From: Candidatus Latescibacterota bacterium
Lineage (GTDB): Bacteria; Latescibacterota; UBA2968
Reading direction: 5' to 3'
Length of the DNA: 64,000 bases
Assembly: GCA_965198115.1 (NCBI GenBank)
Contig: OZ240241.1
Span: forward strand, 640,001 to 704,000
Shown here: positions 1-64,000 of the stretch, piece by piece
Position numbering within the stretch: position 1 is the first letter of the stretch
How the letters are laid out: each line of letters starts with the position of its first letter
The notes under the pieces: generated by a model
What the model saw: only the letters and a program-made list of their open reading frames with translations
What the model was told of the DNA's origin: nothing
Databases searched by the model: none
Made by a program: the position numbers and the translations under genes

Positions 1-1
1 C

Positions 2-241
2 AATTCGCGTGTCCTCGAAACCGACGGTGAAGATATGGTTGCTCGCGATCACGAATGTTACTTCTCGTCGGCTCACGCGGCAAAGGACTCGGGAATCGCC
101 CTCGATCTGGCTGAGGACGAAGGGTTGAATCTTCCGTTGGCGAAGGCCACCAAGGCCCAGTTCGACAAGATGATCGAAGTCGGAAAGGGCGAGCTCGACA
201 AGTCGGGCGTCGCCGAGTTGACGTTCCCCGGTCGAAGTTGA
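2..241 (+). CDS. NAD(P)-dependent beta-hydroxyacid dehydrogenase family protein, C-terminal part (runs in from the window edge)
   Basis: Frame open from base 2. FSSAHAAKDSGIALDLA...LPLAKAT...GELDKSG resembles the C-terminal helical domain of the 3-hydroxyisobutyrate/6PGD-like family. Confidence 0.7.
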   Translation, partial: NSRVLETDGEDMVARDHECYFSSAHAAKDSGIALDLAEDEGLNLPLAKATKAQFDKMIEVGKGELDKSGVAELTFPGRS

Positions 242-259
242 CGGGTTCGTCAGGGGGCT

Positions 260-649
260 ATGGTGTTATCTCGCATTTACAGGAAGCTGGCGAATCGGCG
301 TAAGGAAAGCGATCGGGTTCCACTCGCCCTGAAAGTCCAAACCACGGACTCGGGAGGCGAGGCGGTCGAGATGATGTCGGAAGACATCAGCGAGACGGGT
401 ATCCGTCTCCACTTCCAGCAGTGGACGATTGCCGACTTTCTGGGCCAGGAGGAGATTCCGCTCGAAGTGTTTATGGAGCCGGAAGTGCCGCCTGTAAAGC
501 TCCAGGCCCGGCTGGTGTGGGCGTTCAACGCAGGAAACGGAGGCTCCGTGAGCGGGTGGCAGTTCCTGGAGTTCAAGGGCCGCTCTCTCAGACGCTTTCG
601 GAACTTTATCGGACGCAAAGAAGGTGGGGATATCGACGTTGAGGGGTGA
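260..649 (+). CDS. PilZ domain protein
   Basis: RRKESDR (RxxxR) and DISETG (DxSxxG) c-di-GMP-binding motifs; 129 aa. Confidence 0.8.
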   Translation: MVLSRIYRKLANRRKESDRVPLALKVQTTDSGGEAVEMMSEDISETGIRLHFQQWTIADFLGQEEIPLEVFMEPEVPPVKLQARLVWAFNAGNGGSVSGWQFLEFKGRSLRRFRNFIGRKEGGDIDVEG

Positions 650-1233
650 TGGTCAGACGCCTGTATGATTGGGTGATGGGGTGGTCGGAAAGTCGCTTCG
701 CGACGCCCGCCCTGTTCGCCATTGCTTTCGCCGAATCCTCGTTTTTCCCGATACCGCCCGATGTGTTGCTGATGGCACTCGCCATCTCGGCACCACATCG
801 GGCGCTTTTTTATGCGGCCGTCTGCACCGCAGGATCCGTAACCGGCGGTTTGCTCGGTTACGCGATCGGCGTGTATGCTTACGAGCTGGTTGGTGAGCCG
901 ATCATCGCTTTCTACGGAGCAGCGGACAAGTATGAATACGTGCGACTCCAATACCAGGCCAATGCGTTCACGTTTATTGCGATAGCGGGATTCACGCCGA
1001 TTCCATATAAAGTCTTTACGATTGCAGCTGGCGCGACACAAGTCCCGATACCCACACTGGTTGGTGCCTCCATTCTCAGTCGAGGTGCTCGTTTCTTCAT
1101 CGTATGCGGCCTGATTCGCCTATTTGGCCCGCAAATCAAAGCGTTGATCGACCGTTACTTCAACCTCCTCTCGATCGTGTTCGTCATCCTGTTGGTCGGC
1201 GGCTTCCTCATCGTCCGCTGGGTCTCCCATTGA
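646..1233 (+). CDS. YqaA/DedA (VTT domain) membrane protein
   Basis: FAESSFFPIPPD and GFTPIPYKVFTI motifs with hydrophobic segments. Confidence 0.9.
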   Translation: MMVRRLYDWVMGWSESRFATPALFAIAFAESSFFPIPPDVLLMALAISAPHRALFYAAVCTAGSVTGGLLGYAIGVYAYELVGEPIIAFYGAADKYEYVRLQYQANAFTFIAIAGFTPIPYKVFTIAAGATQVPIPTLVGASILSRGARFFIVCGLIRLFGPQIKALIDRYFNLLSIVFVILLVGGFLIVRWVSH

Positions 1234-1522
1234 GAGTCAATACGAAGCTGCGAAAGTGCCGTCACACTGAGTGCGAGCCTGCCCCGAACGAAGGCAAGGG
1301 GAAGTATCGGGTATCTGACACGATTACACCGCTCATCCCGAAGGACCTCATCGTTCAAGCTATTAGAGCCTCAACTGTTAGATTTAGGAATTGCAGGTTG
1401 TATCGAGGGACGAGCGGCATTGTTGCCCGCTTTCCTGACGTCTGACAGCTGACGACTGGGCCTGCGAGCGCAGCGAGCAGGCCACTCACTCCTGGGCGCG
1501 GCTGATCAGAGACAGCCCAATC

Positions 1523-1551
1523 TTGTCAGGATTTCGCGTATCCTGTATATT
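1523..1551 (+). promoter_or_regulatory. sigma70-type promoter of tRNA-Pro
   Basis: TTGTCA (1523-1528), 17-bp spacer, TATATT (1546-1551), then a GC-rich discriminator; tRNA starts at 1570. Confidence 0.65.
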
Positions 1552-1569
1552 CAGCCGCGCAAAAGGTGA

Positions 1570-1646
1570 CGGGGCGTGGCTCAGCCCGGTAGAGCGCCTG
1601 CTTCGGGAGCAGGAGGCCGAAGGTTCAAATCCTTTCGCCCCGACCA
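1570..1646 (+). tRNA. tRNA-Pro (anticodon CGG)
   Basis: 77-nt cloverleaf: acceptor CGGGGCG/CGCCCCG, D arm GCTC/GAGC, anticodon stem CCTGC/GCAGG with loop TTCGGGA, T loop TTCAAAT, encoded CCA. Confidence 0.97.
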
Positions 1647-1647
1647 A
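1601..1647 (+). repeat. attL core (47 bp, tRNA 3' half)
   Basis: CTTCGGGAGCAGGAGGCCGAAGGTTCAAATCCTTTCGCCCCGACCAA is identical to 44422-44468. Confidence 0.95.
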
Positions 1648-1650
1648 TAA

Positions 1651-1689
1651 AAACAAAGGGTTACGTCATATAGACGTAACCCTTTGTTT
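1651..1689. terminator. Hairpin terminator after tRNA, probably bidirectional
   Basis: Perfect 17-bp inverted repeat AAACAAAGGGTTACGTC/GACGTAACCCTTTGTTT with a 5-nt loop. Confidence 0.75.
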
Positions 1690-1829
1690 ATGGAGACTGC
1701 CATTTCAGTGCCAAATCAGAAGCGGAAAGGCCCGAGTTTCCAGATCTTGTTTCTTTACGAACGTGCTTTTGTAGTAGGCCTTGCGTGCGGAGTCACCGAC
1801 CAGGGCCAGGGTTCGAGTAGGCCGATCGG

Positions 1830-2555
1830 TCACCGGTGTATCTGGCTGTCCGCTTCTAAGTCTTCGCCATAGGACCTGATCGCTTCATTACCGATCTCTT
1901 CCCGGCGTAACTCGCGCCAGTTGCTCCAGCGATCAAATAGGAAGCGTGAGATCAACCCAACAAGACATCCCAAGGTTAAACCAAGCAGTGGTGCCGAGAA
2001 AGACGGGAAGTAGACAGATGCAGAACCAGAGACAAGCACCACTAACAGCTTGGGAATGTAGAATAGCCTGGGGGGAAGGTGGAGCGGCCCGAACCTATAC
2101 GGCATGAAAGCAAGCGCAAACCCTGAGATAGCCGCGATTACTAACAGGACCATGTCTGGATTCTGAGACATGTAGTCCGCCATCCGGACCTTGAATATTT
2201 TCTGGTAAAAAAAGAGGAGCAACGAGAGAGCGCCGAGAAATATCCCAGACCCGAGGTCCATTCGTGCCCACCAACACGTCTTCAGTTCACCGTCGCATAA
2301 TTCCCAGTCGATCTTGGTCTTCCATCCAAAGTAGATGACGATGAAGCACATTGCCCATGGTATGGCCTGCTTGCTGATCAGGCTGTCGACGAAGCCGGCG
2401 GCGAGCCCGCCGCCCTTCGCCAGCTTGTCTAGGTCGATCCCGATGAACGCCCATACGAGCAGGAATGCGCTCCACAGCACAAGCTGCCTACGCGATTTGT
2501 GGTAGGTGCCCGAGAGCTCTGGGCGAATCTGAGAAGCCTGCTGCTTGGTGCCCAT
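1830..2555 (-). CDS. Hypothetical multi-pass membrane protein (prophage accessory gene)
   Basis: 241-aa ORF with about six hydrophobic segments, lower GC, between att and integrase. Confidence 0.7.
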   Translation of the reverse strand: MGTKQQASQIRPELSGTYHKSRRQLVLWSAFLLVWAFIGIDLDKLAKGGGLAAGFVDSLISKQAIPWAMCFIVIYFGWKTKIDWELCDGELKTCWWARMDLGSGIFLGALSLLLFFYQKIFKVRMADYMSQNPDMVLLVIAAISGFALAFMPYRFGPLHLPPRLFYIPKLLVVLVSGSASVYFPSFSAPLLGLTLGCLVGLISRFLFDRWSNWRELRREEIGNEAIRSYGEDLEADSQIHR

Positions 2556-2633
2556 ACTCGAATTCCCTCGAGGTTGCCCCTTGCGGTGTTCCCCAGAAAT
2601 TGGACATCGTCCTCTGAATGGTCTGCGCCCCCT

Positions 2634-3905
2634 CTACTTCTCCTTGAGCTCGGCATTCTCTGATCGCAGCATCTCCACTTCCTTTGTCAACTTGTCCAGC
2701 TCAGCCATCAGCTTCGTTCTGTCGAACGCCTCCACCCGGGCGACCTTCCCGCGCTCGATTCGATCGAGCACCGACTCTTGGCTGAAATCCAGGAGGTCCA
2801 CGACCCAGTTATAGGACTGCGGCGTCAGGTGGCTGTAGATCTTCGTGACTTCGAGGTCCGAATGCCCGAGCAGCTCGCCGACGATGTAGAGCGAGACACC
2901 GCGCTGGACCAGGTTGCTCGCGAACGTGTGTCTCAACGAATGAACCGTCAACGACTTCGGCAGCCCGGCGTCCTTCACCCACCTCGCGAACCTCCGAGTG
3001 ACGGTGTCCTTCCACCAGGGTGAGGGCTTCGGCTTTCCGTATTTGTCGTGAGCTGGGAATATCAGATCGGACGCCTGGAGTGCCTTGCTCGCCTTCCTGT
3101 TATTGAAGCGAGCGACAAGCAGGTCCAGTAGAGGTTCGCTGATCGGAACCGCTCGAGGTCGCCCAGACTTCGTGCGGTGATTGTATTTCGATTTCCTGCC
3201 CGGGATCCGGATCGTCTGGCCATTCAGGTCGACGTCGGTCCATTCGCAGTAGATGCCCTCGTTTCTCCGCATTCCCGTGTAGAGGTAGAACATCGCCTGG
3301 TCGACGAGCTCCTGATCGGCCGGTGCCTTCTCGAGCAGTTTTACGAGCTGGGGGTCGTCGAAATACTCGACGTCCTCTGCTTCGGCTTCCTGGGGCCGCT
3401 CCACGTCGCTGAACGGGTTGGCCGAAGAATTACCCCAGGACACCGCTCGATTCCAGGCGGCGTGCAACGCACGGAAGTAGATCGCCAGCGTGTTCCTCGA
3501 TCGACCCTTCTTCTCGCCCTGCGGTTCGAGGATGAAGACCTTCCACTTCTCAACGTCCCGCTTCGAGATGTCGTCGATCACCGGATCTTTCTTCCCGAAG
3601 AACGTCTCCAGCGAGCGGAAAGCGGACCGCGCGCCTTCGGCCGTCTTCGGGGTCTCCGGAAAGGTGACCGCCATGAACTGCACGTACTTCTCGTGGAATT
3701 CAGAGAGTGGGATGCGCTCGACGTGAGGACCGTCGGTCTCGGGAGGGGAGATGCCGAACTTCGCGCGACGCATCCGCTGCTCGATCTCACCGGCGATGAA
3801 TCTCGCCTCCTCGAAGTCCGGCGTGCCGGTGGAGCGGCGGCCAGCGCCATACTCCCGCAGGTCGACGTAGTAGTTAGCCGACTTCTTGTCGCGAAAAAGC
3901 CTCAC
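2634..3905 (-). CDS. int: Tyrosine integrase
   Basis: Catalytic residues in TGMRRNE (R), RTKSG (K), HSLRH (HxxR), LGHSD (H) and IYSH (Y); N-terminal arm-binding-like RRSTGT; next to attL. Confidence 0.95.
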   Translation of the reverse strand: MRLFRDKKSANYYVDLREYGAGRRSTGTPDFEEARFIAGEIEQRMRRAKFGISPPETDGPHVERIPLSEFHEKYVQFMAVTFPETPKTAEGARSAFRSLETFFGKKDPVIDDISKRDVEKWKVFILEPQGEKKGRSRNTLAIYFRALHAAWNRAVSWGNSSANPFSDVERPQEAEAEDVEYFDDPQLVKLLEKAPADQELVDQAMFYLYTGMRRNEGIYCEWTDVDLNGQTIRIPGRKSKYNHRTKSGRPRAVPISEPLLDLLVARFNNRKASKALQASDLIFPAHDKYGKPKPSPWWKDTVTRRFARWVKDAGLPKSLTVHSLRHTFASNLVQRGVSLYIVGELLGHSDLEVTKIYSHLTPQSYNWVVDLLDFSQESVLDRIERGKVARVEAFDRTKLMAELDKLTKEVEMLRSENAELKEK

Positions 3906-3913
3906 TTCAACAT

Positions 3914-4255
3914 CTATGGGAAGAAAGCGATCTTGATCAGCAACCCCACGATAATTGGGCCGTATCCGAACTTCAGCACCGCCAGATCGCGTTCGATCTT
4001 GACGAACCGTCCATCAATCCCGATGAATCGCTCATCGATCTTGGTGAATCGTTCGTCGACCTTGGTGAAGCGCTCATCGATGGCGGCTTTCAGTTCGGTT
4101 AGGTCCGCGTCGATGGCGGCTTTCAGTTCAGCCAGGTCCTCTTTCGTGGCCAGCCGCTCGGCCAGCGGGATAGCTCCCGCCGCAGCCTTCGCCTTCTCCT
4201 CGGACGCGCCGGCCTCGATCAGCGCATCGTAGACTTCCGAAACGATCAGGCTCAT
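3914..4255 (-). CDS. Small coiled-coil protein with C-terminal TM segment (DUF1640/CCDC90-like)
   Basis: YDALIEAGASEEKAKAAA...LATKEDL, tandem ELKAAID and ERFTKxD repeats, hydrophobic tail. Confidence 0.65.
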   Translation of the reverse strand: MSLIVSEVYDALIEAGASEEKAKAAAGAIPLAERLATKEDLAELKAAIDADLTELKAAIDERFTKVDERFTKIDERFIGIDGRFVKIERDLAVLKFGYGPIIVGLLIKIAFFP

Positions 4256-4308
4256 CGCTTATCCCTTCGGTTACTCTTATATTCAGAGTCAGTTCAAAAC
4301 CTTGAAAG

Positions 4309-4836
4309 GTGAACATGGAATCAATTGATCCGACCGACCGTGACATTCAGGTGACGCCCAATGATCTCGAAAGCCAGTATCCATCGGTAGACCTGGCGTA
4401 CGAGCTGGGCGTCAGTTCATACGAAACGGCGTTGAAGCGGTGGGACGCGATGGAGGGCCGCATCACCACGCTGGTGTCAATCGCGGTCTCTCTGACGCTC
4501 GCCATTCCCGTGCTGTCAAAGGCGTTGAAGTTGGCGATAGAACCACCCTGGATCGTCCTCACGCTGCTGGTTTTTCTGGGAGCGATGGCAAGCTGCCTGT
4601 CCGGCCGTCTATACGGCACGATCAAGCTGGTTGACCCCGGCGTGCTCTATGAGAACTACCTGGACGACTCGCACTGGGAGTTCAAGAAGAACTTCATCTA
4701 CTGGGCGGGCGTCCACTTTCGCGCCAACGTGAAAGTCATCGAAACGAAATGGCGACTCTACGCGGTGGCTACTTTTCTCCTGTGCCTCGAGATGGTTTTG
4801 GTGATTCTCTGGGTCTCCCCGATCTGGTCTCGATAG
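4309..4836 (+). CDS. Hypothetical 3-TM membrane protein
   Basis: 175-aa ORF with three hydrophobic helices; probable start ATG 4315. Confidence 0.65.
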   Translation: MNMESIDPTDRDIQVTPNDLESQYPSVDLAYELGVSSYETALKRWDAMEGRITTLVSIAVSLTLAIPVLSKALKLAIEPPWIVLTLLVFLGAMASCLSGRLYGTIKLVDPGVLYENYLDDSHWEFKKNFIYWAGVHFRANVKVIETKWRLYAVATFLLCLEMVLVILWVSPIWSR

Positions 4837-4928
4837 CCGTATCAGGCTTGCGGGGAGAATAACCAGCAGAGTAGCTTGTGAAATGACAGACATTCCGGTA
4901 AATGATCGCAAGGTTGCTGGCATTAAAA

Positions 4929-5572
4929 TCACTCCCGAGATGATTTCGGCGGGCGTTCAGGCTTTGGCTGTTCGTGTTCCCTTCGATGTCGCATTCCCGA
5001 TTGGCGGGGAAGAATCCGTCGTTGAGGAGGTTCTCTCAGCAGCTCTTCGAGAGCGCCTTCACGTCGATTGAAACAATCCTGAAGGTGAACAAGTGCTTGG
5101 CAATGATCTGTAACATCCCTGATGACATCCCAGATCTCCAGCAGTTCATCCTCATGGATATCGCGGGGCAACCAATTAAGCGGTTTACGGGCTTGAGGCC
5201 GAAAGGTACGAGGCCTGTGTTCGAAGCGTGCAACGGTTTCAGTATCATCCCAATAGACCCACATGTCGTGGACATATCGATTGCGTCGGGGCCGCAGAAT
5301 ATCATTGATGTAATCCAGCACATCGGCAGCAGCTTCCGGCAATTCAGACTGTCTCGTTTTGCCACATACGCTAATTTGATGGCTGTGATTTGATCGCGCA
5401 TATCGAAACAATGAGCAATACCGAAACTACTATTATCCAGTGGCATTTCGCTAACAACCATAAAAAGACACCGAATGGCCGATTCGAGGTTTGCCCAGCT
5501 ATTACAGAGTGTTCCCACAGCGATCGCATACGGTATGAGTTCTGGATCAACCAAGTCTTCGGGATAATCCAT
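4929..5572 (-). pseudogene. HEPN-like (RxxxxH) protein split by a one-base frameshift near 5355
   Basis: MDYPEDLVD...AVGTLCNSWANLE...IKLAYVAK in one frame continues as TRQSELP...RPRRNRYVHDMW in the -1 frame. Confidence 0.55.
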
Positions 5573-5591
5573 AGCGAGACTCTTCTGCCTC

Positions 5592-5771
5592 TCAGTTCCC
5601 AGCTGCCGCGATCGCCTCGCGCAACCCCTCCAGCTTGGCCATCCCGTGCTCCACCGTGCAAAGACGCGTCTCAATCCCATCAATACGATCCCGCAGATCC
5701 TTGAACAGCTTCAGCGTCAGCGCCGCCAGCGCCGAGCCCACACTCAGGATACCGATCAACTCAGCGCTCAT
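5592..5771 (-). CDS. 59-aa TM plus coiled-coil peptide (not in the ORF track)
   Basis: Hand translation MSAELIGILSVGSALAALTLKLFKDLRDRIDGIETRLCTVEHGMAKLEGLREAIAAAGN, with a G-rich RBS. Confidence 0.65.
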   Translation of the reverse strand: MSAELIGILSVGSALAALTLKLFKDLRDRIDGIETRLCTVEHGMAKLEGLREAIAAAGN

Positions 5772-5807
5772 ATTTCCCCCTATTTGGTCACGGTTTTAGA
5801 ACCGAGT

Positions 5808-6011
5808 TTACCCCCTTATCACCCTACCACTTCCCCCAGCCTTCGGGTCCTTGAGCTTCAGGACTCCAGGCGGATAGCTCGCAGATTGCGGTTTGTTCTC
5901 ATTGTCAAACCACCTGACGCTCAAGTGGCCCTTATCGTCGATATACGACACAGTCATGTCAGGTCCGCCTGACTTCAACGTAACAACGTCACCAACTTTG
6001 AATTCTGCCAT
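5808..6011 (-). CDS. YodC/DUF2158 family protein
   Basis: FKVGDVVTLKSGGPDMTV...WF signature. Confidence 0.9.
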   Translation of the reverse strand: MAEFKVGDVVTLKSGGPDMTVSYIDDKGHLSVRWFDNENKPQSASYPPGVLKLKDPKAGGSGRVIRG

Positions 6012-6294
6012 CTCGATTCTCCTTTCGCCCCCGCGGATATGCCAGGGCCTCCACCCCTATCTGCCGGTTTTTCAGGCAGATAATCGCCGGTCATCAATCG
6101 GAGGGTCTTCAATGTTGGCGGGAGGGGCCGTTGTAGGATCGGTCGGATTTCAACCTCTGAATCTCCTTCTGTAGTTCCTCAGACAAGACAGGGGTATGGG
6201 TCAGGGGGCCGAATTTGCGGTGTGAGGTCTTGGGATGATGGGACTGAGGTGGTCTGGTCTGGCAGGTGTCTTTTCCAACTGCGCCGCGTCAACC

Positions 6295-6756
6295 CTATGT
6301 CTCATCAACAACACATTCACAAGTTTCGTTTCCCATGAACCACACTCTGCGAAAACGACCAGTGTCACTACTGAATGAATCTTGAATTGAAGGAATACTC
6401 ATGTCTGGCGGCTGCACGCCGTCTGTGTAGAAAAGAAGCTCGATTGGATAGTCAGTCCGGTAGTTCTTAGATTTTTTTATTTTCTTCCTTGCGATTTCAG
6501 GTACAGGATTACCCGACCGAGTATAGTTCGATACACCCCCCGTCGAAAGTGCATGAGAAATCGCGCTATCAATTTCTGGGGAACAAACTTCAGCGAGTTC
6601 GAACGCAACGCATTCACCAGACACCTTGCAGAGAATGTCGGGCTCCGGAGGATCGCATTTCCTGATTGATTGGCGATCAATCGGCAAACCCGAGCGACTT
6701 ATAAAATCCTCGAATACTTGCAACTCTCTTGCTGCCTTTTTTTCATCATCACTCAT
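6295..6756 (-). CDS. Hypothetical protein, possible PD-(D/E)XK fold
   Basis: 153 aa, low GC, EPDILC...AFELAE pattern. Confidence 0.55.
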   Translation of the reverse strand: MSDDEKKAARELQVFEDFISRSGLPIDRQSIRKCDPPEPDILCKVSGECVAFELAEVCSPEIDSAISHALSTGGVSNYTRSGNPVPEIARKKIKKSKNYRTDYPIELLFYTDGVQPPDMSIPSIQDSFSSDTGRFRRVWFMGNETCECVVDET

Positions 6757-6789
6757 TGCGGAAAACTCCTGTCGTTGCCTGTGAGGGTG

Positions 6790-7050
6790 TCACGCGCAGG
6801 ATCTGGATGGCGTTGTCGAGATTGTTCTGCGTCGCGGCCCAGTCGAGCGCGCCCCCCACGGCACAGGCGCATACTCCGAATTGTCGCTCACCAAAAGCCA
6901 CCCTCCATCCTCATCCTTCCCCGCCCGCTTCACGATCAGGCCCTGGTCGTTGATCACGACGTAGATTTCTGTTTCGAGCCGCGCCGCCCCTTTGCTGTTC
7001 CGTCCGCCGGACCGAGTGCGCCGCCTCTTGATCACCCGTTCCATCTCCAT
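6790..7050 (-). pseudogene. S24 (LexA/cI-type) peptidase-domain fragment, out of frame with the upstream repressor
   Basis: IYVVINDQGLIVKRAG...WLLVSDNSEYAP matches the VKR...L.SDN..Y.P part of the S24 domain. Confidence 0.6.
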
Positions 7051-7465
7051 CGGCCAACTTTCGATCGGGTAAAACAGGATCGGACCTCTCGTCCGTCTCT
7101 GGATCGTCGCGCTTCATTTCCAAGAGCTGTTCCATAAGTTGCTGCAATTGATCGAATCGGTGAGTGTTTCGATCTGCCTGACGAGTCTGGGAGGCTACAA
7201 GCTGCATCAGCAGCTCAATGGCATCCGCATCTGGTCCTGGGCTCTTTTTGGATACCAGATCGACCCAGGGCTTCTTCCTGCCGATGCGAAATTCCAGGCC
7301 TAGCGCCGATGCCACCTCTGCTGCTCGTGACAATTTCGGATCATGTCCGAGCAGGATGCTTCGGATAGCGAGCCTGGGCAACCCCTTGACCGTAGCAGTC
7401 CCAGTGGCTGACCGACCGCCGAGAGCCTCTCGTATCATTTCTTGGAATTCATATAGTGCACTCAT
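6911..7465 (-). CDS. cI-like repressor (N-terminal XRE HTH)
   Basis: Start at ATG 7465; HDPKLSRAAEVASALGLEF HTH end; divergent from a cro-like gene. Confidence 0.7.
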   Translation of the reverse strand: MSALYEFQEMIREALGGRSATGTATVKGLPRLAIRSILLGHDPKLSRAAEVASALGLEFRIGRKKPWVDLVSKKSPGPDADAIELLMQLVASQTRQADRNTHRFDQLQQLMEQLLEMKRDDPETDERSDPVLPDRKLADGDGTGDQEAAHSVRRTEQQRGGAARNRNLRRDQRPGPDREAGGEG

Positions 7466-7546
7466 CGTATAAAATATAGTACAAGGGCCGCGGTGAACAT
7501 AAGAAAACCCTCGACAACCTGTATCGTTTATGATATAATCTATCTC
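7466..7546. promoter_or_regulatory. Divergent immunity/switch region
   Basis: 81-bp AT-rich gap between divergent HTH genes, with TATAAT just before the cro-like ATG. Confidence 0.55.
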
Positions 7547-7807
7547 ATGCAAGATACAATTCAGGTTCGCCGACTGGCTCAGAGGTACGCGGGTGCTCGC
7601 AGAATAGCACTCTCGACCCTTGGGCGTATCGCAATCAAGAATTCCAGTTTTTTTGATCGGCTTGACAGCGGACACGTGACCATCCGTTCGGTCGATCGGA
7701 TGGTTCAGTGGTTTTCGGACAATTGGCCAGAGGGGTTGGAGTGGCCTTCAGACATCGCGCGTCCGGCGCCCACGGCGGAGGCTGAGGCGGTGGAGGAGGG
7801 GGTGTGA
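7547..7807 (+). CDS. Cro-like DNA-binding protein
   Basis: 86 aa, STLGR...FFDRL...WFSDNWP..LEWPSDI.RP pattern of phage Cro-like proteins; divergent from cI. Confidence 0.7.
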   Translation: MQDTIQVRRLAQRYAGARRIALSTLGRIAIKNSSFFDRLDSGHVTIRSVDRMVQWFSDNWPEGLEWPSDIARPAPTAEAEAVEEGV

Positions 7808-7996
7808 GCGTAGAAATGTCGCAGGAGCTATCGACCGGGCTGTCTGAAGCGTTCGGAAGGAAAGTCGATATCGCGGACCTGGATACGACGGAACTGACGG
7901 GGTGGATTCGGTATCTCCAGTTGGCTAGGCATCCTGATCCTGATCGAAGGCCTCGCGAACGATCCGAATGTACCTAAGGAGCTCCTCGGCCTCCTC

Positions 7997-8437
7997 GTGG
8001 TGGCCAGTTTCTTCTGTCGCAACGGCGACAAGCGCAAGTCCAAAAGCGTATTGATTTTCTTCCCAATGGATTTGGCCCACCCTGATCGGGGCCGTCTCAG
8101 TGGGAGCGAAATAACAGGAGAAGGTATCGGAAACCCGATGAGGCCGAAGATATCCCGTGAGCACGGGCGTATGGAGCTGCACGTCCACGGGGGTACGGTG
8201 CGGCTGGTGTTGGAGAACGTCAACCGTGAAGGCGATCACTGGCTGACGTTGGAGCACGGTGTTGGTTCCAGCGCCTCAGTGATCGGTTATCTGCGTCTGA
8301 AGCCTATCGCTGGTGATCGGCATACGTTCGAAGTAGCTGAAGTACGCCCGGCGTGTGGGCCACTGCTTCATTTTCCAGGCGAGTCACCAGCCCCAACCGA
8401 ACGGAGGCCAATGAAGCGCGGTGGAGGGGCTCCGTGA
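7997..8437 (+). CDS. Hypothetical phage protein (start uncertain; possibly frameshifted from GTG 7804)
   Basis: Shares the LENVNREGDxWLTL block with 8812-9054. Confidence 0.45.
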   Translation: MVASFFCRNGDKRKSKSVLIFFPMDLAHPDRGRLSGSEITGEGIGNPMRPKISREHGRMELHVHGGTVRLVLENVNREGDHWLTLEHGVGSSASVIGYLRLKPIAGDRHTFEVAEVRPACGPLLHFPGESPAPTERRPMKRGGGAP

Positions 8438-8494
8438 AGGTGGACGGCGGGCGTCACCGTTTCCAAACATAGTCAAGAGGACGTCGGAGCAAAG

Positions 8495-8815
8495 ATGTCT
8501 ATGACCGCAACCCAGGAGCTGTTGTGTGCGATCCGCGAGACGCTGGTGTGGGAGAAGCCGTTTGTCACGCCCCGTGAGGCTTCAGACGACCAGGGTGTGG
8601 GGATGCTTCCCTGGTCTCAGCGGACGATCGAGCAGATGTGTCGTGACGGAGAGATTCCGGCGCGTAAGAAACGTGGGAAGTGGATGCTGTGTCCGAGCGA
8701 GATCGCTGCGTGGATCGGGCGTCTTCCGCCGAACGTGAGCGCGCGGCGGATCGCGGCCAGCGCGCAGGCGGACGACATTTTGGGTCGGTTGAGGCGAGAG
8801 CGACGGGTGGGATGA
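8495..8815 (+). CDS. Excisionase-like HTH protein
   Basis: TPREA...SQRTIEQMCRDGEIPARK.RGKW, a MerR/HTH_17-like pattern; GGAG RBS. Confidence 0.75.
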   Translation: MSMTATQELLCAIRETLVWEKPFVTPREASDDQGVGMLPWSQRTIEQMCRDGEIPARKKRGKWMLCPSEIAAWIGRLPPNVSARRIAASAQADDILGRLRRERRVG

Positions 8816-9054
8816 GGAGCCGTCCGGTCAACGCAGATGTGAAGGAGAGGTGGCCTTTGGAGAACGTCAACCGCGAAGGCGATCAGTGGCTGACGCTGAT
8901 CGACGAGCACGCGAGGCCAATCGGTCAGCTGCGATTGCGGCTCATTGATCCGAACTGTCGAGGGTGGTTCGAAGTAGCAGGGCGTTATTGGGGAGCGCCG
9001 GGTTTAACGTCCGTCGGAATCAGAGCGTCGGAGTTAGGGTATGTCGCTCGATAG
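8812..9054 (+). CDS. Hypothetical phage protein
   Basis: ATGA overlap with the upstream gene; paralogous to part of 7997-8437. Confidence 0.5.
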   Translation: MRSRPVNADVKERWPLENVNREGDQWLTLIDEHARPIGQLRLRLIDPNCRGWFEVAGRYWGAPGLTSVGIRASELGYVAR

Positions 9055-9064
9055 GTGAAATTTG

Positions 9065-9168
9065 TGGACAGAAAGCCGGAGGCGTCGCCGGAGAGTGTTC
9101 GCGTGGGGGCGAACAACCCAAACAGGGGAGAGGGAGCTCCTCCGGCAACGCCTCCGGCTTTCTGTCCA
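9065..9168. repeat. 29-bp inverted repeat enclosing an inner hairpin
   Basis: TGGACAGAAAGCCGGAGGCGTCGCCGGAG / CTCCGGCAACGCCTCCGGCTTTCTGTCCA, one mismatch. Confidence 0.85.
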
Positions 9169-9198
9169 ACTGAGGGATTTTGAGAAAAGGAGAAAGGG

Positions 9199-10647
9199 AT
9201 GATGGGTCAGGATGTTTTGGGTGTGCACTTGATCCGTTGGTCTGTCGCCGGGTTAGGTCCGATCAAGAACAAGGTATCGATCGAGGTGGGTGATCGGTCG
9301 ATGCTGCGGATCGGTGGGGTGAACGGATCGGGCAAGACGAGTCTCTTCGATGGGATCCGTCTGGTTCTGCTGGGTGAGCGGATCGACCCCCGCGAGATCA
9401 TCCACCACGGGAAGCGCCGCGCGGAGGTCGATGTCGATACGGACTGCTTCTACGCCAAGCGCGAGTGGTGGAGCGAAGGCGATGGCACTGTCCGCACGGA
9501 CTCGTCGATCGTTTCGAAGATGGGTGCGAAACTTGGCAAGCGCGATCTGTCACGACTGCTCAGCCCGACTCTGTTCAGTCCCAGGAAATTTGCCGATCTC
9601 CCAAATAGCACCGAAGGGCGTCGGCAATTGACGGACATGATCAGGGCATCGCTGGCCCTGGATTTCTCGGACCTCGACCAACAGATCGCCAACGTCAGGC
9701 AACTGGCAAAGCGGCTGCGCGAGCAGAAAGAGCAGGCAGAAGGCGAGCGGAAGAGTCTGTCCTGGCCCGAGGACACGCCGGAAAAGACCGTCGACATCAA
9801 GGCGCTGCTCGAGACGCAGAGGCAGATCCGCAGCCGGAACCAGCTCGCCGATTCGGTCAAGGGGATTGAGGAGGACCTGGTCGGCCTCGAAAAGCGCGAG
9901 GCCGGACGTTCGGAGCTCGATGCTGCGTGGCGATTGGTCAATGACTCTGTCGCTGAAGTCGATCGACTTCGCGAAGAACTCCGCGAGGCCGAGGACCGGC
10001 TGGCCAGGGCACGCGGGCGTGCGGCCGAACTCAAGCAAGTCGTCCCTGACGTGGTCGCCGTTACGGACATGCGAACGGTGCTCGAGAATACCAGAGAGAT
10101 GCTGGCCACTGCCGACGCGACGCTCGGCCCGAATCCTCCCGCAGAAGAAGAGATCGAAGTCCAGATCGGGTCGGCCGAGGAGGTCAATATCGCCGTGCGT
10201 GCCCGCGCTCGCGCTGCCGATCTGGACGTCAAGATTCGGGAGTTCGATAAGGGGATCAAAGACGCCAGGAACCAGGTCGGTGGATTTGAGAACGACAAGG
10301 GGGCCCGGCTGCAAGAGAACAGCCGCGGCATCGAAGGGCTCGACGTCGATCAGTTCGGCTTGCGCTATCTGGGCGCCCCCATCGAACAGGCTTCCACGGC
10401 GCAGCGCTTGGCGCTCGGTTGCGAGATCGCAGCTGTGGCCGGCGGGGATCTTCGGATCTGCTTCCTCGAGGAGGCCGCGCTATTCGACGACGAGATGATG
10501 GCCTTGGTGGAACAACGTGCACGCGAACGGAACTTCCTGGTCTTGGCGGAAGTTGCAACGCGGACCATAGAAGGCGACGACCGGACCGAGTGGGTGCTCT
10601 CTGACGGCGAGCTGGTGAAGGCACCGCCGGAGGGTGTATCGGCGTGA
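9199..10647 (+). CDS. SMC/Rad50-like ATPase
   Basis: Walker A GVNGSGKTS, long coiled coil, signature ASTAQ, Walker B/D-loop CFLEEAALFD. Confidence 0.85.
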   Translation: MMGQDVLGVHLIRWSVAGLGPIKNKVSIEVGDRSMLRIGGVNGSGKTSLFDGIRLVLLGERIDPREIIHHGKRRAEVDVDTDCFYAKREWWSEGDGTVRTDSSIVSKMGAKLGKRDLSRLLSPTLFSPRKFADLPNSTEGRRQLTDMIRASLALDFSDLDQQIANVRQLAKRLREQKEQAEGERKSLSWPEDTPEKTVDIKALLETQRQIRSRNQLADSVKGIEEDLVGLEKREAGRSELDAAWRLVNDSVAEVDRLREELREAEDRLARARGRAAELKQVVPDVVAVTDMRTVLENTREMLATADATLGPNPPAEEEIEVQIGSAEEVNIAVRARARAADLDVKIREFDKGIKDARNQVGGFENDKGARLQENSRGIEGLDVDQFGLRYLGAPIEQASTAQRLALGCEIAAVAGGDLRICFLEEAALFDDEMMALVEQRARERNFLVLAEVATRTIEGDDRTEWVLSDGELVKAPPEGVSA

Positions 10648-11579
10648 ATTCCAAAACCCCCGACCTCGATGAAGGTGTTCACGCAGGCCTCGACGAAGGG
10701 ACGTATCTCGCGCTGCCTTATGCCAGCCAGTCGAGGCTTCGCACGCTGGCCAGACACTCCCCAAAGCGGATGCGCTACGAGATGGCGCATCCCGGCGATT
10801 CGACCGACGCGCAGATCCTCGGCTCGGCGATCGACGTGGCAGTCCTCGAGCCCGATCTGCTGGACTCCCGATACGCGGTCGCGCATCAGTGTGAGGCCTT
10901 TACCAAAGGCGGCGATCGTTGCAAGAACATAGGCGCTGCCCGCTACGACGGGGAGCACTGGTTCTGCAACGTCAAGAGCCATCCGCCTACCGGGATCCTC
11001 CGGGACGACATCACGGCCCTCTCGCCGGCCGACTGGAACACGTGTGTCGACCTTCGGGATCTGTGCCGCGTTCACCCGGCCGCACAGCGTCTCCTGGCTG
11101 GCGAGCGCAAGAAGCTGGTGGCGATCTGGATCGATCCCGAAACAGGCGTGAAATGCAAAGCCGAATTCGACGTCCTCGACGACACGGAAACCTTCATCAC
11201 GGATCTCAAGTCGACGCTCGATGCATCCGATGAAGGTTTCCGCCGAGAGATCGATCGCTGGAAGTATCACTGGCAAGGCGGGTTCTATGTGCAGGGGGCG
11301 AACATTCTCGGCTTTTCGGTAGAACACTACGCGATCGTCGCGGCAGAGAAGGGAACGCCGGTCGACGTCAACTGTTTCGAGCTCTCGGGCGAGGCGCTCG
11401 ACGCCGGCTGGAAGGAGCTGCGGGTTGCCTTGAAGCGGTGGGCGTGGTGCCAAGAGGAGGGGGAGTGGCCGGGATACGATCTGGGCGTGAAGGAGATCAG
11501 CCTTCCTCCGTGGGCCTGGAAACAGATCGAGGAGCGTGTGTCGAAGGCTGAAGCGGCAGAAGAACTGGAGGTAGCCTGA
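10644..11579 (+). CDS. RecE/exonuclease VIII-like PD-(D/E)XK nuclease (DUF3799)
   Basis: KCKAEFD...ITDLKST...YHWQGGFY...AAEK...WPGY motifs. Confidence 0.85.
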   Translation: MNSKTPDLDEGVHAGLDEGTYLALPYASQSRLRTLARHSPKRMRYEMAHPGDSTDAQILGSAIDVAVLEPDLLDSRYAVAHQCEAFTKGGDRCKNIGAARYDGEHWFCNVKSHPPTGILRDDITALSPADWNTCVDLRDLCRVHPAAQRLLAGERKKLVAIWIDPETGVKCKAEFDVLDDTETFITDLKSTLDASDEGFRREIDRWKYHWQGGFYVQGANILGFSVEHYAIVAAEKGTPVDVNCFELSGEALDAGWKELRVALKRWAWCQEEGEWPGYDLGVKEISLPPWAWKQIEERVSKAEAAEELEVA

Positions 11580-12388
11580 TGGAACTCGTCGAAAGCGACG
11601 TGGGTCCGATCGAAAGCAGTCTGGACATCAGCGGCGGGACGCTCGATCGACTGATTTCGAAAGCCCAGCAGTCGCCGCGCGACATAGTGGCCTTCGCTCA
11701 AACGGTGGAGGCATCGGTCCTTCGCGATGACAAGGTCGCAGGGGATTGTCTCTTTGGTCTGCCTCGCGGAGGAAAGATGATCGAGGGTCCGAGCGTCCGT
11801 TTGGCAGAAATCCTCGTTCCGGCCTGGAAGAACGTGATGGCCGACGTGCAGGCCCTCCCTGTCGGGCCCCGAGACACCGAGGTCACATCCGTGGCCACGT
11901 TCATCGATTTAGAAAACATCGTGGCCATCCGGATCGCGACCAAGCGACGGATCACGGACAAAGGTGGCCATCGCTATTCGGACGACATGGTGGTGATGAC
12001 GCAGAACGCGAACAACGCGATCGCCTTCAGGAACGTCGTGTTCAAGGGCATCCCCCAGGCGCTCTGGTGGTCGATCTACGAGAAGGCTCGTGTCAAGGCC
12101 CTGGGCGAAGGCGGGACGATTCCGCAAAAACGCCAGGCGATGCTGGACTGGTTCGGCAAGCTGGGCGTTGAGCCTGCTCAGATCCTCACCCGCCTGAAGG
12201 TTGCAGGAACGTCTGACATCAGTATCGACGAGCTCGTGACACTCAAAGGCCTCGGAAACGCGATCAAGGAAGGTGAGATCACTGTTGAGCAGGCTTTCGC
12301 TGGTGGGGCCGTACTTGGCGCGCCGCCCGACGACGGATCCCTGAACCAGCGTCTTGAGAAGGAGAAGAATGGGGACGGCGGGCAGTAA
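11579..12388 (+). CDS. Phage recombination-module protein (putative single-strand annealing protein)
   Basis: PRGGKMIEGPSVRLAE block; coupled to the exonuclease in the slot where annealing proteins sit. Function inferred from position only. Confidence 0.55.
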   Translation: MELVESDVGPIESSLDISGGTLDRLISKAQQSPRDIVAFAQTVEASVLRDDKVAGDCLFGLPRGGKMIEGPSVRLAEILVPAWKNVMADVQALPVGPRDTEVTSVATFIDLENIVAIRIATKRRITDKGGHRYSDDMVVMTQNANNAIAFRNVVFKGIPQALWWSIYEKARVKALGEGGTIPQKRQAMLDWFGKLGVEPAQILTRLKVAGTSDISIDELVTLKGLGNAIKEGEITVEQAFAGGAVLGAPPDDGSLNQRLEKEKNGDGGQ

Positions 12389-12542
12389 CGGGAGTCGGAT
12401 CAGAACATAGCTCGCCGCGCGAAGGAACGCACCAGGACGAAGGGTAGTTGCTCCCCGCCGTTCTTCTCCCTGGATCTTCCCACCGGCAGCCGGGCTTTCC
12501 CCTGCTCGGCTGCCGACCCCCAACCCTACGAGAGGAACACCG

Positions 12543-12974
12543 GTGTCCGATTTCGATCTGACCCAGATCAAGGCACGTCCAGGCGAGAAGACCGACGTCC
12601 GCTTTTTCGACGAGAACAGCGTCGGGGGCAATGGCGACTACGACTCGAAGAAATCTGCCGACCCTCCGCGCCCCGAGCTCTACAATGCGATGAACGCGCT
12701 CGTTCCGTTCGCCTGCGAGACGCTGGGGCTCCCCGAGTCCTACGGGACGGGCATGGAGATCGTCGACGTGAAGGTCTGCAAACGCGACGAGGGCGAGAGC
12801 CTGATCATCAAGTTCACAAAAACGATCGACGACGAGGAAGAAATCGACTGGTCGCCAAGGGTCCCCCAGGTGCCCGTGGAGTCTGCCGAAGTCACGGAGA
12901 TCGTGAACCGGATCCGGGAAGAAGCCAGCCTCTTCGTCCAAGGCAAACGCGTTCAGCAGGAGCTGGCACTTTAA
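12543..12974 (+). CDS. Hypothetical phage protein
   Basis: GAGG RBS, GTG start, 143 aa, operon spacing. Confidence 0.65.
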   Translation: MSDFDLTQIKARPGEKTDVRFFDENSVGGNGDYDSKKSADPPRPELYNAMNALVPFACETLGLPESYGTGMEIVDVKVCKRDEGESLIIKFTKTIDDEEEIDWSPRVPQVPVESAEVTEIVNRIREEASLFVQGKRVQQELAL

Positions 12975-12976
12975 GC

Positions 12977-13270
12977 ATGAAGAACAAGGCCGGGTATCCC
13001 TTCGAACAGGGCCTTCCTGTCAAAGTCGTCCTGCGTCTTCTCCACGCAGACTTCACCAAGGCCGACTACAAGCTCTACCTCCAGACTCCTCACTGGAAGA
13101 ACATGCGCAAGGAGGTTTTCGCCATTCAGGGTTCGCAGTGTCGAATGTGCGGGACCCGGAAGAACCTGCAGGTTCACCACACCCCCGCTGCGTACAAGCG
13201 ACTCTTTCGCGAGGATCCGAAGCGCGACCTCTCTCCGACGTGTAAGCGGTGCCACCGAAAGAACCACTGA
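12977..13270 (+). CDS. HNH endonuclease
   Basis: YLQTPHW...CRMCG...LQVHH...CKRCH...H. Confidence 0.85.
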   Translation: MKNKAGYPFEQGLPVKVVLRLLHADFTKADYKLYLQTPHWKNMRKEVFAIQGSQCRMCGTRKNLQVHHTPAAYKRLFREDPKRDLSPTCKRCHRKNH

Positions 13271-13277
13271 AAACATT

Positions 13278-14024
13278 ATGGCGGGGGACTGGATCAAGGT
13301 CGAACACGTGATGCCCGACAAACCCGAGGTCAGCCTACTGGCTGATGCTCTTGAGGTGAGCCACGACGAGGTCGTCGGCAAACTCGTTCGGTTCTGGATC
13401 TGGGTAGATCAGCAGTCCATTGATGGGCGGAATCTGCACGTCACGGAGGCTCTGATAGACCGGGTCACTTTTTGTCCCGGTTTTTGCGAAAAAATGCTCC
13501 AGGTTCGGTGGCTAAAGAGACGTAAACGGAGCGGTTTCATCGTTCCCAACTTCGACCGACACAACGGTAAGTCCGCTAAAAGACGGGTACTTAAGACACA
13601 ATGGAAGAGGGACAAAAGGTCGTCATCCAAAGACGACAATTTGGAGACAAAAGAGCGACCAGAGAAAGACTCTTCTCTCTCTCTTCTCTCTAAGGGTTCT
13701 GAAGTACCAGAGGGGGGTGTGGGGGGAGGGAAGCTGGACCCGCTCATCAAACCGCTTCAGGAGGCTGGCGTGCTTCTCCCGATCCCGAACAGTCTCCCTC
13801 GGGAAGAACGAGACCAGGTCCAAAACCGAGCGCTCGCGTTTGTTGACGAGCACGGACCGGAGAAGGCCGAGGAACTGATGCGATCGATCCTCGACGAGAA
13901 ACCGAAGACCCTGAACCAGGCGCTCTTCTTCATCGAACGGAGCCAAGATGCAGACCGTGGGCAGAGCGGTATCCCGCGAAGCGCGACAGGCGTCGCCACC
14001 TACGACGGTAGCCGATCCAGCTGA
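13278..14024 (+). CDS. Phage replication initiator
   Basis: MAGDWIKV...DKPEV...VVGKLVRFWIW...PNFDRHNGKSAKRR N-terminus; upstream of a DnaC-like gene. Confidence 0.8.
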   Translation: MAGDWIKVEHVMPDKPEVSLLADALEVSHDEVVGKLVRFWIWVDQQSIDGRNLHVTEALIDRVTFCPGFCEKMLQVRWLKRRKRSGFIVPNFDRHNGKSAKRRVLKTQWKRDKRSSSKDDNLETKERPEKDSSLSLLSKGSEVPEGGVGGGKLDPLIKPLQEAGVLLPIPNSLPREERDQVQNRALAFVDEHGPEKAEELMRSILDEKPKTLNQALFFIERSQDADRGQSGIPRSATGVATYDGSRSS

Positions 14025-14847
14025 CCTGATCGAAGACGAGACCTTCTGTCGCGTCTGCTACAACAGCGGCGAGATCGTGCGCACCGACGGTCTCGAGCGA
14101 TCGAAGGTTCCGTTGACCGGCCTGCCTTGTCTCCGATGCCATCCGGAAAACTTCAACCCAGCCTTCGAGGCGAGGCGCCAGGAACGTCTCGACGAATCTC
14201 TCCAGCGGGCGCGGCTGCCGGTGAAGTATCACCACAAGACGCTGTTCGACTTCGTCGACGACCCAACTCGGCTGAGCCGCGTTCGGTTCGCTCCTGTTGT
14301 TGCCAGACGGATGAAGGATGGCCGTGATCGGTTCACGCGCGAAGAGATTCAGCGCATCGGCGAGTGGAAAGAAAAGCTTGAGGGATATATCGCGAACCTC
14401 CAGGAGAACCTGAACAACGGAATCGGCGTGACGATCTGGGGCGCGACGGGGTCGGGGAAGACGCTGGCTTTCAGCATCCTGACCAATGCGACCGTCAAGG
14501 GGGGACACTCTGTCGCCTTCGTTCCAGAAGAAACGGTCCTGGGCGCGTTACGGGGAACATACGACGACGCCAGCCTTGTCTCGGAAAACGAAATGCTCGA
14601 CACGCTGCGATCGGTGAAGGCCCTGATGATCGACGACCTCGGGATCCGAGCGACCGAATGGTCGACGTCGAAGTATCACGCGCTCATCGACCCACGCTAC
14701 GACGCAGGGCTACCGACGTTCGCCTGCACCAACCTCGAGCCCGATCGACTCGCAAAGGTATACCCGCGGCTCTCGAGTAGGCTCGCCCGCAACATCGAAA
14801 TCGCGATGAACGGTCCGGACCTCAGAGGATCGGAGCTCGACGTATGA
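13948..14847 (+). CDS. DnaC/IstB-like helicase loader ATPase
   Basis: CxxC...CxxC zinc motif, Walker A GATGSGKT, Walker B LMIDDLG, TNL, SR, GPDLR. Confidence 0.9.
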   Translation: MQTVGRAVSREARQASPPTTVADPADLIEDETFCRVCYNSGEIVRTDGLERSKVPLTGLPCLRCHPENFNPAFEARRQERLDESLQRARLPVKYHHKTLFDFVDDPTRLSRVRFAPVVARRMKDGRDRFTREEIQRIGEWKEKLEGYIANLQENLNNGIGVTIWGATGSGKTLAFSILTNATVKGGHSVAFVPEETVLGALRGTYDDASLVSENEMLDTLRSVKALMIDDLGIRATEWSTSKYHALIDPRYDAGLPTFACTNLEPDRLAKVYPRLSSRLARNIEIAMNGPDLRGSELDV

Positions 14848-15224
14848 AGGTCACAGACCCTGGGGTCCAGCTCTACGCGCGGCAGCTGGGCGTCTCGCCC
14901 GAGTGGGCACTGCGCCGGCTCCAGTTCCAGCAGATCGGGCGGGAAACGAAGGACTACGACGATTCTACGATGCTCCCCGAGCTGTCGCCTTACGCGACGC
15001 GGATGCTCGGGCTTCACCTGGCGATGGACCAGGCGGATCGGATTCCCGGCACATCGCCTGTGCTCCGAAAGGAGCGCGAGGATCGCTTCGCCGAACTGCG
15101 AGAGCAAGCCGACTCGCTTACTGAGAAGATCATCTCGACGCACGGAATAGCCGGTCTCCGAAAAGTCGCCGGTGAGGTTCGCGAGCACGGGGAACGTCGA
15201 GCAGAGATGAAGGGAGCAGCGTAA
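14844..15224 (+). CDS. Hypothetical phage protein
   Basis: ATGA overlap with the upstream gene; 126 aa. Confidence 0.65.
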   Translation: MKVTDPGVQLYARQLGVSPEWALRRLQFQQIGRETKDYDDSTMLPELSPYATRMLGLHLAMDQADRIPGTSPVLRKEREDRFAELREQADSLTEKIISTHGIAGLRKVAGEVREHGERRAEMKGAA

Positions 15225-15863
15225 ATCGAACAGCCTGTAGAAGCCTACCCGCTGCAATGGCCGGCGGGATTCGAACGCGAAAACGATCCTCAGCCGTCGC
15301 GATTTTGGAAACCCTGGAGATCGGGTGGTGGCGATCGTCGGCATTCGGTCGATGAAGCACGGTATTTCGTGCAGCACGAGATCCACAGCCTGCAATACCG
15401 CGGAGACTCAGACACGGTTGTGATCAGTACCAATCTCCAGCTCCGACAGGACGGATACCCGAGGTCTGGCCAGCGCGAGCCTGATGACCAGGGCGTTGCG
15501 ATCTACTTCGATTACGACGGAGACTGGCGCGTCTTGGCCTGTGATCGGTGGAACCGAATCGCCTGCAACATCTGGGCGATCGCCAAGACCATCGAAGCGA
15601 TGCGCGGTATCGATCGCTGGGGCGTGAGTGACATGCTCAACCGTGCTTTCCTCGGTTTCAAAGGACTCCCGGAAGAGGGCAGCGGGCGACCGTGGTGGAA
15701 GACCCTCGGGCTGAACGGCGACGCACGATCGTACACCCAGGACGAAGTCAAGGTCGCATTCCGGACGCTGTCGAAGAAAATGCATCCCGACGTCGGTGGA
15801 GCTCCAGAGGAATGGCATGAACTTCAGACCGCTTACAAGCAAGCGATGGAGGCGACGGCGTGA
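15225..15863 (+). CDS. Phage J-domain (DnaJ-like) protein; true start unclear
   Basis: Frame open from 15225 with AYPLQWP, ISTNL.LR.DG.P, ACDRW and a C-terminal J domain with HPD. Confidence 0.8.
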   Translation: MEQPVEAYPLQWPAGFERENDPQPSRFWKPWRSGGGDRRHSVDEARYFVQHEIHSLQYRGDSDTVVISTNLQLRQDGYPRSGQREPDDQGVAIYFDYDGDWRVLACDRWNRIACNIWAIAKTIEAMRGIDRWGVSDMLNRAFLGFKGLPEEGSGRPWWKTLGLNGDARSYTQDEVKVAFRTLSKKMHPDVGGAPEEWHELQTAYKQAMEATA

Positions 15864-16258
15864 CCGAGTGTGCGAAGACTGCGGCGATGACTGTAAACGT
15901 CGACAGGATGGCGCACCACCTTCGCTCGCTGATGAAGGCCGAGGTGCTGAAGCTCCTGAAGCTGGGCGTGTGCTCCTGCCGCGCCCTGGAACGGTCGCTG
16001 CGAACTAAGGGCTACGGTCCCCTGCTCGGCGCGAACGGCGCAAGAGCCGTGGACCGCCTGGTGCTGGAGCTGCGCCACGACGACGGGCAGGCGATCTGTG
16101 CGATGGAGGTCGTCACCACCGACATCGTCTACACGCTCGCAGGTATCCACCAGCGGGGGCCGATGCGAGTGAGGAAATCGGTGAAGCCGGAGCAGCTTAA
16201 GAAGACATCCCCCTCTAATTCACTCTCCCCACGAAAGGATGTAGACGAATGCCAGTAG
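15860..16258 (+). CDS. Hypothetical phage protein
   Basis: GTGA overlap, GGAGG RBS. Confidence 0.55.
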   Translation: MTECAKTAAMTVNVDRMAHHLRSLMKAEVLKLLKLGVCSCRALERSLRTKGYGPLLGANGARAVDRLVLELRHDDGQAICAMEVVTTDIVYTLAGIHQRGPMRVRKSVKPEQLKKTSPSNSLSPRKDVDECQ

Positions 16259-17880
16259 AAACAGGGTTGCACGAGCTGCCGACTGAAGACCTCATCCCCA
16301 CTCCGAAGTTGCACGAGCTGCTGACCAAGGACCTCATCCCCACCGAGGACAACAAGCGGAAGGTCGATCCGAACTCGCCCGACATCCTCGAGCTTACACA
16401 GTCGGTCAAGGAGGTGGGTGTGCTGCAGCCGGTTCTGGTGCGCCCTCACCCTCAGAAAGCTGGCAAGTGGGACCTGCGTGCCGGCCATCGTCGACTGGTG
16501 GCGGCCAGGCTCGCCGACTTGGAAACGATCCCTGCGATCGTCGCTGATCTGGATGACCGTCGCGCAGCTGAGATCACGACCGTCGAGAACCTGCAGCGTG
16601 AGGACCTCTCGCCGATCGAGGAGGCCGAGCAGCTGCAGGTCATGATCGATGCGGGATGGGATATGGGGGCTTGCGCGGTGTCGATCGGGAAGGACCTGGC
16701 GTGGGTCCACTCTCGCGCCCGAATCTCCAAGCTGATCCCGGAGTTTAAGGAATTCGAGCTGGATGACGGGAGGCTGCTTTACGAAGCCTGGAGCATCGCC
16801 CACCTCGAGATGATCGCTCGCTATCCGGAAAACACGCAGAAAGAGATCTTTGCGATTTTCGAGAGGCGACATTACGTCCCGGATCTCGGGGACCTGAGGG
16901 GGACGATCGGTCGGCTCACGAACGAGCTGGACAAGGCGTCATTCGATCCGGAGGACCTCGAACTGGTGCCCGAAGCGACGTGTCCTGACTGCCCAAAACG
17001 CCGTGGTCATCATCCTGATCTGTTTCAGGAACTGGGACCCTCCATCCCGCTGAAAGAGGACGTTTGTCTGGACCCCGAATGCTACGCGATGAAGTCCCGG
17101 GTCCACGGGGAGAACGTCCTGAAGAAAGCGCAAGAGAAGGACGACAGGACGGTGGCCGTCGCAAAGATGCCGTATCACGACGAGTATCAGAAACCCGGGT
17201 CCACAAGCTATATGACTGACTACCGCCCAGCCAAGAAAGCCGACAGGGGCGCGATTCCAGCCGTCGTTGTCGGGGGCGAAGGGAAGATCGGAAGAAAGGT
17301 GTGGGTCAAGCCCACGTCCGGCTCGGGATCCTCAAGTTCCACGAAGACCGGGAAGAAGACGCTGGCCGAGAAGAAGACGGCGTTGGAGCAGCGTCGGATG
17401 CGGCACGCCCGGGCGGCGATGTGGGAGAAGATCGAGAAGATGGAGGCGGCTCCCAAAAAACCGCTGACTTGGTATGGTCAGATGATCGCCGCCGGTGCCT
17501 ATGACAGGGGGTTTGAACGCTGGAACGCAGCCGATATGGCCGCAGCCAAAAACAAGGACCTGCTAGAACACCTGTGGACTGGTATTTGGCAAGGGCTTGA
17601 AGGATACCCGCTGTTCGATGTGAACGACCGGGAGATCCCACCGAGGAAGCAGAAGGAACTTGAAGTGCTGGGTAACGAACTCGGGATCAGTTGGAAGGAT
17701 CTGGTGGCTGCCGCTGTGGAGGCCATTCCCGTCCCGAAAGCTTGGGCTGAGGAGGAGGCCGCGAAGGCGAAGGCCTCGAGCAACGGCCAGGCGAAGAAGG
17801 CACGAACCAAGAAGACGCCGAGAAAAGCGAAGAAGACGAAGCGGACCAGGAAGGTGACAAAAAAGGCCGATCGGTCGTGA
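16249..17880 (+). CDS. ParB/RepB/Spo0J family protein
   Basis: GVLQPVLVR...AGHRR (CTP-binding arginine patch)...ENLQREDLSPIEEA, HTH, CxxC...C..P.C cluster, Lys-rich tail. Confidence 0.9.
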   Translation: MPVETGLHELPTEDLIPTPKLHELLTKDLIPTEDNKRKVDPNSPDILELTQSVKEVGVLQPVLVRPHPQKAGKWDLRAGHRRLVAARLADLETIPAIVADLDDRRAAEITTVENLQREDLSPIEEAEQLQVMIDAGWDMGACAVSIGKDLAWVHSRARISKLIPEFKEFELDDGRLLYEAWSIAHLEMIARYPENTQKEIFAIFERRHYVPDLGDLRGTIGRLTNELDKASFDPEDLELVPEATCPDCPKRRGHHPDLFQELGPSIPLKEDVCLDPECYAMKSRVHGENVLKKAQEKDDRTVAVAKMPYHDEYQKPGSTSYMTDYRPAKKADRGAIPAVVVGGEGKIGRKVWVKPTSGSGSSSSTKTGKKTLAEKKTALEQRRMRHARAAMWEKIEKMEAAPKKPLTWYGQMIAAGAYDRGFERWNAADMAAAKNKDLLEHLWTGIWQGLEGYPLFDVNDREIPPRKQKELEVLGNELGISWKDLVAAAVEAIPVPKAWAEEEAAKAKASSNGQAKKARTKKTPRKAKKTKRTRKVTKKADRS

Positions 17881-18053
17881 TGGAATCATCTCCTCCCACA
17901 ACACGCAGCCGCCAACGCGTCATTGTCGGCGGTGCCTTCGACTGGCTACGGGACGCGGAGCCTTGACAGCGTGTGTATGAGGGTCTAAGTTTGCTCTTGG
18001 AGCCGCTCAACACCGAACGGAGGAAAGTCTTGGTTGATTGACAAAGACGGGTT

Positions 18054-18168
18054 CTGACATCGTGAGAGGCAGTACTCCTGCGCAGGGGATCGTTCCCGTA
18101 GGTCGCGGGTAGTAGCGAGCTGTAACGGCCGCATTCGTGAAAAATCACGGGTGCGGCCGTTTTCGTTT
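18054..18168 (+). promoter_or_regulatory. Structured leader/attenuator candidate, copy 1 (84-bp repeat plus intrinsic terminator)
   Basis: 18054-18137 matches 20488-20570 with 5 substitutions and 1 indel; 17-bp hairpin 18124-18161 followed by a T-rich tail. Confidence 0.65.
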
Positions 18169-18275
18169 GAGGAGAGAACGTGGACCTTTGCAGTGTTTTT
18201 CCAAGCTGATGAGCGGTGCGGCTCTGATCCTGGCGGCGCCGGCGCGGCCCTCGAGATGGCCCGGGACACTGTTCT

Positions 18276-18542
18276 ATGGCGGGTGAGAATCTGAATCGAG
18301 AGTTGGGCGCGATCCAGGCGACGCTGAACGCGGTGAAGGAGGACGTCCAGCGCCTGGACGTGAAGTTGGACGAGGTTCTTCATGCGATTCCCAGCCACGA
18401 AGAACAGCTAAAAAGCCACGCGGCGCAGCTCGCGTCATTTCGTGCGTGGCGCAACGGGCTGTTCGGTAAGGCCGTGGCCCTGCTCGGGGCCGCCGGCGCG
18501 CTCGGGGCGGGTATCAGCTGGTTCTTCGCTCGGACGAACTGA
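18276..18542 (+). CDS. Coiled-coil plus C-terminal TM protein (holin/XhlA-like)
   Basis: 88 aa, heptad repeats then a single hydrophobic helix; first late-region gene. Confidence 0.6.
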   Translation: MAGENLNRELGAIQATLNAVKEDVQRLDVKLDEVLHAIPSHEEQLKSHAAQLASFRAWRNGLFGKAVALLGAAGALGAGISWFFARTN

Positions 18543-20314
18543 TGAGAGCCCCCACTACTTTGGAGTTTGCGATGAAATATGACGGGAACAAACACATCCT
18601 GCTGCGGAACCAGGCGCACAAGGCGAAGCTGACACCCGAGGAGTTTTCCGGGTTCGAACGACACCTCAAAGAGAGCGGGGTAACGGTTTTCGATGTAGAG
18701 GTGCCCGATTGGCCGCCCGCGGAAAAGTCGCCTCTGCAACTTGGTGGTGGCAATCCGTTCGAGGGCGAGTCCTGGGAGGGCACTCAGCCGGCGATCTCCA
18801 ACTCGGATTACGCCGGGCGCCGGCTGGTCACGAAGCTCGCCCGTGAAATGGCCGGGCCCCGACTCGCGCCGAAACGACTGGCCTATCAATGGCAGGTTCC
18901 CGAATTCGATCCCGAGCGACACATTCTGATGCGCCAATGGCTGGCCGAAAATGAGGTGTCGATCGTCGATTTCCTTCGTGAATACATTCCCAAAGTCAGA
19001 AAAGAGATTGGACGAGATCCGCTGTTCGAGGTTGCAAACCCACACGCCCAGGCTGAGAGTGATGCAGGAGGGGGCTACAGTCCTACCCGCCGTGCGCTCG
19101 CCATTGACGACCTCCTTGTTCTGAATAAGTTTGCCCAAGTTTCGGAACGGTTCACCTACGACTCGGACCAGCCCGTCACCTGGGTGCGTGCCCTGGACGA
19201 CTCCCGCTGGGAAGCACGACGTCAACATCCTCCGCAGCAAGAGCGGTGGGAGAATCACCGCTCTTGGATTAACCGCACGATCGGTGATGGCGCCTGGACC
19301 GAGGAAGACCGAGGGCCGGAAGGCCATGCCTTCGGCCCGTTCATGGAGCTATGGGACGACGGGGCGATGCAGCTCTGGTGTTACAAGCGGGCACTATCTT
19401 TCCTCGAGGACAACGCGCTGATTATCAACGGTGTTTCCGTCTCTTTCACCCCGGAGAAGATCGGGCACGTGTGTCGCATGGTCGGTCACGTGGAAAATGT
19501 ATCCGCGATACTGGGCATTGCCCCCGAACGCATCCAAGCGGAAAAGAGAATACAACAACCGCTTAGAATCGACTGTCACTTCGAGCAAAAGGGCAACGGA
19601 CCGTTCTGGCATCTGGGAGCGAATCCGAGCTCGCCCTTCCATCGTGCAAGCGAAAGGCCCCCGCTGGTCTTCCGCTTGCACAACGACGGTTCAGGGCAAG
19701 TCCGTGCGTGGGGCGATAAGTCGCTGCTCGACGGTTTTACTCTGAATGGGGTTGGTCTGTATGACTTTGCGCCGTGGCAGTCCGGTTTCCGCATTCAGGT
19801 AGATGCGGCGGACACAGAGATAATTCTTGAACGTGATAGATCCTCGCAGCCTCTTCCTGTCGACCCAAAGCCATCTCCACCCAGCGACGTGACGGATGGT
19901 GCAAGTGCTTATTCTCCTGCATCAGTCATCAATGCGTTGCAAGAGACCTTGGGCCGAAGCGTGTCGCTATTTGGACGTTCTGCGTCTGATAGTGCGGTGG
20001 TCGCCCTCACCCGGCAGGGCCTGAATAAATTCCTGCTGGACGATTTGTCGGATCGTGACCTCTACGTGACCGACGCGGGAGGACGCAACTACGACTGCGA
20101 AAACTTCGCCGAGCGGCTGAGGGTTAATCTCGCAGTGGCGCACGGTGTGAATGGCTGCATGGTCATCTGGGGCGACGGTCATGCTTTCAACGCTTTCGCC
20201 GTTGTCGGTTCGGCGGGTCCTGACATCGTGCTCGTGGAGCCCCAGACCGATGAGATCGTGACCTCGCCGGAAAGGGAGTACAGCATCGAGCGCCGCGCGG
20301 AGGTGCTCCTGTAA
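18542..20314 (+). CDS. 590-aa protein with C-terminal papain/transglutaminase-like domain (MOA agglutinin C-terminal-like)
   Basis: YDCENFA...GHAFNAF...VEPQTD gives a Cys-His-Glu triad after a Pro-rich linker; the N-terminal ~430 aa are not recognised. Confidence 0.7.
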   Translation: MRAPTTLEFAMKYDGNKHILLRNQAHKAKLTPEEFSGFERHLKESGVTVFDVEVPDWPPAEKSPLQLGGGNPFEGESWEGTQPAISNSDYAGRRLVTKLAREMAGPRLAPKRLAYQWQVPEFDPERHILMRQWLAENEVSIVDFLREYIPKVRKEIGRDPLFEVANPHAQAESDAGGGYSPTRRALAIDDLLVLNKFAQVSERFTYDSDQPVTWVRALDDSRWEARRQHPPQQERWENHRSWINRTIGDGAWTEEDRGPEGHAFGPFMELWDDGAMQLWCYKRALSFLEDNALIINGVSVSFTPEKIGHVCRMVGHVENVSAILGIAPERIQAEKRIQQPLRIDCHFEQKGNGPFWHLGANPSSPFHRASERPPLVFRLHNDGSGQVRAWGDKSLLDGFTLNGVGLYDFAPWQSGFRIQVDAADTEIILERDRSSQPLPVDPKPSPPSDVTDGASAYSPASVINALQETLGRSVSLFGRSASDSAVVALTRQGLNKFLLDDLSDRDLYVTDAGGRNYDCENFAERLRVNLAVAHGVNGCMVIWGDGHAFNAFAVVGSAGPDIVLVEPQTDEIVTSPEREYSIERRAEVLL

Positions 20315-20320
20315 TCGCAC

Positions 20321-20491
20321 ATGAGCAAACTGGATCTGGACGCGATTGAAGAGATGTCGCGGTTGCCGTCGGGCGTCGCGTCGGCGCTGCGAAAGAAGTT
20401 GGTCTACCTCCAGGGCCAGGAGGCTGGCATCCACGTCGTGCAATCACGGATTCTTCGAATTCTCACTGAGAAGGAAGTGGAGCAGTCCTGA
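20321..20491 (+). CDS. 56-aa hypothetical protein (not in the ORF track)
   Basis: MSKLDLDAIEEMSRLPSGVASALRKKLVYLQGQEAGIHVVQSRILRILTEKEVEQS; fills the gap, and its stop overlaps repeat copy 2. Confidence 0.5.
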   Translation: MSKLDLDAIEEMSRLPSGVASALRKKLVYLQGQEAGIHVVQSRILRILTEKEVEQS

Positions 20492-20610
20492 CATTGTGAG
20501 AGTAGTACTCCTGCGCAGGGGATAGTTCCCGTAGGCCGCGGGCAGTAGCGAGCTGTAACGGCCGCATTCGATGGATTGGAGTTCCCATCGAGTGTCGGCC
20601 TTTTTTTGTT
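20488..20610 (+). promoter_or_regulatory. Structured leader/attenuator candidate, copy 2 (83-bp repeat plus intrinsic terminator)
   Basis: Repeat of 18054-18137; hairpin GGCCGCATTCGATGG/CCATCGAGTGTCGGCC followed by T7. Confidence 0.65.
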
Positions 20611-20665
20611 TCTGTGGCGCACACGTAACCCTGGTCGAATCGAACCCACCCACGAGGCAAATTCA

Positions 20666-20929
20666 TTGGCTGATTTATTCGAGAATTATTCAGCAGGCCT
20701 AACCTCGCCGCTGTCGCGCTCGGAGGTCGCCGACGTGTCGGCGGAGGACCACACGTTCACAAACGTCACTCGGGCCGTTCTCCTAAGCGAGGGTGTTGTC
20801 GTCATGCGGCTGGTGGGCGACGAGGCCGACTTGACGTTGACCGTGACCGGCGGAGCCTTCCTGCCGCTCAGGGTCGCGGTCGTGCGCAACACGGGGACCA
20901 CCGCGACGTCCGTGGTGGGGTTGTGGTGA
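20666..20929 (+). CDS. Head spike base protein, RcGTA Rcc01079-like
   Basis: TTG start after GAGG; ADLF...GLTSP...TRA...LPLRV..V..TGTTAT.VVGLW pattern. Confidence 0.75.
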   Translation: MADLFENYSAGLTSPLSRSEVADVSAEDHTFTNVTRAVLLSEGVVVMRLVGDEADLTLTVTGGAFLPLRVAVVRNTGTTATSVVGLW

Positions 20930-21378
20930 TGGCCGAAGTTGGCGTGGGGACGTCGATCACGATGACCTACGGCCGCATCGTCGCCGGGTCGAAGGGGCGA
21001 GTCCCGTTAACGGGAGAAGCTGTCCGCGCGACGATCACGGCGGGGGCCGACGAAATCTATCGGGAAGGGATTCACGGTTCTGCCACCGGCGACCTGGAGA
21101 TCACGAGCAGCCTGGTCATCAATCGCGTCCGGCTGCGGCCGGACCGCCAATTATTCACCGTGAACGTACGGGGTGACGACGCATTCCCTAGCTGGGTTTT
21201 TGGCGAAGGTGCCGGCAAATCCTTCTATCTCCTGATCGAGGGCACCGCGCATGAGTTTGAAGTCCAGGACTCGCGCTCCGGGGGCGGGTTTATAACCTGG
21301 GTTGCCGTCGACATCCCGGCACCCGATGCGGGCACCACGGTCACGCTGATCGTGGCGGATAGCGGAGCAATAGTGTAA
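20929..21378 (+). CDS. Putative head fibre/spike partner
   Basis: Coupled to the spike base gene; short VGVG N-terminus then beta-rich sequence. Positional inference. Confidence 0.5.
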   Translation: MAEVGVGTSITMTYGRIVAGSKGRVPLTGEAVRATITAGADEIYREGIHGSATGDLEITSSLVINRVRLRPDRQLFTVNVRGDDAFPSWVFGEGAGKSFYLLIEGTAHEFEVQDSRSGGGFITWVAVDIPAPDAGTTVTLIVADSGAIV

Positions 21379-21389
21379 GGGGTCAGCGG

Positions 21390-21794
21390 ATGAGTTTTGA
21401 ATACGAACAGCAGTACGCCTACAGGCTTAGCCAGCGCAAAGGCTTCCTGCTAGACCGTCAACTGCAGATGTATGGCGGAGAAGTCAACCATCCCCTCTTC
21501 AGCCCCCGGTCCACCGGGGTGATCGTGGAGCCGGGGTATGCGTGGGATGGCCCGAGCGGCCCCACGATCGACACGACGAACGCCATCCGGGCGTCACTGC
21601 TTCACGACGTGCTCTACCAAGCCATGCGTGAGAAGTTGATTCCAAGGAAACGCAACCGCCGCATCGCCGACGCAGCGTTTCGAAAGATTCTCAAAGAGGA
21701 CGGCATGCACTCCTTCAGGCGGTGGTTGTGGTGGATCACCGTCCGTCTGTTCGGAGGATACGCAGTCAAACCACAAACGAGGGATAGACGATGA
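21390..21794 (+). CDS. DUF1353 family protein
   Basis: GYAWDGPS...ASLLHDVLYQ...AD..F...VRLFG. Confidence 0.8.
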   Translation: MSFEYEQQYAYRLSQRKGFLLDRQLQMYGGEVNHPLFSPRSTGVIVEPGYAWDGPSGPTIDTTNAIRASLLHDVLYQAMREKLIPRKRNRRIADAAFRKILKEDGMHSFRRWLWWITVRLFGGYAVKPQTRDRR

Positions 21795-22198
21795 GTGTCT
21801 TGCTCGAAGATCTCAAGCGCGACGAGGGGTTTTCTCTGACGCCATATGAGGACAGCGAGGGCCTGCTGACGATCGGCTACGGCACGCTGATCGAGGAGAT
21901 TTCGAAAGAAGAGGCCCAGTGGCTCCTCGAGCACCGCCTGGAGAAGATCGTCGCCGAGCTCGTCGCTGCCGTGCCGTTCGTCGTCGATCTTCCCGCATCT
22001 GTCCAGCGTGGCCTGCACAACATGGCTTATAACCTGGGCGTACCTCGTCTCCTGGGTTTTAAAAACATGTGGGCGGCGTTGGAGGCTGGTGATTACGCGC
22101 GCGTGGCGACCGAGGCACTGGATTCGAAGTGGGCTGGACAGGTGGGCCCCCGTTCCGAGCGCATCGCGGCCTTATTCAGGAGCGCACAGGATGGCTAA
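21791..22198 (+). CDS. Endolysin, GH24 (T4 lysozyme-like)
   Basis: DEG...PYEDSEG..TIGYG catalytic E-D-T motif, NLG, SKWA.QVG.R. Confidence 0.92.
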   Translation: MSVLLEDLKRDEGFSLTPYEDSEGLLTIGYGTLIEEISKEEAQWLLEHRLEKIVAELVAAVPFVVDLPASVQRGLHNMAYNLGVPRLLGFKNMWAALEAGDYARVATEALDSKWAGQVGPRSERIAALFRSAQDG

Positions 22199-22739
22199 CC
22201 CATTCTCATCCCTGGGCAAGGCGGTCGGCAAGATCGCCCCCGGCATCGCGTCGATGTTGGGATCCTCGGCCGGTGGCCCCATCGGCAGCGCACTGGCTTC
22301 CGACGCCGTCAAGGGCGTGGCCAAAGCCCTGGGCGTAAAGACCGAAGCGCCTGAGGCCTTGCTGCAAGCCCTGGAGAAGGCCACGCCCAGACAGCTGGAG
22401 GCGATACGCGCGGCCGACCACGACTTTCAGGTGCAGATGCGCAAACTCGGCCTCGAAGAGGAGGCCATACACCACAAAGACCGTTTGTCGGCGCGGGGGC
22501 GGGAAACCCTCGTCGGCGGCCGCACCACGCCCGCCCTTGCCGCCGTGACCGTGGCCGGATTCGTCGGCACCGTGGCCGTGGTCCTGTGGCTCGAAGGACG
22601 CGTCGACTCATCGCTCGGCGACTCCGTCCTCGCCGGTGCCGTCGTCGGCTACATCTCCGCCAAAGCCGACCAGGTCATCTCCTACTACTTCGGCTCCTCC
22701 TCGACCAGCGACGAGATGATCAAGAATGGGAAAAAGTAG
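22191..22739 (+). CDS. Holin-like membrane protein
   Basis: IAPGIA..LG..GGP.G, DR.SAR.RE, two TM helices, YYFGSS; follows the endolysin. Confidence 0.7.
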   Translation: MANPFSSLGKAVGKIAPGIASMLGSSAGGPIGSALASDAVKGVAKALGVKTEAPEALLQALEKATPRQLEAIRAADHDFQVQMRKLGLEEEAIHHKDRLSARGRETLVGGRTTPALAAVTVAGFVGTVAVVLWLEGRVDSSLGDSVLAGAVVGYISAKADQVISYYFGSSSTSDEMIKNGKK

Positions 22740-22741
22740 AC

Positions 22742-23077
22742 GTGAGCGCCACGACCTTCGAACGCGATTCGTCGGCCGCCCGCGGCTACGCCCGCAGATG
22801 GAGGAAGGCGCGGGCGGCGTTTTTGCGAAAAAACCCGCTGTGTGTGATGTGCCGGGCCGAGGGCAAAACCCGAGAGGCTCACGTGGTGGACCACATCATC
22901 CCGCACAAGGGGGACAGGAAGCTGTTCTGGGATCGATCGAACTGGCAGGGCCTGTGCACGGCGCATCACTCGGGAGCCAAGCAGGCTCTCGAGCGGCGCG
23001 GCTACGGCAGGCAGGTAGGAGCAGACGGCTGGCCCCTGGACCCGAACCATCCGGCCAACCGTGGAGTTAGTTCATAA
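22742..23077 (+). CDS. Packaging-associated HNH endonuclease (HK97 gp74-like)
   Basis: RGY..RWRKAR..FL..NPLCVMC...VVDHIIPHKGD..LFWD.SNWQGLC..HH. Confidence 0.9.
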   Translation: MSATTFERDSSAARGYARRWRKARAAFLRKNPLCVMCRAEGKTREAHVVDHIIPHKGDRKLFWDRSNWQGLCTAHHSGAKQALERRGYGRQVGADGWPLDPNHPANRGVSS

Positions 23078-23086
23078 AGGGGGGAC

Positions 23087-23422
23087 TTACTCATAGCTGA
23101 GCCCTCGCGCCAGGAACGTTGTGGCGAGCTGGTTCAGGCTCACGCCTTCGGCCGCCGCGCGCTTGGCAAGTTGCATGTGCAGACTTTTGGGTATCCGCTG
23201 GACAAACTGTCCGCTGTAGGACTTGGGCTTGGGCAGCTCATCACGGTCTTCCCTTTCGGCAGCCACCCAGGCATCGAAGGCGTCGCGCGCTTCGGAGATC
23301 GCCTCCTCGAAGGTGGTGCCGTCGGCCATGCATCCAGGCAGATCGGGAACGAGGACCAGGAAGCCGCCGCCGTCCTCTTCGTGAAGGGGAGTAACCGTGA
23401 TGGGATAGTCTTCAAATCTCAT
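23087..23422 (-). CDS. hicB: HicB antitoxin
   Basis: PDLPGCMADG.T.EEA...YSGQFVQRIPKSLH..L...A..EGVSLNQ. Confidence 0.93.
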   Translation of the reverse strand: MRFEDYPITVTPLHEEDGGGFLVLVPDLPGCMADGTTFEEAISEARDAFDAWVAAEREDRDELPKPKSYSGQFVQRIPKSLHMQLAKRAAAEGVSLNQLATTFLARGLSYE

Positions 23423-23657
23423 GACTTAAGCCCTCTTCGATGAGTGTTACCAGATGCTTGATGTAGACCGGCTTGATGGGTTTGTGCATCGGGATTGTCA
23501 GATGATGGCCCCGTGCGTTCGTAAGGACGGCGTGACTGGTTCCGCGTTGTCGGAGCGTCAGGTTGTGGGCTTTCGCCACCGTCTTGATGTTGTCGGGCGT
23601 CCAATCGCCTTTGGGGTTGGACTTCATTCGGGTAAGCAGTTTAGCGGCGTTTCCCAT
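23412..23657 (-). CDS. hicA: HicA toxin (mRNA interferase)
   Basis: GTSH...LTIP.HKPIKPVYIK; overlaps hicB. Confidence 0.9.
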   Translation of the reverse strand: MGNAAKLLTRMKSNPKGDWTPDNIKTVAKAHNLTLRQRGTSHAVLTNARGHHLTIPMHKPIKPVYIKHLVTLIEEGLSHEI

Positions 23658-23663
23658 ACCTTA

Positions 23664-23692
23664 ATGATACTGTATATAGTATCTCATGTCGA
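23664..23692 (-). promoter_or_regulatory. hicAB promoter with overlapping inverted-repeat operator
   Basis: Minus strand TCGACA, 17 bp, TATCAT; inverted repeat GATACT-N6-AGTATC at 23666-23683. Confidence 0.6.
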
Positions 23693-23769
23693 GCAGTATC
23701 TCCCAAGGGGTAAGGGGGGTGTAAAACCCGCGAGCGTTCGGATGTAGACCGGTAGGGTCGTTTTTTTCT

Positions 23770-24222
23770 TTGGCGGCCAAAAATAAAAATCGGGCGGTGA
23801 GCGTGACGAAAAAGGGGTCAAAAGGGGTCAAGAAACGGCCGAGCCCGGGGAGGGGGCGTAGACCGAAGCCTCTGGCTCTGCACGTGGTGGAGGGGACGTT
23901 TCGTCGCCATCGGCACGGTGATCTCGATGCGGTTGTCGTGGCCGACCTCGAGATCGATCCTCCGAAGCGGCTTCCGCGTAAGCGGTTGCGGGAGCTGTGG
24001 GACCGGTATATCCGCACGGCATTTTGGCTGACGGACCACGACGGCCCGTCGGCGTATATGTGGGTGGTGCTGCAGGAGGAGTTCGAAAAGAATCCGAATA
24101 TGATAGCCTCGCGTATCGCGCAGCTCCGAGGGTTGGGAGCGGAGCTGGGGTTGAGCTATCGGAACAAGGCCCAAACCAGACCTGAAGGCCCGGAGTCGGA
24201 CAATGCCCGTTTCTTCGCGTAA
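23770..24222 (+). CDS. terS: Terminase small subunit
   Basis: GRRPKP..LHVVEGTFR..RH and ELGLS..R motifs of P27-like TerS; directly before TerL. Confidence 0.8.
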   Translation: MAAKNKNRAVSVTKKGSKGVKKRPSPGRGRRPKPLALHVVEGTFRRHRHGDLDAVVVADLEIDPPKRLPRKRLRELWDRYIRTAFWLTDHDGPSAYMWVVLQEEFEKNPNMIASRIAQLRGLGAELGLSYRNKAQTRPEGPESDNARFFA

Positions 24223-25993
24223 GGGTCCGGCGTGTCCGGACCCGGTCACGTCGTATGCGCGGGCGGTGTTGCGGAAGCGCAAGCCGATTGTCGCCGGTCC
24301 TTACGTGCGTGGGGCGTGCCGACGCCACCTGCGCGATCTGAAAGCGAAAGATCGGGGGCTGCGGTGGGACTGCTCCTCGGCTCTGCGCGCCATCGCGTTT
24401 TTTCGGGACGTGCTGCGCCTGAACTCCGGGGCGTATGAGGGTAAGCCGTTCGTCCTTCTGCCGTGGCAGTGCTTCTTGGTGGGGTCTTTGTTCGGATGGA
24501 AGCAGGAGGATGGGTATCGCCGGTTCCGCCGCGCCTATATCGAGGGGGGGAAGGGCTGTGGGAAGACGCCTCTTTGCGCGGGCATCGGGCTGTATATGCT
24601 GTGCGCGGACGAGGAGCCGCGCGCGGAGGTGTATGTGGCGGCTTACAACCAGGACCAGGCCAAGGTGATGTTCCGGGACGCGGTGGCGATGGTGGAGCAG
24701 TCGCCGGACCTGTCGTCTCGTCTGCATCTCTCCGGCGGCCAGGAGAAGGACAACATCGCATATGTGAAGACGGGGTCGTTCTTCCGTCCGATCTCGTCGG
24801 AACGCCAGGGGCGGGGCAAGTCGGGCCCGAAGCCGCACTGCGCGTTGCTGGACGAGGTCCACGAGCATCCGACGAACGCGACGGTGGAGTTTTTGGCCGC
24901 CGGCGTGAAGGAGCGGAAGCAGCCGCTGACGGTAATGACCACGAATAGCGGGTCGGATCACGAGGGGGTGTGCTGGGAATATCACGAGTATGGACGCAAG
25001 GTTGCCGACGGCACGCTCGAGGACGACGGGTTTTTCTCGTATGTGTGTGCCCTGGACGAGGGCGAGGACCCGTTTGCGGACGAGGCGTGCTGGGAGAAGG
25101 TGAACCCGAGTCTTCCATCGATCCCGGGTTACGATTACCTGCGCCAGCAGGTGCGTCCGGCGCGGTCGATACTGTCTCAGGCGGCCGTGGTGCGGCGTCT
25201 GAACTTTTGCCAGTGGCGTTCTGATGGCACGGAAGCGTGGGTTTTGGAGGATCTGTGGCGTTCGTGCCAGAGCGACGCTCTGGATTTGGGGGATTATGAG
25301 GGCGCCCCCTGCGTCGGCGGCCTGGACCTGTCGCTGTCGAGTGCCCTGACGGCGCTCGTGCTGGCGTTCGAGGCCGGAGCGACCGGAGCGTCCGGTGCGG
25401 GCGGCGAGCGTGCTTGGGACGTGTTTTCGTGGTTTTGGATGCCGGGAGATCGGCTTTTCGAGTTCGAACAAAATGATGGTGTAGTCGGCCAGTATCAGGC
25501 GTGGAAAGAGGCCGGACATCTGTTTGCCCCTGCCGGCAGGGTGATCGACTACGGTCACGCGGCCGACCTGATCGTCAAGCTGTGTGCCCGTTTCGACGTG
25601 CAAGCCATCGCTTACGACCGCGCCAAGATCGAGCTCTTGCGGGCCGAACTCGACAAGCTGAGCGCCGACGTGCCGCTGATCGAGCACGGTCAGGGTTTCT
25701 ACAAGGCCAAAGATACGGGCCTGTGGATGCCGGGGTCGATCGAGGCGACGGAGGCGGCGATGCTGGAAGGGCGTCTTCGTGTAAGTGCGAATCCGGTGTT
25801 GAGCTTGTGCGTGGCCAACACGCAATGCAAGCCTTCGTCGATCAACCCTTCTGATCGACACTTCGACAAGCGGAAGTCGTCGGGCCGCATCGACGGGTCC
25901 GTGGCGCTGGTGCAGGCAATCGGGGCGGCGTGCTACGCCGACCTCAAGCCGAAAGCGAGTATCTACAACGAGCGCGGGCTGCTGGTGATCTAA
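24203..25993 (+). CDS. terL: Terminase large subunit
   Basis: LLPWQ, Walker A GKGCGKT, LLDEVHEH, GLDLS, YDR, RIDG.VA. Confidence 0.96.
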   Translation: MPVSSRKGPACPDPVTSYARAVLRKRKPIVAGPYVRGACRRHLRDLKAKDRGLRWDCSSALRAIAFFRDVLRLNSGAYEGKPFVLLPWQCFLVGSLFGWKQEDGYRRFRRAYIEGGKGCGKTPLCAGIGLYMLCADEEPRAEVYVAAYNQDQAKVMFRDAVAMVEQSPDLSSRLHLSGGQEKDNIAYVKTGSFFRPISSERQGRGKSGPKPHCALLDEVHEHPTNATVEFLAAGVKERKQPLTVMTTNSGSDHEGVCWEYHEYGRKVADGTLEDDGFFSYVCALDEGEDPFADEACWEKVNPSLPSIPGYDYLRQQVRPARSILSQAAVVRRLNFCQWRSDGTEAWVLEDLWRSCQSDALDLGDYEGAPCVGGLDLSLSSALTALVLAFEAGATGASGAGGERAWDVFSWFWMPGDRLFEFEQNDGVVGQYQAWKEAGHLFAPAGRVIDYGHAADLIVKLCARFDVQAIAYDRAKIELLRAELDKLSADVPLIEHGQGFYKAKDTGLWMPGSIEATEAAMLEGRLRVSANPVLSLCVANTQCKPSSINPSDRHFDKRKSSGRIDGSVALVQAIGAACYADLKPKASIYNERGLLVI

Positions 25994-25994
25994 A

Positions 25995-26147
25995 ATGCGA
26001 AGGAGAGCGGCGATAGCGGTCTATGGTTTCCTGGGCGTGGGGGTCGTGTCGTGCGGCCTCTACCAGTGGTGGGCGCCGTCGGCGTGGATGTTCGCCGGAG
26101 CGTGTTTCATCGTCGACGCTTTGCTGCTGAAGCGGGAGAGCCGGTGA
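25995..26147 (+). CDS. 50-aa two-TM protein between terminase and portal
   Basis: Hand translation MRRRAAIAVYGFLGVGVVSCGLYQWWAPSAWMFAGACFIVDALLLKRESR; TGATG overlap with the portal start. Confidence 0.65.
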   Translation: MRRRAAIAVYGFLGVGVVSCGLYQWWAPSAWMFAGACFIVDALLLKRESR

Positions 26148-27439
26148 TGCTGAGCTTCCTGATCGAGCGCCGGGCGAGTAAAACGGCGGGTGTGGCGCTG
26201 TCACACCCGGTCTTAGCCGAATGGCTGGGCTCGGGCCCGATGAGCGCGGCGGGGCAGGCGGTGACGGTGAACACGGCGCTGCAGGCCTCGGCCGTCTATG
26301 CGTGTGTGCGCAACACGGCCGAGACGATCGCGTCGCTGCCGTGTGTGCTCAAGCGTGTCTCGCGTGACGAGGGCGGCCGCAAGCGGAGCGAGGACGCCGT
26401 CGGTCACCCGCTGTTTTCGGTGCTGCTGGAAACGCCGAACGCCTGGCAGACAGCGTTCGACTACTGGGAGATGGTGGTGGAGCACCTGGAGCTGCGCGGC
26501 AACCACTACGCGCGTGTCGTGCGCGACGGGAACGGGCAGACGGTGGCGCTAGAGCCGCTGCACCCCGACCGCGTGCGTCCCCTCTGGTCCAATGGGCGTC
26601 CGGCCTATGAAGTCCAGCCGAGGAAAGAAACAGGCAGGTCGGGGCGTGACATCCTGCTTTCCGATGAGATGTTTCACATACGGGGTCCGCTGCAGGGCGA
26701 CGGGCTTTTGGGTTCTTCGCCGATCCATATGCACCGCGAGACGATCGGACTGGCGCTGGCGGCGCGTAACTACGGCGCGCGGTTTTTTGCCAACGACGCG
26801 CGACCTTCTGGTGCGCTGACGGTGTTGGGGACGCTGGATGAAGAAGGGCACAAACGGCTGGCCCGGGAGTGGAAGGCCGCCTACGGCGGGGAGAACCGTC
26901 ACGGGACGGCCATCCTCGAAGAGGGAACGAAATATGAAAGCATCGCTATGTCGAACCAGGACGCCCAGTTCCTGGAGTTGATCGGGGCCACGGACCTGCA
27001 GATCGCGCGGCTGTTTCGGACGCCGCCCTACAAGATCGGGATCATTGAAAAGTCGACGCTCAACAACGTGGAGCAACAGAACCGGGCCTGGGTGACGGAC
27101 AAGCTGGCGCCGTTGGCTGAGCGTATCGAGGACGCCATCGCCCGGGACCTGCTGACGACGCGGGGCCGCCGCTCCCTCACGGCGCGGTTCGACTTCGCCG
27201 AACTGCTGCGGGGTGACATCAAGACGCGCACCGAAGCTAATGCCAAAAACATCCAGTGGGGCGTCCTGTCTCCCAACGACGTGCGGGAGCGCGAAGGCCT
27301 CAACCCGATCGGTCCCGAAGGCGACCTGTATGTGTCGCCGCTGAACATGCAGCCGATGGCCGCGCTCCTTTCCGCGCTGGAAGGGTCCGGCGGGTCCGGC
27401 GACGTTGAGCCTGAAGAAGAGGAGGAAGACGATGCCTGA
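26147..27439 (+). CDS. Portal protein, HK97 family
   Basis: AVYACV...IASLP, PN.WQT, L.LRGN.Y, G.SPI, FF.N.A.P.G, ILEEG, N.EQ, ND.RE.EGLNP. Confidence 0.95.
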   Translation: MLSFLIERRASKTAGVALSHPVLAEWLGSGPMSAAGQAVTVNTALQASAVYACVRNTAETIASLPCVLKRVSRDEGGRKRSEDAVGHPLFSVLLETPNAWQTAFDYWEMVVEHLELRGNHYARVVRDGNGQTVALEPLHPDRVRPLWSNGRPAYEVQPRKETGRSGRDILLSDEMFHIRGPLQGDGLLGSSPIHMHRETIGLALAARNYGARFFANDARPSGALTVLGTLDEEGHKRLAREWKAAYGGENRHGTAILEEGTKYESIAMSNQDAQFLELIGATDLQIARLFRTPPYKIGIIEKSTLNNVEQQNRAWVTDKLAPLAERIEDAIARDLLTTRGRRSLTARFDFAELLRGDIKTRTEANAKNIQWGVLSPNDVREREGLNPIGPEGDLYVSPLNMQPMAALLSALEGSGGSGDVEPEEEEEDDA

Positions 27440-28043
27440 GAGGAAGACGATGCCTGAAATGGAACGCCGATCGTTTCCCGGCGTGGAGGTGCGCGCCGAG
27501 GCCGCCGACGGCGAGGACATGCCCGCGATCGTGGGGCGCGCCGCCGTGTTCGACGCGTTGAGCGAGGAGATGTGGGGGTTCCGCGAAAGGATCGAAAAGG
27601 GGGCGTTTGCGGCCACGATCGCAGAAGACGACATCCGGGCGCTCGTCAACCACAGCCCCAACTACGTGCTGGGGCGCAACCGCTCTTCGACGCTGTCCCT
27701 GGCCGAAGACGACGACGGCCTGTCGGTGCGTATCGAGCCGCCGGATACGCGGTATACCCGCGACCTGGTGACGTCGATCGAGCGGAGCGACGTCTCGGGC
27801 ATGTCGATCGGGTTTCAGACCCTTACCGACGAATGGAACGTCGAGGATGGCGACCCGGTCAGGACGCTCAAGGCCGTGCGTCTGTTCGACGTGTCGGTGG
27901 TGACGTTCCCCGCCTATCCGCAGACCGACGTGGCGCTCAGGTCCCTTGTGGCGTTTCGGGAGCGATCGGCACGACCGATGCGATCGGTGCGGCGGGAGCT
28001 GGACCTGATGGAAGCCGGCTACGGCGTCAGGAGGGCGACGTGA
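27432..28043 (+). CDS. Prohead maturation protease, HK97 family
   Basis: G.AAVF, F.E.I..GAF, LVNH, GMSIGF, LFDVSVVTFPAYPQT; alternative starts at 27450 and 27459. Confidence 0.95.
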   Translation: MPERKTMPEMERRSFPGVEVRAEAADGEDMPAIVGRAAVFDALSEEMWGFRERIEKGAFAATIAEDDIRALVNHSPNYVLGRNRSSTLSLAEDDDGLSVRIEPPDTRYTRDLVTSIERSDVSGMSIGFQTLTDEWNVEDGDPVRTLKAVRLFDVSVVTFPAYPQTDVALRSLVAFRERSARPMRSVRRELDLMEAGYGVRRAT

Positions 28044-28199
28044 ACAGCGCGGCCCGTGGGACGGGAAGCGCGAGGTGCCGGAGGCTGTCGTGCAGGCCGC
28101 CGACATCCGGGAATGCCCCGAGCAGCTCCGTTGAGGACACATGGAAGACCATCTGCGGCAAGCCGGTATCGACAACCTGATCAAGGAAGGAGATGGAAG

Positions 28200-29432
28200 A
28201 TGAAGATAAAAGATCTGCTGGAGAAGCGGGCCCAGGTCGTGGCCGAGGCGCGAGCCATCGTCGACGGCATCGAGGCCGAGGAGAAGGAACGGGAGTTCAC
28301 CGCCGAGGAGCGGTCGAAGTATGATGCGCTGCTGGAGAAGGCCGGGCAGTTGACCGACCAGATTCAGGACGAGGAGCGTAAGCAGGAGCTCGCGCGCCAG
28401 GAGGCCGCGATCGACGCCGGAAACCCTGCCTCAGGAGGACAGCCCGAGACACGGGACCAGGCGGTGCTGCAAATGGACGGCTTCCGGTCGTGGATCACCC
28501 ACGGCATGGAAGCCGAGCGGCGCGACCCCGACGCCTTCTCCGAGTTCCGCGCGCAGTCTGTCGGTGTCGACACCGAGGGCGGGTATCTGGTCGCACCCCA
28601 GGAGTTCGTCAATGAGCTCATTCGCAACATCGACGATATGACCTACATCCGCTCCTGGGCGACCGTGCGGCGGCTGACGATGGCCACGAGCCTTGGCGTG
28701 CCCACCCTGGAATCGAGCCTCGACGATTACGCGTGGACCACGGAGATCGCGCCCGCAGCCGAAGACGAGGGTCTTCGCATCGGGAAGCGCGAGCTTCATC
28801 CGCAGCCGCTGGCGAAGCTGTTAAAGATGTCGAACCGGCTGCTCCGGCTGTCCGCCCAGGACGTCGACGGGCTGGTGCGCTCGGAGATGGCCCTCATCCT
28901 GGGCTATACCTACGAGAAGGCGTTCCTGATCGGCTCCGGCGCGAACCAGCCGCTCGGCGTGTTCACCGCGTCTTCCGACGGCATCCCGACGTCGCGCGAC
29001 GTGGCCACGGATAACACCGCTGTCGCCGTCACCACCGACGGCCTGATCGAGGCGAAGTTCGCGCTCAAGGCCGGCCACCGGCGCAACGCCCGCTGGCTGT
29101 TCCACAGAGACGCCATCAAGATGATCGCCAAGCTCAAGGACTCCGACGCCCAGTATATCTGGTCCGGGGCGGTGCGCGAGGGCGAGCCCGACAGGCTGCT
29201 GGGGCTGCCCTACTTCGAGAGCGAGTTCGCGCCCAACACGTTCACCACCGGACTCTACGTCGGCATCCTCGGCGACTTTTCCTACTACTGGATTGCCGAG
29301 GAAGCCTCGCTCCAGATCCAGCGCCTGAGCGAGCTGTTCGCCCGCACCGACCAGACCGGTCTCATCGCGCGCCCCTACATTGACGCCATGCCGGTGCTCG
29401 CCGAGGCGTTCGTGCGCGTCAAACTCAGCTGA
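28200..29432 (+). CDS. Major capsid protein, HK97 fold
   Basis: N-terminal coiled-coil delta domain, GGYLV.PQEF, F..GSG.NQP.G, LKDSD.QY.W, GDFS.Y. Confidence 0.95.
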   Translation: MKIKDLLEKRAQVVAEARAIVDGIEAEEKEREFTAEERSKYDALLEKAGQLTDQIQDEERKQELARQEAAIDAGNPASGGQPETRDQAVLQMDGFRSWITHGMEAERRDPDAFSEFRAQSVGVDTEGGYLVAPQEFVNELIRNIDDMTYIRSWATVRRLTMATSLGVPTLESSLDDYAWTTEIAPAAEDEGLRIGKRELHPQPLAKLLKMSNRLLRLSAQDVDGLVRSEMALILGYTYEKAFLIGSGANQPLGVFTASSDGIPTSRDVATDNTAVAVTTDGLIEAKFALKAGHRRNARWLFHRDAIKMIAKLKDSDAQYIWSGAVREGEPDRLLGLPYFESEFAPNTFTTGLYVGILGDFSYYWIAEEASLQIQRLSELFARTDQTGLIARPYIDAMPVLAEAFVRVKLS

Positions 29433-29503
29433 GCTGACACGGCACGCGACGGTCAAGGCGGCCCGATGAAGGCACAACCTGAAAGAAACGACAGGAGAAA
29501 ACT

Positions 29504-29950
29504 ATGGAATCTCTTTTGCGCAGCACCCTCGTCACCCGCGTCAAAGACGCGGTCACGGCGGGAGTGACGAAAGTCAGCGACGCCACCGTCGTCGACATGC
29601 AGAACTACGAAGGCGTGATGTTCATCGCCCTGTTCGGGACGCTGACGGCCAACCAGGTCACGTCCATCCACGCCGAGCAGGGCAAGACGGCGGCCCTGAC
29701 CGACAAAAACGACCTGGAGGGCACCCTGGTCGGGCCTCTGGCTGACGCCGACGACAACAAGCTGCTGATCCTCGACGTCAAGAACCCGACAGAGCGCTAC
29801 GTGCGTCTGGTCGTGAACCGCAAGACCGCCAACGCCGTCGTCGACGGCATCATCGCCATCCAGTATGGGCCGCGCAAGAAACCGACGAAACAGGGCACGA
29901 CCGTCGGGGTGGCCGAAGTGCACACGGGGCCCGATGAAGGCACAGCCTAA
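29504..29950 (+). CDS. Putative head decoration/structural protein
   Basis: AGGAG RBS; VDMQNYEGV.F...RYVRLVV; directly after the capsid gene. Confidence 0.6.
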   Translation: MESLLRSTLVTRVKDAVTAGVTKVSDATVVDMQNYEGVMFIALFGTLTANQVTSIHAEQGKTAALTDKNDLEGTLVGPLADADDNKLLILDVKNPTERYVRLVVNRKTANAVVDGIIAIQYGPRKKPTKQGTTVGVAEVHTGPDEGTA

Positions 29951-29962
29951 AAGGAGCTGACG

Positions 29963-30196
29963 ATGCGAATCAAAATGCTGGCGCACATGGCCGGCCCCGA
30001 GGTGTCCGCCCACGCCGGAGATGAGGTCGACGTGGACGACAAACAGGCCACCGCCCTCATCTCCGGCGGCTATGCCCAGGCCGTGAAAGTCTCGGCCGAG
30101 CAGGCGACGACCGGACCGGAAGAAAAGGCTGTGGATCCGCCGGAAGGCCCGGCGGTGAAAGCCAAGCCGCGCAAGAGGCGAACCCGACGCTCGTAA
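29963..30196 (+). CDS. Small head-associated protein
   Basis: MRIKML..MAGP....AGD.VDV....A..LI..GYA; AAGGAG RBS. Confidence 0.65.
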   Translation: MRIKMLAHMAGPEVSAHAGDEVDVDDKQATALISGGYAQAVKVSAEQATTGPEEKAVDPPEGPAVKAKPRKRRTRRS

Positions 30197-30199
30197 AGG

Positions 30200-30790
30200 A
30201 TGCCGCTGCGCTACGCCCTCACGCAGGTCACGCCGCCTGCTCGTCCCCCGCTCGAGCGGGATAAGGCGAAGGTCCACCTCAACGTCGACACGGACGATCA
30301 GGACGAAGACGCCCTGATCGACGCCCTGATCCAGGCGGCGCGGCGTCAGGCCGAGGTGTTTACGGGCAGGTCCCTGATCACGCAGACCTGGGAGATGAGG
30401 CTCGACACCTTCCCGGCGTGGGAGATCGAGGTGCCGCGGCCGCCGCTTCTGTCCGTCGAGGGCATCGTCTACGTAGACGCCCTCGGGAAGGAAAAGACCT
30501 TGCCCGCCACGGCATACCGCGTGGATGGCAAAAGCGCGCCCGCACGCATCACGCCGGCCTACGGAGAAACCTGGCCCGCCGCGCAGCCCGTGACCGGCGC
30601 CGTGGTCGTGACCTTCAAGGCCGGCTACGGCGACGCTCCCGACGATGTGCCCGAGGACATCCGCCAAGCGATGCTGCTGATGGTCGGGCGGTGGTACAGA
30701 TACCGCGAGGACCTCGTCGACGCGCCAATGGCCAAGGTGCCGTTCGGAGCTGAGAGCCTTCTGCGCCCCTACAGGATCTGGAGGGTGTAG
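30200..30790 (+). CDS. Head-tail connector (gp6-like adaptor)
   Basis: AK.HL.VD...ED.LI..LI.AAR...E..TGR.LITQTW...AGYG...VP.DI.QA.L..V..WY..RE. Confidence 0.9.
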   Translation: MPLRYALTQVTPPARPPLERDKAKVHLNVDTDDQDEDALIDALIQAARRQAEVFTGRSLITQTWEMRLDTFPAWEIEVPRPPLLSVEGIVYVDALGKEKTLPATAYRVDGKSAPARITPAYGETWPAAQPVTGAVVVTFKAGYGDAPDDVPEDIRQAMLLMVGRWYRYREDLVDAPMAKVPFGAESLLRPYRIWRV

Positions 30791-31108
30791 ATGAAGCTCG
30801 CAGCCGGCAGTTTTGACAGGAAGATCACGCTGCAGACAAGGCGGGTCCCCGACCCACACGGCGCGCCTGTCGAGGTGTGGGTCGACTTGGCAACCGTGCG
30901 AGCGCAGGTCGTCCAGCGGTCCGGGCGCGAGTTCTTTGGCACCGATCAGCTGCAGGCCGAGGCCCGCGTCATCTTTCGCATAAGGTGGAGGCGCGGCGTC
31001 ACGGCACAAGACCGCGTCGTCTACGACGGCCGCGCGCACGACATCCACGCGGTGATCGAAACCGGCCGCAAGGACGGCCTGGAGCTCTACACCACAACGA
31101 CAGGATGA
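30791..31108 (+). CDS. Head closure/stopper protein (SPP1 gp16-like)
   Basis: AG..DRKITLQ...W.D.ATV.A.V...SGRE...FRIRWR. Confidence 0.88.
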   Translation: MKLAAGSFDRKITLQTRRVPDPHGAPVEVWVDLATVRAQVVQRSGREFFGTDQLQAEARVIFRIRWRRGVTAQDRVVYDGRAHDIHAVIETGRKDGLELYTTTTG

Positions 31109-31551
31109 CGATGAAGCGCGACCCCCACCTCTTAAGGTGGCTGCTGCTGGAATCCGAAAAACACGACGGCCCGTTCCTGTCCTCCGAGCTGTCGCATCAA
31201 TCACATCGGTCGCTCGACGGCTACGTCCCGGACGCTCCGGGGGCTCCGGTCGCACCGGCGCAGATTGCGGGCCACGCCCGGCTGCTCTCCGATGCCGGCT
31301 TTCTCGACGGCGCCGACGCCGCGACGATGGGGGGCGACGACTTCCTGATCCGGCGCGTGACGTTTTCCGGATACAACTTCCTCGACGCCGTTCGCGACGA
31401 GAGAACGTGGCGGGAGACCTGCGACAGGATCAAAGCGGCCGGAGGGTCCGGTCCCTCCGGAGGAGGGTTCGACGTAGATCTGATCAAGGACGTAGCCGCC
31501 CTGATCGTCAGGGAAAACCTCGGGTTGGCAGGCGATGGCAACGAAGGTTGA
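31105..31551 (+). CDS. DUF2513 family protein
   Basis: MKRD..LLR.LLL..E...H..LL.DAGF...T..G..FLDAVRD...W. Confidence 0.8.
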   Translation: MTMKRDPHLLRWLLLESEKHDGPFLSSELSHQSHRSLDGYVPDAPGAPVAPAQIAGHARLLSDAGFLDGADAATMGGDDFLIRRVTFSGYNFLDAVRDERTWRETCDRIKAAGGSGPSGGGFDVDLIKDVAALIVRENLGLAGDGNEG

Positions 31552-31945
31552 CCAAGAGATCGAGGATCGGCTGACAAACTTCGCAGGGCTGACCGCGCTG
31601 GCCCAGCACATCCGCTGGGGCCGGCTCGCCCAGGATGACGTCCTGCCCGCCGTGGTCCTCCAGTGGACGGGTGGCGGCTACCGCGACCGGGCGATGGGAA
31701 CGGACACGGGCGACGTGCGGGCGCGCCTGCAAGCCAGCTGCTGGGCCGAACGGTATGACGTCGTCGTCCGCGTCGCCGAGCAGGTGCGTCTGGCGCTCAC
31801 ACGCTTTCCGGTGCGCGACGCCGCCTACGCCGGCGACGTCCAGGACGTCTATCTCGACAACGAGATCGATCTCTATGAAGAAGACACAGAAACCTACCAC
31901 CGCGCCCTCGACTTCGAGGTCGTGTATACGGAGACACCGGCATGA
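31535..31945 (+). CDS. Tail terminator (DUF3168-like)
   Basis: LPAVV...RLQ.SCWA..Y....VA..VR.AL...DF.V.Y. Confidence 0.8.
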   Translation: MATKVDQEIEDRLTNFAGLTALAQHIRWGRLAQDDVLPAVVLQWTGGGYRDRAMGTDTGDVRARLQASCWAERYDVVVRVAEQVRLALTRFPVRDAAYAGDVQDVYLDNEIDLYEEDTETYHRALDFEVVYTETPA

Positions 31946-32661
31946 TCGCGCGTGACCAGAACGTGTGGCTCGGCGGCTACGACCTCACCGGCGTGATGAA
32001 CGCCCTGGCCCTCGAGCTGGCCCTGGAGACCCACGACAAGACCGTTTTCGGCAACAAGACGCGAGAAAGCGCCGCCGGCCTGAAAACCATCCGCGCCGAG
32101 CACGAAGGCTACTTCGATGCGGAAAAAGCCGACGAGGCGCTATTCTCGGCCATCGGCCTGTCCGGCGAGGTGATGACCGTGGCCGTCGAAGACGGCGACG
32201 AAGGCGACGTTGCCTACACCTTCCCCGCCGCCGTGGCCCAGTACAACCCCGGCGGTTCCGTCGGTGATCTGCTGGCTTTCTCCGTGTCGGCAGAAGCTTC
32301 CGGCGACGATGCGAACATCGTCCGCGGCACGGTCTTCCACAACGGAAGAAAAACGGCCTCCGACAGCGGAACGAGCCACGAGCTGGGCACCGTCGCCGCA
32401 GGAGGGTCCCTCTTCGCAGCGCTCCACGTCGTGGAGATATCCGGTACGCAACAGCCGAAGCTTGACGTCGTCGTAGAATCCGGCGCCACAGCAACCATCA
32501 GGGCGCCGGTGGCGCGCGCCACGTTCGAGAGCGCAGATAAACCCGGCAGCCAGTGGAAAAGGACACAAGGACCGATACCGCACCGCCACTACCGCGTCAC
32601 GTGGAGGCTGAGGGGCACGACGCCCGCGGCCACCTTCGTCGTCGTCGCAGGCGTCGCCTGA
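31942..32661 (+). CDS. Tail-tube-like protein with extra C-terminal domain
   Basis: N-terminal half aligns by eye with 32699-33103 (G.DL, D.TV.G..TR....GLKT). Confidence 0.65.
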   Translation: MIARDQNVWLGGYDLTGVMNALALELALETHDKTVFGNKTRESAAGLKTIRAEHEGYFDAEKADEALFSAIGLSGEVMTVAVEDGDEGDVAYTFPAAVAQYNPGGSVGDLLAFSVSAEASGDDANIVRGTVFHNGRKTASDSGTSHELGTVAAGGSLFAALHVVEISGTQQPKLDVVVESGATATIRAPVARATFESADKPGSQWKRTQGPIPHRHYRVTWRLRGTTPAATFVVVAGVA

Positions 32662-32698
32662 ACCAGGCATCGCGTAAACCCTCAAAGGAGGAAAAACG

Positions 32699-33103
32699 AT
32701 GATCTTGAAAAACGCCTTCGTCTCGGTCAACGGCGTCGACCTGTCCGACCACATCCAGGAAGTCAACCTGGAGATGGGCCGCGAGGGGCAGGACGACACC
32801 GTCATGGGACACAACACCCGAACGATGGAGTCAGGCCTCAAGACCTGGTCGCTGTCGATGACGTTCAAGCAAAACTACGACGCCGCCAAGGTCGACGTCA
32901 CGCTCTTTACCGTCTACGACGCCGGCGCCGCCGTCGCCGTCGCGGTGCGCCCCGACCAAGGCGTGAAAGCGGCCACCAACCCCGAATTCTCGGGACAGGC
33001 CATCCTCGAAAGCTATACGCCGCTGGGACAGGCCATCGGCGACTTTGCCACCGCCCCCTGCTCATTCACGGCCGCAGGCGACCTCACGCGCAGCACAGCG
33101 TAA
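32699..33103 (+). CDS. Major tail tube protein
   Basis: AAGGAGG RBS; NGVDLSDH...GLK.WS...ATNP.FSG; upstream of the chaperones. Confidence 0.8.
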   Translation: MILKNAFVSVNGVDLSDHIQEVNLEMGREGQDDTVMGHNTRTMESGLKTWSLSMTFKQNYDAAKVDVTLFTVYDAGAAVAVAVRPDQGVKAATNPEFSGQAILESYTPLGQAIGDFATAPCSFTAAGDLTRSTA

Positions 33104-33115
33104 AGGAGAAAAACG

Positions 33116-33523
33116 ATGGACGAAGAAGGGACCGGCAAGACACAGAACGGGAAGTCCGACGTAACCATCCTGGACGCGGCAGCGCTCCTTTCGAGGAGAC
33201 GCGAGCTCAGGCGCGTCGGCGTGCCCGAGCCCGCCGAATCCGGAAAGTCCGGCGCCGTCGTCTACGTGCGCGAGCTGAGTGTCGGGGAGCGCGACGCCTT
33301 CGAGAGCGACCTCTACGGCGAGGACGGCGACCGCGCCCACACCAGGTCCGCCCTCCTCGTCCGCGCCCTGTGCGATGAAAACGGCAACAGGCTGTTCACC
33401 GACGACCAGGTGCAGGAGCTGGCCGACAGCCTGCCCGGGTGCGTCGGCGTGCGCCTCTTCGATCAGGCGTGCGAGATCAACGGCGTCGGACAAAGCGAGG
33501 TCGAAGAACTCGAAAAAAACTGA
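33116..33523 (+). CDS. Tail assembly chaperone (gpG-like)
   Basis: VYVRELS..ERDAFE...LCDENGNRLF; ends EKN at a slippery site. Confidence 0.85.
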   Translation: MDEEGTGKTQNGKSDVTILDAAALLSRRRELRRVGVPEPAESGKSGAVVYVRELSVGERDAFESDLYGEDGDRAHTRSALLVRALCDENGNRLFTDDQVQELADSLPGCVGVRLFDQACEINGVGQSEVEELEKN

Positions 33524-33720
33524 TACGCCGCCCGCAGCGGCGGCTGCTGTTCTCGCTGGCGAGGGACCTCGGAAAGACCGTAGAAGAGATCGAGACGACC
33601 ATGGGATCAAAAGAACTGGCCGAGTGGGCCGCTCTTTTACGAATCGAAGCCAGCGAGCGGGAAGAGGACAACCGCCGCCGCGCCATCGAAAACCGGGTCG
33701 CGACGAGGATGAGGCGATGA
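33514..33720 (+). CDS. -1 frameshift extension of the chaperone (gpGT-like)
   Basis: A-AAA-AAC at 33514-33520; -1 frame reads LFSLARDLGKTVEEI...M.S.EL.EW.A. Confidence 0.8.
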   Translation, partial: KKLIRRPQRRLLFSLARDLGKTVEEIETTMGSKELAEWAALLRIEASEREEDNRRRAIENRVATRMRR

Positions 33721-34157
33721 TCACCATCAAGATGACGGGAATCCAGGACGCTAAGCGCGCCCTGCGCGCCCTCGGGCCCGCCATACAAAAGAACGTCATC
33801 ACCAAAGCCACGCGCACGGCTGCCACTGTTATCGCACAGGAGGTCAGGCGGACCGCGCCGCGAAACACGGGCAAGCTCAAACGCCTCATCCGGACGAGTA
33901 AAGCCTCACGAAGCGGGCCCCAGCGGAGGCTCAACATCGTCGTCCGGTCAGGCGACGTCGTCTACGTCGTTTACCCCGACGCCGACGCCTTCTACGCCCT
34001 GTTTCTCGAATACGGCACGTCAAAAACTCCGGCGCGCCCTTTCATGCGGCCGGCCTTCGACCAAAGCGTGGGTGAGGCTATCGCCCGCTTCCAGGAGCGC
34101 GTGATCGCAGGCGTCATCATCGAAGCCCAAAAGATCGCGAAACGAAAGGCAGCGTAG
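33717..34157 (+). CDS. HK97 gp10-like tail completion protein
   Basis: AP.NTGKLKR.I...AFYA.FLEYGTSK.PARPFMRPAFD. Confidence 0.9.
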   Translation: MITIKMTGIQDAKRALRALGPAIQKNVITKATRTAATVIAQEVRRTAPRNTGKLKRLIRTSKASRSGPQRRLNIVVRSGDVVYVVYPDADAFYALFLEYGTSKTPARPFMRPAFDQSVGEAIARFQERVIAGVIIEAQKIAKRKAA

Positions 34158-36089
34158 ATGCCCACCGTAGCCGAAGTGAACATGGAGGTCGGCGCGAACC
34201 ACGCCCGCATAAAAAAAGACCTCGACAAAGCCGGTCAAACGATCGAGCTGTTCGGCAAAAAAAGTGACAGGGTCAGCCGAAGGGTCGGCAAACAGAACAA
34301 CGCCCTCAGGCACTCGTTCGGCAACCTCGGCCACCAGGTGCAGGATGTCGCCGTCCAGATGGAGGCGGGCACCAACGCCATGCGCGTCTTCACGCAGCAG
34401 GGCTCGCAGATAGCCTCGGCCTTCGGACCGTCGGGTGCCATCATCGGCGCCTTCCTGGCCGTGGGCGGGGCCCTGGCTGGGGCACTCATCCCGGCCCTCG
34501 TCGCAGGCAAGAAAAAGGCCGAGGCCCTCGAAAAAGCCAACAGGGCGCTGAGCGAGAGTTTTGAAATCTCCCACGGCAAGATCGTCGCCCTCTCCAACGA
34601 TCTGCGCGCCCTCGCCGTCGTCGACAAGGACCTGGCGAAGCTGAATTTCGCAGTCCTCATAGGACAAGGCGCCACGGCCGCCGAAGGGCAGGTCAAGGCG
34701 TTCAGGAAGACCCTGGACACCGAGATCAGCGGCATCTCCACAGAAATCGGAGAGCTTCACCGCCTCGAGTCCACCGAGAGGAGAACGGGACGCGGCGCGG
34801 TTATGGCAGCCAACCGCCGGAGGGCGGCCGAGAGGAGCATCGCCGCCATCGCCGAAAAATACGGGCTGGCCAGAGAGGCAGCGGAGAGGTTCGTCAAGGC
34901 GGCCGGAGCCTTTCAGACGGACAAGAGCGTCGAGAGCGCCGAGGCGCTGCGAAAGACCCTCGTGGAAATCGGCACAGCGGGGAACAAGGACTTGGACGAC
35001 CTCGCCCTGAAGCTCGAAGGGTCGATCGCGGGGTTCCTGTTAAGCCACGACCAGGTGAAAGGCCTCAAGACCGACCTCGCCGGCATCGACAGCCTGATGA
35101 CTGACCAGACCAAGGCCGTGATCGAGGCATTAGAAGAGGAGATGGCCACACGGAGGATGGCGGGCGAGGCGCTGGCCGTCCACACCGCCCTTAAGAAACT
35201 CGATGCTGGTGCCTCGGAGAAGCAGAAGACAAAGGTCGAGGATCTGGCCAGAGCCAACTTCAAAGCAGCGGAGGTGGCGAAGAAAAAGGCAGAAGCCGAA
35301 AAAGAGGCCCAGAAACAAGCGCAGCAAGCCGCGCGCGAACAACAGCAACGGCTCAAGGCCGAGGAACGCAGACACCAGCAGTTCGTCACAGCCCTGGAGA
35401 AGAGCGCCGAGCAGATGTTCGCGGCCACACGCACGCCGGTCGAGGCCTACCGCCTCGAGCTCGAGCGTCTCGCCGCGCTCGAGCAGCAGTTCAAAGACAA
35501 CAAGATCGCGTTCGACGCCGACACTTTTGCCCGCGCTCAGGGGCAGGCCCGCGGCCGGCTGGCCGAACAGCTGGAGGGGGCCAAGGACAAGATCGTGGAC
35601 TTCCGCTCCGCGTTCGAGCAGGCGTTCGACTTCTCCCAGCCCCTGGATGAGCTTGCGCTTGGCTTCGGGAGGACGATCGCGCGCATGCTCCAGCAGGCTG
35701 TGGCCGCCGACTTCGCCAACGCCCTCTTCGGGGGAAGCGGAATTTTTGGCGCGTCCAGAAAGACGGCGGGCGCCATTGAGCCCCTCACGAGCATCGCTCG
35801 CATTCCGAAGTTCGCCGCCGGAGGCCCCGTGGCGGCGAACCGGCCCCATCTTGTCGGCGAGCTCGGGAAAGAGCTGTTCGTCCCACACAGCTCAGGGACG
35901 ATCGTTCCCAACCGCCTCCTTGCCGACCGCGGCCCTTCTTCTCCCGTGACGGTCACGCTTGTCCAGAACGTCGAAGCCGGCGTCAACGAGGCCGCCGTGC
36001 ACGAGGCGCTGGCCGCCTCTTTGCCCGCTTTCCGGTCCACCCTGATCAACGACACCATCCGGGCCCTCGAGCGGCGGCGGAGAACGTAA
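34158..36089 (+). CDS. Tape measure protein
   Basis: 643 aa, QVQDVAVQ...QQGSQ, long Ala/Glu/Lys helices, C-terminal FA.GG.V...LVGE.G.ELFVP..SG.IVPN. Confidence 0.92.
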   Translation: MPTVAEVNMEVGANHARIKKDLDKAGQTIELFGKKSDRVSRRVGKQNNALRHSFGNLGHQVQDVAVQMEAGTNAMRVFTQQGSQIASAFGPSGAIIGAFLAVGGALAGALIPALVAGKKKAEALEKANRALSESFEISHGKIVALSNDLRALAVVDKDLAKLNFAVLIGQGATAAEGQVKAFRKTLDTEISGISTEIGELHRLESTERRTGRGAVMAANRRRAAERSIAAIAEKYGLAREAAERFVKAAGAFQTDKSVESAEALRKTLVEIGTAGNKDLDDLALKLEGSIAGFLLSHDQVKGLKTDLAGIDSLMTDQTKAVIEALEEEMATRRMAGEALAVHTALKKLDAGASEKQKTKVEDLARANFKAAEVAKKKAEAEKEAQKQAQQAAREQQQRLKAEERRHQQFVTALEKSAEQMFAATRTPVEAYRLELERLAALEQQFKDNKIAFDADTFARAQGQARGRLAEQLEGAKDKIVDFRSAFEQAFDFSQPLDELALGFGRTIARMLQQAVAADFANALFGGSGIFGASRKTAGAIEPLTSIARIPKFAAGGPVAANRPHLVGELGKELFVPHSSGTIVPNRLLADRGPSSPVTVTLVQNVEAGVNEAAVHEALAASLPAFRSTLINDTIRALERRRRT

Positions 36090-36092
36090 GAT

Positions 36093-36662
36093 TTGGCCGC
36101 CATTCCGTTTCCTCAGATCTCATACACCCGGTTCTCCCTGGGCCTGGACCCCGAGGGCGACGTCGCGCTAAGAACGCTTTCCGGGCGCGTCACGACCCTC
36201 AACCGGTCCCCGGGCGTGTGGCGCGGCACCTTCTCCCTTCCGCCCACCGGCGACGCGGCTGTCGCCGACGACGTCGAGGCGTGGCTGGCTGCTATGGCCG
36301 ACGGAAGAAACACGTCGGAAATACCGTTCGAGCGGGAAACGCTCGCCGCCGACCCGAACGTGACGATCGCCTCGGGACCCGCGCTCGTCGCCGGCAGGCT
36401 GCGCTACACCCTCTCAGGCGCCCTCACCGCCGGTGCGACCGGTCTCTACCTCCGCGTGGAAAGGCTGTTTTTGGTCGAATCCGTCACCGGCGTCAACATC
36501 GTCCTGGTTCCTCAGGTCCAGGGCATTGCCGCCGGCACGGCCGTGCGCCGCGCCTCCACCCTCCGCGTGGTTCGCGATCCCCAGACATCGTTTTCTCCCT
36601 CGCCGGCGAGCCCCGACTTCTTCGGGCCGTGGACCTTCGCCTGGATCGAGGCGCTTCTGTGA
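36093..36662 (+). CDS. Minor tail protein (distal-tail position)
   Basis: 189 aa directly after the tape measure gene; ends F.WIEAL. Confidence 0.65.
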   Translation: MAAIPFPQISYTRFSLGLDPEGDVALRTLSGRVTTLNRSPGVWRGTFSLPPTGDAAVADDVEAWLAAMADGRNTSEIPFERETLAADPNVTIASGPALVAGRLRYTLSGALTAGATGLYLRVERLFLVESVTGVNIVLVPQVQGIAAGTAVRRASTLRVVRDPQTSFSPSPASPDFFGPWTFAWIEALL

Positions 36663-37159
36663 GCCAGCCACGCTGGACCCTCGATTTCGGGCTGCCCGAC
36701 GCGGCCGAAACATACCGGTTCTGGTCCGGCGACCACGACATCCTCTTCGAAGGACAGACCTATCGCGGCGCAGGACAGCTGATGGCCGTCTCGTCCGCCG
36801 AAATCGGGCCGGACGGTCAACCCGAAATCACCGTCTCGATCGCCGCTGGCGACGCCACACTCCGCGAAGCCCTGATAGAGGAGACGAGACCCGTCCCCGT
36901 CATTGTCAGGTGGATCTACAGCAGCGACAATGGGCTCACCTGGAACGACACGGGCCTCATCGTGTCAGGCTTCCTCTCCTCGCCCCTCCTTTCCGACGGC
37001 GTCTACACTGCGACGATCGCCACCTACTCCGGAGACGTGTCGCGACGCACGCCGCGCCGCTGGTCCCCAGAAGACCAGCGCGCCCGCAACGCTCAGGACG
37101 AGGGCATGGACGACATGCGACGCCTCGGCCGGGGCATTGAGATCGGCTGGCCGCCGTAA
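36659..37159 (+). CDS. Minor tail protein
   Basis: GTGA overlap; RFWSG...F.GQTY.GAG...RW..EDQ..R...D.G. Confidence 0.7.
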   Translation: MSQPRWTLDFGLPDAAETYRFWSGDHDILFEGQTYRGAGQLMAVSSAEIGPDGQPEITVSIAAGDATLREALIEETRPVPVIVRWIYSSDNGLTWNDTGLIVSGFLSSPLLSDGVYTATIATYSGDVSRRTPRRWSPEDQRARNAQDEGMDDMRRLGRGIEIGWPP

Positions 37160-37174
37160 AAAGAGAGAGATAGA

Positions 37175-40100
37175 ATGGCACTGGGGTTTGTGAAAAAGCT
37201 GGGACTGGCCCTGGGCGTGGGCGCCGTCACCGTCTTCACGGGGGGACTAGGGGGCTTGGCGCTCAGTCAGGCCCTCAAAGCCGGAGCGATCAACGCGGGG
37301 CTGACCCTCCTGGACCGCCTGGTGCGGCGCGGTCCCAAGCCTCCCGAGCCTACGCAGCGCGGCGTCAACGCCGTGGCTGCCGCGCCGGCGCGCTACGCCC
37401 TCGGCACCTCACGCACAGAAGGCGTCCTCACCTATCTTCGAGAAAACGGCGCCGACCTCCACCTGGTCTACGCCATCTCCGAGGGCGCGTGCGCAGGCCT
37501 CGCCGGAGAGAAAAAGCCCGACGGGACGACCGAAGACGTCCACATCTACGTCGACGGCAACCAGATACGAATCAAGCCTGTCGTCGGCTCTCCCAACAAG
37601 TACGAGCCCTTCCACGCCACCAACCGGGGCACGATAGAGCTGTGGGCCTACACCGCAGCTGACGGCACGGAGGGCGCCGACCTCTTCTCCGCGATTCCCG
37701 GTCCCAACCCTCCCTCCGCGCCTTGGCTCGATGGCCTCTCGTGGGTCTACGTCAAGCTCACCCAGCCCAAGCGACGCCACTACACCGCCGTCCCGAGGAT
37801 CGAGTTCGAGTGGCGCGGGATGATCGTCAAGGCACCCCGCCACCGCCCGCTGCTTGAACGACAAATCACCGGCACGGCCTGGTCGAACGCGGAGGCGAAC
37901 CTTGCGTCACCCTCGGCCACGCCTGAGTCCCGGGCTTTCGGGATCAAGGTCCGCCTCCACAACGACGCCGACCCATCGTTGTTCGACGAAACGCGCATCT
38001 GGGACGGCGACGCCTGGGTTCGGCTCGACTCCGACACCGGCGACCTCCCCGAAGGAGAATGGACGTCCTCGGCGGCAGCTGCGCGCTACTTTTTCCTGAC
38101 CAGGCTGCGCGGCGTACCCCACACCGCCATAGACCGAAACTCAGTGGTCGAAGCCGACCGCATCTGTTCAGAACGCAGCTACGCCGTCAACGGCGTCATC
38201 GCCGACGACGAGGACGTGAACGAAATCGAAGACTTGTTCGACTTCGCCTGGCAGGGACAGGTCATAGACGCAGGAGGTGTCCTCCTCTTCCGCCCGGGAG
38301 CGGACAGGGACCCCGTTCTCACCCTCGACGTGGACGACGAAGCCGTGTCCATAGACGCCGTAAAACCCGCGCCTTCCCTCTCCGAGCGCGTCAACGAGCT
38401 CACCCTAACCCTAGACCAGTCCGACGCCCATCAGTTCAGGCCGATGGCCATGCCCCCCGTGGTCGACAGGGAGACGCAAGGCCGGGACGGACGGCGCCTG
38501 GCCAAAGATCTTGGAAACATCAGGTTCGTGACACACGCCCCCACAGCAAACCGTCTGATGGCCATCGCCCTGAAAAGGGCGCGCGCAAACACCCGCTTCG
38601 CCTACACCCTGCCTCCAGGAGATGACTACCGCTGGCTCACCGTCAGGCCCACGGACCGCATGCGCATCAACGACAGCGAAAACGGACTGTCCGCCTTCCT
38701 TGCCGAGGTCCTCACCCTCACCGTCAACGAAGACTGGTCCGTCAGCATCGAACTACAAGCCGCACCCGACGGTATCTACGACGACGACGCGACGTTCCCG
38801 CCCCTCATACCCCTGGATATCGACATCGCTGACCCTACCGACGTCGCGATCCCCACAGGCGTCACGGCCGCGGCTTTAATCGAGAAGATCGCCGACGGAA
38901 CATTCATTGCAGGATTCACCATCGGGTGGGGCGACACGACCACCACGAGCACCGACCTCCGCTATCGTAAGGTCGGAGACACACAGTGGATTTTTCTAAA
39001 CAGCCCCGCGTCCCCCATTCGCGTGGCACCCCTGCCCGCAGGCGACTATGAATTCCAACTGCGCCACGTTTCCAGGCAAAACATCCCCTCGATCTGGACC
39101 GACGCCGCCACAGTCACCGTAGCAGGAGACCAGATACCGCCGGCGAACCCCCTGAACTTCGCCGTCTCCGCGATCGCAGGGGGATACCAGGCCACCTGGA
39201 CAGCATCCCCCGACACCGACTACCACCATACCGAAGTCTACGACACCCGCACGCGAACGGCGTTCGCCGACGCCACACTACGCGCCACCATCGACGGCTC
39301 GTCCTACTCCCGCCACGGCCTCACCACTGACACCCTTGACGTCTGGATCAGACACATCGACACCTGGGGAAACGCCTCGGGAGAAGCCTCGGCCACCGTC
39401 ACACCCAGCGCGCAAGGACAGGGAAGGCCCGGCCTCGACGGAACGCCCGGCCTCTCCGTCGCCGAGCTCATAATATTCCGCAAAGCCACGCTCCAGGAAG
39501 GTATAGCCTCGCTCACAGGAACAACGCCGGTGGCAACACCCACGGCCACGAACTACGATTTCGCCACGGGCACTTTTACCGGCCTCACGACCGAGTGGTC
39601 GCTACAGTGGCCCGCGAATTACGACCAGCGACTGGGGTTTGTCTTTGCCTCTACAGTCACCGCCACGGCACCGGCCGGAGGAGCCGACACGTCATTGACT
39701 TTTGGGGGACCGCGCCTCGTCAGCAGTGCCCTGAATATCGATGTCATCTACACACGGGCGGCCACGCCACCCTCAAAACCGGCCAACCAGCCCGCCGACA
39801 GGAACCCGGCAGACTACCCCGCACCCGACACCGGATGGTCCACGAACCCGCCCACGGGCGACGACCCCCTCTACTCGTGTGTCCGTATTATCCGGGGGAC
39901 TCAGTGGGTCCATGGCACACCTATTCCGGTGGGCGAGGACGGCAGGTCGGCGCAGGAGTATTTCAGAGCCACCCTCCTGAACAGCCCACCGTCCACGCCG
40001 ACAGGATGGAATGCTCAAGATGGTGCACCAACGGACTGGACCACCGCGGCGGGGATACCTAGGATTCGCCCGGCGATCCCAATGCCTGGGAATCCGCTGG

Positions 40101-41131
40101 TGCTTTGGCGGATTTCGAGAACGTGGAACGAAGGCACAGATCAATGGAATGACTTCACCCCACCGGTGCTTTTTGACGGCGTCCCAGGCGCTGATGGGGC
40201 TCCGGGCGCAGACTCCACAGTTCCAGGCCCTATCGGCCCACAGGGCGCAGACTCCACAGTTCCAGGCCCTATGGGCAGGTCGGCGCAGGAGTATTTCCGA
40301 ATCACTCGCCTGAACGACCCACCGCCAAAGCCGACAGGACGGAATGCTCAAGATGGTTCACCACCGGACTGGACCACCGCGGCGGGGCTACCTCTCATTC
40401 GCCCGGTCCCGATTCCCGGGAATCCGCTGGTGCTTTGGCGGATTTCGAGAACGTGGAACGAAGGCACAGATCAATGGAATGACTTCACCCCACCGGTGCT
40501 TTTTGACGGCGTCCCAGGCGCTGATGGTGAGGGTGTGCCCGGAGGCGGCACGCTGGGGCAGGTGTTGACGAAGATCGCCGCGGGCGACTTCCAGACCGGC
40601 TGGCAGGATACCTCGGGCGTCAGCACTCAGGGTCCCACAGGTGCTCAGGGTGCTCAGGGTCCTCAAGGCGGGCAGGGAGCTGATTCTACCGTCCCCGGAC
40701 CTCAGGGCCCCCGAGGTGCTCGGGGGGCGAAAGGAGATCAGGGTAATCCGGGAGCTCGGGGTGCGAAAGGAGATCAGGGTAATCCGGGAGCTCGGGGTGG
40801 AAAAGGAGATCAGGGTAATCCAGGTGCTCAGGGAGCGAAAGGAGATCAGGGTAATCCGGGAGCTCAGGGGGCAAAAGGAGATCAGGGTAATCCGGGAGCT
40901 CAGGGGGCAAAAGGAGATCAGGGTAATCCGGGAGCTCGGGGCACTCAAGGTCAGCGGGGCTTTCGGGGCATAACGGGTGCTGCGGGTGCTGCGGGTGCTC
41001 GGGGTGCGCAGGGTGCTCAAGGGGCTCAGGGACCCAGCCATAGCCATGGTACCATTCTTAGCCGTCTCTCCAGTCTCGAAAACGAAGTGGACGATCACGA
41101 CGAGCGTATTAATGACTTGGAATCTGCCTAA
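37175..41131 (+). CDS. Tail tip/host-specificity protein with FN3-like domains, duplicated ~85-aa module, collagen helix and C-terminal coiled coil
   Basis: 1318 aa; tail-hub-like N-terminus, FN3-like repeats (YEFQLRHVS, VWIRHIDTWGN.S), Gly-X-Y runs, terminal heptads LSRLSSLENEVDDHDERINDLE. Confidence 0.9.
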   Translation: MALGFVKKLGLALGVGAVTVFTGGLGGLALSQALKAGAINAGLTLLDRLVRRGPKPPEPTQRGVNAVAAAPARYALGTSRTEGVLTYLRENGADLHLVYAISEGACAGLAGEKKPDGTTEDVHIYVDGNQIRIKPVVGSPNKYEPFHATNRGTIELWAYTAADGTEGADLFSAIPGPNPPSAPWLDGLSWVYVKLTQPKRRHYTAVPRIEFEWRGMIVKAPRHRPLLERQITGTAWSNAEANLASPSATPESRAFGIKVRLHNDADPSLFDETRIWDGDAWVRLDSDTGDLPEGEWTSSAAAARYFFLTRLRGVPHTAIDRNSVVEADRICSERSYAVNGVIADDEDVNEIEDLFDFAWQGQVIDAGGVLLFRPGADRDPVLTLDVDDEAVSIDAVKPAPSLSERVNELTLTLDQSDAHQFRPMAMPPVVDRETQGRDGRRLAKDLGNIRFVTHAPTANRLMAIALKRARANTRFAYTLPPGDDYRWLTVRPTDRMRINDSENGLSAFLAEVLTLTVNEDWSVSIELQAAPDGIYDDDATFPPLIPLDIDIADPTDVAIPTGVTAAALIEKIADGTFIAGFTIGWGDTTTTSTDLRYRKVGDTQWIFLNSPASPIRVAPLPAGDYEFQLRHVSRQNIPSIWTDAATVTVAGDQIPPANPLNFAVSAIAGGYQATWTASPDTDYHHTEVYDTRTRTAFADATLRATIDGSSYSRHGLTTDTLDVWIRHIDTWGNASGEASATVTPSAQGQGRPGLDGTPGLSVAELIIFRKATLQEGIASLTGTTPVATPTATNYDFATGTFTGLTTEWSLQWPANYDQRLGFVFASTVTATAPAGGADTSLTFGGPRLVSSALNIDVIYTRAATPPSKPANQPADRNPADYPAPDTGWSTNPPTGDDPLYSCVRIIRGTQWVHGTPIPVGEDGRSAQEYFRATLLNSPPSTPTGWNAQDGAPTDWTTAAGIPRIRPAIPMPGNPLVLWRISRTWNEGTDQWNDFTPPVLFDGVPGADGAPGADSTVPGPIGPQGADSTVPGPMGRSAQEYFRITRLNDPPPKPTGRNAQDGSPPDWTTAAGLPLIRPVPIPGNPLVLWRISRTWNEGTDQWNDFTPPVLFDGVPGADGEGVPGGGTLGQVLTKIAAGDFQTGWQDTSGVSTQGPTGAQGAQGPQGGQGADSTVPGPQGPRGARGAKGDQGNPGARGAKGDQGNPGARGGKGDQGNPGAQGAKGDQGNPGAQGAKGDQGNPGAQGAKGDQGNPGARGTQGQRGFRGITGAAGAAGARGAQGAQGAQGPSHSHGTILSRLSSLENEVDDHDERINDLESA
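39941..40527 (+). repeat. Intragenic direct repeat, 39941-40197 and 40274-40527
   Basis: Both encode GRSAQEYFR...FDGVPGADG; the last 110 bp are identical. Confidence 0.95.
40715..40930 (+). repeat. Six 36-bp tandem repeats encoding GA[RQ]G[AG]KGDQGNP
   Basis: Invariant core AAAGGAGATCAGGGTAATCC every 36 bp, within 38 uninterrupted Gly-X-Y triplets (40697-41038). Confidence 0.95.
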
Positions 41132-41725
41132 GTGATTGACGAAATTCGCATAATCGACCGTGTATATTTGGATCCCGATAGCGTCAGGGAATACGCCCTG
41201 GCACAGCCCTTCGAGAGCCAGGGCAATTTTCCCGGATACCGCACGGCACCGGCATCTGCCGCCGATCGGGAATTGCTAAAGACCACGCTTGAAGCCTGGC
41301 TCACCCAAACCATCACCCACTGGCCTCAGAAGGAGAACACCTGCTACCAGCTATGCCTGGAAGGCGATCAGACGTGGGTGCACCACGACAAGACCGAGTG
41401 GGCGGGCGTCCTGTTTCTGACGCCGGACGACGTCGCCCGAAGAGCCGAAGAGGAGCACGGTCAGCGCCACGGCATCGGATTCTACCGAAAACGCGGCACG
41501 GAGAATTCAGCAGCGTCCGACTGGATATACGACGGCGAAGGGACAGTAGACTGGAACCAAGACAGCGCCCCAGAGGACTGGGAGACCATCGTCGAGGTCA
41601 GCGGACTCTACAACCGCCTCGTTGCCTTCCGCGCTGGCTACTACCATCGGTCTCTTCTCCCCGGATTCGGAGACGCTCCGGAAACCGGACGCCTTACGCA
41701 GGTGTTTTTTTGGAACGTCTCGTGA
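41132..41725 (+). CDS. 2OG-Fe(II) oxygenase-like protein (DUF6445-like)
   Basis: IID..Y.DPD.VREYAL...FPGYRT...WVHHD..WAGVLFLTP...YNRLV.F....YH....FG.....GRLTQVFF: HxD...H iron triad plus a 2OG-binding Arg. Confidence 0.82.
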   Translation: MIDEIRIIDRVYLDPDSVREYALAQPFESQGNFPGYRTAPASAADRELLKTTLEAWLTQTITHWPQKENTCYQLCLEGDQTWVHHDKTEWAGVLFLTPDDVARRAEEEHGQRHGIGFYRKRGTENSAASDWIYDGEGTVDWNQDSAPEDWETIVEVSGLYNRLVAFRAGYYHRSLLPGFGDAPETGRLTQVFFWNVS

Positions 41726-42774
41726 CCCGCGTCCTCCTCACCATCTTAACGCACCACGACCTGCCCCGCCTCGAGCGCGCCGTCACCTCGGCAAAGCGGC
41801 AGCGCAGAGCCCGAAGCATCGCCGTGGAAAGCCTCGTCGTCGTAAACACCCTCGACGGCCGTTACGAGAAGGCAGTGCGCGAGACGTGCGCGAGGTGGGG
41901 CGTCAAGGCGCTGGCCACCGACAGCAACGGCAAGCCCGGGCGCGGAAAGAATGCGTGCCTCGATGCGTTCCTGTCTTCCGATGCGGACTACCTGTACCAG
42001 CTCGATGGCGACGATTTCCTCTACCCCACGTGGGCGCGATCTGTCGAAGCCCACCTGCGCCGCATACCGGGCCTTGATGCCCTCGGCATCGTCCCTCTCG
42101 ACTGCGTAGGATCAAGCGAAGGATTTTCGTGGACCCTGCCCGACGGATCCACTAAAGCCGGCGTGTGGACGGCTTCCGACGTCTATCCCTGGGAAGGAGC
42201 TGGGCCCGGACGGTCGCCTCTCTGGGACGTGTCCCTGTCGGCCTCACCCGACATGGTGCGCCTCGTCAGCCGGGAGACCGCCCTGACCTGGTGCTACGAC
42301 GAGGACCTGGCTGTAGGCGAGGACCACCTGATGTCCCTCAGGCTGCTCGCAAGCCACATACAGGGCGATCTGCACTACTGGGTGACAATGGCCTCGGACC
42401 AGATGGTCGTCGATCGTACGACGCCACAGAGCGTGCAGGACCAATATCCCCAGGCGGAAGAGGTGGGGAGGCTGCGCGATCTCGCAAGGCAAGCGGTTTA
42501 TCCTGAGCGCTCGGCGCACACCGAGCTGCCGATCCTCTACCCTGAGATCTTGATCGGGCCCGACGAAAAGAGAGCATGGATCGACCGATACTTTATTTCC
42601 AACCAGGAGGATACCAATGTCGGCAGAAACGGTGATGAGCGGGAATTTCAGAATTCGGAGGATCGTCGAGTCGGACAGGTACGAAGGCACGACGGTGACG
42701 ATGATGTCCACGGAAACACCGCCGGCCCTGGAGGTGGGCAGGGTATACGCCCTCACCTTCACGCCGGTGCCTGA
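41722..42774 (+). CDS. GT-A fold glycosyltransferase (GT2-like)
   Basis: GTGA overlap; L.RAV.S...VVVN...SNG.PG.GKN...DYLYQLDGDDFLYP (DxD), later GEDH. The last ~50 codons may be spurious. Confidence 0.82.
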   Translation: MTRVLLTILTHHDLPRLERAVTSAKRQRRARSIAVESLVVVNTLDGRYEKAVRETCARWGVKALATDSNGKPGRGKNACLDAFLSSDADYLYQLDGDDFLYPTWARSVEAHLRRIPGLDALGIVPLDCVGSSEGFSWTLPDGSTKAGVWTASDVYPWEGAGPGRSPLWDVSLSASPDMVRLVSRETALTWCYDEDLAVGEDHLMSLRLLASHIQGDLHYWVTMASDQMVVDRTTPQSVQDQYPQAEEVGRLRDLARQAVYPERSAHTELPILYPEILIGPDEKRAWIDRYFISNQEDTNVGRNGDEREFQNSEDRRVGQVRRHDGDDDVHGNTAGPGGGQGIRPHLHAGA

Positions 42775-42811
42775 CGCAAATCAGGGCGCGGGACAGGACC
42801 AGGGAACGTAG
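42617..42811 (+). CDS. 64-aa hypothetical protein
   Basis: AGGAGG RBS; LEVGRVYALTFTP; overlaps the end of the glycosyltransferase frame. Confidence 0.6.
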   Translation: MSAETVMSGNFRIRRIVESDRYEGTTVTMMSTETPPALEVGRVYALTFTPVPDANQGAGQDQGT

Positions 42812-42963
42812 GTTGGGGGGCTTTCAAGATCGTGGCTGCTGATCCGGTTGAGCGTTATCTTGGACCACCAAAAAACAGCCACGATCACCTGCACAGATAG
42901 CGTGCGAGCGTGTGCGCACGGACGCTTGCGACGGCGGGCGCCGCAGGAGAAGAGTGCGAGACG

Positions 42964-43983
42964 ATGATAACGGAAGACGATCTGGTGCGCTTTCAGTGCT
43001 TGCGTGACGAGCTGGAGACGTCGAGGGAGCTCCTCAAGTCGGGATTCGGACACCTCCAGGAAATAGACATGGGGAACACGTTCTACCACCTGCCGCATCA
43101 ACTGCTGGCGAGCGGTTTCGAACGCTTGATGAAGTGCTACATCGCCGTTGTTCGCAAGGGCCGTGACGGGGCCTACCCCGACAGGGCGGCGATGAAGTCG
43201 CTCGGGCACGACCTAGAGAGCCTGCTAGAGACGATCTGCACGAAGTACTACGGCGGAACGCAACGAGACCTGGTGCAACAGGATCTCGCGTTCATCAGGA
43301 CGGATCCCGTGCTGAACGATTGCGTGAGAATCCTATCCCTGTTCGGGAAGATGGGCCGTTACTACAACCTCGACGTTGTGGCGGGGGCGGGCCACGGGCC
43401 AATGGACCCCGAGGGCAAGTGGAAGGCGCTGGAGTCCCGTGTGGAGGACCCGATTCCGTATCTTGGCAATCAGGAGCGGCTGCACCGCGACTACTACCCG
43501 CGAGTGAACAGTGGGTTGATTGCCAGGATGGAGCGGCTGGTCCGGGCGATCGCCATGCAGTTCACGCTTGGGGGGCACCCCGGAGGTGAACTCAGACTGC
43601 TCTCAGTCGTGTACCAGGAGTTCTGGAACCTCCCGGACGACCAATTCGGCAATGTCGAGTATCGCCGTTCGGTGGAGATCCTCAGGGGCGACACCGACCA
43701 GTGGATCAGGCGCTCCGACCAGGAGATCGCGGCATCGGGCTGGCCGTCGCTTGCAGTCAGCAAGGCAGAGTTCGGTGACGAGTGGCCGTTTCGCGACGAC
43801 CGGGTGACCGTCGAGCGCCGGGAGGGTCTGTTCTACATCGTCAACATCGGCGGTTACGACTTCGCGCTCAACGGTGCGGCACGGAGCCGGTTCGAGTTGC
43901 CATCTGTGCACGACGCGGGCGTGGCGGTGCTGGGGAAGTCGGTGGGGCCGTTCATTGAGATGGCACACGGACTGTCGGCGTGA
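42964..43983 (+). CDS. Hypothetical protein with HEPN-like N-terminal domain (accessory gene)
   Basis: LASGFERLMK...GHDL..L...GRYYNLD pattern; 339 aa. Confidence 0.6.
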   Translation: MITEDDLVRFQCLRDELETSRELLKSGFGHLQEIDMGNTFYHLPHQLLASGFERLMKCYIAVVRKGRDGAYPDRAAMKSLGHDLESLLETICTKYYGGTQRDLVQQDLAFIRTDPVLNDCVRILSLFGKMGRYYNLDVVAGAGHGPMDPEGKWKALESRVEDPIPYLGNQERLHRDYYPRVNSGLIARMERLVRAIAMQFTLGGHPGGELRLLSVVYQEFWNLPDDQFGNVEYRRSVEILRGDTDQWIRRSDQEIAASGWPSLAVSKAEFGDEWPFRDDRVTVERREGLFYIVNIGGYDFALNGAARSRFELPSVHDAGVAVLGKSVGPFIEMAHGLSA

Positions 43984-44089
43984 CCGAGGGGGGGTCGCGT
44001 ATGTCTAACTGGACAGGTTGCAGGCGTGGACTTGGAATCCCATACATACGGTGTATGACCGAGATTACGTGGAGAAGTTCTACAAGCAC

Positions 44090-44200
44090 CTTGAGCCGGA
44101 TACAGGGTGGGGGAAACATCCGCGCCTCCAGCTGCTCACGATCAAGGACCTCCTCGACGGGAAACGCATCGACTGTCCACCATCCAAGGTTGACGCACAG
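44090..44200 (+). pseudogene. C-terminal remnant of a DNA methyltransferase-restriction endonuclease fusion
   Basis: HPRLQLLTIKDLLDGKRIDCP resembles the P.IQ.LT..ELL.G tail of such proteins; approximate bounds. Confidence 0.5.
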
Positions 44201-44421
44201 GCGCGCCCGGCCCAAGGACAGGAAAGCAGATCAGATGGAGATTGACCGATTCGCCTGAATGGAATGAGAAGGCTCGTGAAGAGGTCTGCCATATTTCTGC
44301 CACGGAACCCCCAAAATCGGTATCTTTTGGGGGTATGGTGTAAAGTTAGAATGTTCACATAAACCTTTGCTGTAGAGTTAGTTGCTGAAAAATAACGGCT
44401 TGAGAAAATCGTCTTTTCATA

Positions 44422-44468
44422 CTTCGGGAGCAGGAGGCCGAAGGTTCAAATCCTTTCGCCCCGACCAA
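44422..44468 (+). repeat. attR core (47 bp)
   Basis: Identical to 1601-1647. Confidence 0.95.
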
Positions 44469-44477
44469 CTATAAATT

Positions 44478-44539
44478 AAACGGGCAGTGTGACTTACGGA
44501 AAAACATCCGATTCGTCGCACTGCCCGTTTTTTCTTTTT
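44478..44539 (+). terminator. Hairpin plus T tract after attR
   Basis: AAACGGGCAGTGTGAC...GTCGCACTGCCCGTTT followed by TTTCTTTTT. Confidence 0.6.
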
Positions 44540-46093
44540 ATCTAAGCTGTGTCTAATGAATGGAGCAAAGCGAAAGGTTGACGCCTATTCAGATGTGCAC
44601 TAACTTCTGACTGATTCTGTCGGTTTCTGATTGGTCGGTAATCATTCACGCATCGTGAGTTTCACCGAGTTCGATCACTGTGGGCTTGGGGTCAAAGCCA
44701 GGGGGGCATAAAAGGACCGCCTGGCTGAGCCTTCTGTTCCGTCGGATAAGGGGGATAAGGATGAAGCGTCGGCCAGGGCGTCCACCAAAACCTTTCCTTG
44801 AGAAGAAGCGGACCTACATCAGGTTCTGGGATTTTCTTAAGCGGGGACGGGGCGGTTCGCTTGATCCGGTCGAGGTGTTTGACGTGTTGTTCAAATGGCA
44901 ACCAAAGTCTTGCAGGATGTGCCAATACCACCTCTTGATCGAGGAGGTCCGCCGATGCCTTGGAGTGGTCCACCGGAACAACGAGAAGGTCCTAAGTCGA
45001 AGGGGCGCTCACGGGAAGAGGCAGCTCATTGCGGATCTGATGAGTCTTTGGACAAGCGACGACCCTTACCCGTTCAATTTGGACCTCGGCGATCCCCACC
45101 GGCACGGGTGGGTTCCCCTGGGATTTCGCGGGCCCGGTGATAACAAGGTATATGTCGATCGAGAGCTCGTCGGGCTGGGTGACGGAATAGACGGAATAGA
45201 TTACGACCTCGTGGGGCTACCGAGGGAGAAGGGAAAATACACAGTTAAGTTTCGCAGAAGCCGCTCGGAAGGCCGGGTTATCGACCACAGCACCAGAGTG
45301 TTACACTTCGGTGATCCGGTGGCAGATGAGGTCTGGGAGAGTCGTCATCGTGGCATATCAGGTGGGGGCTTCTGGGATGTAATCAGGGGGAACCTCGTCT
45401 ACATTGAGGACCCTGGTTCACCGGAGGAGGATGACGAAGTAGCAGCATTTCTGGCCGAAGTGAACGGCCTGCATTCGGGATTCCACATACCCGAAGAGTG
45501 GAGGAGGAGGGGTGTCCGCGCTGAGAGCTTTAGCCGTATCGTCAAGAAGAGGCTCGGGGGGTCAGGGCGGCCCGATCTTGAGTTGGAGGCCGTAGACGCG
45601 AAGGGAATCCGTCGCCTGCTTTGCTCGCCGGACGTGCTCGACAGAGCTGTAGCTGTCTACCTGATCAAAGTGGCCCAGGGCGCGGAACCGTCAGCTTTAG
45701 AGCCGGAACCAACCGTCAAACGAGCCAGCAGACCCCACATGCACACAGAGGAGGCAAGGCAAGTCCTCTTGGACGCTGTCCAGGAAGATGTAGTCGCTGT
45801 CGTAAGTGCATGGCTGAGGGGCAGAGGTAAGGAGATTGTCAGGCACCTCGGGTACGCAGAAGCAGAAGCGGAGATCCTATCCGTGGCGCGGTTCCTGGCC
45901 GGAGGGCTCATCTATGGGGATAGGCCAAGGGATTTACGGGAACTCCTAATGCGAATCGGAAAAGCTGGCGAGTATGAGCTACTTGCCTCGAAGCGGCTGG
46001 ACCAGTTGCTAAGACGACACATCGAGTTTGATCTCTACGTCGTGTCGTGGGCCTATATGGTCAAGTCCCATAGTCAGTTGAAACTCATCGGGC

Positions 46094-47467
46094 GAGTTCA
46101 GGTCAATAGGTGTGTAAAAGAAATCAGGCGGCCATCTTCCCGGCTTCGACCTGCGGTCCGGTTGAGTGTTTCTGATCGTAGACTTGTTGTAGCAAGTGTG
46201 GCGCGGTGAGTTTCCTGAATCGGCTCTCTGCGACCTTGAGCGTACGCCAGATGAGAGTCGTGGCGTTCCTGACTTTCTTGAATCGCCTGGCGGCGTTTGT
46301 GCGAAGCCGAACGGAAGCAAAGGGGCTCTCGACGACGTTCGTGGTTCTCAGGTGTTTCCAGTGTTCCTTCGGGAAGTCGTAGAACGTGACCATCCGATCC
46401 CAGTCTCTTTCGAGCGTCTCCACGGCGGCAGGGAACTGTGAGCGATACCGTGCGGCAAAGCGTTTCCGGAGCTTCTCGGCCTCCTTTTTCGTGCCGGCAT
46501 AGGGGATCTGGACGAGCAGTGCGCGGGCTTCAGCCTGTGCACGCTTGGCGACCTTGTCGAGCACGTTGAGGATCTTGTGGTTCCAGCACCGTTGTTGCCG
46601 GCTCTCTGGCCAGACCTGATCAACGGCCGCCCAGATGCCCATATTCCCGTCCGCGGCGATCAGGACAGGATGTTCGAGCCCGCGATCCCGGAGATCCCGT
46701 AGCACCGTGAGCCAGGATTCTGTAGACTCTCGATAACCGGGTTCTATCGGCAGGATCTCCTTGCTGCCGTCGCTCATCGCGCCGATCACGACCAGCAGAC
46801 ACGCCTTCTCGCGCTCGAGCCCGGCTTTGACGTAGATGCCATCAGCCCAGGCGTAGACCAGTTCGCGATTATCCAGACGCCTTTCTTTCCAGTCCTGGAA
46901 GTCGACCTCCCACTTCCCTCGAAGACGAGCGATCGAGGTCGGCGAAAGCGGCGCGCCATCACCGAGCAGCGCACGCAAAGACAACTCGAAGTCGCCCTGG
47001 GAGAGACCGTGGAGATAAAGGTCGGGAAGCAGATCTCCAATGGCCCTGGTTCTCCGGGCGAACAGGGGGAGGATGCGGCTTTCAAACCGCTCTTCCAGAC
47101 CACGAACCCGGGGACGCCGGACCTTGATCGTTCCGCAGCTCGTCGAGAGACGCCGGGGCTTGCCGTAGCCGTTCCTGTAGCCCGTGGAGCTATCGACCTC
47201 GGCTCGGCGCTCATACCACGACCGGCCCAAGAACGCGGTCGCCTCCTCCTCCAGAATGGACTGGAACCGGCCCTGGATCTCTTCACGGATCCAATCGTCA
47301 ACCGTCTCCCACGTCGGCATGGACTTCAATGGGGCTCTATGCGTATGTTCCTTCACGGCGATCCTCCTTCCCAACCGGGCCTCTCACCCGGTTTTGTGTG
47401 AATCAACTATCTCACGGGAAGGGTAGGGTCGCCCTTTCTCTTTTTCCACACCTTTTGATTATAGCTC
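46094..47467 (-). mobile_element. IS256-family element type A, copy 1 (1374 bp)
   Basis: 8-bp DR CATCGGGC at 46086-46093 and 47468-47475; near-identical to 61665-63038. Confidence 0.93.
46124..47374 (-). CDS. IS256-family transposase
   Basis: YRNGY, WADGIY, ADG, QRCWNHK, RTTNVVES. Confidence 0.95.
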   Translation of the reverse strand: MGRRIAVKEHTHRAPLKSMPTWETVDDWIREEIQGRFQSILEEEATAFLGRSWYERRAEVDSSTGYRNGYGKPRRLSTSCGTIKVRRPRVRGLEERFESRILPLFARRTRAIGDLLPDLYLHGLSQGDFELSLRALLGDGAPLSPTSIARLRGKWEVDFQDWKERRLDNRELVYAWADGIYVKAGLEREKACLLVVIGAMSDGSKEILPIEPGYRESTESWLTVLRDLRDRGLEHPVLIAADGNMGIWAAVDQVWPESRQQRCWNHKILNVLDKVAKRAQAEARALLVQIPYAGTKKEAEKLRKRFAARYRSQFPAAVETLERDWDRMVTFYDFPKEHWKHLRTTNVVESPFASVRLRTNAARRFKKVRNATTLIWRTLKVAESRFRKLTAPHLLQQVYDQKHSTGPQVEAGKMAA

Positions 47468-47485
47468 CATCGGGCTCCGTGGTAT

Positions 47486-48730
47486 TCATGCTCTCTGCCG
47501 AGCATCTTGATTGTCGCCGAGATTCAGGTTGTTTTTCAGTGCTTGCCTGAGCAGCGGGTGTTTGTATCCGCTCACGCGTCGCAGGCGTGGTTCGATGTCG
47601 AGGAGTGCGGCCGCGACCCATCTGTGTCGCTGAGGAGAGTTGTTCCAGCGGTTGACCTTCCGTATCAGGTTGCCGGTCATGCTGTTGAGCGCCTCGATGC
47701 AATTGGTGGTTCGGAAGCTTCGCTTCAAGAACGGGAGCATCCCCAGCCGGTGGAGGGTCAGGGTTTCCTCCAGTCCTTCCTCGAGGCTTGCCACGGCAGA
47801 CTGATTCATCAGCTTGAGTTCGGGTTTGAGTGATTCGAGTGCGGCCTTTGCCTCCTCGTAGGTGTCGCAGTCATAGGCTTTCTGAAGTTTCCGTCGAACT
47901 CTTGGACGTTCTGCCTCCGGGAGGTAGCTGACGACGTTCTCGCGCTTGTGCCACTGACAGCGATGCACGCACACATCCCCTTTGAGGGCTTTGGTGACGG
48001 CACTGCGGAGTCCCTTTGAGCCGTCCAGCACAACGAGAAGGCCCTGGTCGTAGCACAGGCCTCTCCGGATGAGATCCTGGATCAGCTGACGGCAGATCCG
48101 TTCGTTCTCCGTCGCCGATTCGACGAAGCCCAGGGGGATCTTCTGGCCGTCCGTCGTGACGCCCGGAGCGATCACGATCTCTTCGTCGGCAAAGCTCTTT
48201 CCGTCGATGAACAGGGCGACCAAGTCGTAGTCGTCGAGCGGTCGTTCCTGGAACTGCTTCAGCTTCTTTGCGGTGGCTTTGATGAACCGTCGCGAGACGG
48301 AGGATGCCGAAATTCCGAACGCTTCGGGTACCGACTCTGCATAGGCTCTGTAGTTGCGACAGGAGATTCCCTTGAGCACACGAAGCAGCAGCTTCTCATC
48401 CATCGCTCTGGGCCTCTGCATCCCCCGGTATGCGGCCAGAGAAACCTCCGTATCGGACTCGACGTCGCGCACACGGGGAACGGCCACCGGCAGCTTCTGG
48501 TCCATCAGATACACGGACCCTTTCTGGCTTCCCCATCGACGATGCGACTGCTCTGAACCCTTACGCGCATACCGAACGCCTGCGAGCTGCTCCACCTCCT
48601 GCTGGAGCACGTCGGCAACGGCCTCCAGACCCAGCGGAATCAGCGCCCGGATCACCGATAAACGCGTCTCCAAATCCATAACGTCTGACCCAACCTTGAC
48701 TTCGCCATCCCCTGCAAATAGCTTCTCCAT
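47486..48730 (-). CDS. IS256-family transposase
   Basis: PRVRD, FIDG, LDGSKGL, RCQWHKRENV, TTNCIE. Confidence 0.93.
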   Translation of the reverse strand: MEKLFAGDGEVKVGSDVMDLETRLSVIRALIPLGLEAVADVLQQEVEQLAGVRYARKGSEQSHRRWGSQKGSVYLMDQKLPVAVPRVRDVESDTEVSLAAYRGMQRPRAMDEKLLLRVLKGISCRNYRAYAESVPEAFGISASSVSRRFIKATAKKLKQFQERPLDDYDLVALFIDGKSFADEEIVIAPGVTTDGQKIPLGFVESATENERICRQLIQDLIRRGLCYDQGLLVVLDGSKGLRSAVTKALKGDVCVHRCQWHKRENVVSYLPEAERPRVRRKLQKAYDCDTYEEAKAALESLKPELKLMNQSAVASLEEGLEETLTLHRLGMLPFLKRSFRTTNCIEALNSMTGNLIRKVNRWNNSPQRHRWVAAALLDIEPRLRRVSGYKHPLLRQALKNNLNLGDNQDARQRA

Positions 48731-49752
48731 CGTGGGCTCCTTTCTTACGGGTACACGCTCTCACACGTCTACCCACAACGTAAGTTTTGAGCCCTTTAAG
48801 TTTCAACTAGGATAGGGACCTCACCGCCTATATCGAACTTGCTAAGCAGATCCATAGTTCCCACCTATCGCAGGGCGCCGTGGACATTCCGAATATCCTG
48901 ACGCTGTTGAAATCAGGAAAGGGACCGGACCCATCGGCTATACGCGAGTTAGGTCAGATAGCACAAGCCTGGTTGCGAAGTGCTGGGGAGTTGCAGGGGG
49001 GGTCAACGCACATGTTGGTGACATTCGTGCTCTCTTCGATCCCTTCTCCTGGCTGATGGGGGAGAGGCTGCTGAATCTCACCACCGATAAGACTATGGAA
49101 GCTTTCGAGGAGGAGTATGCCACCCTGACCGATGAGGACGCTGCAGACACCTACACCCGCCAGGCGATGGCTGCTTCCCGAGTGGCAAATCGGAAAATCG
49201 TAAACAAGCGGGGTAGGGAAAGGCGGCAAGGAACTCATGGCGTTCGCTTTAACTGGAACGTCTACGATCCCGCTGTCCACCCGACCACCCTACCCGGATA
49301 CCTGCGGGAGAGACTGCCCTCATTACTCGACGACAGGCTGGCGCAGCAAGCTCCCCGTAAAGAGGGAACCGGGAAGCTCAACGTCAGCCTCGACGTCCAA
49401 GCTGAGAACTCGGAGGGTGGAGCCCACAGCTCGCCTGACCTTTCACGAAAGACCCTTCCCGACGATGCCGTTGAGCTTCTTGATTCCTGTCTTGAGGAAT
49501 TTTTCGAGGAAGCCAGGGTCTCTGAGAGGGATTCGAGGATACTGCGGATGCGCCACATCGACCGTCAGACTTACTCTGACATTGCCTGCGAGGTCGGCCT
49601 CAGCGACAGGCATATTAAACGAATTGTGAAGAAGTTCGACAGCTTTGAGCCGTGGCTGAAGGATCGGTTGTCCCGGCGCGGCGAATAGCGCACTTCTGCA
49701 CGAACCACTCAGAAAAACCGGGGGTCATCCTTATTGGATGTCCCTCTTTTTT

Positions 49753-51171
49753 GGCTCTATCCGGGTTTCTCAACGGTGAAACTATAGAATGACAAGGTCA
49801 TAGATCGTTCCCTACGCTTGGTTGTGTGTGTAGGACAATCAAAGCGAAGGGGGTGCGACCTATGACCGGGAGCAGATTACTATCGAAACTGCTGAGATTC
49901 AAGGGGTTCCGTGTTGTCAGCTGGTGGTTTGAGGGGAGAAGCTGTTTCGTCATCGCCGTAAAGCCACATAAGAATGGTTGTTGTTGTCCGGAGTGCGGCC
50001 GTCGAGGTAAAATCGTCCGCACAATGCCCCATCCGCGTCGGTGGCGTGACATTCCGGTGTGCGGGTGGAGGGTCTGGCTTCTCTACCATCCTCGGGAGAT
50101 TCGGTGTCCTACCCACGGTCGTGTGGTCGAGGAGATTCCGTGGGCGGAGCGGTTCTCTCGGGTGACGTATCGCTTCGAGTATGCCATGCTGCGCTACTGC
50201 CAGACCATGACGCAGAAGGCGGCGTCCGAGTTACTGCGCATCTCTGCCTCGACGCTGTCGGATCTCCTTCACCGATCCATCACGCGGCTTCGTGAAGGTC
50301 ATCGTATCCGAGGGCTCAAAACCATCGGGATCGACGAGATCTCCTACGCCAAGCGTCACAGGTACGCCACGCTCGTTTACGATCTGGACCGCTCCTGCGT
50401 GGTGTGGGTTGGCCGCGGCAGGGCGCGTAAAACGATCGATCGGTTCTTCACAGAGGCTCTCAGTCCCTACCGGAGATCCAAGATCGAGTGGGCCTGCTGC
50501 GACATGAGCGAAGCTTACATCGGAGCCATCCAGGAACACTGTCCGAATGCCAAGCTGGTCCTCGATCGCTTTCACATCGTCAAGGCTCTCAATGCCGCCG
50601 TTGACGAGGTCCGTAAGGACCAGTGGCGTAAAGCTGCCCCGGATGAGCGCAAAGCCATGAAGGGCCTCCGAGGCTCCTCTACCGGCACTCAGCGACACGC
50701 TCCGGAGGGGATACTCGGACACTCAAAGCACTGGAGGAGGCGAACTACCGAATCTATAGAGCCTGGAGACTCAAGGACGAGTTCGAGCAGTTCTGGGAAT
50801 ACAAAGCGCCCTGGGCTGCCGAACGCTTCCTGAAATGCTGGACGACGTCCGCACTCAGAAGTCGACTTGAACCCCTGCGAAAGTTCGTCAGGACCCTGCG
50901 ACAGCACTTCTTCGGCGTCCTCGCATTCGTGAACACGCGTCTTACCAACGCCATCGCCGAAGGCCTCAACCGAATCGTCCAAATCGTCAAGAACCGAGCC
51001 AGCGGATTCCGCACACTCGACGCATTCAACGATATGATCTTCCTTACCGTCGGAGACATAAACATCCCTGAGCAGATTCCGAAGAGGTTCCGCACACTCT
51101 AACCGCGCCCCCATGCCAGGAACCACGGCACCTTCACCCACTTCATCTCGTTGAGAGATCCGGATATAGCC
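49753..51171 (+). mobile_element. ISL3-family element copy A (1419 bp; transposase frameshifted near 50670)
   Basis: Ends GGCTCTATCCGG / CCGGATATAGCC, flanked by CTTTTTT; one T missing relative to copies B and C (CGAGGCTCC vs CGATGGCTCC). Confidence 0.93.
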
Positions 51172-51412
51172 CTTTTTTAGGCCTCGTGATTGTGCACCGA
51201 TGACACACGTGTTTCAGACTCGCCATAGACAACAGCGGCGCACGACTTCCTTCCTCCACCGGGTACCCAGGGCTGTCGCTCTGGGCTATGGGATGCCGCC
51301 CTTTGTTGAAACCTTCAACCTTCTGCGACCTCTGAGCTCCCTGCGGTAAGAGCTTTTCGTCTTTGCTCGTCCTCACTGCGGTCCTAAATTGTTCGCAATC
51401 AGGTCTTTAAAG

Positions 51413-52832
51413 GGCTATATCCGGATCTCTCAACGAGATGAAGTGGGTGAAGGTGCCGTGGTTCCTGGCATGGGGGCGCGGTTAGAGTGTGCGGAACCTC
51501 TTCGGAATCTGCTCAGGGATGTTTATGTCTCCGACGGTAAGGAAGATCATATCGTTGAATGCGTCGAGTGTGCGGAATCCGCTGGCTCGGTTCTTGACGA
51601 TTTGGACGATTCGGTTGAGGCCTTCGGCGATGGCGTTGGTAAGACGCGTGTTCACGAATGCGAGGACGCCGAAGAAGTGCTGTCGCAGGGTCCTGACGAA
51701 CTTTCGCAGGGGTTCAAGTCGACTTCTGAGTGCGGACGTCGTCCAGCATTTCAGGAAGCGTTCGGCAGCCCAGGGCGCTTTGTATTCCCAGAACTGCTCG
51801 AACTCGTCCTTGAGTCTCCAGGCTCTATAGATTCGGTAGTTCGCCTTCTCCAGTGCTTTGAGTGTCCGAGTATCCCCTCTGGAGCGTGTCGCTGAGTGCC
51901 GGTAGAGGAGCCATCGGAGGCCCTTCATGGCTTTGCGCTCATCCGGGGCAGCTTTACGCCACTGGTCCTTACGGACCTCGTCAACGGCGGCATTGAGAGC
52001 CTTGACGATGTGAAAGCGATCGAGGACCAGCTTGGCATTCGGACAGTGTTCCTGGATGGCTCCGATGTAAGCTTCGCTCATGTCGCAGCAGGCCCACTCG
52101 ATCTTGGATCTCCGGTAGGGACTGAGAGCCTCTGTGAAGAACCGATCGATCGTTTTACGCGCCCTGCCGCGGCCAACCCACACCACGCAGGAGCGGTCCA
52201 GATCGTAAACGAGCGTGGCGTACCTGTGACGCTTGGCGTAGGAGATCTCGTCGATCCCGATGGTTTTGAGCCCTCGGATACGATGACCTTCACGAAGCCG
52301 CGTGATGGATCGGTGAAGGAGATCCGACAGCGTCGAGGCAGAGATGCGCAGTAACTCGGACGCCGCCTTCTGCGTCATGGTCTGGCAGTAGCGCAGCATG
52401 GCATACTCGAAGCGATACGTCACCCGAGAGAACCGCTCCGCCCACGGAATCTCCTCGACCACACGACCGTGGGTAGGACACCGAATCTCCCGAGGATGGT
52501 AGAGAAGCCAGACCCTCCACCCGCACACCGGAATGTCACGCCACCGACGCGGATGGGGCATTGTGCGGACGATTTTACCTCGACGGCCGCACTCCGGACA
52601 ACAACAACCATTCTTATGTGGCTTTACGGCGATGACGAAGCAGCTTCTCCCCTCAAACCACCAGCTGACAACACGGAACCCCTTGAATCTCAGCAGTTTC
52701 GATAGTAATCTGCTCCCGGTCATAGGTCGCACCCCCTTCGCTTTGATTGTCCTACACACACAACCAAGCGTAGGGAACGATCTATGACCTTGTCATTCTA
52801 TAGTTTCACCGTTGAGAAACCCGGATAGAGCC
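51413..52832 (-). mobile_element. ISL3-family element copy B (1420 bp)
   Basis: Same ends; 8-bp DR CTTTAAAG at 51405-51412 and 52833-52840. Confidence 0.95.
51482..52759 (-). CDS. ISL3-family transposase
   Basis: CPECG zinc finger, IGIDE, CDM, DRFH, TNAIAEGLN. Confidence 0.95.
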   Translation of the reverse strand: MCRTIKAKGVRPMTGSRLLSKLLRFKGFRVVSWWFEGRSCFVIAVKPHKNGCCCPECGRRGKIVRTMPHPRRWRDIPVCGWRVWLLYHPREIRCPTHGRVVEEIPWAERFSRVTYRFEYAMLRYCQTMTQKAASELLRISASTLSDLLHRSITRLREGHRIRGLKTIGIDEISYAKRHRYATLVYDLDRSCVVWVGRGRARKTIDRFFTEALSPYRRSKIEWACCDMSEAYIGAIQEHCPNAKLVLDRFHIVKALNAAVDEVRKDQWRKAAPDERKAMKGLRWLLYRHSATRSRGDTRTLKALEKANYRIYRAWRLKDEFEQFWEYKAPWAAERFLKCWTTSALRSRLEPLRKFVRTLRQHFFGVLAFVNTRLTNAIAEGLNRIVQIVKNRASGFRTLDAFNDMIFLTVGDINIPEQIPKRFRTL

Positions 52833-52867
52833 CTTTAAAGGCACCGCTGGACCTAGGGAGGAGATCC

Positions 52868-55717
52868 ATGCGAGTTCTCACGTTCTTCGCTTCCCTTCTG
52901 CTCGTTACGAATGCGTTCGCCCAATCCAAGGGCACCATCATCGGCCGTGTCGTCGACGACGCCGGGGAACCTCTGCCCGGTGCGAATGTCGTCGTCGAAG
53001 GGACCACTCTCCAGGCGCCCGCGGGCGACGTCACAAACGACCAGGGCCACTACGAAGTCAGAGGCCTTGGGCACGGGAAATATCGCGTCACCGTTTCCTT
53101 CATCGGTTTTAAGACCGTTTCCCGCTCTGTCCAGTTGACTTCCGAGCAGTTGGCCTTCGATGTCACACTTCAAGCCGATCTGCTTGAACACGATCAGCTG
53201 ATCCTCTCGGCATCGCGCTCCCAGCAAAAAGCGCTCGACGCACCGGCCTCTGTTTCTGTCATCACCGGCGACGAAGTCAACAGCACACCCGCCCTCAACG
53301 TGGCGGAGAACATCCGTTCCCAGCCGGGTGTCGACTTTGTCAAAACGGGTCTGGTCCAGAACAACGTCGTTGCTCGAGGATTCAACAACGTCTTCTCCGG
53401 CGCCTTCCTCACACTGATGGACAACCGGATCGCGCGCGTTCCATCCCTCCGCATCAACGTCAACAATTTCATTCCCGTCACCAACCAGGACGTGGAACAG
53501 ATCGAAATCGTTCGCGGTCCGGGTTCGGCGCTCTACGGGCCGAACAGCGCAAACGGAGTCCTTCACATCATCACAAAGTCACCCATCGGTTCCGAGGGAA
53601 CGACGATCGGCGCGGGCGGTGGCGAGCGCAGCCTCAGGAATTTCTCGTTTCGACACGCCTCGTCCACGAACGGCAAGATCGGAATCAAAGCGTCCGGCCA
53701 ATACTACGCCGGCAATGACTGGGAATACGTCGACTCCGTCGAGGTTGCAGATCGAGGGCGCAACCCAAGAGAGGGCAACTACGATCTCGAAAGATTCTCG
53801 GGCGAAGTACGAATGGATCTGCGCCCAAATGAAGCGACGGAAATTATTCTGTCTACCGGTCTGAGCCAGGCGAAGGTCCTTGAAATGACCGGTCTGGGAG
53901 CCGCCCACGCGGACAACTGGCGCTACGCGTTCGGGCAGGCCAGAGTTCGATATCGGGATTGGTTCGCCCAGGTCTTCTACAACCGAAGTGACGCGGGCGA
54001 CAACACCCGCCTCCTCCGAACCGATGATCCGATCGCCGACAAATCCACGCTCCTCGTCTTCCAGCTACAACACCGAGCTTACCTGGGCAATCGACAATCC
54101 TTCACATATGGCGGGGACGTCCTGCGGACGCGTCCGAAAACAGAGGGAACAATCAGCGGACGTCACGAAGACAGGGACGACGTGAATGAGTTCGGAGTCT
54201 ACGTCCAAAGCGAAACAGCCATCAACGAATACATCGATCTCGTCCTCGCCGGCCGCTACGATGACCACAATCACGTTAAAGACGGAGTCTTCTCACCACG
54301 TGCGGCCGTCGTGCTCAAGCCACAGGAAGACCAGACGCTTCGGGCAACCTACAACAGGGCCTTCAGCACACCCACGAGCAACAACCTGTTCCTCGACGTC
54401 AGGAACCGCATCGATGTAGGCGGTATCGGGGCACGGTTCGAGCCTACGCTCGGCTACAGTCCGGCTATCGATATCCGTGTCCTCGGGCTGCTGGACGGAT
54501 TCACGTTCAACCGGGACGCCACCGGGTTGCCGACCTACAGGTCACCCTACGAGCTGGCTGCGTCCGCGAGTAGCATCCCTGTCGGCGGTCCCATCCAGCT
54601 GCACGACCCCGTCTTCACGAACTTCGAATGGGGAGTAGCGCGGGGGGCGGTTCTTGCCGGGTTCTCCGGGCAGTTCCGTCCTGTGCTGATCGGAGGCTTG
54701 CTGCAACAGGGCCTGCCGCAGGATCTTGCAACCGCGCAGGCCGACGGGATTCTGACCGCCTTCGCGTCGATCGTGCCAACACAGATTGCGGGACTTCAGA
54801 ACAGCCTTCGTGTCCTGAATTCCGAGACCGAAGCATTCGATGCCATCCCGATCACCGGAAACGCCGTCACCGACATCACCAGTATTGACCCAACGATTAC
54901 CGAAACCTTCGAACTTGGCTATAAGGGCGTGGTGAACAACAACCTGATCCTCAGCCTCGACGTCTATCGAACGAAAACCACCGACTTCGTGGGGCCGCTC
55001 CGCATCGAGACCCCGAACGTATTCCTCGATCCGGGACCCCTCCAGACTTCTCTCGGAACAGCTTTCGCGACCGCCCTCGCCGACCCTGCCAACGCACAGC
55101 TCGCGCAGGCATTGGCCCCGCTCGATGCTCCGGAATTCGGCGGCAATGGCGACGGCTCCATCGTAGGCGAGCTCGTGACGACCTTCGTCAGCCAGGCGGC
55201 AGCCATACCATTCGGAACGGTCACGCCGGAACAGGCCGAAGATCCGTCGGCCATCACGGTCACGTATCGAAACTTCGGCCGGACCACTCACTGGGGCCTC
55301 GATGCCGCTTTCGCCTATTACGCATCAAACGGCTGGCGAGTCGAAGGGAACTACTCCTACGTGAGCGACGACCTCTTCGAGAATCTCGACAACATCGCCG
55401 ATATCGCTCTCAACGCACCCAAGAATAAATTCAACATCGGGATCGGGTATGACCACGCGCGATCTGGCTTCTCCTTCACCGGACATCTTCGATATCGCGA
55501 CGGGTTCCCCATGGACTCCGGCGTGTATGTCGGAACCGTCGAATCCTCTGCGAGTGTCGACGCGACCGTACAGTACAAACTACCCATCACCGATCCCAGA
55601 TTCGGTGCGACGCTGACCGTCAACGCCTCGAACCTCCTCGACGAGAAACACCAGGAATTCATCGGGGCACCGGAGATCGGGCGTCTGATCAGCTCCGGCG
55701 TGATCATCAACTTCTGA
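52868..55717 (+). CDS. TonB-dependent outer-membrane receptor
   Basis: Signal peptide, carboxypeptidase-regulatory-like domain (G.V.D..GEPLPGANV), plug IEIVRGPGSALYG.N..NGV, FSPR, NLLD, terminal Phe. Confidence 0.95.
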   Translation: MRVLTFFASLLLVTNAFAQSKGTIIGRVVDDAGEPLPGANVVVEGTTLQAPAGDVTNDQGHYEVRGLGHGKYRVTVSFIGFKTVSRSVQLTSEQLAFDVTLQADLLEHDQLILSASRSQQKALDAPASVSVITGDEVNSTPALNVAENIRSQPGVDFVKTGLVQNNVVARGFNNVFSGAFLTLMDNRIARVPSLRINVNNFIPVTNQDVEQIEIVRGPGSALYGPNSANGVLHIITKSPIGSEGTTIGAGGGERSLRNFSFRHASSTNGKIGIKASGQYYAGNDWEYVDSVEVADRGRNPREGNYDLERFSGEVRMDLRPNEATEIILSTGLSQAKVLEMTGLGAAHADNWRYAFGQARVRYRDWFAQVFYNRSDAGDNTRLLRTDDPIADKSTLLVFQLQHRAYLGNRQSFTYGGDVLRTRPKTEGTISGRHEDRDDVNEFGVYVQSETAINEYIDLVLAGRYDDHNHVKDGVFSPRAAVVLKPQEDQTLRATYNRAFSTPTSNNLFLDVRNRIDVGGIGARFEPTLGYSPAIDIRVLGLLDGFTFNRDATGLPTYRSPYELAASASSIPVGGPIQLHDPVFTNFEWGVARGAVLAGFSGQFRPVLIGGLLQQGLPQDLATAQADGILTAFASIVPTQIAGLQNSLRVLNSETEAFDAIPITGNAVTDITSIDPTITETFELGYKGVVNNNLILSLDVYRTKTTDFVGPLRIETPNVFLDPGPLQTSLGTAFATALADPANAQLAQALAPLDAPEFGGNGDGSIVGELVTTFVSQAAAIPFGTVTPEQAEDPSAITVTYRNFGRTTHWGLDAAFAYYASNGWRVEGNYSYVSDDLFENLDNIADIALNAPKNKFNIGIGYDHARSGFSFTGHLRYRDGFPMDSGVYVGTVESSASVDATVQYKLPITDPRFGATLTVNASNLLDEKHQEFIGAPEIGRLISSGVIINF

Positions 55718-55831
55718 AGCCATTGAACTGCCAACGTCTGTCCGTACGGCTCGACCATCGGCCGGTTGGCGCAATCGAGCGCGCCTCGTTCGACGCTGAG
55801 GATCCGGCAAGCAACACGAGAATCCACACAG

Positions 55832-56083
55832 ATGCCTGATCCCACCTCCAGACGGAAGGTCCTGGGCCTTCTACGATTTCGCCAACTCGGCCTTCGCGAC
55901 CCTCGTCCTCACCTTCATCTACAGCGCTTACCTCATCAAAGCGATCGCAGAAAACGAAACGCTCGGAACGAGCCAATGGTCTTGAGCGGTCACCGTCTCT
56001 GCGCTGGTTATCGCCCTCGTTTCTCCCTTCCTCGGATCCGTCGCCGACCGCCGGGGGCTTCGGAAACCGCTGCTGCTCGCCTA
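55832..56083 (+). pseudogene. MFS transporter (Atg22/UMF1-like) 5' remnant
   Basis: WAFYDFANSAFATLV...SPFLGSVADRRGLRK with a frameshift, an internal TGA and truncation. Confidence 0.75.
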
Positions 56084-56086
56084 AAT

Positions 56087-56720
56087 ATGCAACATACCAT
56101 GATCGAGCACGCCGGCGATCCCGAGTACTCCCTGGTCACCCGCTCCAGCGACGGTCAGATGCTTTTCCTCGCCAACAAGCTCTCGAAGATGAAGCAGGAC
56201 ACGCCGCTCGGCAGCCGCATCGCCGAGGTGCACAACGGCAGCTCGCTGTTCACCGGCGATGCCGGCCAGGGCGAGAGCAACATCCGCCGCTGGATCATCG
56301 AGAACGACTGGCTGGAGGCGATCGTCGCCCTACCGCTCAACATGTTCTACAACACCGGCATCGCCACCTACATCTGGGTGCTCACCAACCGCAAGCCGAA
56401 GCATCGCCTGGATAAGGTGCAGTTGATCGACACCACGAAGTGGTACCGGCCGCTCCGCAAGAACCTGGGCAAGAAGAATTGCGAACTGGCCGAGGACGAC
56501 ATCGCCCGCATCTGCAACGCCTTCCTCGCCTTCGAGGAAACCGAGGAGAGCCGCATCCTCGACAACGCCGCGTTCGGCTACTGGAAGGTGGCGGTCGAAC
56601 GGCCGTTGCGCATCGAGGCCGCCGACCCGAACCGCGTCTACAAGGCGGCCGAGATCAAGGCGCTGAAGGAGACCGGCAAGCGCAGCGAGGATGCGCCGCC
56701 GGTCCTCCGGAAGATGCGCG
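56087..56720 (+). pseudogene. hsdM: Type I R-M methyltransferase internal fragment
   Basis: SDGQMLFL...GSSLFTGDAG.GES.IRRWIIEND.LEAI.ALP..MFYNTGI.TY.W; no N-terminal SAM-binding or NPPY part. Confidence 0.85.
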
Positions 56721-56860
56721 AAGGATGCTGCCGAGTGGCAGCCTGACACGAATCAGTGCTGGTTCGCGCAGACCGTCGTAGACGTGCGCCGAGCCTACCG
56801 GCTGACGATCGACCGGCGTGAGGCCGCCGCGCTCGATCGTATACTCGTCGGGTGTTCGGG
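56721..56860 (+). pseudogene. C-terminal fragment of a DUF1524-like HNH protein
   Basis: DAAEW.P..N.CWFA..VV.V...Y.LT.D..EA.AL..IL..C. Confidence 0.5.
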
Positions 56861-57129
56861 GTTGAACCGGAGCAAGCTGAAACTTTCGAAGTGGGCCGAG
56901 GAGTACAAGCGAGTCGCGCAGCGGTGGGGCATCCCTATAAGCTGGCTTTATGAGAGAAGCAGGAAGGACGTGCTCCCAGGTCAGCGTCGGCTTGGTAGAC
57001 ATGTGCGCATTGAACCGGATGAGTTCGAGGAGGGAGTCAAACGGGGCGAATTGTCCTGATCAAAGTCTCCCCAAGTGGCTCTATCTGGGGTCGAAATACC
57101 AGCTTTACACTTGAGACTATCGTCGAACC

Positions 57130-57290
57130 TGAAATCGTAAGACACTCGCGGCTGTATTCATCCACAACCGTCAGGCACTTCAACGGCCTGCCTTCACGCG
57201 TCCTGTCGAACACGAAGTCGTAGGCCCAAACGTGGTTGCGATGCTCAGGCCGTGTGGTTCAACGACGGCTCCTGCATCCGGCTACGCACG
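57130..57290 (-). pseudogene. IS3-family transposase (OrfB) fragment
   Basis: Minus strand RPEHRNHVWAYDFVFDRTREGRPLKCLTVVDEYSRECL. Confidence 0.8.
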
Positions 57291-59403
57291 GCAACGCTAA
57301 ATCAAGTAAGTCAAAGGCTTGAAGATCGTTTCTCGTTACCAGTGCTCAGAATTTCCAGCGTGCTCGATCAGAAACGCGCAGTCTCCATACCGGAGATAAT
57401 GGGTGAAACGACCTCCCAGATTGCCTATGGTCAAGTGATGTATGGGTGTCTCATTGGCTGTGGACTTCCCACAAGAGCTTCCTGTCTGGCTATGGCGATA
57501 TCGCTGCAATCCCTATCCAACTGCTGCATCATCCCGTACCACGCTCTCCGTGCCATCTACAAATCCTTGCGCACTCGAAGGGACAGGGCAGTAAGCGCAA
57601 TCCTGTCAGGTAATGGATAGCGGAGCACCCCGCATACAGACCCTTCGGCGCTGCCCTCATCAGTCAACCATCCAGACTACCATTGCTTCCGTATTGGTTC
57701 CATAGCAGAGGGAGGCTGGCTACTTGTCCCTCACGCGGCCGTCTGTCGTTGATACAAGTACTTTTGGAAGCCTGTGAATACCCGCCCGATCTTGTCGGGC
57801 TTGCCCAAGTCGGCGATCGCGTCAGCGATGGAGTCGTGGTACTTCAGTCGCAACAAGGGTGTGAGCTTCTCTTGGTCGAGTTCCTCGACGCCTACGCGGA
57901 CGTAGTGAGACAGTACGAAGTCCAGAAAAACCTGCTCCTTGCTGTTAAAATGGGTACTGATGACGACCTTGGCCTGCGTGGCCCGGTCTTCACGTGTGAT
58001 CGGGGACAAGGCGTAGGCCACATGGGCCAACACGTCGAAGAGGTCGCTTTTCTCCGCGTCTATTATCTCCCGCATCTCGTTCAGTTGCTCACCGCCAAAG
58101 CCGTGCTCCGCAAGGCCCTCCAAAAGTTTCTTTCTCGTGTCCGGCACGCTCCATAGGGCACGAAGTTCTGCCTCGTCTTTGAAGAAGTCCGGAAGTTTCC
58201 CGAACAAATTCTCCATGAACTGCTGCGCGGACATGGGCGTGCCGTCGGTATGCCAGAAGGTCATGCACATCATGTGCTGGATAGTGCGCTCCTTACCGTC
58301 GGCGAGTTTGACTTTGACTCTCTTCCTGCGGGGCCCGGGTTCAGGGGGTGGGCCCGGCGGCGGCCCGGGAGGCGGATCGGGCCGAGGCTCTGGCTCAATT
58401 GGTTCCCCATCCCACTCGGAGTCGTTGAAGTGGTGGTGCGCCTTCACGAAGTCGTAGATCGTGAAGTAGTCTTTCCCGTCATACAGTCGCGTGCCCCGTC
58501 CGATGATTTGCTTGAACTCGATCATTGAGTTGATTGGCCGCATCAAGACGATGTTACGGATGTTACGGGCGTCCACGCCGGTCGAAAGCTTCTGCGAGGT
58601 GGTCAGGATCGTTGGTATCGTCTTCTCATTATCCTGAAATCTCGCAGATGTTGCTCGCCTAAATTTCCGTCATTGGCGGTGACCCGTTGGCAATAGTTCG
58701 GGTCTGTGCTTGTCTTCATTTGGTTGATGAGATCGCGCACGGCCAGCGCGTGAACCTGTGAAGCACAGAACACCAGCGTCTTCTCGTTCTGGTTGATCTG
58801 GTCCATGAAAATCTTCACGCGATGGGCTTCCCGTTCCTTGATCTCGATAATCTTGTTGAAGTCGCTTTCGGTGTAACGTCTCCCGGTCTCGATCTCACCT
58901 TCGAGCAGACTATCATCGGGCGTATAGACATACTCGTCGAGCGTTGTTGAAATCTGTTTCACCTTGAACGGTGTCAGGAAACCGTCGTTGATCCCCTCTT
59001 TCAGCGAGTAGACGTAGACTGGTTCACCGAAGTAGGCGTAGGTATCCACGTTGTCTTCACGCTTGGGCGTGGCGGTGAGACCGAGTTGGACCGCAGGAGC
59101 GAAATAATCGAGGATGTCACGCCAATTGCTCTCATCGTTGCACCACCTCGGTGGCATTCGTCGATAAGGATGAAGTCGAAAAAATCTGGCGGGTATTCTC
59201 CGAAATAGGGTGATGGCTTACCGTCCTTCGGTGGTCCACTCATGAACGTCTGGAAAATGGTAAAGAACAGGCTCCCGTTCGTTGGTACACGTCCCCTATG
59301 GCGGATGTCTCCCGGCTCGACCCGCACCATAGCGTCCTCCGGGAAGGCTGAGAAGGCATTGTAGGCTTGGTTGGCGAGGATGTTACGGTCAGCCAAAAAA
59401 AGA

Positions 59404-60823
59404 GGCTATATCCGGATCTCTCAACGAGATGAAGTGGGTGAAGGTGCCGTGGTTCCTGGCATGGGGGCGCGGTTAGAGTGTGCGGAACCTCTTCGGAATC
59501 TGCTCAGGGATGTTTATGTCTCCGACGGTAAGGAAGATCATATCGTTGAATGCGTCGAGTGTGCGGAATCCGCTGGCTCGGTTCTTGACGATTTGGACGA
59601 TTCGGTTGAGGCCTTCGGCGATGGCGTTGGTAAGACGCGTGTTCACGAATGCGAGGACGCCGAAGAAGTGCTGTCGCAGGGTCCTGACGAACTTTCGCAG
59701 GGGTTCAAGTCGACTTCTGAGTGCGGACGTCGTCCAGCATTTCAGGAAGCGTTCGGCAGCCCAGGGCGCTTTGTATTCCCAGAACTGCTCGAACTCGTCC
59801 TTGAGTCTCCAGGCTCTATAGATTCGGTAGTTCGCCTTCTCCAGTGCTTCGAGTGTCCGAGTATCCCCTCTGGAGCGTGTCGCTGAGTGCCGGTAGAGGA
59901 GCCATCGGAGGCCCTTCATGGCTTTGCGCTCATCCGGGGCAGCTTTACGCCACTGGTCCTTACGGACCTCGTCAACGGCGGCATTGAGAGCCTTGACGAT
60001 GTGAAAGCGATCGAGGACCAGCTTGGCATTCGGACAGTGTTCCTGGATGGCTCCGATGTAAGCTTCGCTCATGTCGCAGCAGGCCCACTCGATCTTGGAT
60101 CTCCGGTAGGGACTGAGAGCCTCTGTGAAGAACCGATCGATCGTTTTACGCGCCCTGCCGCGGCCAACCCACACCACGCAGGAGCGGTCCAGATCGTAAA
60201 CGAGCGTGGCGTACCTGTGACGCTTGGCGTAGGAGATCTCGTCGATCCCGATGGTTTTGAGCCCTCGGATACGATGACCTTCACGAAGCCGCGTGATGGA
60301 TCGGTGAAGGAGATCCGACAGCGTCGAGGCAGAGATGCGCAGTAACTCGGACGCCGCCTTCTGCGTCATGGTCTGGCAGTAGCGCAGCATGGCATACTCG
60401 AAGCGATACGTCACCCGAGAGAACCGCTCCGCCCACGGAATCTCCTCGACCACACGACCGTGGGTAGGACACCGAATCTCCCGAGGATGGTAGAGAAGCC
60501 AGACCCTCCACCCGCACACCGGAATGTCACGCCACCGACGCGGATGGGGCATTGTGCGGACGATTTTACCTCGACGGCCGCACTCCGGACAACAACAACC
60601 ATTCTTATGTGGCTTTACGGCGATGACGAAACAGCTTCTCCCCTCAAACCACCAGCTGACAACACGGAACCCCTTGAATCTCAGCAGTTTCGATAGTAAT
60701 CTGCTCCCGGTCATAGGTCGCACCCCCTTCGCTTTGATTGTCCTACACACACAACCAAGCGTAGGGAACGATCTATGACCTTGTCATTCTATAGTTTCAC
60801 CGTTGAGAAACCCGGATAGAGCC
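59404..60823 (-). mobile_element. ISL3-family element copy C (1420 bp), inside hsdR
   Basis: 8-bp DR AAAAAAGA at 59396-59403 and 60824-60831; removal restores RILFLADRN. Confidence 0.95.
59473..60750 (-). CDS. ISL3-family transposase
   Basis: 425 aa, differs from copy B by one residue (K/E). Confidence 0.95.
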   Translation of the reverse strand: MCRTIKAKGVRPMTGSRLLSKLLRFKGFRVVSWWFEGRSCFVIAVKPHKNGCCCPECGRRGKIVRTMPHPRRWRDIPVCGWRVWLLYHPREIRCPTHGRVVEEIPWAERFSRVTYRFEYAMLRYCQTMTQKAASELLRISASTLSDLLHRSITRLREGHRIRGLKTIGIDEISYAKRHRYATLVYDLDRSCVVWVGRGRARKTIDRFFTEALSPYRRSKIEWACCDMSEAYIGAIQEHCPNAKLVLDRFHIVKALNAAVDEVRKDQWRKAAPDERKAMKGLRWLLYRHSATRSRGDTRTLEALEKANYRIYRAWRLKDEFEQFWEYKAPWAAERFLKCWTTSALRSRLEPLRKFVRTLRQHFFGVLAFVNTRLTNAIAEGLNRIVQIVKNRASGFRTLDAFNDMIFLTVGDINIPEQIPKRFRTL

Positions 60824-61664
60824 AAAAAAGAATGCGCGGACGACGTGACGGTTCACGGCTCAAGTTCCATCGACTATAGAACAGCTTCCAAGCGATCTGG
60901 AAAGCGATAAACGTTTTTCCCGTACCAGTCGCGAGCGTGAGTAGGATGCGGTCCCGTTTCTCCGAGATGGCCTGCATCACGCGTTCAACTGAGATGTCTT
61001 GATAGTAGCGACAAGGGTGCGAGCCACCCTTGTCCTCGAATGGGACGGCGGCGAAACGATCCCGCCATTCATTCGTTTCAGCGAAGGTCGCTGCCCACAG
61101 TTCGTCTGGCGTGGGATAGGTAGGTAATTCGCCTTCCTCACCCGTCTCCATGTCAATACCGTAAATGCCTTGACCGTTTGTGGCATAGGTGAAGCGGATC
61201 GACATCTTTTCGGCATAGTTCTTTGCTTGCCCCACACCCTCGGTCAACTCTTCGTCCCAAGCCTTGGCTTCGACCACAGCGAGCTTCGTGTTACGGAACT
61301 CCAAAACGTAATCAGCTCTTAGTGTCACGTCCCGCGTATAAGCTTCAAAAGTTTATGGACTTTCTCGAGGATTGAATCTGCCGTGGCGGTCCAGACGAAG
61401 GGTGTAGAATTCTCGTTGTAGTGATCAGTGAATTTCTTGATGCAGGCGATCAGGTCCTTGACGCTTCTGAAGGTGCCTCGTCGAATGGCTCTTTGGGTGA
61501 TGATACCGAACCAGATCTCTACCTGGTTCAGCCAGGAGGCATATGTTGGTGTGTAGTGCACGTGATATCGTTTCCGTGAGGCGAGCCAACGCTTGACGTT
61601 CGGGTGCTTGTGCGTGCCGTAATTATCGACGACCAGATGGATGTCGAGATCCTTTGGGACGTTC

Positions 61665-63038
61665 GAGCTCAGGTCAATAGGTGTGTAAAAGAAATCAGGC
61701 GGCCATCTTCCCGGCTTCGACCTGCGGTCCGGTTGAGTGTTTCTGATCGTAGACTTGTTGTAGCAAGTGTGGCGCGGTGAGTTTCCTGAATCGGCTCTCT
61801 GCGACCTTGAGCGTACGCCAGATGAGAGCCGTGGCGTTCCTGACTTTCTTGAATCGCCTGGCGGCGTTTGTGCGAAGCCGAACGGAAGCAAAGGGGCTCT
61901 CGACGACGTTCGTGGTTCTCAGGTGTTTCCAGTGTTCCTTCGGGAAGTCGTAGAACGTGACCATCCGATCCCAGTTTCTTTCGAGCGTCTCCACGGCGGC
62001 AGGGAACTGTGAGCGATACCGTGCGGCAAAGCGTTTCCGGAGCTTCTCGGCCTCCTTTTTCGTGCCGGCATAGGGGATCTGGACGAGCAGTGCGCGGGCT
62101 TCAGCCTGTGCACGCTTGGCGACCTTGTCGAGCACGTTGAGGATCTTGTGGTTCCAGCACCGTTGTTGCCGGCTCTCTGGCCAGACCTGATCAACGGCCG
62201 CCCAGATGCCCATATTCCCGTCCGCGGCGATCAGGACAGGATGTTCGAGCCCGCGATCCCGGAGATCCCGGAGCACCGTGAGCCAGGATTCTGTAGACTC
62301 TCGATAACCGGGTTCTATCGCCAGGATCTCCTTGCTGCCGTCGCTCATCGCGCCGATCACGACCAGCAGACACGCCTTCTCGCGCTCGAGCCCGGCTTTG
62401 ACGTAGATGCCATCAGCCCAGGCGTAGACCAGTTCGCGATTATCCAGACGCCTTTCTTTCCAGTCCTGGAAGTCGACCTCCCACTTCCCTCGAAGACGAG
62501 CGATCGAGGTCGGCGAAAGCGGCGCGCCATCACCGAGCAGCGCACGCAAAGACAACTCGAAGTCGCCCTGGGAGAGACCGTGGAGATAAAGGTCGGGAAG
62601 CAGATCTCCAATGGCCCTGGTTCTCCGGGCGAACAGGGGGAGGATGCGGCTTTCAAACCGCTCTTCCAGACCACGAACCCGGGGACGCCGGACCTTGATC
62701 GTTCCGCAGCTCGTCGAGAGACGCCGGGGCTTGCCGTAGCCGTTCCTGTAGCCCGTGGAGCTATCGACCTCGGCTCGGCGCTCATACCACGACCGGCCCA
62801 AGAACGCGGTCGCCTCCTCCTCCAGAATGGACTGGAACCGGCCCTGGATCTCTTCACGGATCCAATCGTCAACCGTCTCCCACGTCGGCATGGACTTCAA
62901 TGGGGCTCTATGCGTATGTTCCTTCACGGCGATCCTCCTTCCCAACCGGGCCTCTCACCCGGTTTTGTGTGAATCAACTATCTCACGGGAAGGGTAGGGT
63001 CGCCCTTTCTCTTTTTCCACACCTTTTGATTATAGCTC
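61665..63038 (-). mobile_element. IS256-family element type A, copy 2 (1374 bp)
   Basis: 8-bp DR GGACGTTC at 61657-61664 and 63039-63046. Confidence 0.95.
61695..62945 (-). CDS. IS256-family transposase
   Basis: 416 aa, near-identical to 46124-47374. Confidence 0.95.
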   Translation of the reverse strand: MGRRIAVKEHTHRAPLKSMPTWETVDDWIREEIQGRFQSILEEEATAFLGRSWYERRAEVDSSTGYRNGYGKPRRLSTSCGTIKVRRPRVRGLEERFESRILPLFARRTRAIGDLLPDLYLHGLSQGDFELSLRALLGDGAPLSPTSIARLRGKWEVDFQDWKERRLDNRELVYAWADGIYVKAGLEREKACLLVVIGAMSDGSKEILAIEPGYRESTESWLTVLRDLRDRGLEHPVLIAADGNMGIWAAVDQVWPESRQQRCWNHKILNVLDKVAKRAQAEARALLVQIPYAGTKKEAEKLRKRFAARYRSQFPAAVETLERNWDRMVTFYDFPKEHWKHLRTTNVVESPFASVRLRTNAARRFKKVRNATALIWRTLKVAESRFRKLTAPHLLQQVYDQKHSTGPQVEAGKMAA

Positions 63039-63869
63039 GGACGTTCTTGTCGATGTGCTTGAGGAACTGAAGGAACTCTTTGTTGCGGTGTCTGGGCTTG
63101 CACTGAGTCAGAACTTTGCCGGATGCGATGTTGAGCGCTGCAAAGAGGGTGGTCGTGCCGTTCCGGATATAGCTGTGAGTGACGCCCTCGACGTATCCGA
63201 GACCCAAAGGAAGAATCGGTTGTGTCCGTTCGAGTGCTTGAATCTGGCTCTTCTCGTCTACACAGAGCACCATCGCGTTGTCCGGTGGGTTCAGGTATAG
63301 ACCGACGATATCCCTGACTTTCTCGACGAAGAAGGGATCGTTCGACAGTTTGAAGTGCTTCTGTCGATGCGGTTGCAGGCCAAAAGCTTTCCATACACGT
63401 TGAACCGAGGACTTGAAGAGCCCCGTCTCGTCGGCCATCGAACGACAGGTCCAGTGGGTGGCACCCTTCGGTTGCTTCTTGAGCGTCTTGTAGATGAGGG
63501 AGGAGATCTCTTCGTCGCTGACCGACCGTGGCCCTCCAGGACGCAATTCGTCATACAGTCCCATCAAGCCTTGCTCGCAGAAGCGACGACGCCACTTGCC
63601 GACAGACGCTCCGGACAACCCGACTCGTTCCGCGATCTCCTGATTGGTCAGACCGCAATCGCTCATCAAGACGATCTTCGCGCGACGCACCAAAGCGTGA
63701 GACATGCTACGCGAACGAGACAATGACTCGAGTTGATCGTGGACCTCATCACTGATGTTCAGTGGCTGTAACGGACGACCTCTAGCCATCGGTTCCTCCC
63801 AAGAATGAGTGCTTGAGGAACCATACGACAGAATCGAATATTTTTCTAGTTATTCCTGGGACGTGACAT

Positions 63870-64000
63870 TGGGGTTCGGAATAAATAAACGGTCGATCTC
63901 AATGTTGAGCCATTGGCCGGATCGTGTAGTTCCAGTCGCCGTGGAAATCGTGCGGAGTGAGATCGATTTGGGTCATCTGTTCATCGGTCACCTTGACCCC
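63870..64000 (-). mobile_element. ISAzo13-family element, 3' end (continues beyond the window)
   Basis: Minus strand GVKVTDEQM..I.L....FHGDWNYTIRP, stop at 63899-63901. Confidence 0.8.

What the first reader, a model, noticed from the sequence alone, without database searches (positions are those of the whole stretch)
18054..20610. Duplicated ~84-nt structured element fused to compensated terminators at the entry to the late genes
Seen: 18054-18137 and 20488-20570 are non-coding copies differing by 5 substitutions and 1 indel. Each contains the palindrome CCTGCGCAGG (foldable as CUCCU-GCGC-AGGGG), a CCCGU-loop-GCGGG hairpin, and two GYAGU segments that can each pair with GCUGU, which suggests alternative folds. 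The shared 3' end GGCCGCATTCG is the 5' arm of an intrinsic terminator in both copies. The loops and 3' arms differ in sequence (TCACGGGTGCGGCCGTT vs CCATCGAGTGTCGGCC-T7), yet pairing is kept. Each copy lies ~55-110 nt upstream of a late gene block. I recognise no Q, N or other late activator in the prophage. Known: lambdoid late genes are gated by promoter-proximal terminators (Q/qut), and HK022 uses RNA-only put antiterminators. Inference: an undescribed attenuator, riboswitch-like RNA or protein-dependent antitermination site controlling late expression.
Basis: partly seen in the sequence, partly recalled or inferred. Interest (0 to 1): 0.72.

Follow-up and report, generated by a model that had tools for sequence, protein, structure and literature searches.

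The report
Phage late-gene RNA gate, small protein
Two otherwise unrelated prophages put the same unit, a tiny unstudied gene followed by a folded RNA whose last hairpin is predicted to compete with a transcription stop signal, in front of their lysis and virion genes, and it likely acts as a previously undescribed on-switch for those genes.

Summary
The duplication is real (5 substitutions, 1 gap; only two copies in the genome; no Rfam family). Both copies are predicted to form a long stem followed at once by a small hairpin that uses the 5' arm of a 15-17-bp intrinsic terminator. New here: (1) a sigma-70-type promoter lies 63 nt before copy 1; (2) a close relative in two other studies keeps element-56-aa gene-element but lacks the 2.15-kb cassette between; (3) a distant prophage with different terminase families has promoter, a 35%-identical 54-aa homologue, a diverged element and a long terminator directly before terS-terL. 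The conserved unit is therefore small gene + RNA + terminator. Best reading (0.4): local, BglG/RAT-like antitermination by a new three-helix protein. Weak points: only three distinct lineages, the distant RNA is not significant by generic alignment, the competing hairpin is unremarkable in energy, no expression data, and in the distant phage the gene lies before the gate, so a further control is needed.

The parts
17963..17991 (+). Predicted sigma-70-type late promoter: perfect -35 hexamer, 17-nt spacer, -10 with T1, A2, T6; start near 17998
   Evidence: one of 4 such sites in the 43-kb prophage on both strands; 0.68 expected per 43 kb from the genome-wide rate for the perfect -35 form; missed by the stricter scan
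18054..18137 (+). Element copy 1 (E1)
18073..18114 (+). E1 long stem P2 (core helix 18077-18082 with 18104-18109) with apical 4-bp hairpin 18086-18097, predicted
   Evidence: (pair probabilities 0.85-0.98)
18115..18132 (+). E1 hairpin P3, predicted; its 3' strand is the terminator's 5' arm (candidate antiterminator)
   Evidence: -7.0 to -8.3 kcal/mol; 112 of 2000 spacer shuffles as good
18124..18169 (+). Intrinsic terminator 1: 17-bp stem, imperfect T tail
18276..20314 (+). Inserted cassette: 88-aa and 590-aa ORFs; absent in the close relative
   Evidence: joint 18163->20316 in X5 and X9; no Pfam family above cut-off
20321..20491 (+). 56-aa conserved gene, candidate partner protein; its stop codon lies in the first bases of E2
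   Evidence: homologues P0143 (62%, E 2e-10) and G052 54-aa protein (E 2e-7; 35% identity); three-helix model, pLDDT 86, pTM 0.71
20488..20570 (+). Element copy 2 (E2); P2 20506-20547, P3 20548-20565, predicted
20560..20607 (+). Intrinsic terminator 2: 15-bp stem with one bulge, seven T
20666..25993 (+). Start of the late block: phrog_12296, 151-aa ORF, DUF1353, lysozyme, phrog_1544, HNH, (hicAB on the minus strand), terS, terL

Best explanation
The repeat is the RNA half of a conserved phage module (promoter, 54-56-aa gene, about 60-nt folded RNA, long intrinsic terminator) at the early/late junction, which likely gates the lysis, packaging and virion genes by local antitermination, with the small protein as the predicted RNA-binding factor. 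Steps: (1) shown in sequence: the module and its order in three phage lineages; (2) predicted: transcription starts near 17998; (3) predicted: the nascent RNA folds into long stem P2 and hairpin P3, which holds the terminator's 5' arm (pairing probability 0.87-1.0 at five of six arm bases in all three elements) before the 3' arm is made; (4) predicted: unaided, the terminator displaces P3 (9-18 kcal/mol in its favour) and transcription stops; (5) inferred: the small protein binds P2/P3, holds P3 and lets polymerase read on. In this phage the gene lies behind gate 1, so leak through the imperfect first terminator would start a positive feedback loop that then opens gate 2.
For: Promoter 63 nt before E1, one of 4 such sites in the prophage. 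Runs X5, X6, X9, X10 (2 studies, at most 3 samples): element + terminator joined by 7 nt to the 56-aa gene region, then a second element with a third, fully Watson-Crick terminator arm and T tail, then the phrog_12296 gene; the gene has no room for its own promoter there. G052 (same order, other family; found by protein profile, 1 convincing of 167 other genomes): perfect -35, 17 nt, -10 at C1:7013046, 54-aa homologue, element, 15-bp terminator (-28.9) with six T, then terS and terL; its 60-kb region shares only one protein (DnaC-like, 31%) with the window prophage and uses other terminase families (phrog_38/1889 against phrog_9/83). Core helix kept in 3 of 3 aligned elements with one C-G to U-G change; both its strands occur in order in 159 of 10000 shuffles of the G052 interval, 9 of 10000 with the 17-nt register to the terminator arm. 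One position covaries across P3 5' strand, shared arm and terminator 3' arm. 0 of 10 ordinary host terminators picked up weakly by model R2 carry the core. Long terminator stems (14 bp and more) resist conAn processive antitermination (PMC10325885, passages), which favours a local switch.
Against: No RNA data. Only three distinct lineages, two of them over 90% identical, so covariation rests on one comparison. G052's element is not significant against E1/E2 by generic alignment (110-371 of 2000 shuffles; 130 or more of 2000 in all 16 scoring schemes), model R1 missed it, and the 0-of-5000 two-block test was defined after seeing it. P3 is not exceptional: 112, 207 and 745 of 2000 spacer shuffles fold as well, and its 5' strand sits 2 nt out of register between E2 and the G052 element. 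The window protein is not basic (pI 6.6; homologues 9.2, 9.7) and matches no known RNA-binding fold. In G052 the gene precedes the gate behind a strong promoter, so if that promoter is on in the lysogen the protein cannot be sufficient; a second control is needed and was not found. A near-complete copy within one phage may be recent duplication or gene conversion rather than selection.
Confidence: 0.4

Rival explanations
1. The RNA is a processive antiterminator that modifies RNA polymerase, like HK022 put (RNA only) or conAn (RNA plus a protein encoded just upstream), and the small protein is a helper.
For: put RNAs are about 70 nt, two stem-loops, two copies per genome (PMC9378689, passages); conAn1 gene followed by conAn2 RNA opens a long operon and works in cis (PMC8191782, passages), the same order as in G052.
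Against: Every copy seen (5 of 5: two window, two relative, one G052) is fused into a terminator's 5' arm, so it would be destroyed by the hairpin it should suppress; the stems are 15-17 bp, a length that resisted conAn; a processive factor would not need a second copy 2.4 kb on.
Confidence: 0.15
2. The small ORF acts in cis: a ribosome ending at its stop codon, 9-15 nt before P2, decides the fold (translation-coupled attenuation).
For: The stop codon abuts the element in E2 and in G052; the G052 start codon is about 12 nt after the -10 box.
Against: E1 has no conserved ORF between promoter and element; the protein is conserved over its whole length with a confident three-helix model, unlike a leader peptide.
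Confidence: 0.12
3. The small protein is a negative factor or a lysogen-expressed gene: promoter-gene-terminator make a short transcript, the RNA is its 3' structure or partner, and the protein keeps the late genes off or does something else.
For: In G052 promoter, gene and terminator form a self-contained unit of about 300 nt, the layout of a moron (recalled).
Against: In the close relative the gene can be reached only through terminator 1, and E1 exists without the gene in front of it.
Confidence: 0.13
4. The terminators are ordinary tR'-like stops overcome by an unrecognised Q-like or other factor loaded at the promoter; the 84-nt identity is only the scar of a recent duplication.
For: Promoter then terminator about 170 nt later resembles lambda pR'-tR' (recalled); the element alone folds no better than shuffles; several early ORFs have no family.
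Against: The core helix and 17-nt register persist in a phage that shares almost nothing else; both copies are kept in a relative; host terminators lack the core.
Confidence: 0.12
5. The RNA is a riboswitch or binds a host protein, tying late transcription to a host signal.
For: Aptamer-sized folded region whose last helix overlaps a terminator is the usual ON-switch layout (established knowledge); loop bases after the core 5' strand are kept in 3 of 3.
Against: No Rfam match; not found in host genes of 131 other genomes of the class except the G052 prophage; always beside the small gene.
Confidence: 0.08

Closest known systems
BglG/SacY/LicT antiterminators with RAT RNA (PMC12591593, passages)
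   Same: A stem-loop that partly overlaps an intrinsic terminator and is predicted to need a protein to hold it; regulator encoded in the operon it controls
   Different: No CAT or PRD domain (0 of 3 members); 54-56-aa three-helix protein; extra long stem P2; phage late genes; no Rfam match
conAn system of plasmid pLS20 (PMC8191782, PMC10325885; passages)
   Same: Protein gene followed by an RNA element at the start of a long operon of a mobile element
   Different: ConAn1 is 172 aa, conAn2 lies in a 315-nt region and acts processively on distant terminators; here the RNA is about 60 nt and fused to a long terminator
HK022 putL/putR (PMC9378689, passages)
   Same: About 70 nt, two adjacent stem-loops, two similar copies in one phage
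   Different: put serves early operons, needs no phage protein and is not part of a terminator; sequence likeness to put was not tested directly
Lambda pR'-tR' with Q (recalled)
   Same: Strong promoter then terminator at the early/late junction, ahead of lysis and head genes
   Different: No Q family found; the conserved part lies at the terminator, and copy 2 has no promoter next to it
ANTAR dual-hexaloop antitermination (PMC3369931, PMC8934654; search listing and start of abstracts only)
   Same: Small helical RNA-binding domain holding hairpins that exclude a terminator
   Different: No ANTAR Pfam hit; no pair of six-base loops in the predicted fold
DUF2292/YezD-like late gates in earlier notes of this scan (e1-6057870, e1-8480511; AI notes, unchecked)
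   Same: Small gene just upstream of an RNA that competes with a terminator before phage late genes, sometimes duplicated
   Different: No DUF2292 hit for 3 of 3 proteins at E up to 10; no look-alike by sequence; their RNA could not be compared

Membership tests
Any Rfam 15 family | Covariance-model score at or above the gathering threshold | tested here: not met
   Window: only tRNA. 17800-20800 at E<=10: 3 weak hits, none on the element. Three elements alone: best dinG 13.9 bits against 46.9
BglG/SacY-RAT | Antiterminator hairpin overlapping the terminator | tested here: inconclusive
   Predicted in 3 of 3 elements, but its energy is not beyond shuffles
BglG/SacY-RAT | Protein with CAT RNA-binding domain | tested here: not met
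   0 of 3 small proteins; none among 22 window proteins
ANTAR | ANTAR domain protein | tested here: not met
ANTAR | Dual hexaloop RNA motif | tested here: not met
   Predicted loops are 4 and 3 nt in E1/E2
HK022 put | Two stem-loops of about 70 nt downstream of a promoter | tested here: met
   Predicted P2 + P3 span 60 nt; shape only
HK022 put | Sequence likeness to putL/putR | tested here: inconclusive
   blastn of E2 against 50,697 phage records gave 2 hits at E about 10, neither HK022-like by name; no direct alignment made
HK022 put | Binds the beta' zinc-binding domain and suppresses distant terminators | not testable with these tools
   needs experiment
conAn | Protein gene directly followed by the RNA element at the operon start | tested here: met
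   G052 and E2; E1 lacks the gene in front
conAn | ConAn1 homologue (172 aa) | not tested
   No ConAn1 sequence was fetched; the protein here is a third of that length
Lambda Q / pR' | Q-family gene upstream of the late promoter | tested here: not met
   No antiterminator family in 32 window and 17 G052 proteins scanned against PHROGs; several have no family at all
DUF2292/YezD late gate (earlier scan notes) | DUF2292 protein | tested here: not met
   0 of 3 members at E<=10
Known protein fold family | Structural match above background | tested here: inconclusive
   Foldseek: none at E<=0.001; VIA best Z 5.8, rmsd 2.0, 55 aligned, generic helical

The most novel reading that the evidence does not exclude
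A new class of phage late-gene control: a 55-residue three-helix protein of an unnamed family binds a riboswitch-like RNA fused into each late terminator and opens it, and because its gene lies behind the first gate it forms an RNA-level positive-feedback switch that replaces Q; the module moves as a unit between unrelated phages.
Probability: 0.35. Interest if true: 0.8.

Novelty: new variant of a known kind. Interest (0 to 1): 0.62.

Why it matters
Late-gene control is understood in few phages (Q antitermination, promoter activators, phage sigma factors; recalled), and many prophages of uncultured hosts have no recognisable late regulator. A two-part gate of about 300 bases with a new protein family and a new RNA would fill that gap for these phages, gives a small, directly testable system (one 56-aa protein, one 110-nt RNA), and could serve as an orthogonal transcription switch. 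Searches listed no paper on such a phage module, but the library lacks most subscription journals.

Tried and rejected
Homologue hunts that found nothing real: exact patterns in viral contigs (1 hit; 26 hits; 0; 8 hits) and metagenome contigs (6 hits), all judged chance on inspection (L143 looked structured but lies antisense inside a helicase gene); blastn in 60 relatives and 131 class genomes (only short hits at E 0.005-0.008, not inspected further); R1 in 131 genomes and 84 loci; R2 in 131 genomes (G052 plus 10 weak hits, all plain hairpins or terminators without the core); protein-based scans of viral contigs with the 87-aa and 56-aa proteins (none); the 3-member profile in 50 of the 80 ParB-bearing virus records (0 of 50) and in 167 phylum genomes (G052 only; 5 weak hits at E 0.03-0.06, one inspected, not pursued); tblastn in 50,697 phages (nothing below E 3). 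The 87-aa downstream gene is not tied to the element: its relative L122 lies in a different gene order and R1/R2 found no element there or in L126/L127. ParB-like protein as partner: no element in 81 loci; palindrome not over-represented. Host CRISPR-repeat or tRNA mimic: no third copy in the genome, no Rfam hit. Promoter inside the repeat: only a weak extended -10 look-alike, not kept in the scans. ESM Atlas: best scores 0.78-0.79, unnamed clusters, leads only. No RNA holder listed among sequencing runs. The single-sequence fold (two helices, pTM 0.50) was superseded by the alignment fold. The 25-45-kb scan for terminators was not run (exceeded the size limit); promoters there were covered by script. 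The host's phylum was not established (the term in one search was a guess). The DNA around P0143 could not be read (528-nt contig), so whether it has the element is open.

Full report
Setting. The finding lies in a 43-kb prophage bounded by a 47-bp direct repeat (1601-1647, 44422-44468) in a tRNA-Pro gene. The order is replication genes, J-domain gene, 132-aa ORF, ParB-like gene, element 1, 88-aa and 590-aa ORFs, 56-aa ORF, element 2, then phrog_12296, DUF1353, lysozyme, HNH, terS and terL. The host is an unnamed 8.43-Mb genome.

Observation. The two copies differ by 5 substitutions and 1 gap and are the only copies in the genome. Each runs into a long terminator hairpin (17 bp, -30.1 kcal/mol; 15 bp with a bulge, -24.8). 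The 3' arms are homologous (10 of 12 positions), so 'compensated terminators' is true only in the sense that pairing survives a few changes and a replaced apical stem. With its terminator each copy folds better than shuffles (z -6.2, -2.8), without it not (z -1.0, -0.7). Rfam has no match. The palindrome is of ordinary frequency.

Fold. The three differences between E1 and E2 within P2 fall in unpaired positions under either model.

Promoter. A perfect -35 hexamer, 17 nt and a -10 with T1, A2, T6 lie at 17963-17991. A script found 4 such sites in the prophage: 7511 (before the rightward early genes), 17963, 19104 (inside the 590-aa ORF) and 23692 on the minus strand (before hicAB). The tool's stricter scan did not list it. 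E2 has none next to it.

Close relative. Of 10 listed runs, 2 hold the whole stretch (probably the source) and none is RNA. Contigs of X5 and X9 join 18163 to 20316 with 7 other letters and go on through the 56-aa gene into a second element, and another contig leads from an element to 20702. A narrower lay (X5, X6, X9, X10; 2 studies, at most 3 samples) shows copy 1 with two substitutions and a one-base gap, copy 2 identical to window E1 over 18069-18128, and a third, fully complementary terminator arm with a T tail. The 88-aa/590-aa cassette is therefore an insertion or loss; element-gene-element is the kept unit.

The small gene. It has a 62%-identical homologue among 1.84 billion representatives (P0143; 3 further hits are repeat proteins and judged chance). 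A two-member profile found one convincing match among 167 other genomes of the phylum: a 54-aa ORF in G052 (E 2e-7; a second hit at E 0.005 lies in a 501-aa frame). The three proteins keep 17 invariant columns and fold as three helices (pLDDT 86, pTM 0.71), with no family in Pfam or PHROGs and no clear structural match.

Distant prophage. In G052 a perfect -35, 17 nt, -10 promoter precedes the 54-aa gene by about 12 nt; after its stop come an interval of about 70 nt, a 15-bp terminator with six T, and terS-terL-portal. The 60-kb region shares one protein with the window prophage. The interval holds a 10-of-12 match to P2's 5' strand and an exact 3' strand of the core helix, 17 nt before the terminator arm as in E1/E2. 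RNAalifold keeps the 7-pair core in 3 of 3 with one C-G to U-G change. Before the 3' arm exists, all three elements are predicted to fold P2 + P3 and pair the arm, and one position covaries across P3, arm and terminator. Against this: generic alignment scores are not significant, R1 missed the element, and P3 is no better than 112, 207 and 745 of 2000 shuffles. The test defined from the E1/E2 fold gives 159 of 10000 (9 of 10000 with register). Homology of the RNA thus rests on position, the core helix and the register: likely, not proven. Ten weak R2 hits in host genomes lack the core.

Mechanism. Shown: the module's parts and order. Predicted: promoter use, the folds, termination by default (9-18 kcal/mol in favour of the terminator). 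Inferred: the small protein holds P3 and opens each gate; in this phage leak through the imperfect first tail would feed back positively. Long stems resisted conAn processive antitermination (PMC10325885, passages), and every copy seen is fused into a terminator, which fits local better than processive action. The main gap is G052, where the gene precedes the gate, so another control must keep late genes off in the lysogen; the protein could instead be negative or act in cis.

Comparison. It works like BglG/RAT (PMC12591593, passages) in layout and like conAn (PMC8191782, passages) in gene-then-RNA order, and resembles put in size (PMC9378689, passages), but fails the protein or sequence tests of each family that could be tested. 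Lambda Q/pR' is recalled, not read. No supplements were read. Earlier notes of this scan describe the same logic with DUF2292-like proteins (unchecked AI notes); the protein here is not DUF2292, so this would be a second, independent protein-RNA pair. I met those notes after finding the G052 module.

Verdict. Real, non-coding, uncatalogued element; part of a conserved small-gene/RNA/terminator unit at the late entry of at least three phage lineages; function inferred. New variant of a known kind; interest 0.62.

Noticed in passing
window 1601-1647 and 44422-44468: 47-bp att repeat; prophage integrated in the 3' end of tRNA-Pro(CGG). A 17-bp perfect-looking hairpin follows at 1651-1689.
   Followed up: partly
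window 17880-17966: 28-aa ORF whose start overlaps the ParB-like stop and whose stop codon lies inside the -35 hexamer of the predicted late promoter.
   Followed up: no
window 18542-20314: 590-aa protein with no Pfam or PHROG family, absent from the close relative but with diverged pieces in run X4; its C-terminal part has Cys/His/Glu spacing that recalls a papain-like peptidase (recalled, untested).
   Followed up: no
window 19104-19131: Second promoter-like site with the same -10 hexamer as the late promoter, inside the 590-aa ORF; could feed the 56-aa gene or be chance.
   Followed up: no
window 18012-18023: A 12-nt stretch between promoter and E1 is kept in the relative although the bases around it differ (loose end).
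   Followed up: no
window 23087-23692 (minus): hicAB toxin-antitoxin pair with its own promoter, antisense within the late operon between HNH and terS.
   Followed up: no
window 16249-17880: ParB-like protein of a long phage subfamily with four conserved cysteines (C245, C248, C273, C278).
   Followed up: partly
window 40622-41049: 9-nt period repeats (collagen-like) in the 1318-aa ORF 37175-41131.
   Followed up: no
window 46093/61664 and 51413/59404: Two near-identical repeats of at least 300 nt outside the prophage, perhaps insertion sequences.
   Followed up: no
window 8210-8251 and 8857-8898: 42-nt repeat inside two neighbouring early ORFs without family, probably paralogues.
   Followed up: no
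L053, L056, L059, L085, L087, L091, L094: Virus loci near ParB-like genes carry three similar 90-200-nt segments each, apparently the ends of tandem paralogous genes.
   Followed up: no
G000:C1:2870558-2872531: Array of 20 tRNA genes on one strand in the host genome.
   Followed up: no

What the first reader, a model, noticed from the sequence alone, without database searches (positions are those of the whole stretch)
37175..42774. Candidate phage collagen hydroxylation-glycosylation system: collagen tail protein, 2OG-Fe(II) oxygenase and GT-A glycosyltransferase
Seen: the tail-tip protein ends in 38 uninterrupted Gly-X-Y triplets (40697-41038), including six GA[RQ]G[AG]KGDQGNP units, so six Lys and six Pro lie in the Y position before Gly. 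A short coiled coil follows. The next gene starts on the base after the stop codon (41132) and has an HxD...H...R oxygenase signature. The third overlaps it (GTGA, 41722) and has a GT-A DGDD motif. Known: animal collagen prolyl-4 and lysyl hydroxylases are 2OG-Fe(II) enzymes acting on X-Pro-Gly and X-Lys-Gly, hydroxylysine is then glycosylated by GT-A enzymes, and mimivirus encodes such collagen-modifying enzymes. Bacterial and phage collagens are generally regarded as unmodified. Inference: this three-gene unit hydroxylates and then glycosylates the phage's own collagen fibre, for stability, shielding or receptor binding. Alternatives: the pair modifies phage DNA bases (TET/JBP plus GT logic, though I see no intact methyltransferase in the prophage) or host surface glycans. 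The KGD triplets could also stabilise the helix by salt bridges without any modification.
Basis: partly seen in the sequence, partly recalled or inferred. Interest (0 to 1): 0.82.

Follow-up and report, generated by a model that had tools for sequence, protein, structure and literature searches.

The report
Phage collagen hydroxylase and glycosyltransferase cassette
A prophage carries an iron/2-oxoglutarate oxygenase and a sugar transferase directly behind its collagen-like tail-fibre gene, a trio that recurs in several unrelated phage types, so the phage likely hydroxylates and then sugar-coats its own collagen, probably at glutamine rather than at the lysine or proline used by animals.

Summary
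In detail: 38 Gly-X-Y triplets, then a DUF6445 (Syn9-gp52-like) oxygenase and a GT2-fold transferase, inside a 42.8-kb prophage bounded by att repeats.

The trio recurs in Acidobacteriota prophages, T4-like marine phages and other marine phages. In two matched phage families, 21 of 21 collagen fibres have a modifying enzyme beside them, against 3 of 52 fibres with little or no collagen. The enzyme type follows the collagen's composition: Lys-rich with GT25/PLOD, Thr-rich with other transferases, Gln-rich and mostly Thr-poor with DUF6445. Relatives of the transferase are fused to lysyl-hydroxylase-like and PLOD-GT domains.

Modification of the phage's own fibre is therefore likely (about 0.7). 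Against this, Gln-rich collagens also occur without these enzymes, most DUF6445 genes lacking the transferase have no collagen nearby, and no chemistry has been measured. DNA modification is unlikely.

This scan noted similar modules on other DNA before (e1-5735618, e1-5991603).

The parts
37175..41131 (+). Tail-tip / central tail fibre protein (1318 aa) ending in collagen and a short coiled coil; likely substrate
   Evidence: PHROG tail fibre families incl. phrog_5616 (E 1e-39) and phrog_31 central tail fibre J; Pfam Collagen E 9e-13
40697..41038 (+). 38 uninterrupted Gly-X-Y triplets; Y = Gln 14, Arg 8, Lys 6, Pro 6
40715..40930 (+). Six 12-residue GA[RQ]G[AG]KGDQGNP units holding all Y-Lys and Y-Pro; skipped in close variants from two other studies
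   Evidence: joint 40703 to 40952 in runs X3, X4, X5 (31 letters on the short side)
41039..41128 (+). C-terminal heptad segment, predicted trimerising coiled coil
   Evidence: sequence; motif role recalled, not tested
41132..41725 (+). Fe(II)/2-oxoglutarate oxygenase, DUF6445 / phrog_1644 / Syn9-gp52-like; H84, D86, H172, R187
   Evidence: model pLDDT 94; fold closest to PiuC, prolyl and lysyl hydroxylases
41722..42774 (+). GT-A fold, GT2-like glycosyltransferase (folded part about residues 1-297; DGDD motif)
   Evidence: family fusions
42617..42811 (+). 64-codon ORF with AGGAGG site overlapping the transferase's disordered tail; no family match; role unknown
1601..1647 (+). attL, 3' part of tRNA-Pro; left prophage boundary
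44422..44468 (+). attR, direct repeat of attL; right prophage boundary

Best explanation
The oxygenase and the transferase sit directly behind the collagen fibre gene and likely act in sequence on that fibre: the oxygenase is predicted to add a hydroxyl to a side chain in the Gly-X-Y repeats, most likely the glutamine at the Y position, and the transferase would then attach a host-made nucleotide sugar to it. The abutting and overlapping reading frames suggest all three proteins are made together late in infection. The enzymes would act in the cytoplasm on unfolded chains, before the C-terminal coiled coil nucleates the triple helix. The likely gain is a stabler or shielded, Pro-poor and charge-poor triple helix, the hydroxyl standing in for the Thr acceptor that sister phages use with other transferases. 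Shown: gene order, folds, catalytic residues, linkage, composition patterns, domain fusions. Inferred: substrate, residue, order of reactions, sugar, benefit.
For: (1) Linkage: of 40 informative transferase clusters (90% identity, 55 in all), 21 have oxygenase plus collagen within 3 kb, 2 have the oxygenase without a scored collagen, 17 have neither, and 0 have collagen without the oxygenase. The linked ones fall in at least five lineages of a quick tree, in different phage architectures and gene orders. (2) Matched slots, anchored on a neighbouring structural gene: T4-like family, enzyme beside 12 of 12 collagen fibres and 0 of 14 non-collagen fibres; second family, 9 of 9 against 3 of 38. 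(3) Collagen and enzymes are swapped as a unit between phages whose anchors are 96% and 100% identical. (4) The enzyme set follows composition: Y-Lys 44-47% with GT25/PLOD (L388, L402); Thr 30-47 per 100 triplets with GT4, MptE/Maf-like or capsule-synthesis-like transferases and no oxygenase; Thr 6-31 with DUF6445. (5) Transferase relatives are fused to a lysyl-hydroxylase-like domain (P0107; LH3 E 2e-7, mimivirus L230 E 2e-7), to PLOD-GT domains (P0131, P0142, P0185; R699 E 1e-17) and to other 2OG domains (P0123, P0177). (6) The oxygenase model's 50 best matches are PiuC and prolyl/lysyl-type hydroxylases plus one uncharacterised protein, Z 13.3-15.3. (7) Gln fills 40-69% of Y positions in 26 of 26 chosen oxygenase+transferase-linked collagens, against 13% for viral collagens in PMC3368898 Table 4. 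It is the only polar side chain abundant in all of the window, L119 and cultured phage DSL-LC02. (8) At L156 two transferase copies flank Gly-Ala-Ser/Thr repeats in a genome where no oxygenase was found, as expected if a native hydroxyl replaces the oxygenase.
Against: No biochemical data. Y-Gln is not diagnostic: unlinked collagens from the host's phylum have a median of 38% and reach 96%, in genomes lacking both enzymes, and collagens beside other transferases reach 57%. DUF6445 is not collagen-dedicated: 29 of 36 informative clusters without the transferase have no collagen within 3 kb, and in S-SSM7 it lies in a sugar-nucleotide/transferase cluster. One large transferase clade of low-GC phages has no collagen nearby. 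The two longest records tested hold an oxygenase and Gln-rich collagens elsewhere; two short fragments had no oxygenase. L104's collagen has only 12% Y-Gln. Within the window's own clade Arg, Lys and Pro are also present at Y. Related phages are not independent samples, and slot enzymes were detected with queries taken from the same loci. The one oxygenase-transferase fusion (P0112) is a singleton that lacks the oxygenase's last strand and may be a frameshift artefact.
Confidence: 0.6

Rival explanations
1. Same pathway but animal-type chemistry: hydroxylation of Y-Lys or Y-Pro, then glycosylation of hydroxylysine.
For: The window has 6 Y-Lys and 6 Y-Pro. The fold lies within about 2 Z of P4H and L230. 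A transferase relative is fused to a lysyl-hydroxylase-like domain. In run X3 the variant lacking the Lys/Pro block has a frameshifted transferase, which would fit loss of its acceptor.
Against: 8 of 26 linked collagens have at most 1% Lys and at most 1% Pro at Y. Lys-rich phage collagens carry GT25/PLOD instead. Three DUF6445-linked collagens with 10-17% Y-Pro (L081, L116, L104) also carry a separate P4H-like 2OG-FeII_Oxy_3 gene, though the window with 14-16% does not. The oxygenase stays intact in the variant lacking the block (16 synonymous, 9 non-synonymous codons among listed sites).
Confidence: 0.1
2. The enzymes decorate the fibre or virion but not as a hydroxylate-then-glycosylate relay: the transferase acts on Ser/Thr or on an amide, and the oxygenase acts on another residue (Asn/Asp at X, aliphatic Y) or on the sugar.
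For: The oxygenase occurs beside collagen without the transferase (L138, L354, L119, L081). The transferase occurs without the oxygenase beside Ser/Thr repeats (L156). X-Asn is high in linked collagens against bacterial controls (median 10.5% vs 0%).
Against: The transferase was never found beside a scored collagen without the oxygenase (0 of 21 clusters). X-Asn is as high beside GT4-type enzymes (p 0.97) and absent in L119, L158 and DSL-LC02. Aliphatic Y residues are absent in the window.
Confidence: 0.13
3. The pair is a lysogenic-conversion or superinfection-exclusion moron that alters host surface glycans and merely lies in the variable tail region.
For: The transferase's nearest structures are teichoic-acid and polysaccharide GT2 enzymes (TarP, TarS, RmlT). 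It lies near attR. Published readings of marine-phage transferases favour O-chain modification (PMC7029224, passages).
Against: It does not explain presence beside 21 of 21 collagen fibres and only 3 of 52 others, the composition matching, or the PLOD-domain fusions. The genes are coupled to a late structural gene, and in T4-like phages they lie between baseplate wedge genes.
Confidence: 0.09
4. The pair hypermodifies phage DNA bases (TET/JBP plus transferase logic).
For: Oxygenase plus transferase is the known logic of base J and glucosyl-hmC systems (recalled).
Against: No Tet_JBP match in the genome even at E 1. No C5-methyltransferase in the 100%-complete host genome, with controls ringing in 9 of 14. 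None of four N6/N4-methyltransferase matches lies in the prophage. The top fold matches are mostly peptide hydroxylases. Position and partners are structural.
Confidence: 0.03
5. The collagen is unmodified and self-stabilised by Lys-Asp salt bridges; the enzymes hitchhike.
For: E. coli prophage collagen EPclA is stable without hydroxylation or glycosylation (PMC3368898, passages). Many bacterial collagens have no such enzymes nearby.
Against: The matched-slot tests and cassette swaps. Most linked collagens are poor in charged pairs.
Confidence: 0.05

Closest known systems
Mimivirus L230 (lysyl hydroxylase + glucosyltransferase) and R699; animal PLOD/LH3 with COLGALT1
   Same: A 2OG-Fe(II) hydroxylase and a GT-A enzyme acting on collagen in sequence; virus-encoded in mimivirus (PMC9614988, passages). 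Relatives of this transferase are fused to LH-like and PLOD-GT domains.
   Different: Here the oxygenase is DUF6445, with 12% identity to L230 in a structural alignment, and the transferase is GT2-like with no similarity to a phage GT25 domain. Linked collagens are Gln-rich and often Lys-free. The carrier is a bacterial virus.
Predicted bacterial collagen-like / tail-collar hydroxylation-sulfation operons, and the Syn9-gp52 family (Iyer et al. 2010, PMC2938197)
   Same: Predicts that prokaryotic dioxygenases hydroxylate co-encoded collagen-like proteins before a second group transfer. It defines the Syn9-gp52 family, which a T4-like homologue of this oxygenase matches.
   Different: [quoted passage not shown] Its supplements were not read.
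Bacillus anthracis BclA glycosylation and P4H; PBCV-1 prolyl hydroxylase
   Same: Non-animal collagen-like proteins that are glycosylated or have a cognate hydroxylase (PMC8968730, passages; PDB 5c5t at Z 13.7).
   Different: Those use Thr glycosylation (recalled) or Pro hydroxylation; there is no DUF6445 and no coupled three-gene unit.
Mycobacteriophage virion glycosylation (Freeman et al. 2023)
   Same: Phage-encoded transferases glycosylate virion proteins (seen only as cited in PMC12619734; the paper itself was not held).
   Different: The targets there are capsid and tail-tube C-termini; that citation mentions no hydroxylase and no collagen.

Membership tests
Fe(II)/2-oxoglutarate dioxygenase superfamily | Double-stranded beta-helix fold with HxD...H iron triad and basic 2OG-binding residue | tested here: met
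   H84, D86, H172, R187 invariant in 62 of 62 classified clusters; Z 15.3, rmsd 2.3, 146 aligned to PiuC
DUF6445 / Syn9-gp52-like | Profile match above the curated cut-off | tested here: met
   PF20043 34.7 bits vs cut-off 24; phrog_1644 E 2e-20; Syn9 gp52 hit by the L015 homologue
Collagen prolyl 4-hydroxylase / PLOD lysyl hydroxylase | Sequence membership (P4H, 2OG-FeII_Oxy_3 or PLOD profile) | tested here: not met
   Only DUF6445 in Pfam at E up to 1; the profile search of PDB sequences found no P4H or PLOD
Collagen prolyl 4-hydroxylase / PLOD lysyl hydroxylase | Same structural subgroup | tested here: met
   PHD2 Z 14.4, algal P4H 14.1, vCPH 13.7, L230 13.6, all at 10-14% identity; shows fold only
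Collagen prolyl 4-hydroxylase / PLOD lysyl hydroxylase | Hydroxylates X-Pro-Gly or X-Lys-Gly | not testable with these tools
   Composition of linked collagens argues against it
TET/JBP DNA hydroxylase system | Tet_JBP profile and a cognate 5mC source | tested here: not met
   No PF12851 and no PF00145 match in the host genome
GT-A fold, GT2-like | GT-A fold with DxD motif | tested here: met
   Z 15-17, rmsd about 3-4, over 200 aligned to GT2/GT27 enzymes; DGD invariant
GT-A fold, GT2-like | Pfam Glycos_transf_2 above cut-off | tested here: inconclusive
   16.1 bits vs cut-off 23.3; most homologues carry a precomputed PF00535 label
COLGALT / GT25 and PLOD-GT | Sequence membership | tested here: not met
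   No PF01755 or PF25342 match; hhalign probability 0.1% against a phage GT25 domain
Collagen hydroxylation-glycosylation systems (works-like claim) | Measured hydroxylation and glycosylation of a collagen domain | not testable with these tools
   Needs MS

The most novel reading that the evidence does not exclude
DUF6445 is a protein glutamine hydroxylase for Gly-X-Gln collagen and this transferase family O-glycosylates the hydroxyglutamine, a protein modification I did not find in print. It would be one option in a modular phage 'collagen code', in which fibres rich in Gln, Lys or Thr are exchanged together with their matching enzyme sets.
Probability: 0.33. Interest if true: 0.88.

Novelty: new variant of a known kind. 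Interest (0 to 1): 0.7.

Why it matters
Phage and most bacterial collagens are described as unmodified (PMC3368898, PMC8968730), and the many 2OG-Fe(II) oxygenases of marine phages have few assigned substrates. This cassette names a concrete substrate for DUF6445, a family absent from the searched literature, and for an unnamed transferase family. The test is simple: three adjacent genes, two of them small soluble enzymes, with peptide substrates. If true, it extends collagen hydroxylation-glycosylation to bacterial viruses and may add a new side-chain chemistry. It also bears on how Pro-poor triple helices of up to about 400 triplets stay folded, and could give enzymes for modifying recombinant collagens in bacteria.

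Tried and rejected
X-Asn as the specific target: strong against bacterial controls but lost against matched phage controls (p 0.97). A Q-G-N/D sequon: marked in some loci, not above background in others. Aliphatic Y residues: 0% in the window. Y-Gln as a diagnostic marker: rejected, it is common in unlinked collagens.

Single-protein scans of viral contigs with the window's transferase and tail gene found nothing. The scan with the MptE/Maf-like enzyme returned only itself. The transferase family was found in 1 of 151 genomes of L156's family. A related tail remnant in the same genome is broken by IS elements and truncated, so it is uninformative. Two distant tail relatives in G147 have neither collagen nor these enzymes (27-29% identity, weak support). 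No cultured phage holds a full-length match to the transferase (1 partial hit among 50,697 records).

The wide structural search never ran and the trimer prediction never ran, so TET/AlkB folds are merely unlisted and trimerisation is untested. No composition-blind sample of viral collagens was obtained, so the background rate of these enzymes near any phage collagen is unknown. The RNA run gave no cover over the cassette, which shows nothing. The careful transferase tree did not finish; the quick tree was used.
Full report
OBSERVATION. The sequence is as described. The 1318-aa tail-tip gene (37175-41131) ends in 38 Gly-X-Y triplets (40697-41038), the only run of 12 or more triplets in the genome, then 30 residues with a heptad pattern. 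The oxygenase begins on the next base and the transferase overlaps it by four bases. Y positions hold Gln 14, Arg 8, Lys 6, Pro 6 and 4 others. The unit lies near the right end of a prophage bounded by a 47-bp direct repeat of the tRNA-Pro 3' end (1601-1647 and 44422-44468), with integrase, terminase, portal, capsid and tail genes. A contig from run X1 matches 40912-43034 with no differences, though that run may be the window's own source.

THE ENZYMES. The oxygenase is DUF6445 / phrog_1644; a T4-like homologue matches Syn9 gp52. Its model (pLDDT 94) aligns best to PiuC, PHD2, bacterial and algal prolyl hydroxylases, OGFOD1, chlorovirus vCPH and mimivirus L230, at Z 13.3-15.3 and 10-14% identity. 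That gives the peptide-hydroxylase subgroup, not the substrate. The transferase has a GT-A fold closest to GT2 and GT27 enzymes. A profile search of 1.84 billion representatives gave 491 hits. Of the 150 listed I scanned 37 longer ones. One is fused to a lysyl-hydroxylase-like domain (P0107), three to PLOD-GT domains (P0131, P0142, P0185; for P0142), two to other 2OG domains, one to DUF6445, and many to GT4/GT1-type, TPR or methyltransferase domains. The DUF6445 fusion is a singleton that lacks the last oxygenase strand, so I give it little weight.

LINKAGE. Homologues came from viral contigs (best 80 of 143 transferase and best 80 of at least 569 oxygenase matches), genomes (9 loci) and metagenomes (best 80 of 318). 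At 90% identity the transferases form 55 clusters, 15 too near a contig end to judge. Of the other 40, 21 have oxygenase and collagen within 3 kb, 2 have the oxygenase only (one of them, L218, has a 9-triplet repeat gene just upstream), 17 have neither, and none has collagen without the oxygenase. The trio appears in Acidobacteriota prophages with a different tail protein (L155, L157, L158), in T4-like phages between baseplate wedge genes with 200-400 triplets, and in other marine phages with other gene orders. These form at least five lineages in a quick tree. Most of the 17 unlinked clusters form one clade of low-GC large phages. The two longest records tested hold both an oxygenase and Gln-rich collagens elsewhere; two short fragments had no oxygenase. 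The oxygenase is less specific: without the transferase, 7 of 36 informative clusters lie near collagen and 29 do not, including islands with halogenase-like genes (label from recall) and a glycan cluster in S-SSM7.

MATCHED CONTROLS. I anchored on a neighbouring structural gene, independent of collagen or enzyme, and dereplicated at 95% anchor identity. In the T4-like family (26 informative of 33 clusters; 8 distant loci L334-L341 left out), 12 of 12 collagen fibres have an enzyme in the slot before gp8 and 0 of 14 non-collagen fibres do. In the second family (47 of 55), 9 of 9 against 3 of 38. Enzymes were detected with queries from these loci; ten other slot genes were scanned, of which six are tail assembly chaperones, one a pectate-lyase-like protein and three 2OG oxygenases that were then counted, while two further slot-region genes had no match. 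Kin are not independent, so the Fisher values (about 1e-7) overstate.

The enzyme set follows composition. Y-Lys 44-47% goes with GT25 plus PLOD-GT plus hydroxylase (L388, L402). Thr at 30-47 per 100 triplets goes with GT4, MptE/Maf-like or capsule-synthesis-like transferases without an oxygenase. DUF6445-linked collagens have Thr 6-31 and Y-Gln 30-57%. One row (L388) entered the 'other transferase' list through cluster merging; it holds that list's lowest Thr value. Cassettes are swapped between near-identical backbones: L355 and L363 (gp8 96.2%), L388 and L389 (anchor 100%).

WHICH RESIDUE. In 26 hand-picked oxygenase+transferase-linked collagens, Y-Gln is 40-69%. Y-Lys rounds to zero in 11 and Y-Pro in 9, and 8 have at most 1% of each. 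L119's repeats are almost only Gly, Leu, Asp, Ala, Gln, Ile and Val. Those of cultured phage DSL-LC02, beside a divergent DUF6445 gene and other transferase-like genes, are almost only Gly, Thr, Ala and Gln. Gln is the only polar side chain abundant in all of these and in the window. At L156 the transferase has no oxygenase in its genome and flanks Gly-Ala-Ser/Thr repeats, which fits an acceptor hydroxyl at Y.

Against Gln: Gln-rich collagens are common in the host's phylum without either enzyme (median 38%, 29 loci; enzymes in only 2 of 168 genomes). Gln is only modestly higher than beside other transferases (p 0.035, non-independent). L104 has 12%. Close variants of this prophage in two other studies skip the six Lys/Pro units (31 letters on the short side of the joint; upstream repeats unseen). 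The oxygenase is intact in run X3, but its transferase carries a one-base insertion at codon 222, and protein P0001 diverges at about the same place. This argues that the oxygenase does not need the block, and leaves the transferase's dependence open. I put Gln at about half of the probability that the fibre is the substrate.

RIVALS. DNA modification lacks a Tet_JBP match and a C5-methyltransferase anywhere in the host. The 2026 paper on glycosylated 5-hydroxycytosine has no occurrence of hydroxylase, 2OG or oxoglutarate (PMC13326640, term search). Host-glycan modification and an unmodified fibre do not explain the matched-slot pattern.

KNOWN SYSTEMS AND NOVELTY. It works like animal PLOD/COLGALT and mimivirus L230 but belongs to neither enzyme family. 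Iyer et al. 2010 predicted prokaryotic collagen-like hydroxylation for other oxygenase families with sulfotransferases. Searches found no description of this trio or of protein hydroxyglutamine glycosylation. The library omits most subscription journals. I read term passages, not whole texts or supplements, of PMC3368898, PMC7029224, PMC13326640, PMC7824862, PMC12619734, PMC9614988, PMC2938197 and PMC8968730; the supplements of PMC2938197 may list such neighbourhoods. Earlier notes of this scan describe similar modules on other genomes, one naming Gly-X-Gln. I had reached the Gln reading before opening them (note), and they are not independent evidence. A sequence look-up of this transferase among them found nothing.

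VERDICT. A real and conserved three-gene unit. Modification of the phage's own collagen fibre is likely (about 0.7 over all versions); the sequential version on a non-Lys/Pro residue about 0.6; glycosylated hydroxyglutamine about 0.33. New variant of a known kind, interest 0.7.

Noticed in passing
window 42617-42811 (+): 64-codon ORF with a strong ribosome site overlapping the transferase's disordered tail; relative P0002 has a similar tail, suggesting a conserved overlapped gene. No Pfam or PHROG match.
   Followed up: partly
L402:7031-8920 and L388:4097-5907: Marine phages with Lys-rich collagen fibres carry GT25, PLOD-GT and a 2OG hydroxylase domain, in L402 as one 630-aa protein: a bacterial-virus counterpart of mimivirus R699/L230 and animal LH3.
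   Followed up: partly
L303:5640-6908, L307:3783-5129, L363:1194-2564: MptE/Maf-like domain fused to a methyltransferase beside Thr-rich collagen fibres of T4-like phages; candidate direct Thr glycosylation with glycan methylation.
   Followed up: partly
L404, L407, L410 (about 7780-8935): GT4-type transferase behind collagens rich in Gly-Asn-Thr triplets, with no oxygenase.
   Followed up: partly
L156:8191-14602: Two tandem copies of this transferase between two large genes with Gly-Ala-Ser/Thr repeats in a bacterial chromosome where no DUF6445 was found.
   Followed up: partly
L345 (Synechococcus phage DSL-LC02, OR032571.1 44755-51199): Cultured phage with Gly-Thr/Ala-Thr/Gln collagens facing a transferase-like gene, an FkbM/radical-SAM fusion and a DUF6445 gene annotated as FkbM methyltransferase; a ready test organism.
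   Followed up: partly
L138:18400-19293 and matches in L018, L035, L046, L059: A distant paralogue of the transferase behind a second fibre gene, about 8 kb downstream in T4-like phages.
   Followed up: no
L002, L119, L167: Two or three DUF6445 paralogues, one clade with several changed conserved positions, beside collagens made mostly of Leu, Ile, Asp and Gln.
   Followed up: partly
L161:1-2068: Contig-edge Gly-Pro-Pro repeat followed by the transferase, a P4H-like 2OG gene and DUF6445.
   Followed up: partly
window 42958-43983 (+): 341-aa moron before attR with weak DUF2511 / phrog_2950 match; covered at much higher depth than the cassette in three DNA runs, so probably multi-copy or widespread.
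   Followed up: no
G000:C1:111410-114330 (-): Remnant of a related tail-tip gene (45-71% identity) interrupted and flanked by insertion sequences.
   Followed up: yes
G000:C1:2870558-2872531: Array of 20 tRNA genes in about 2 kb, typical of a mobile element or large prophage.
   Followed up: no
L254-L277: Many genomes of the host's phylum encode Gly-Glu-Gln / Gly-Pro-Gln collagens (up to 96% Y-Gln) without these enzymes.
   Followed up: partly
window 46124-63789: Dense cluster of insertion sequences, several repeated, interrupting a restriction-like gene near 57731-61328 (label from reading the sequence, not scanned).
   Followed up: no
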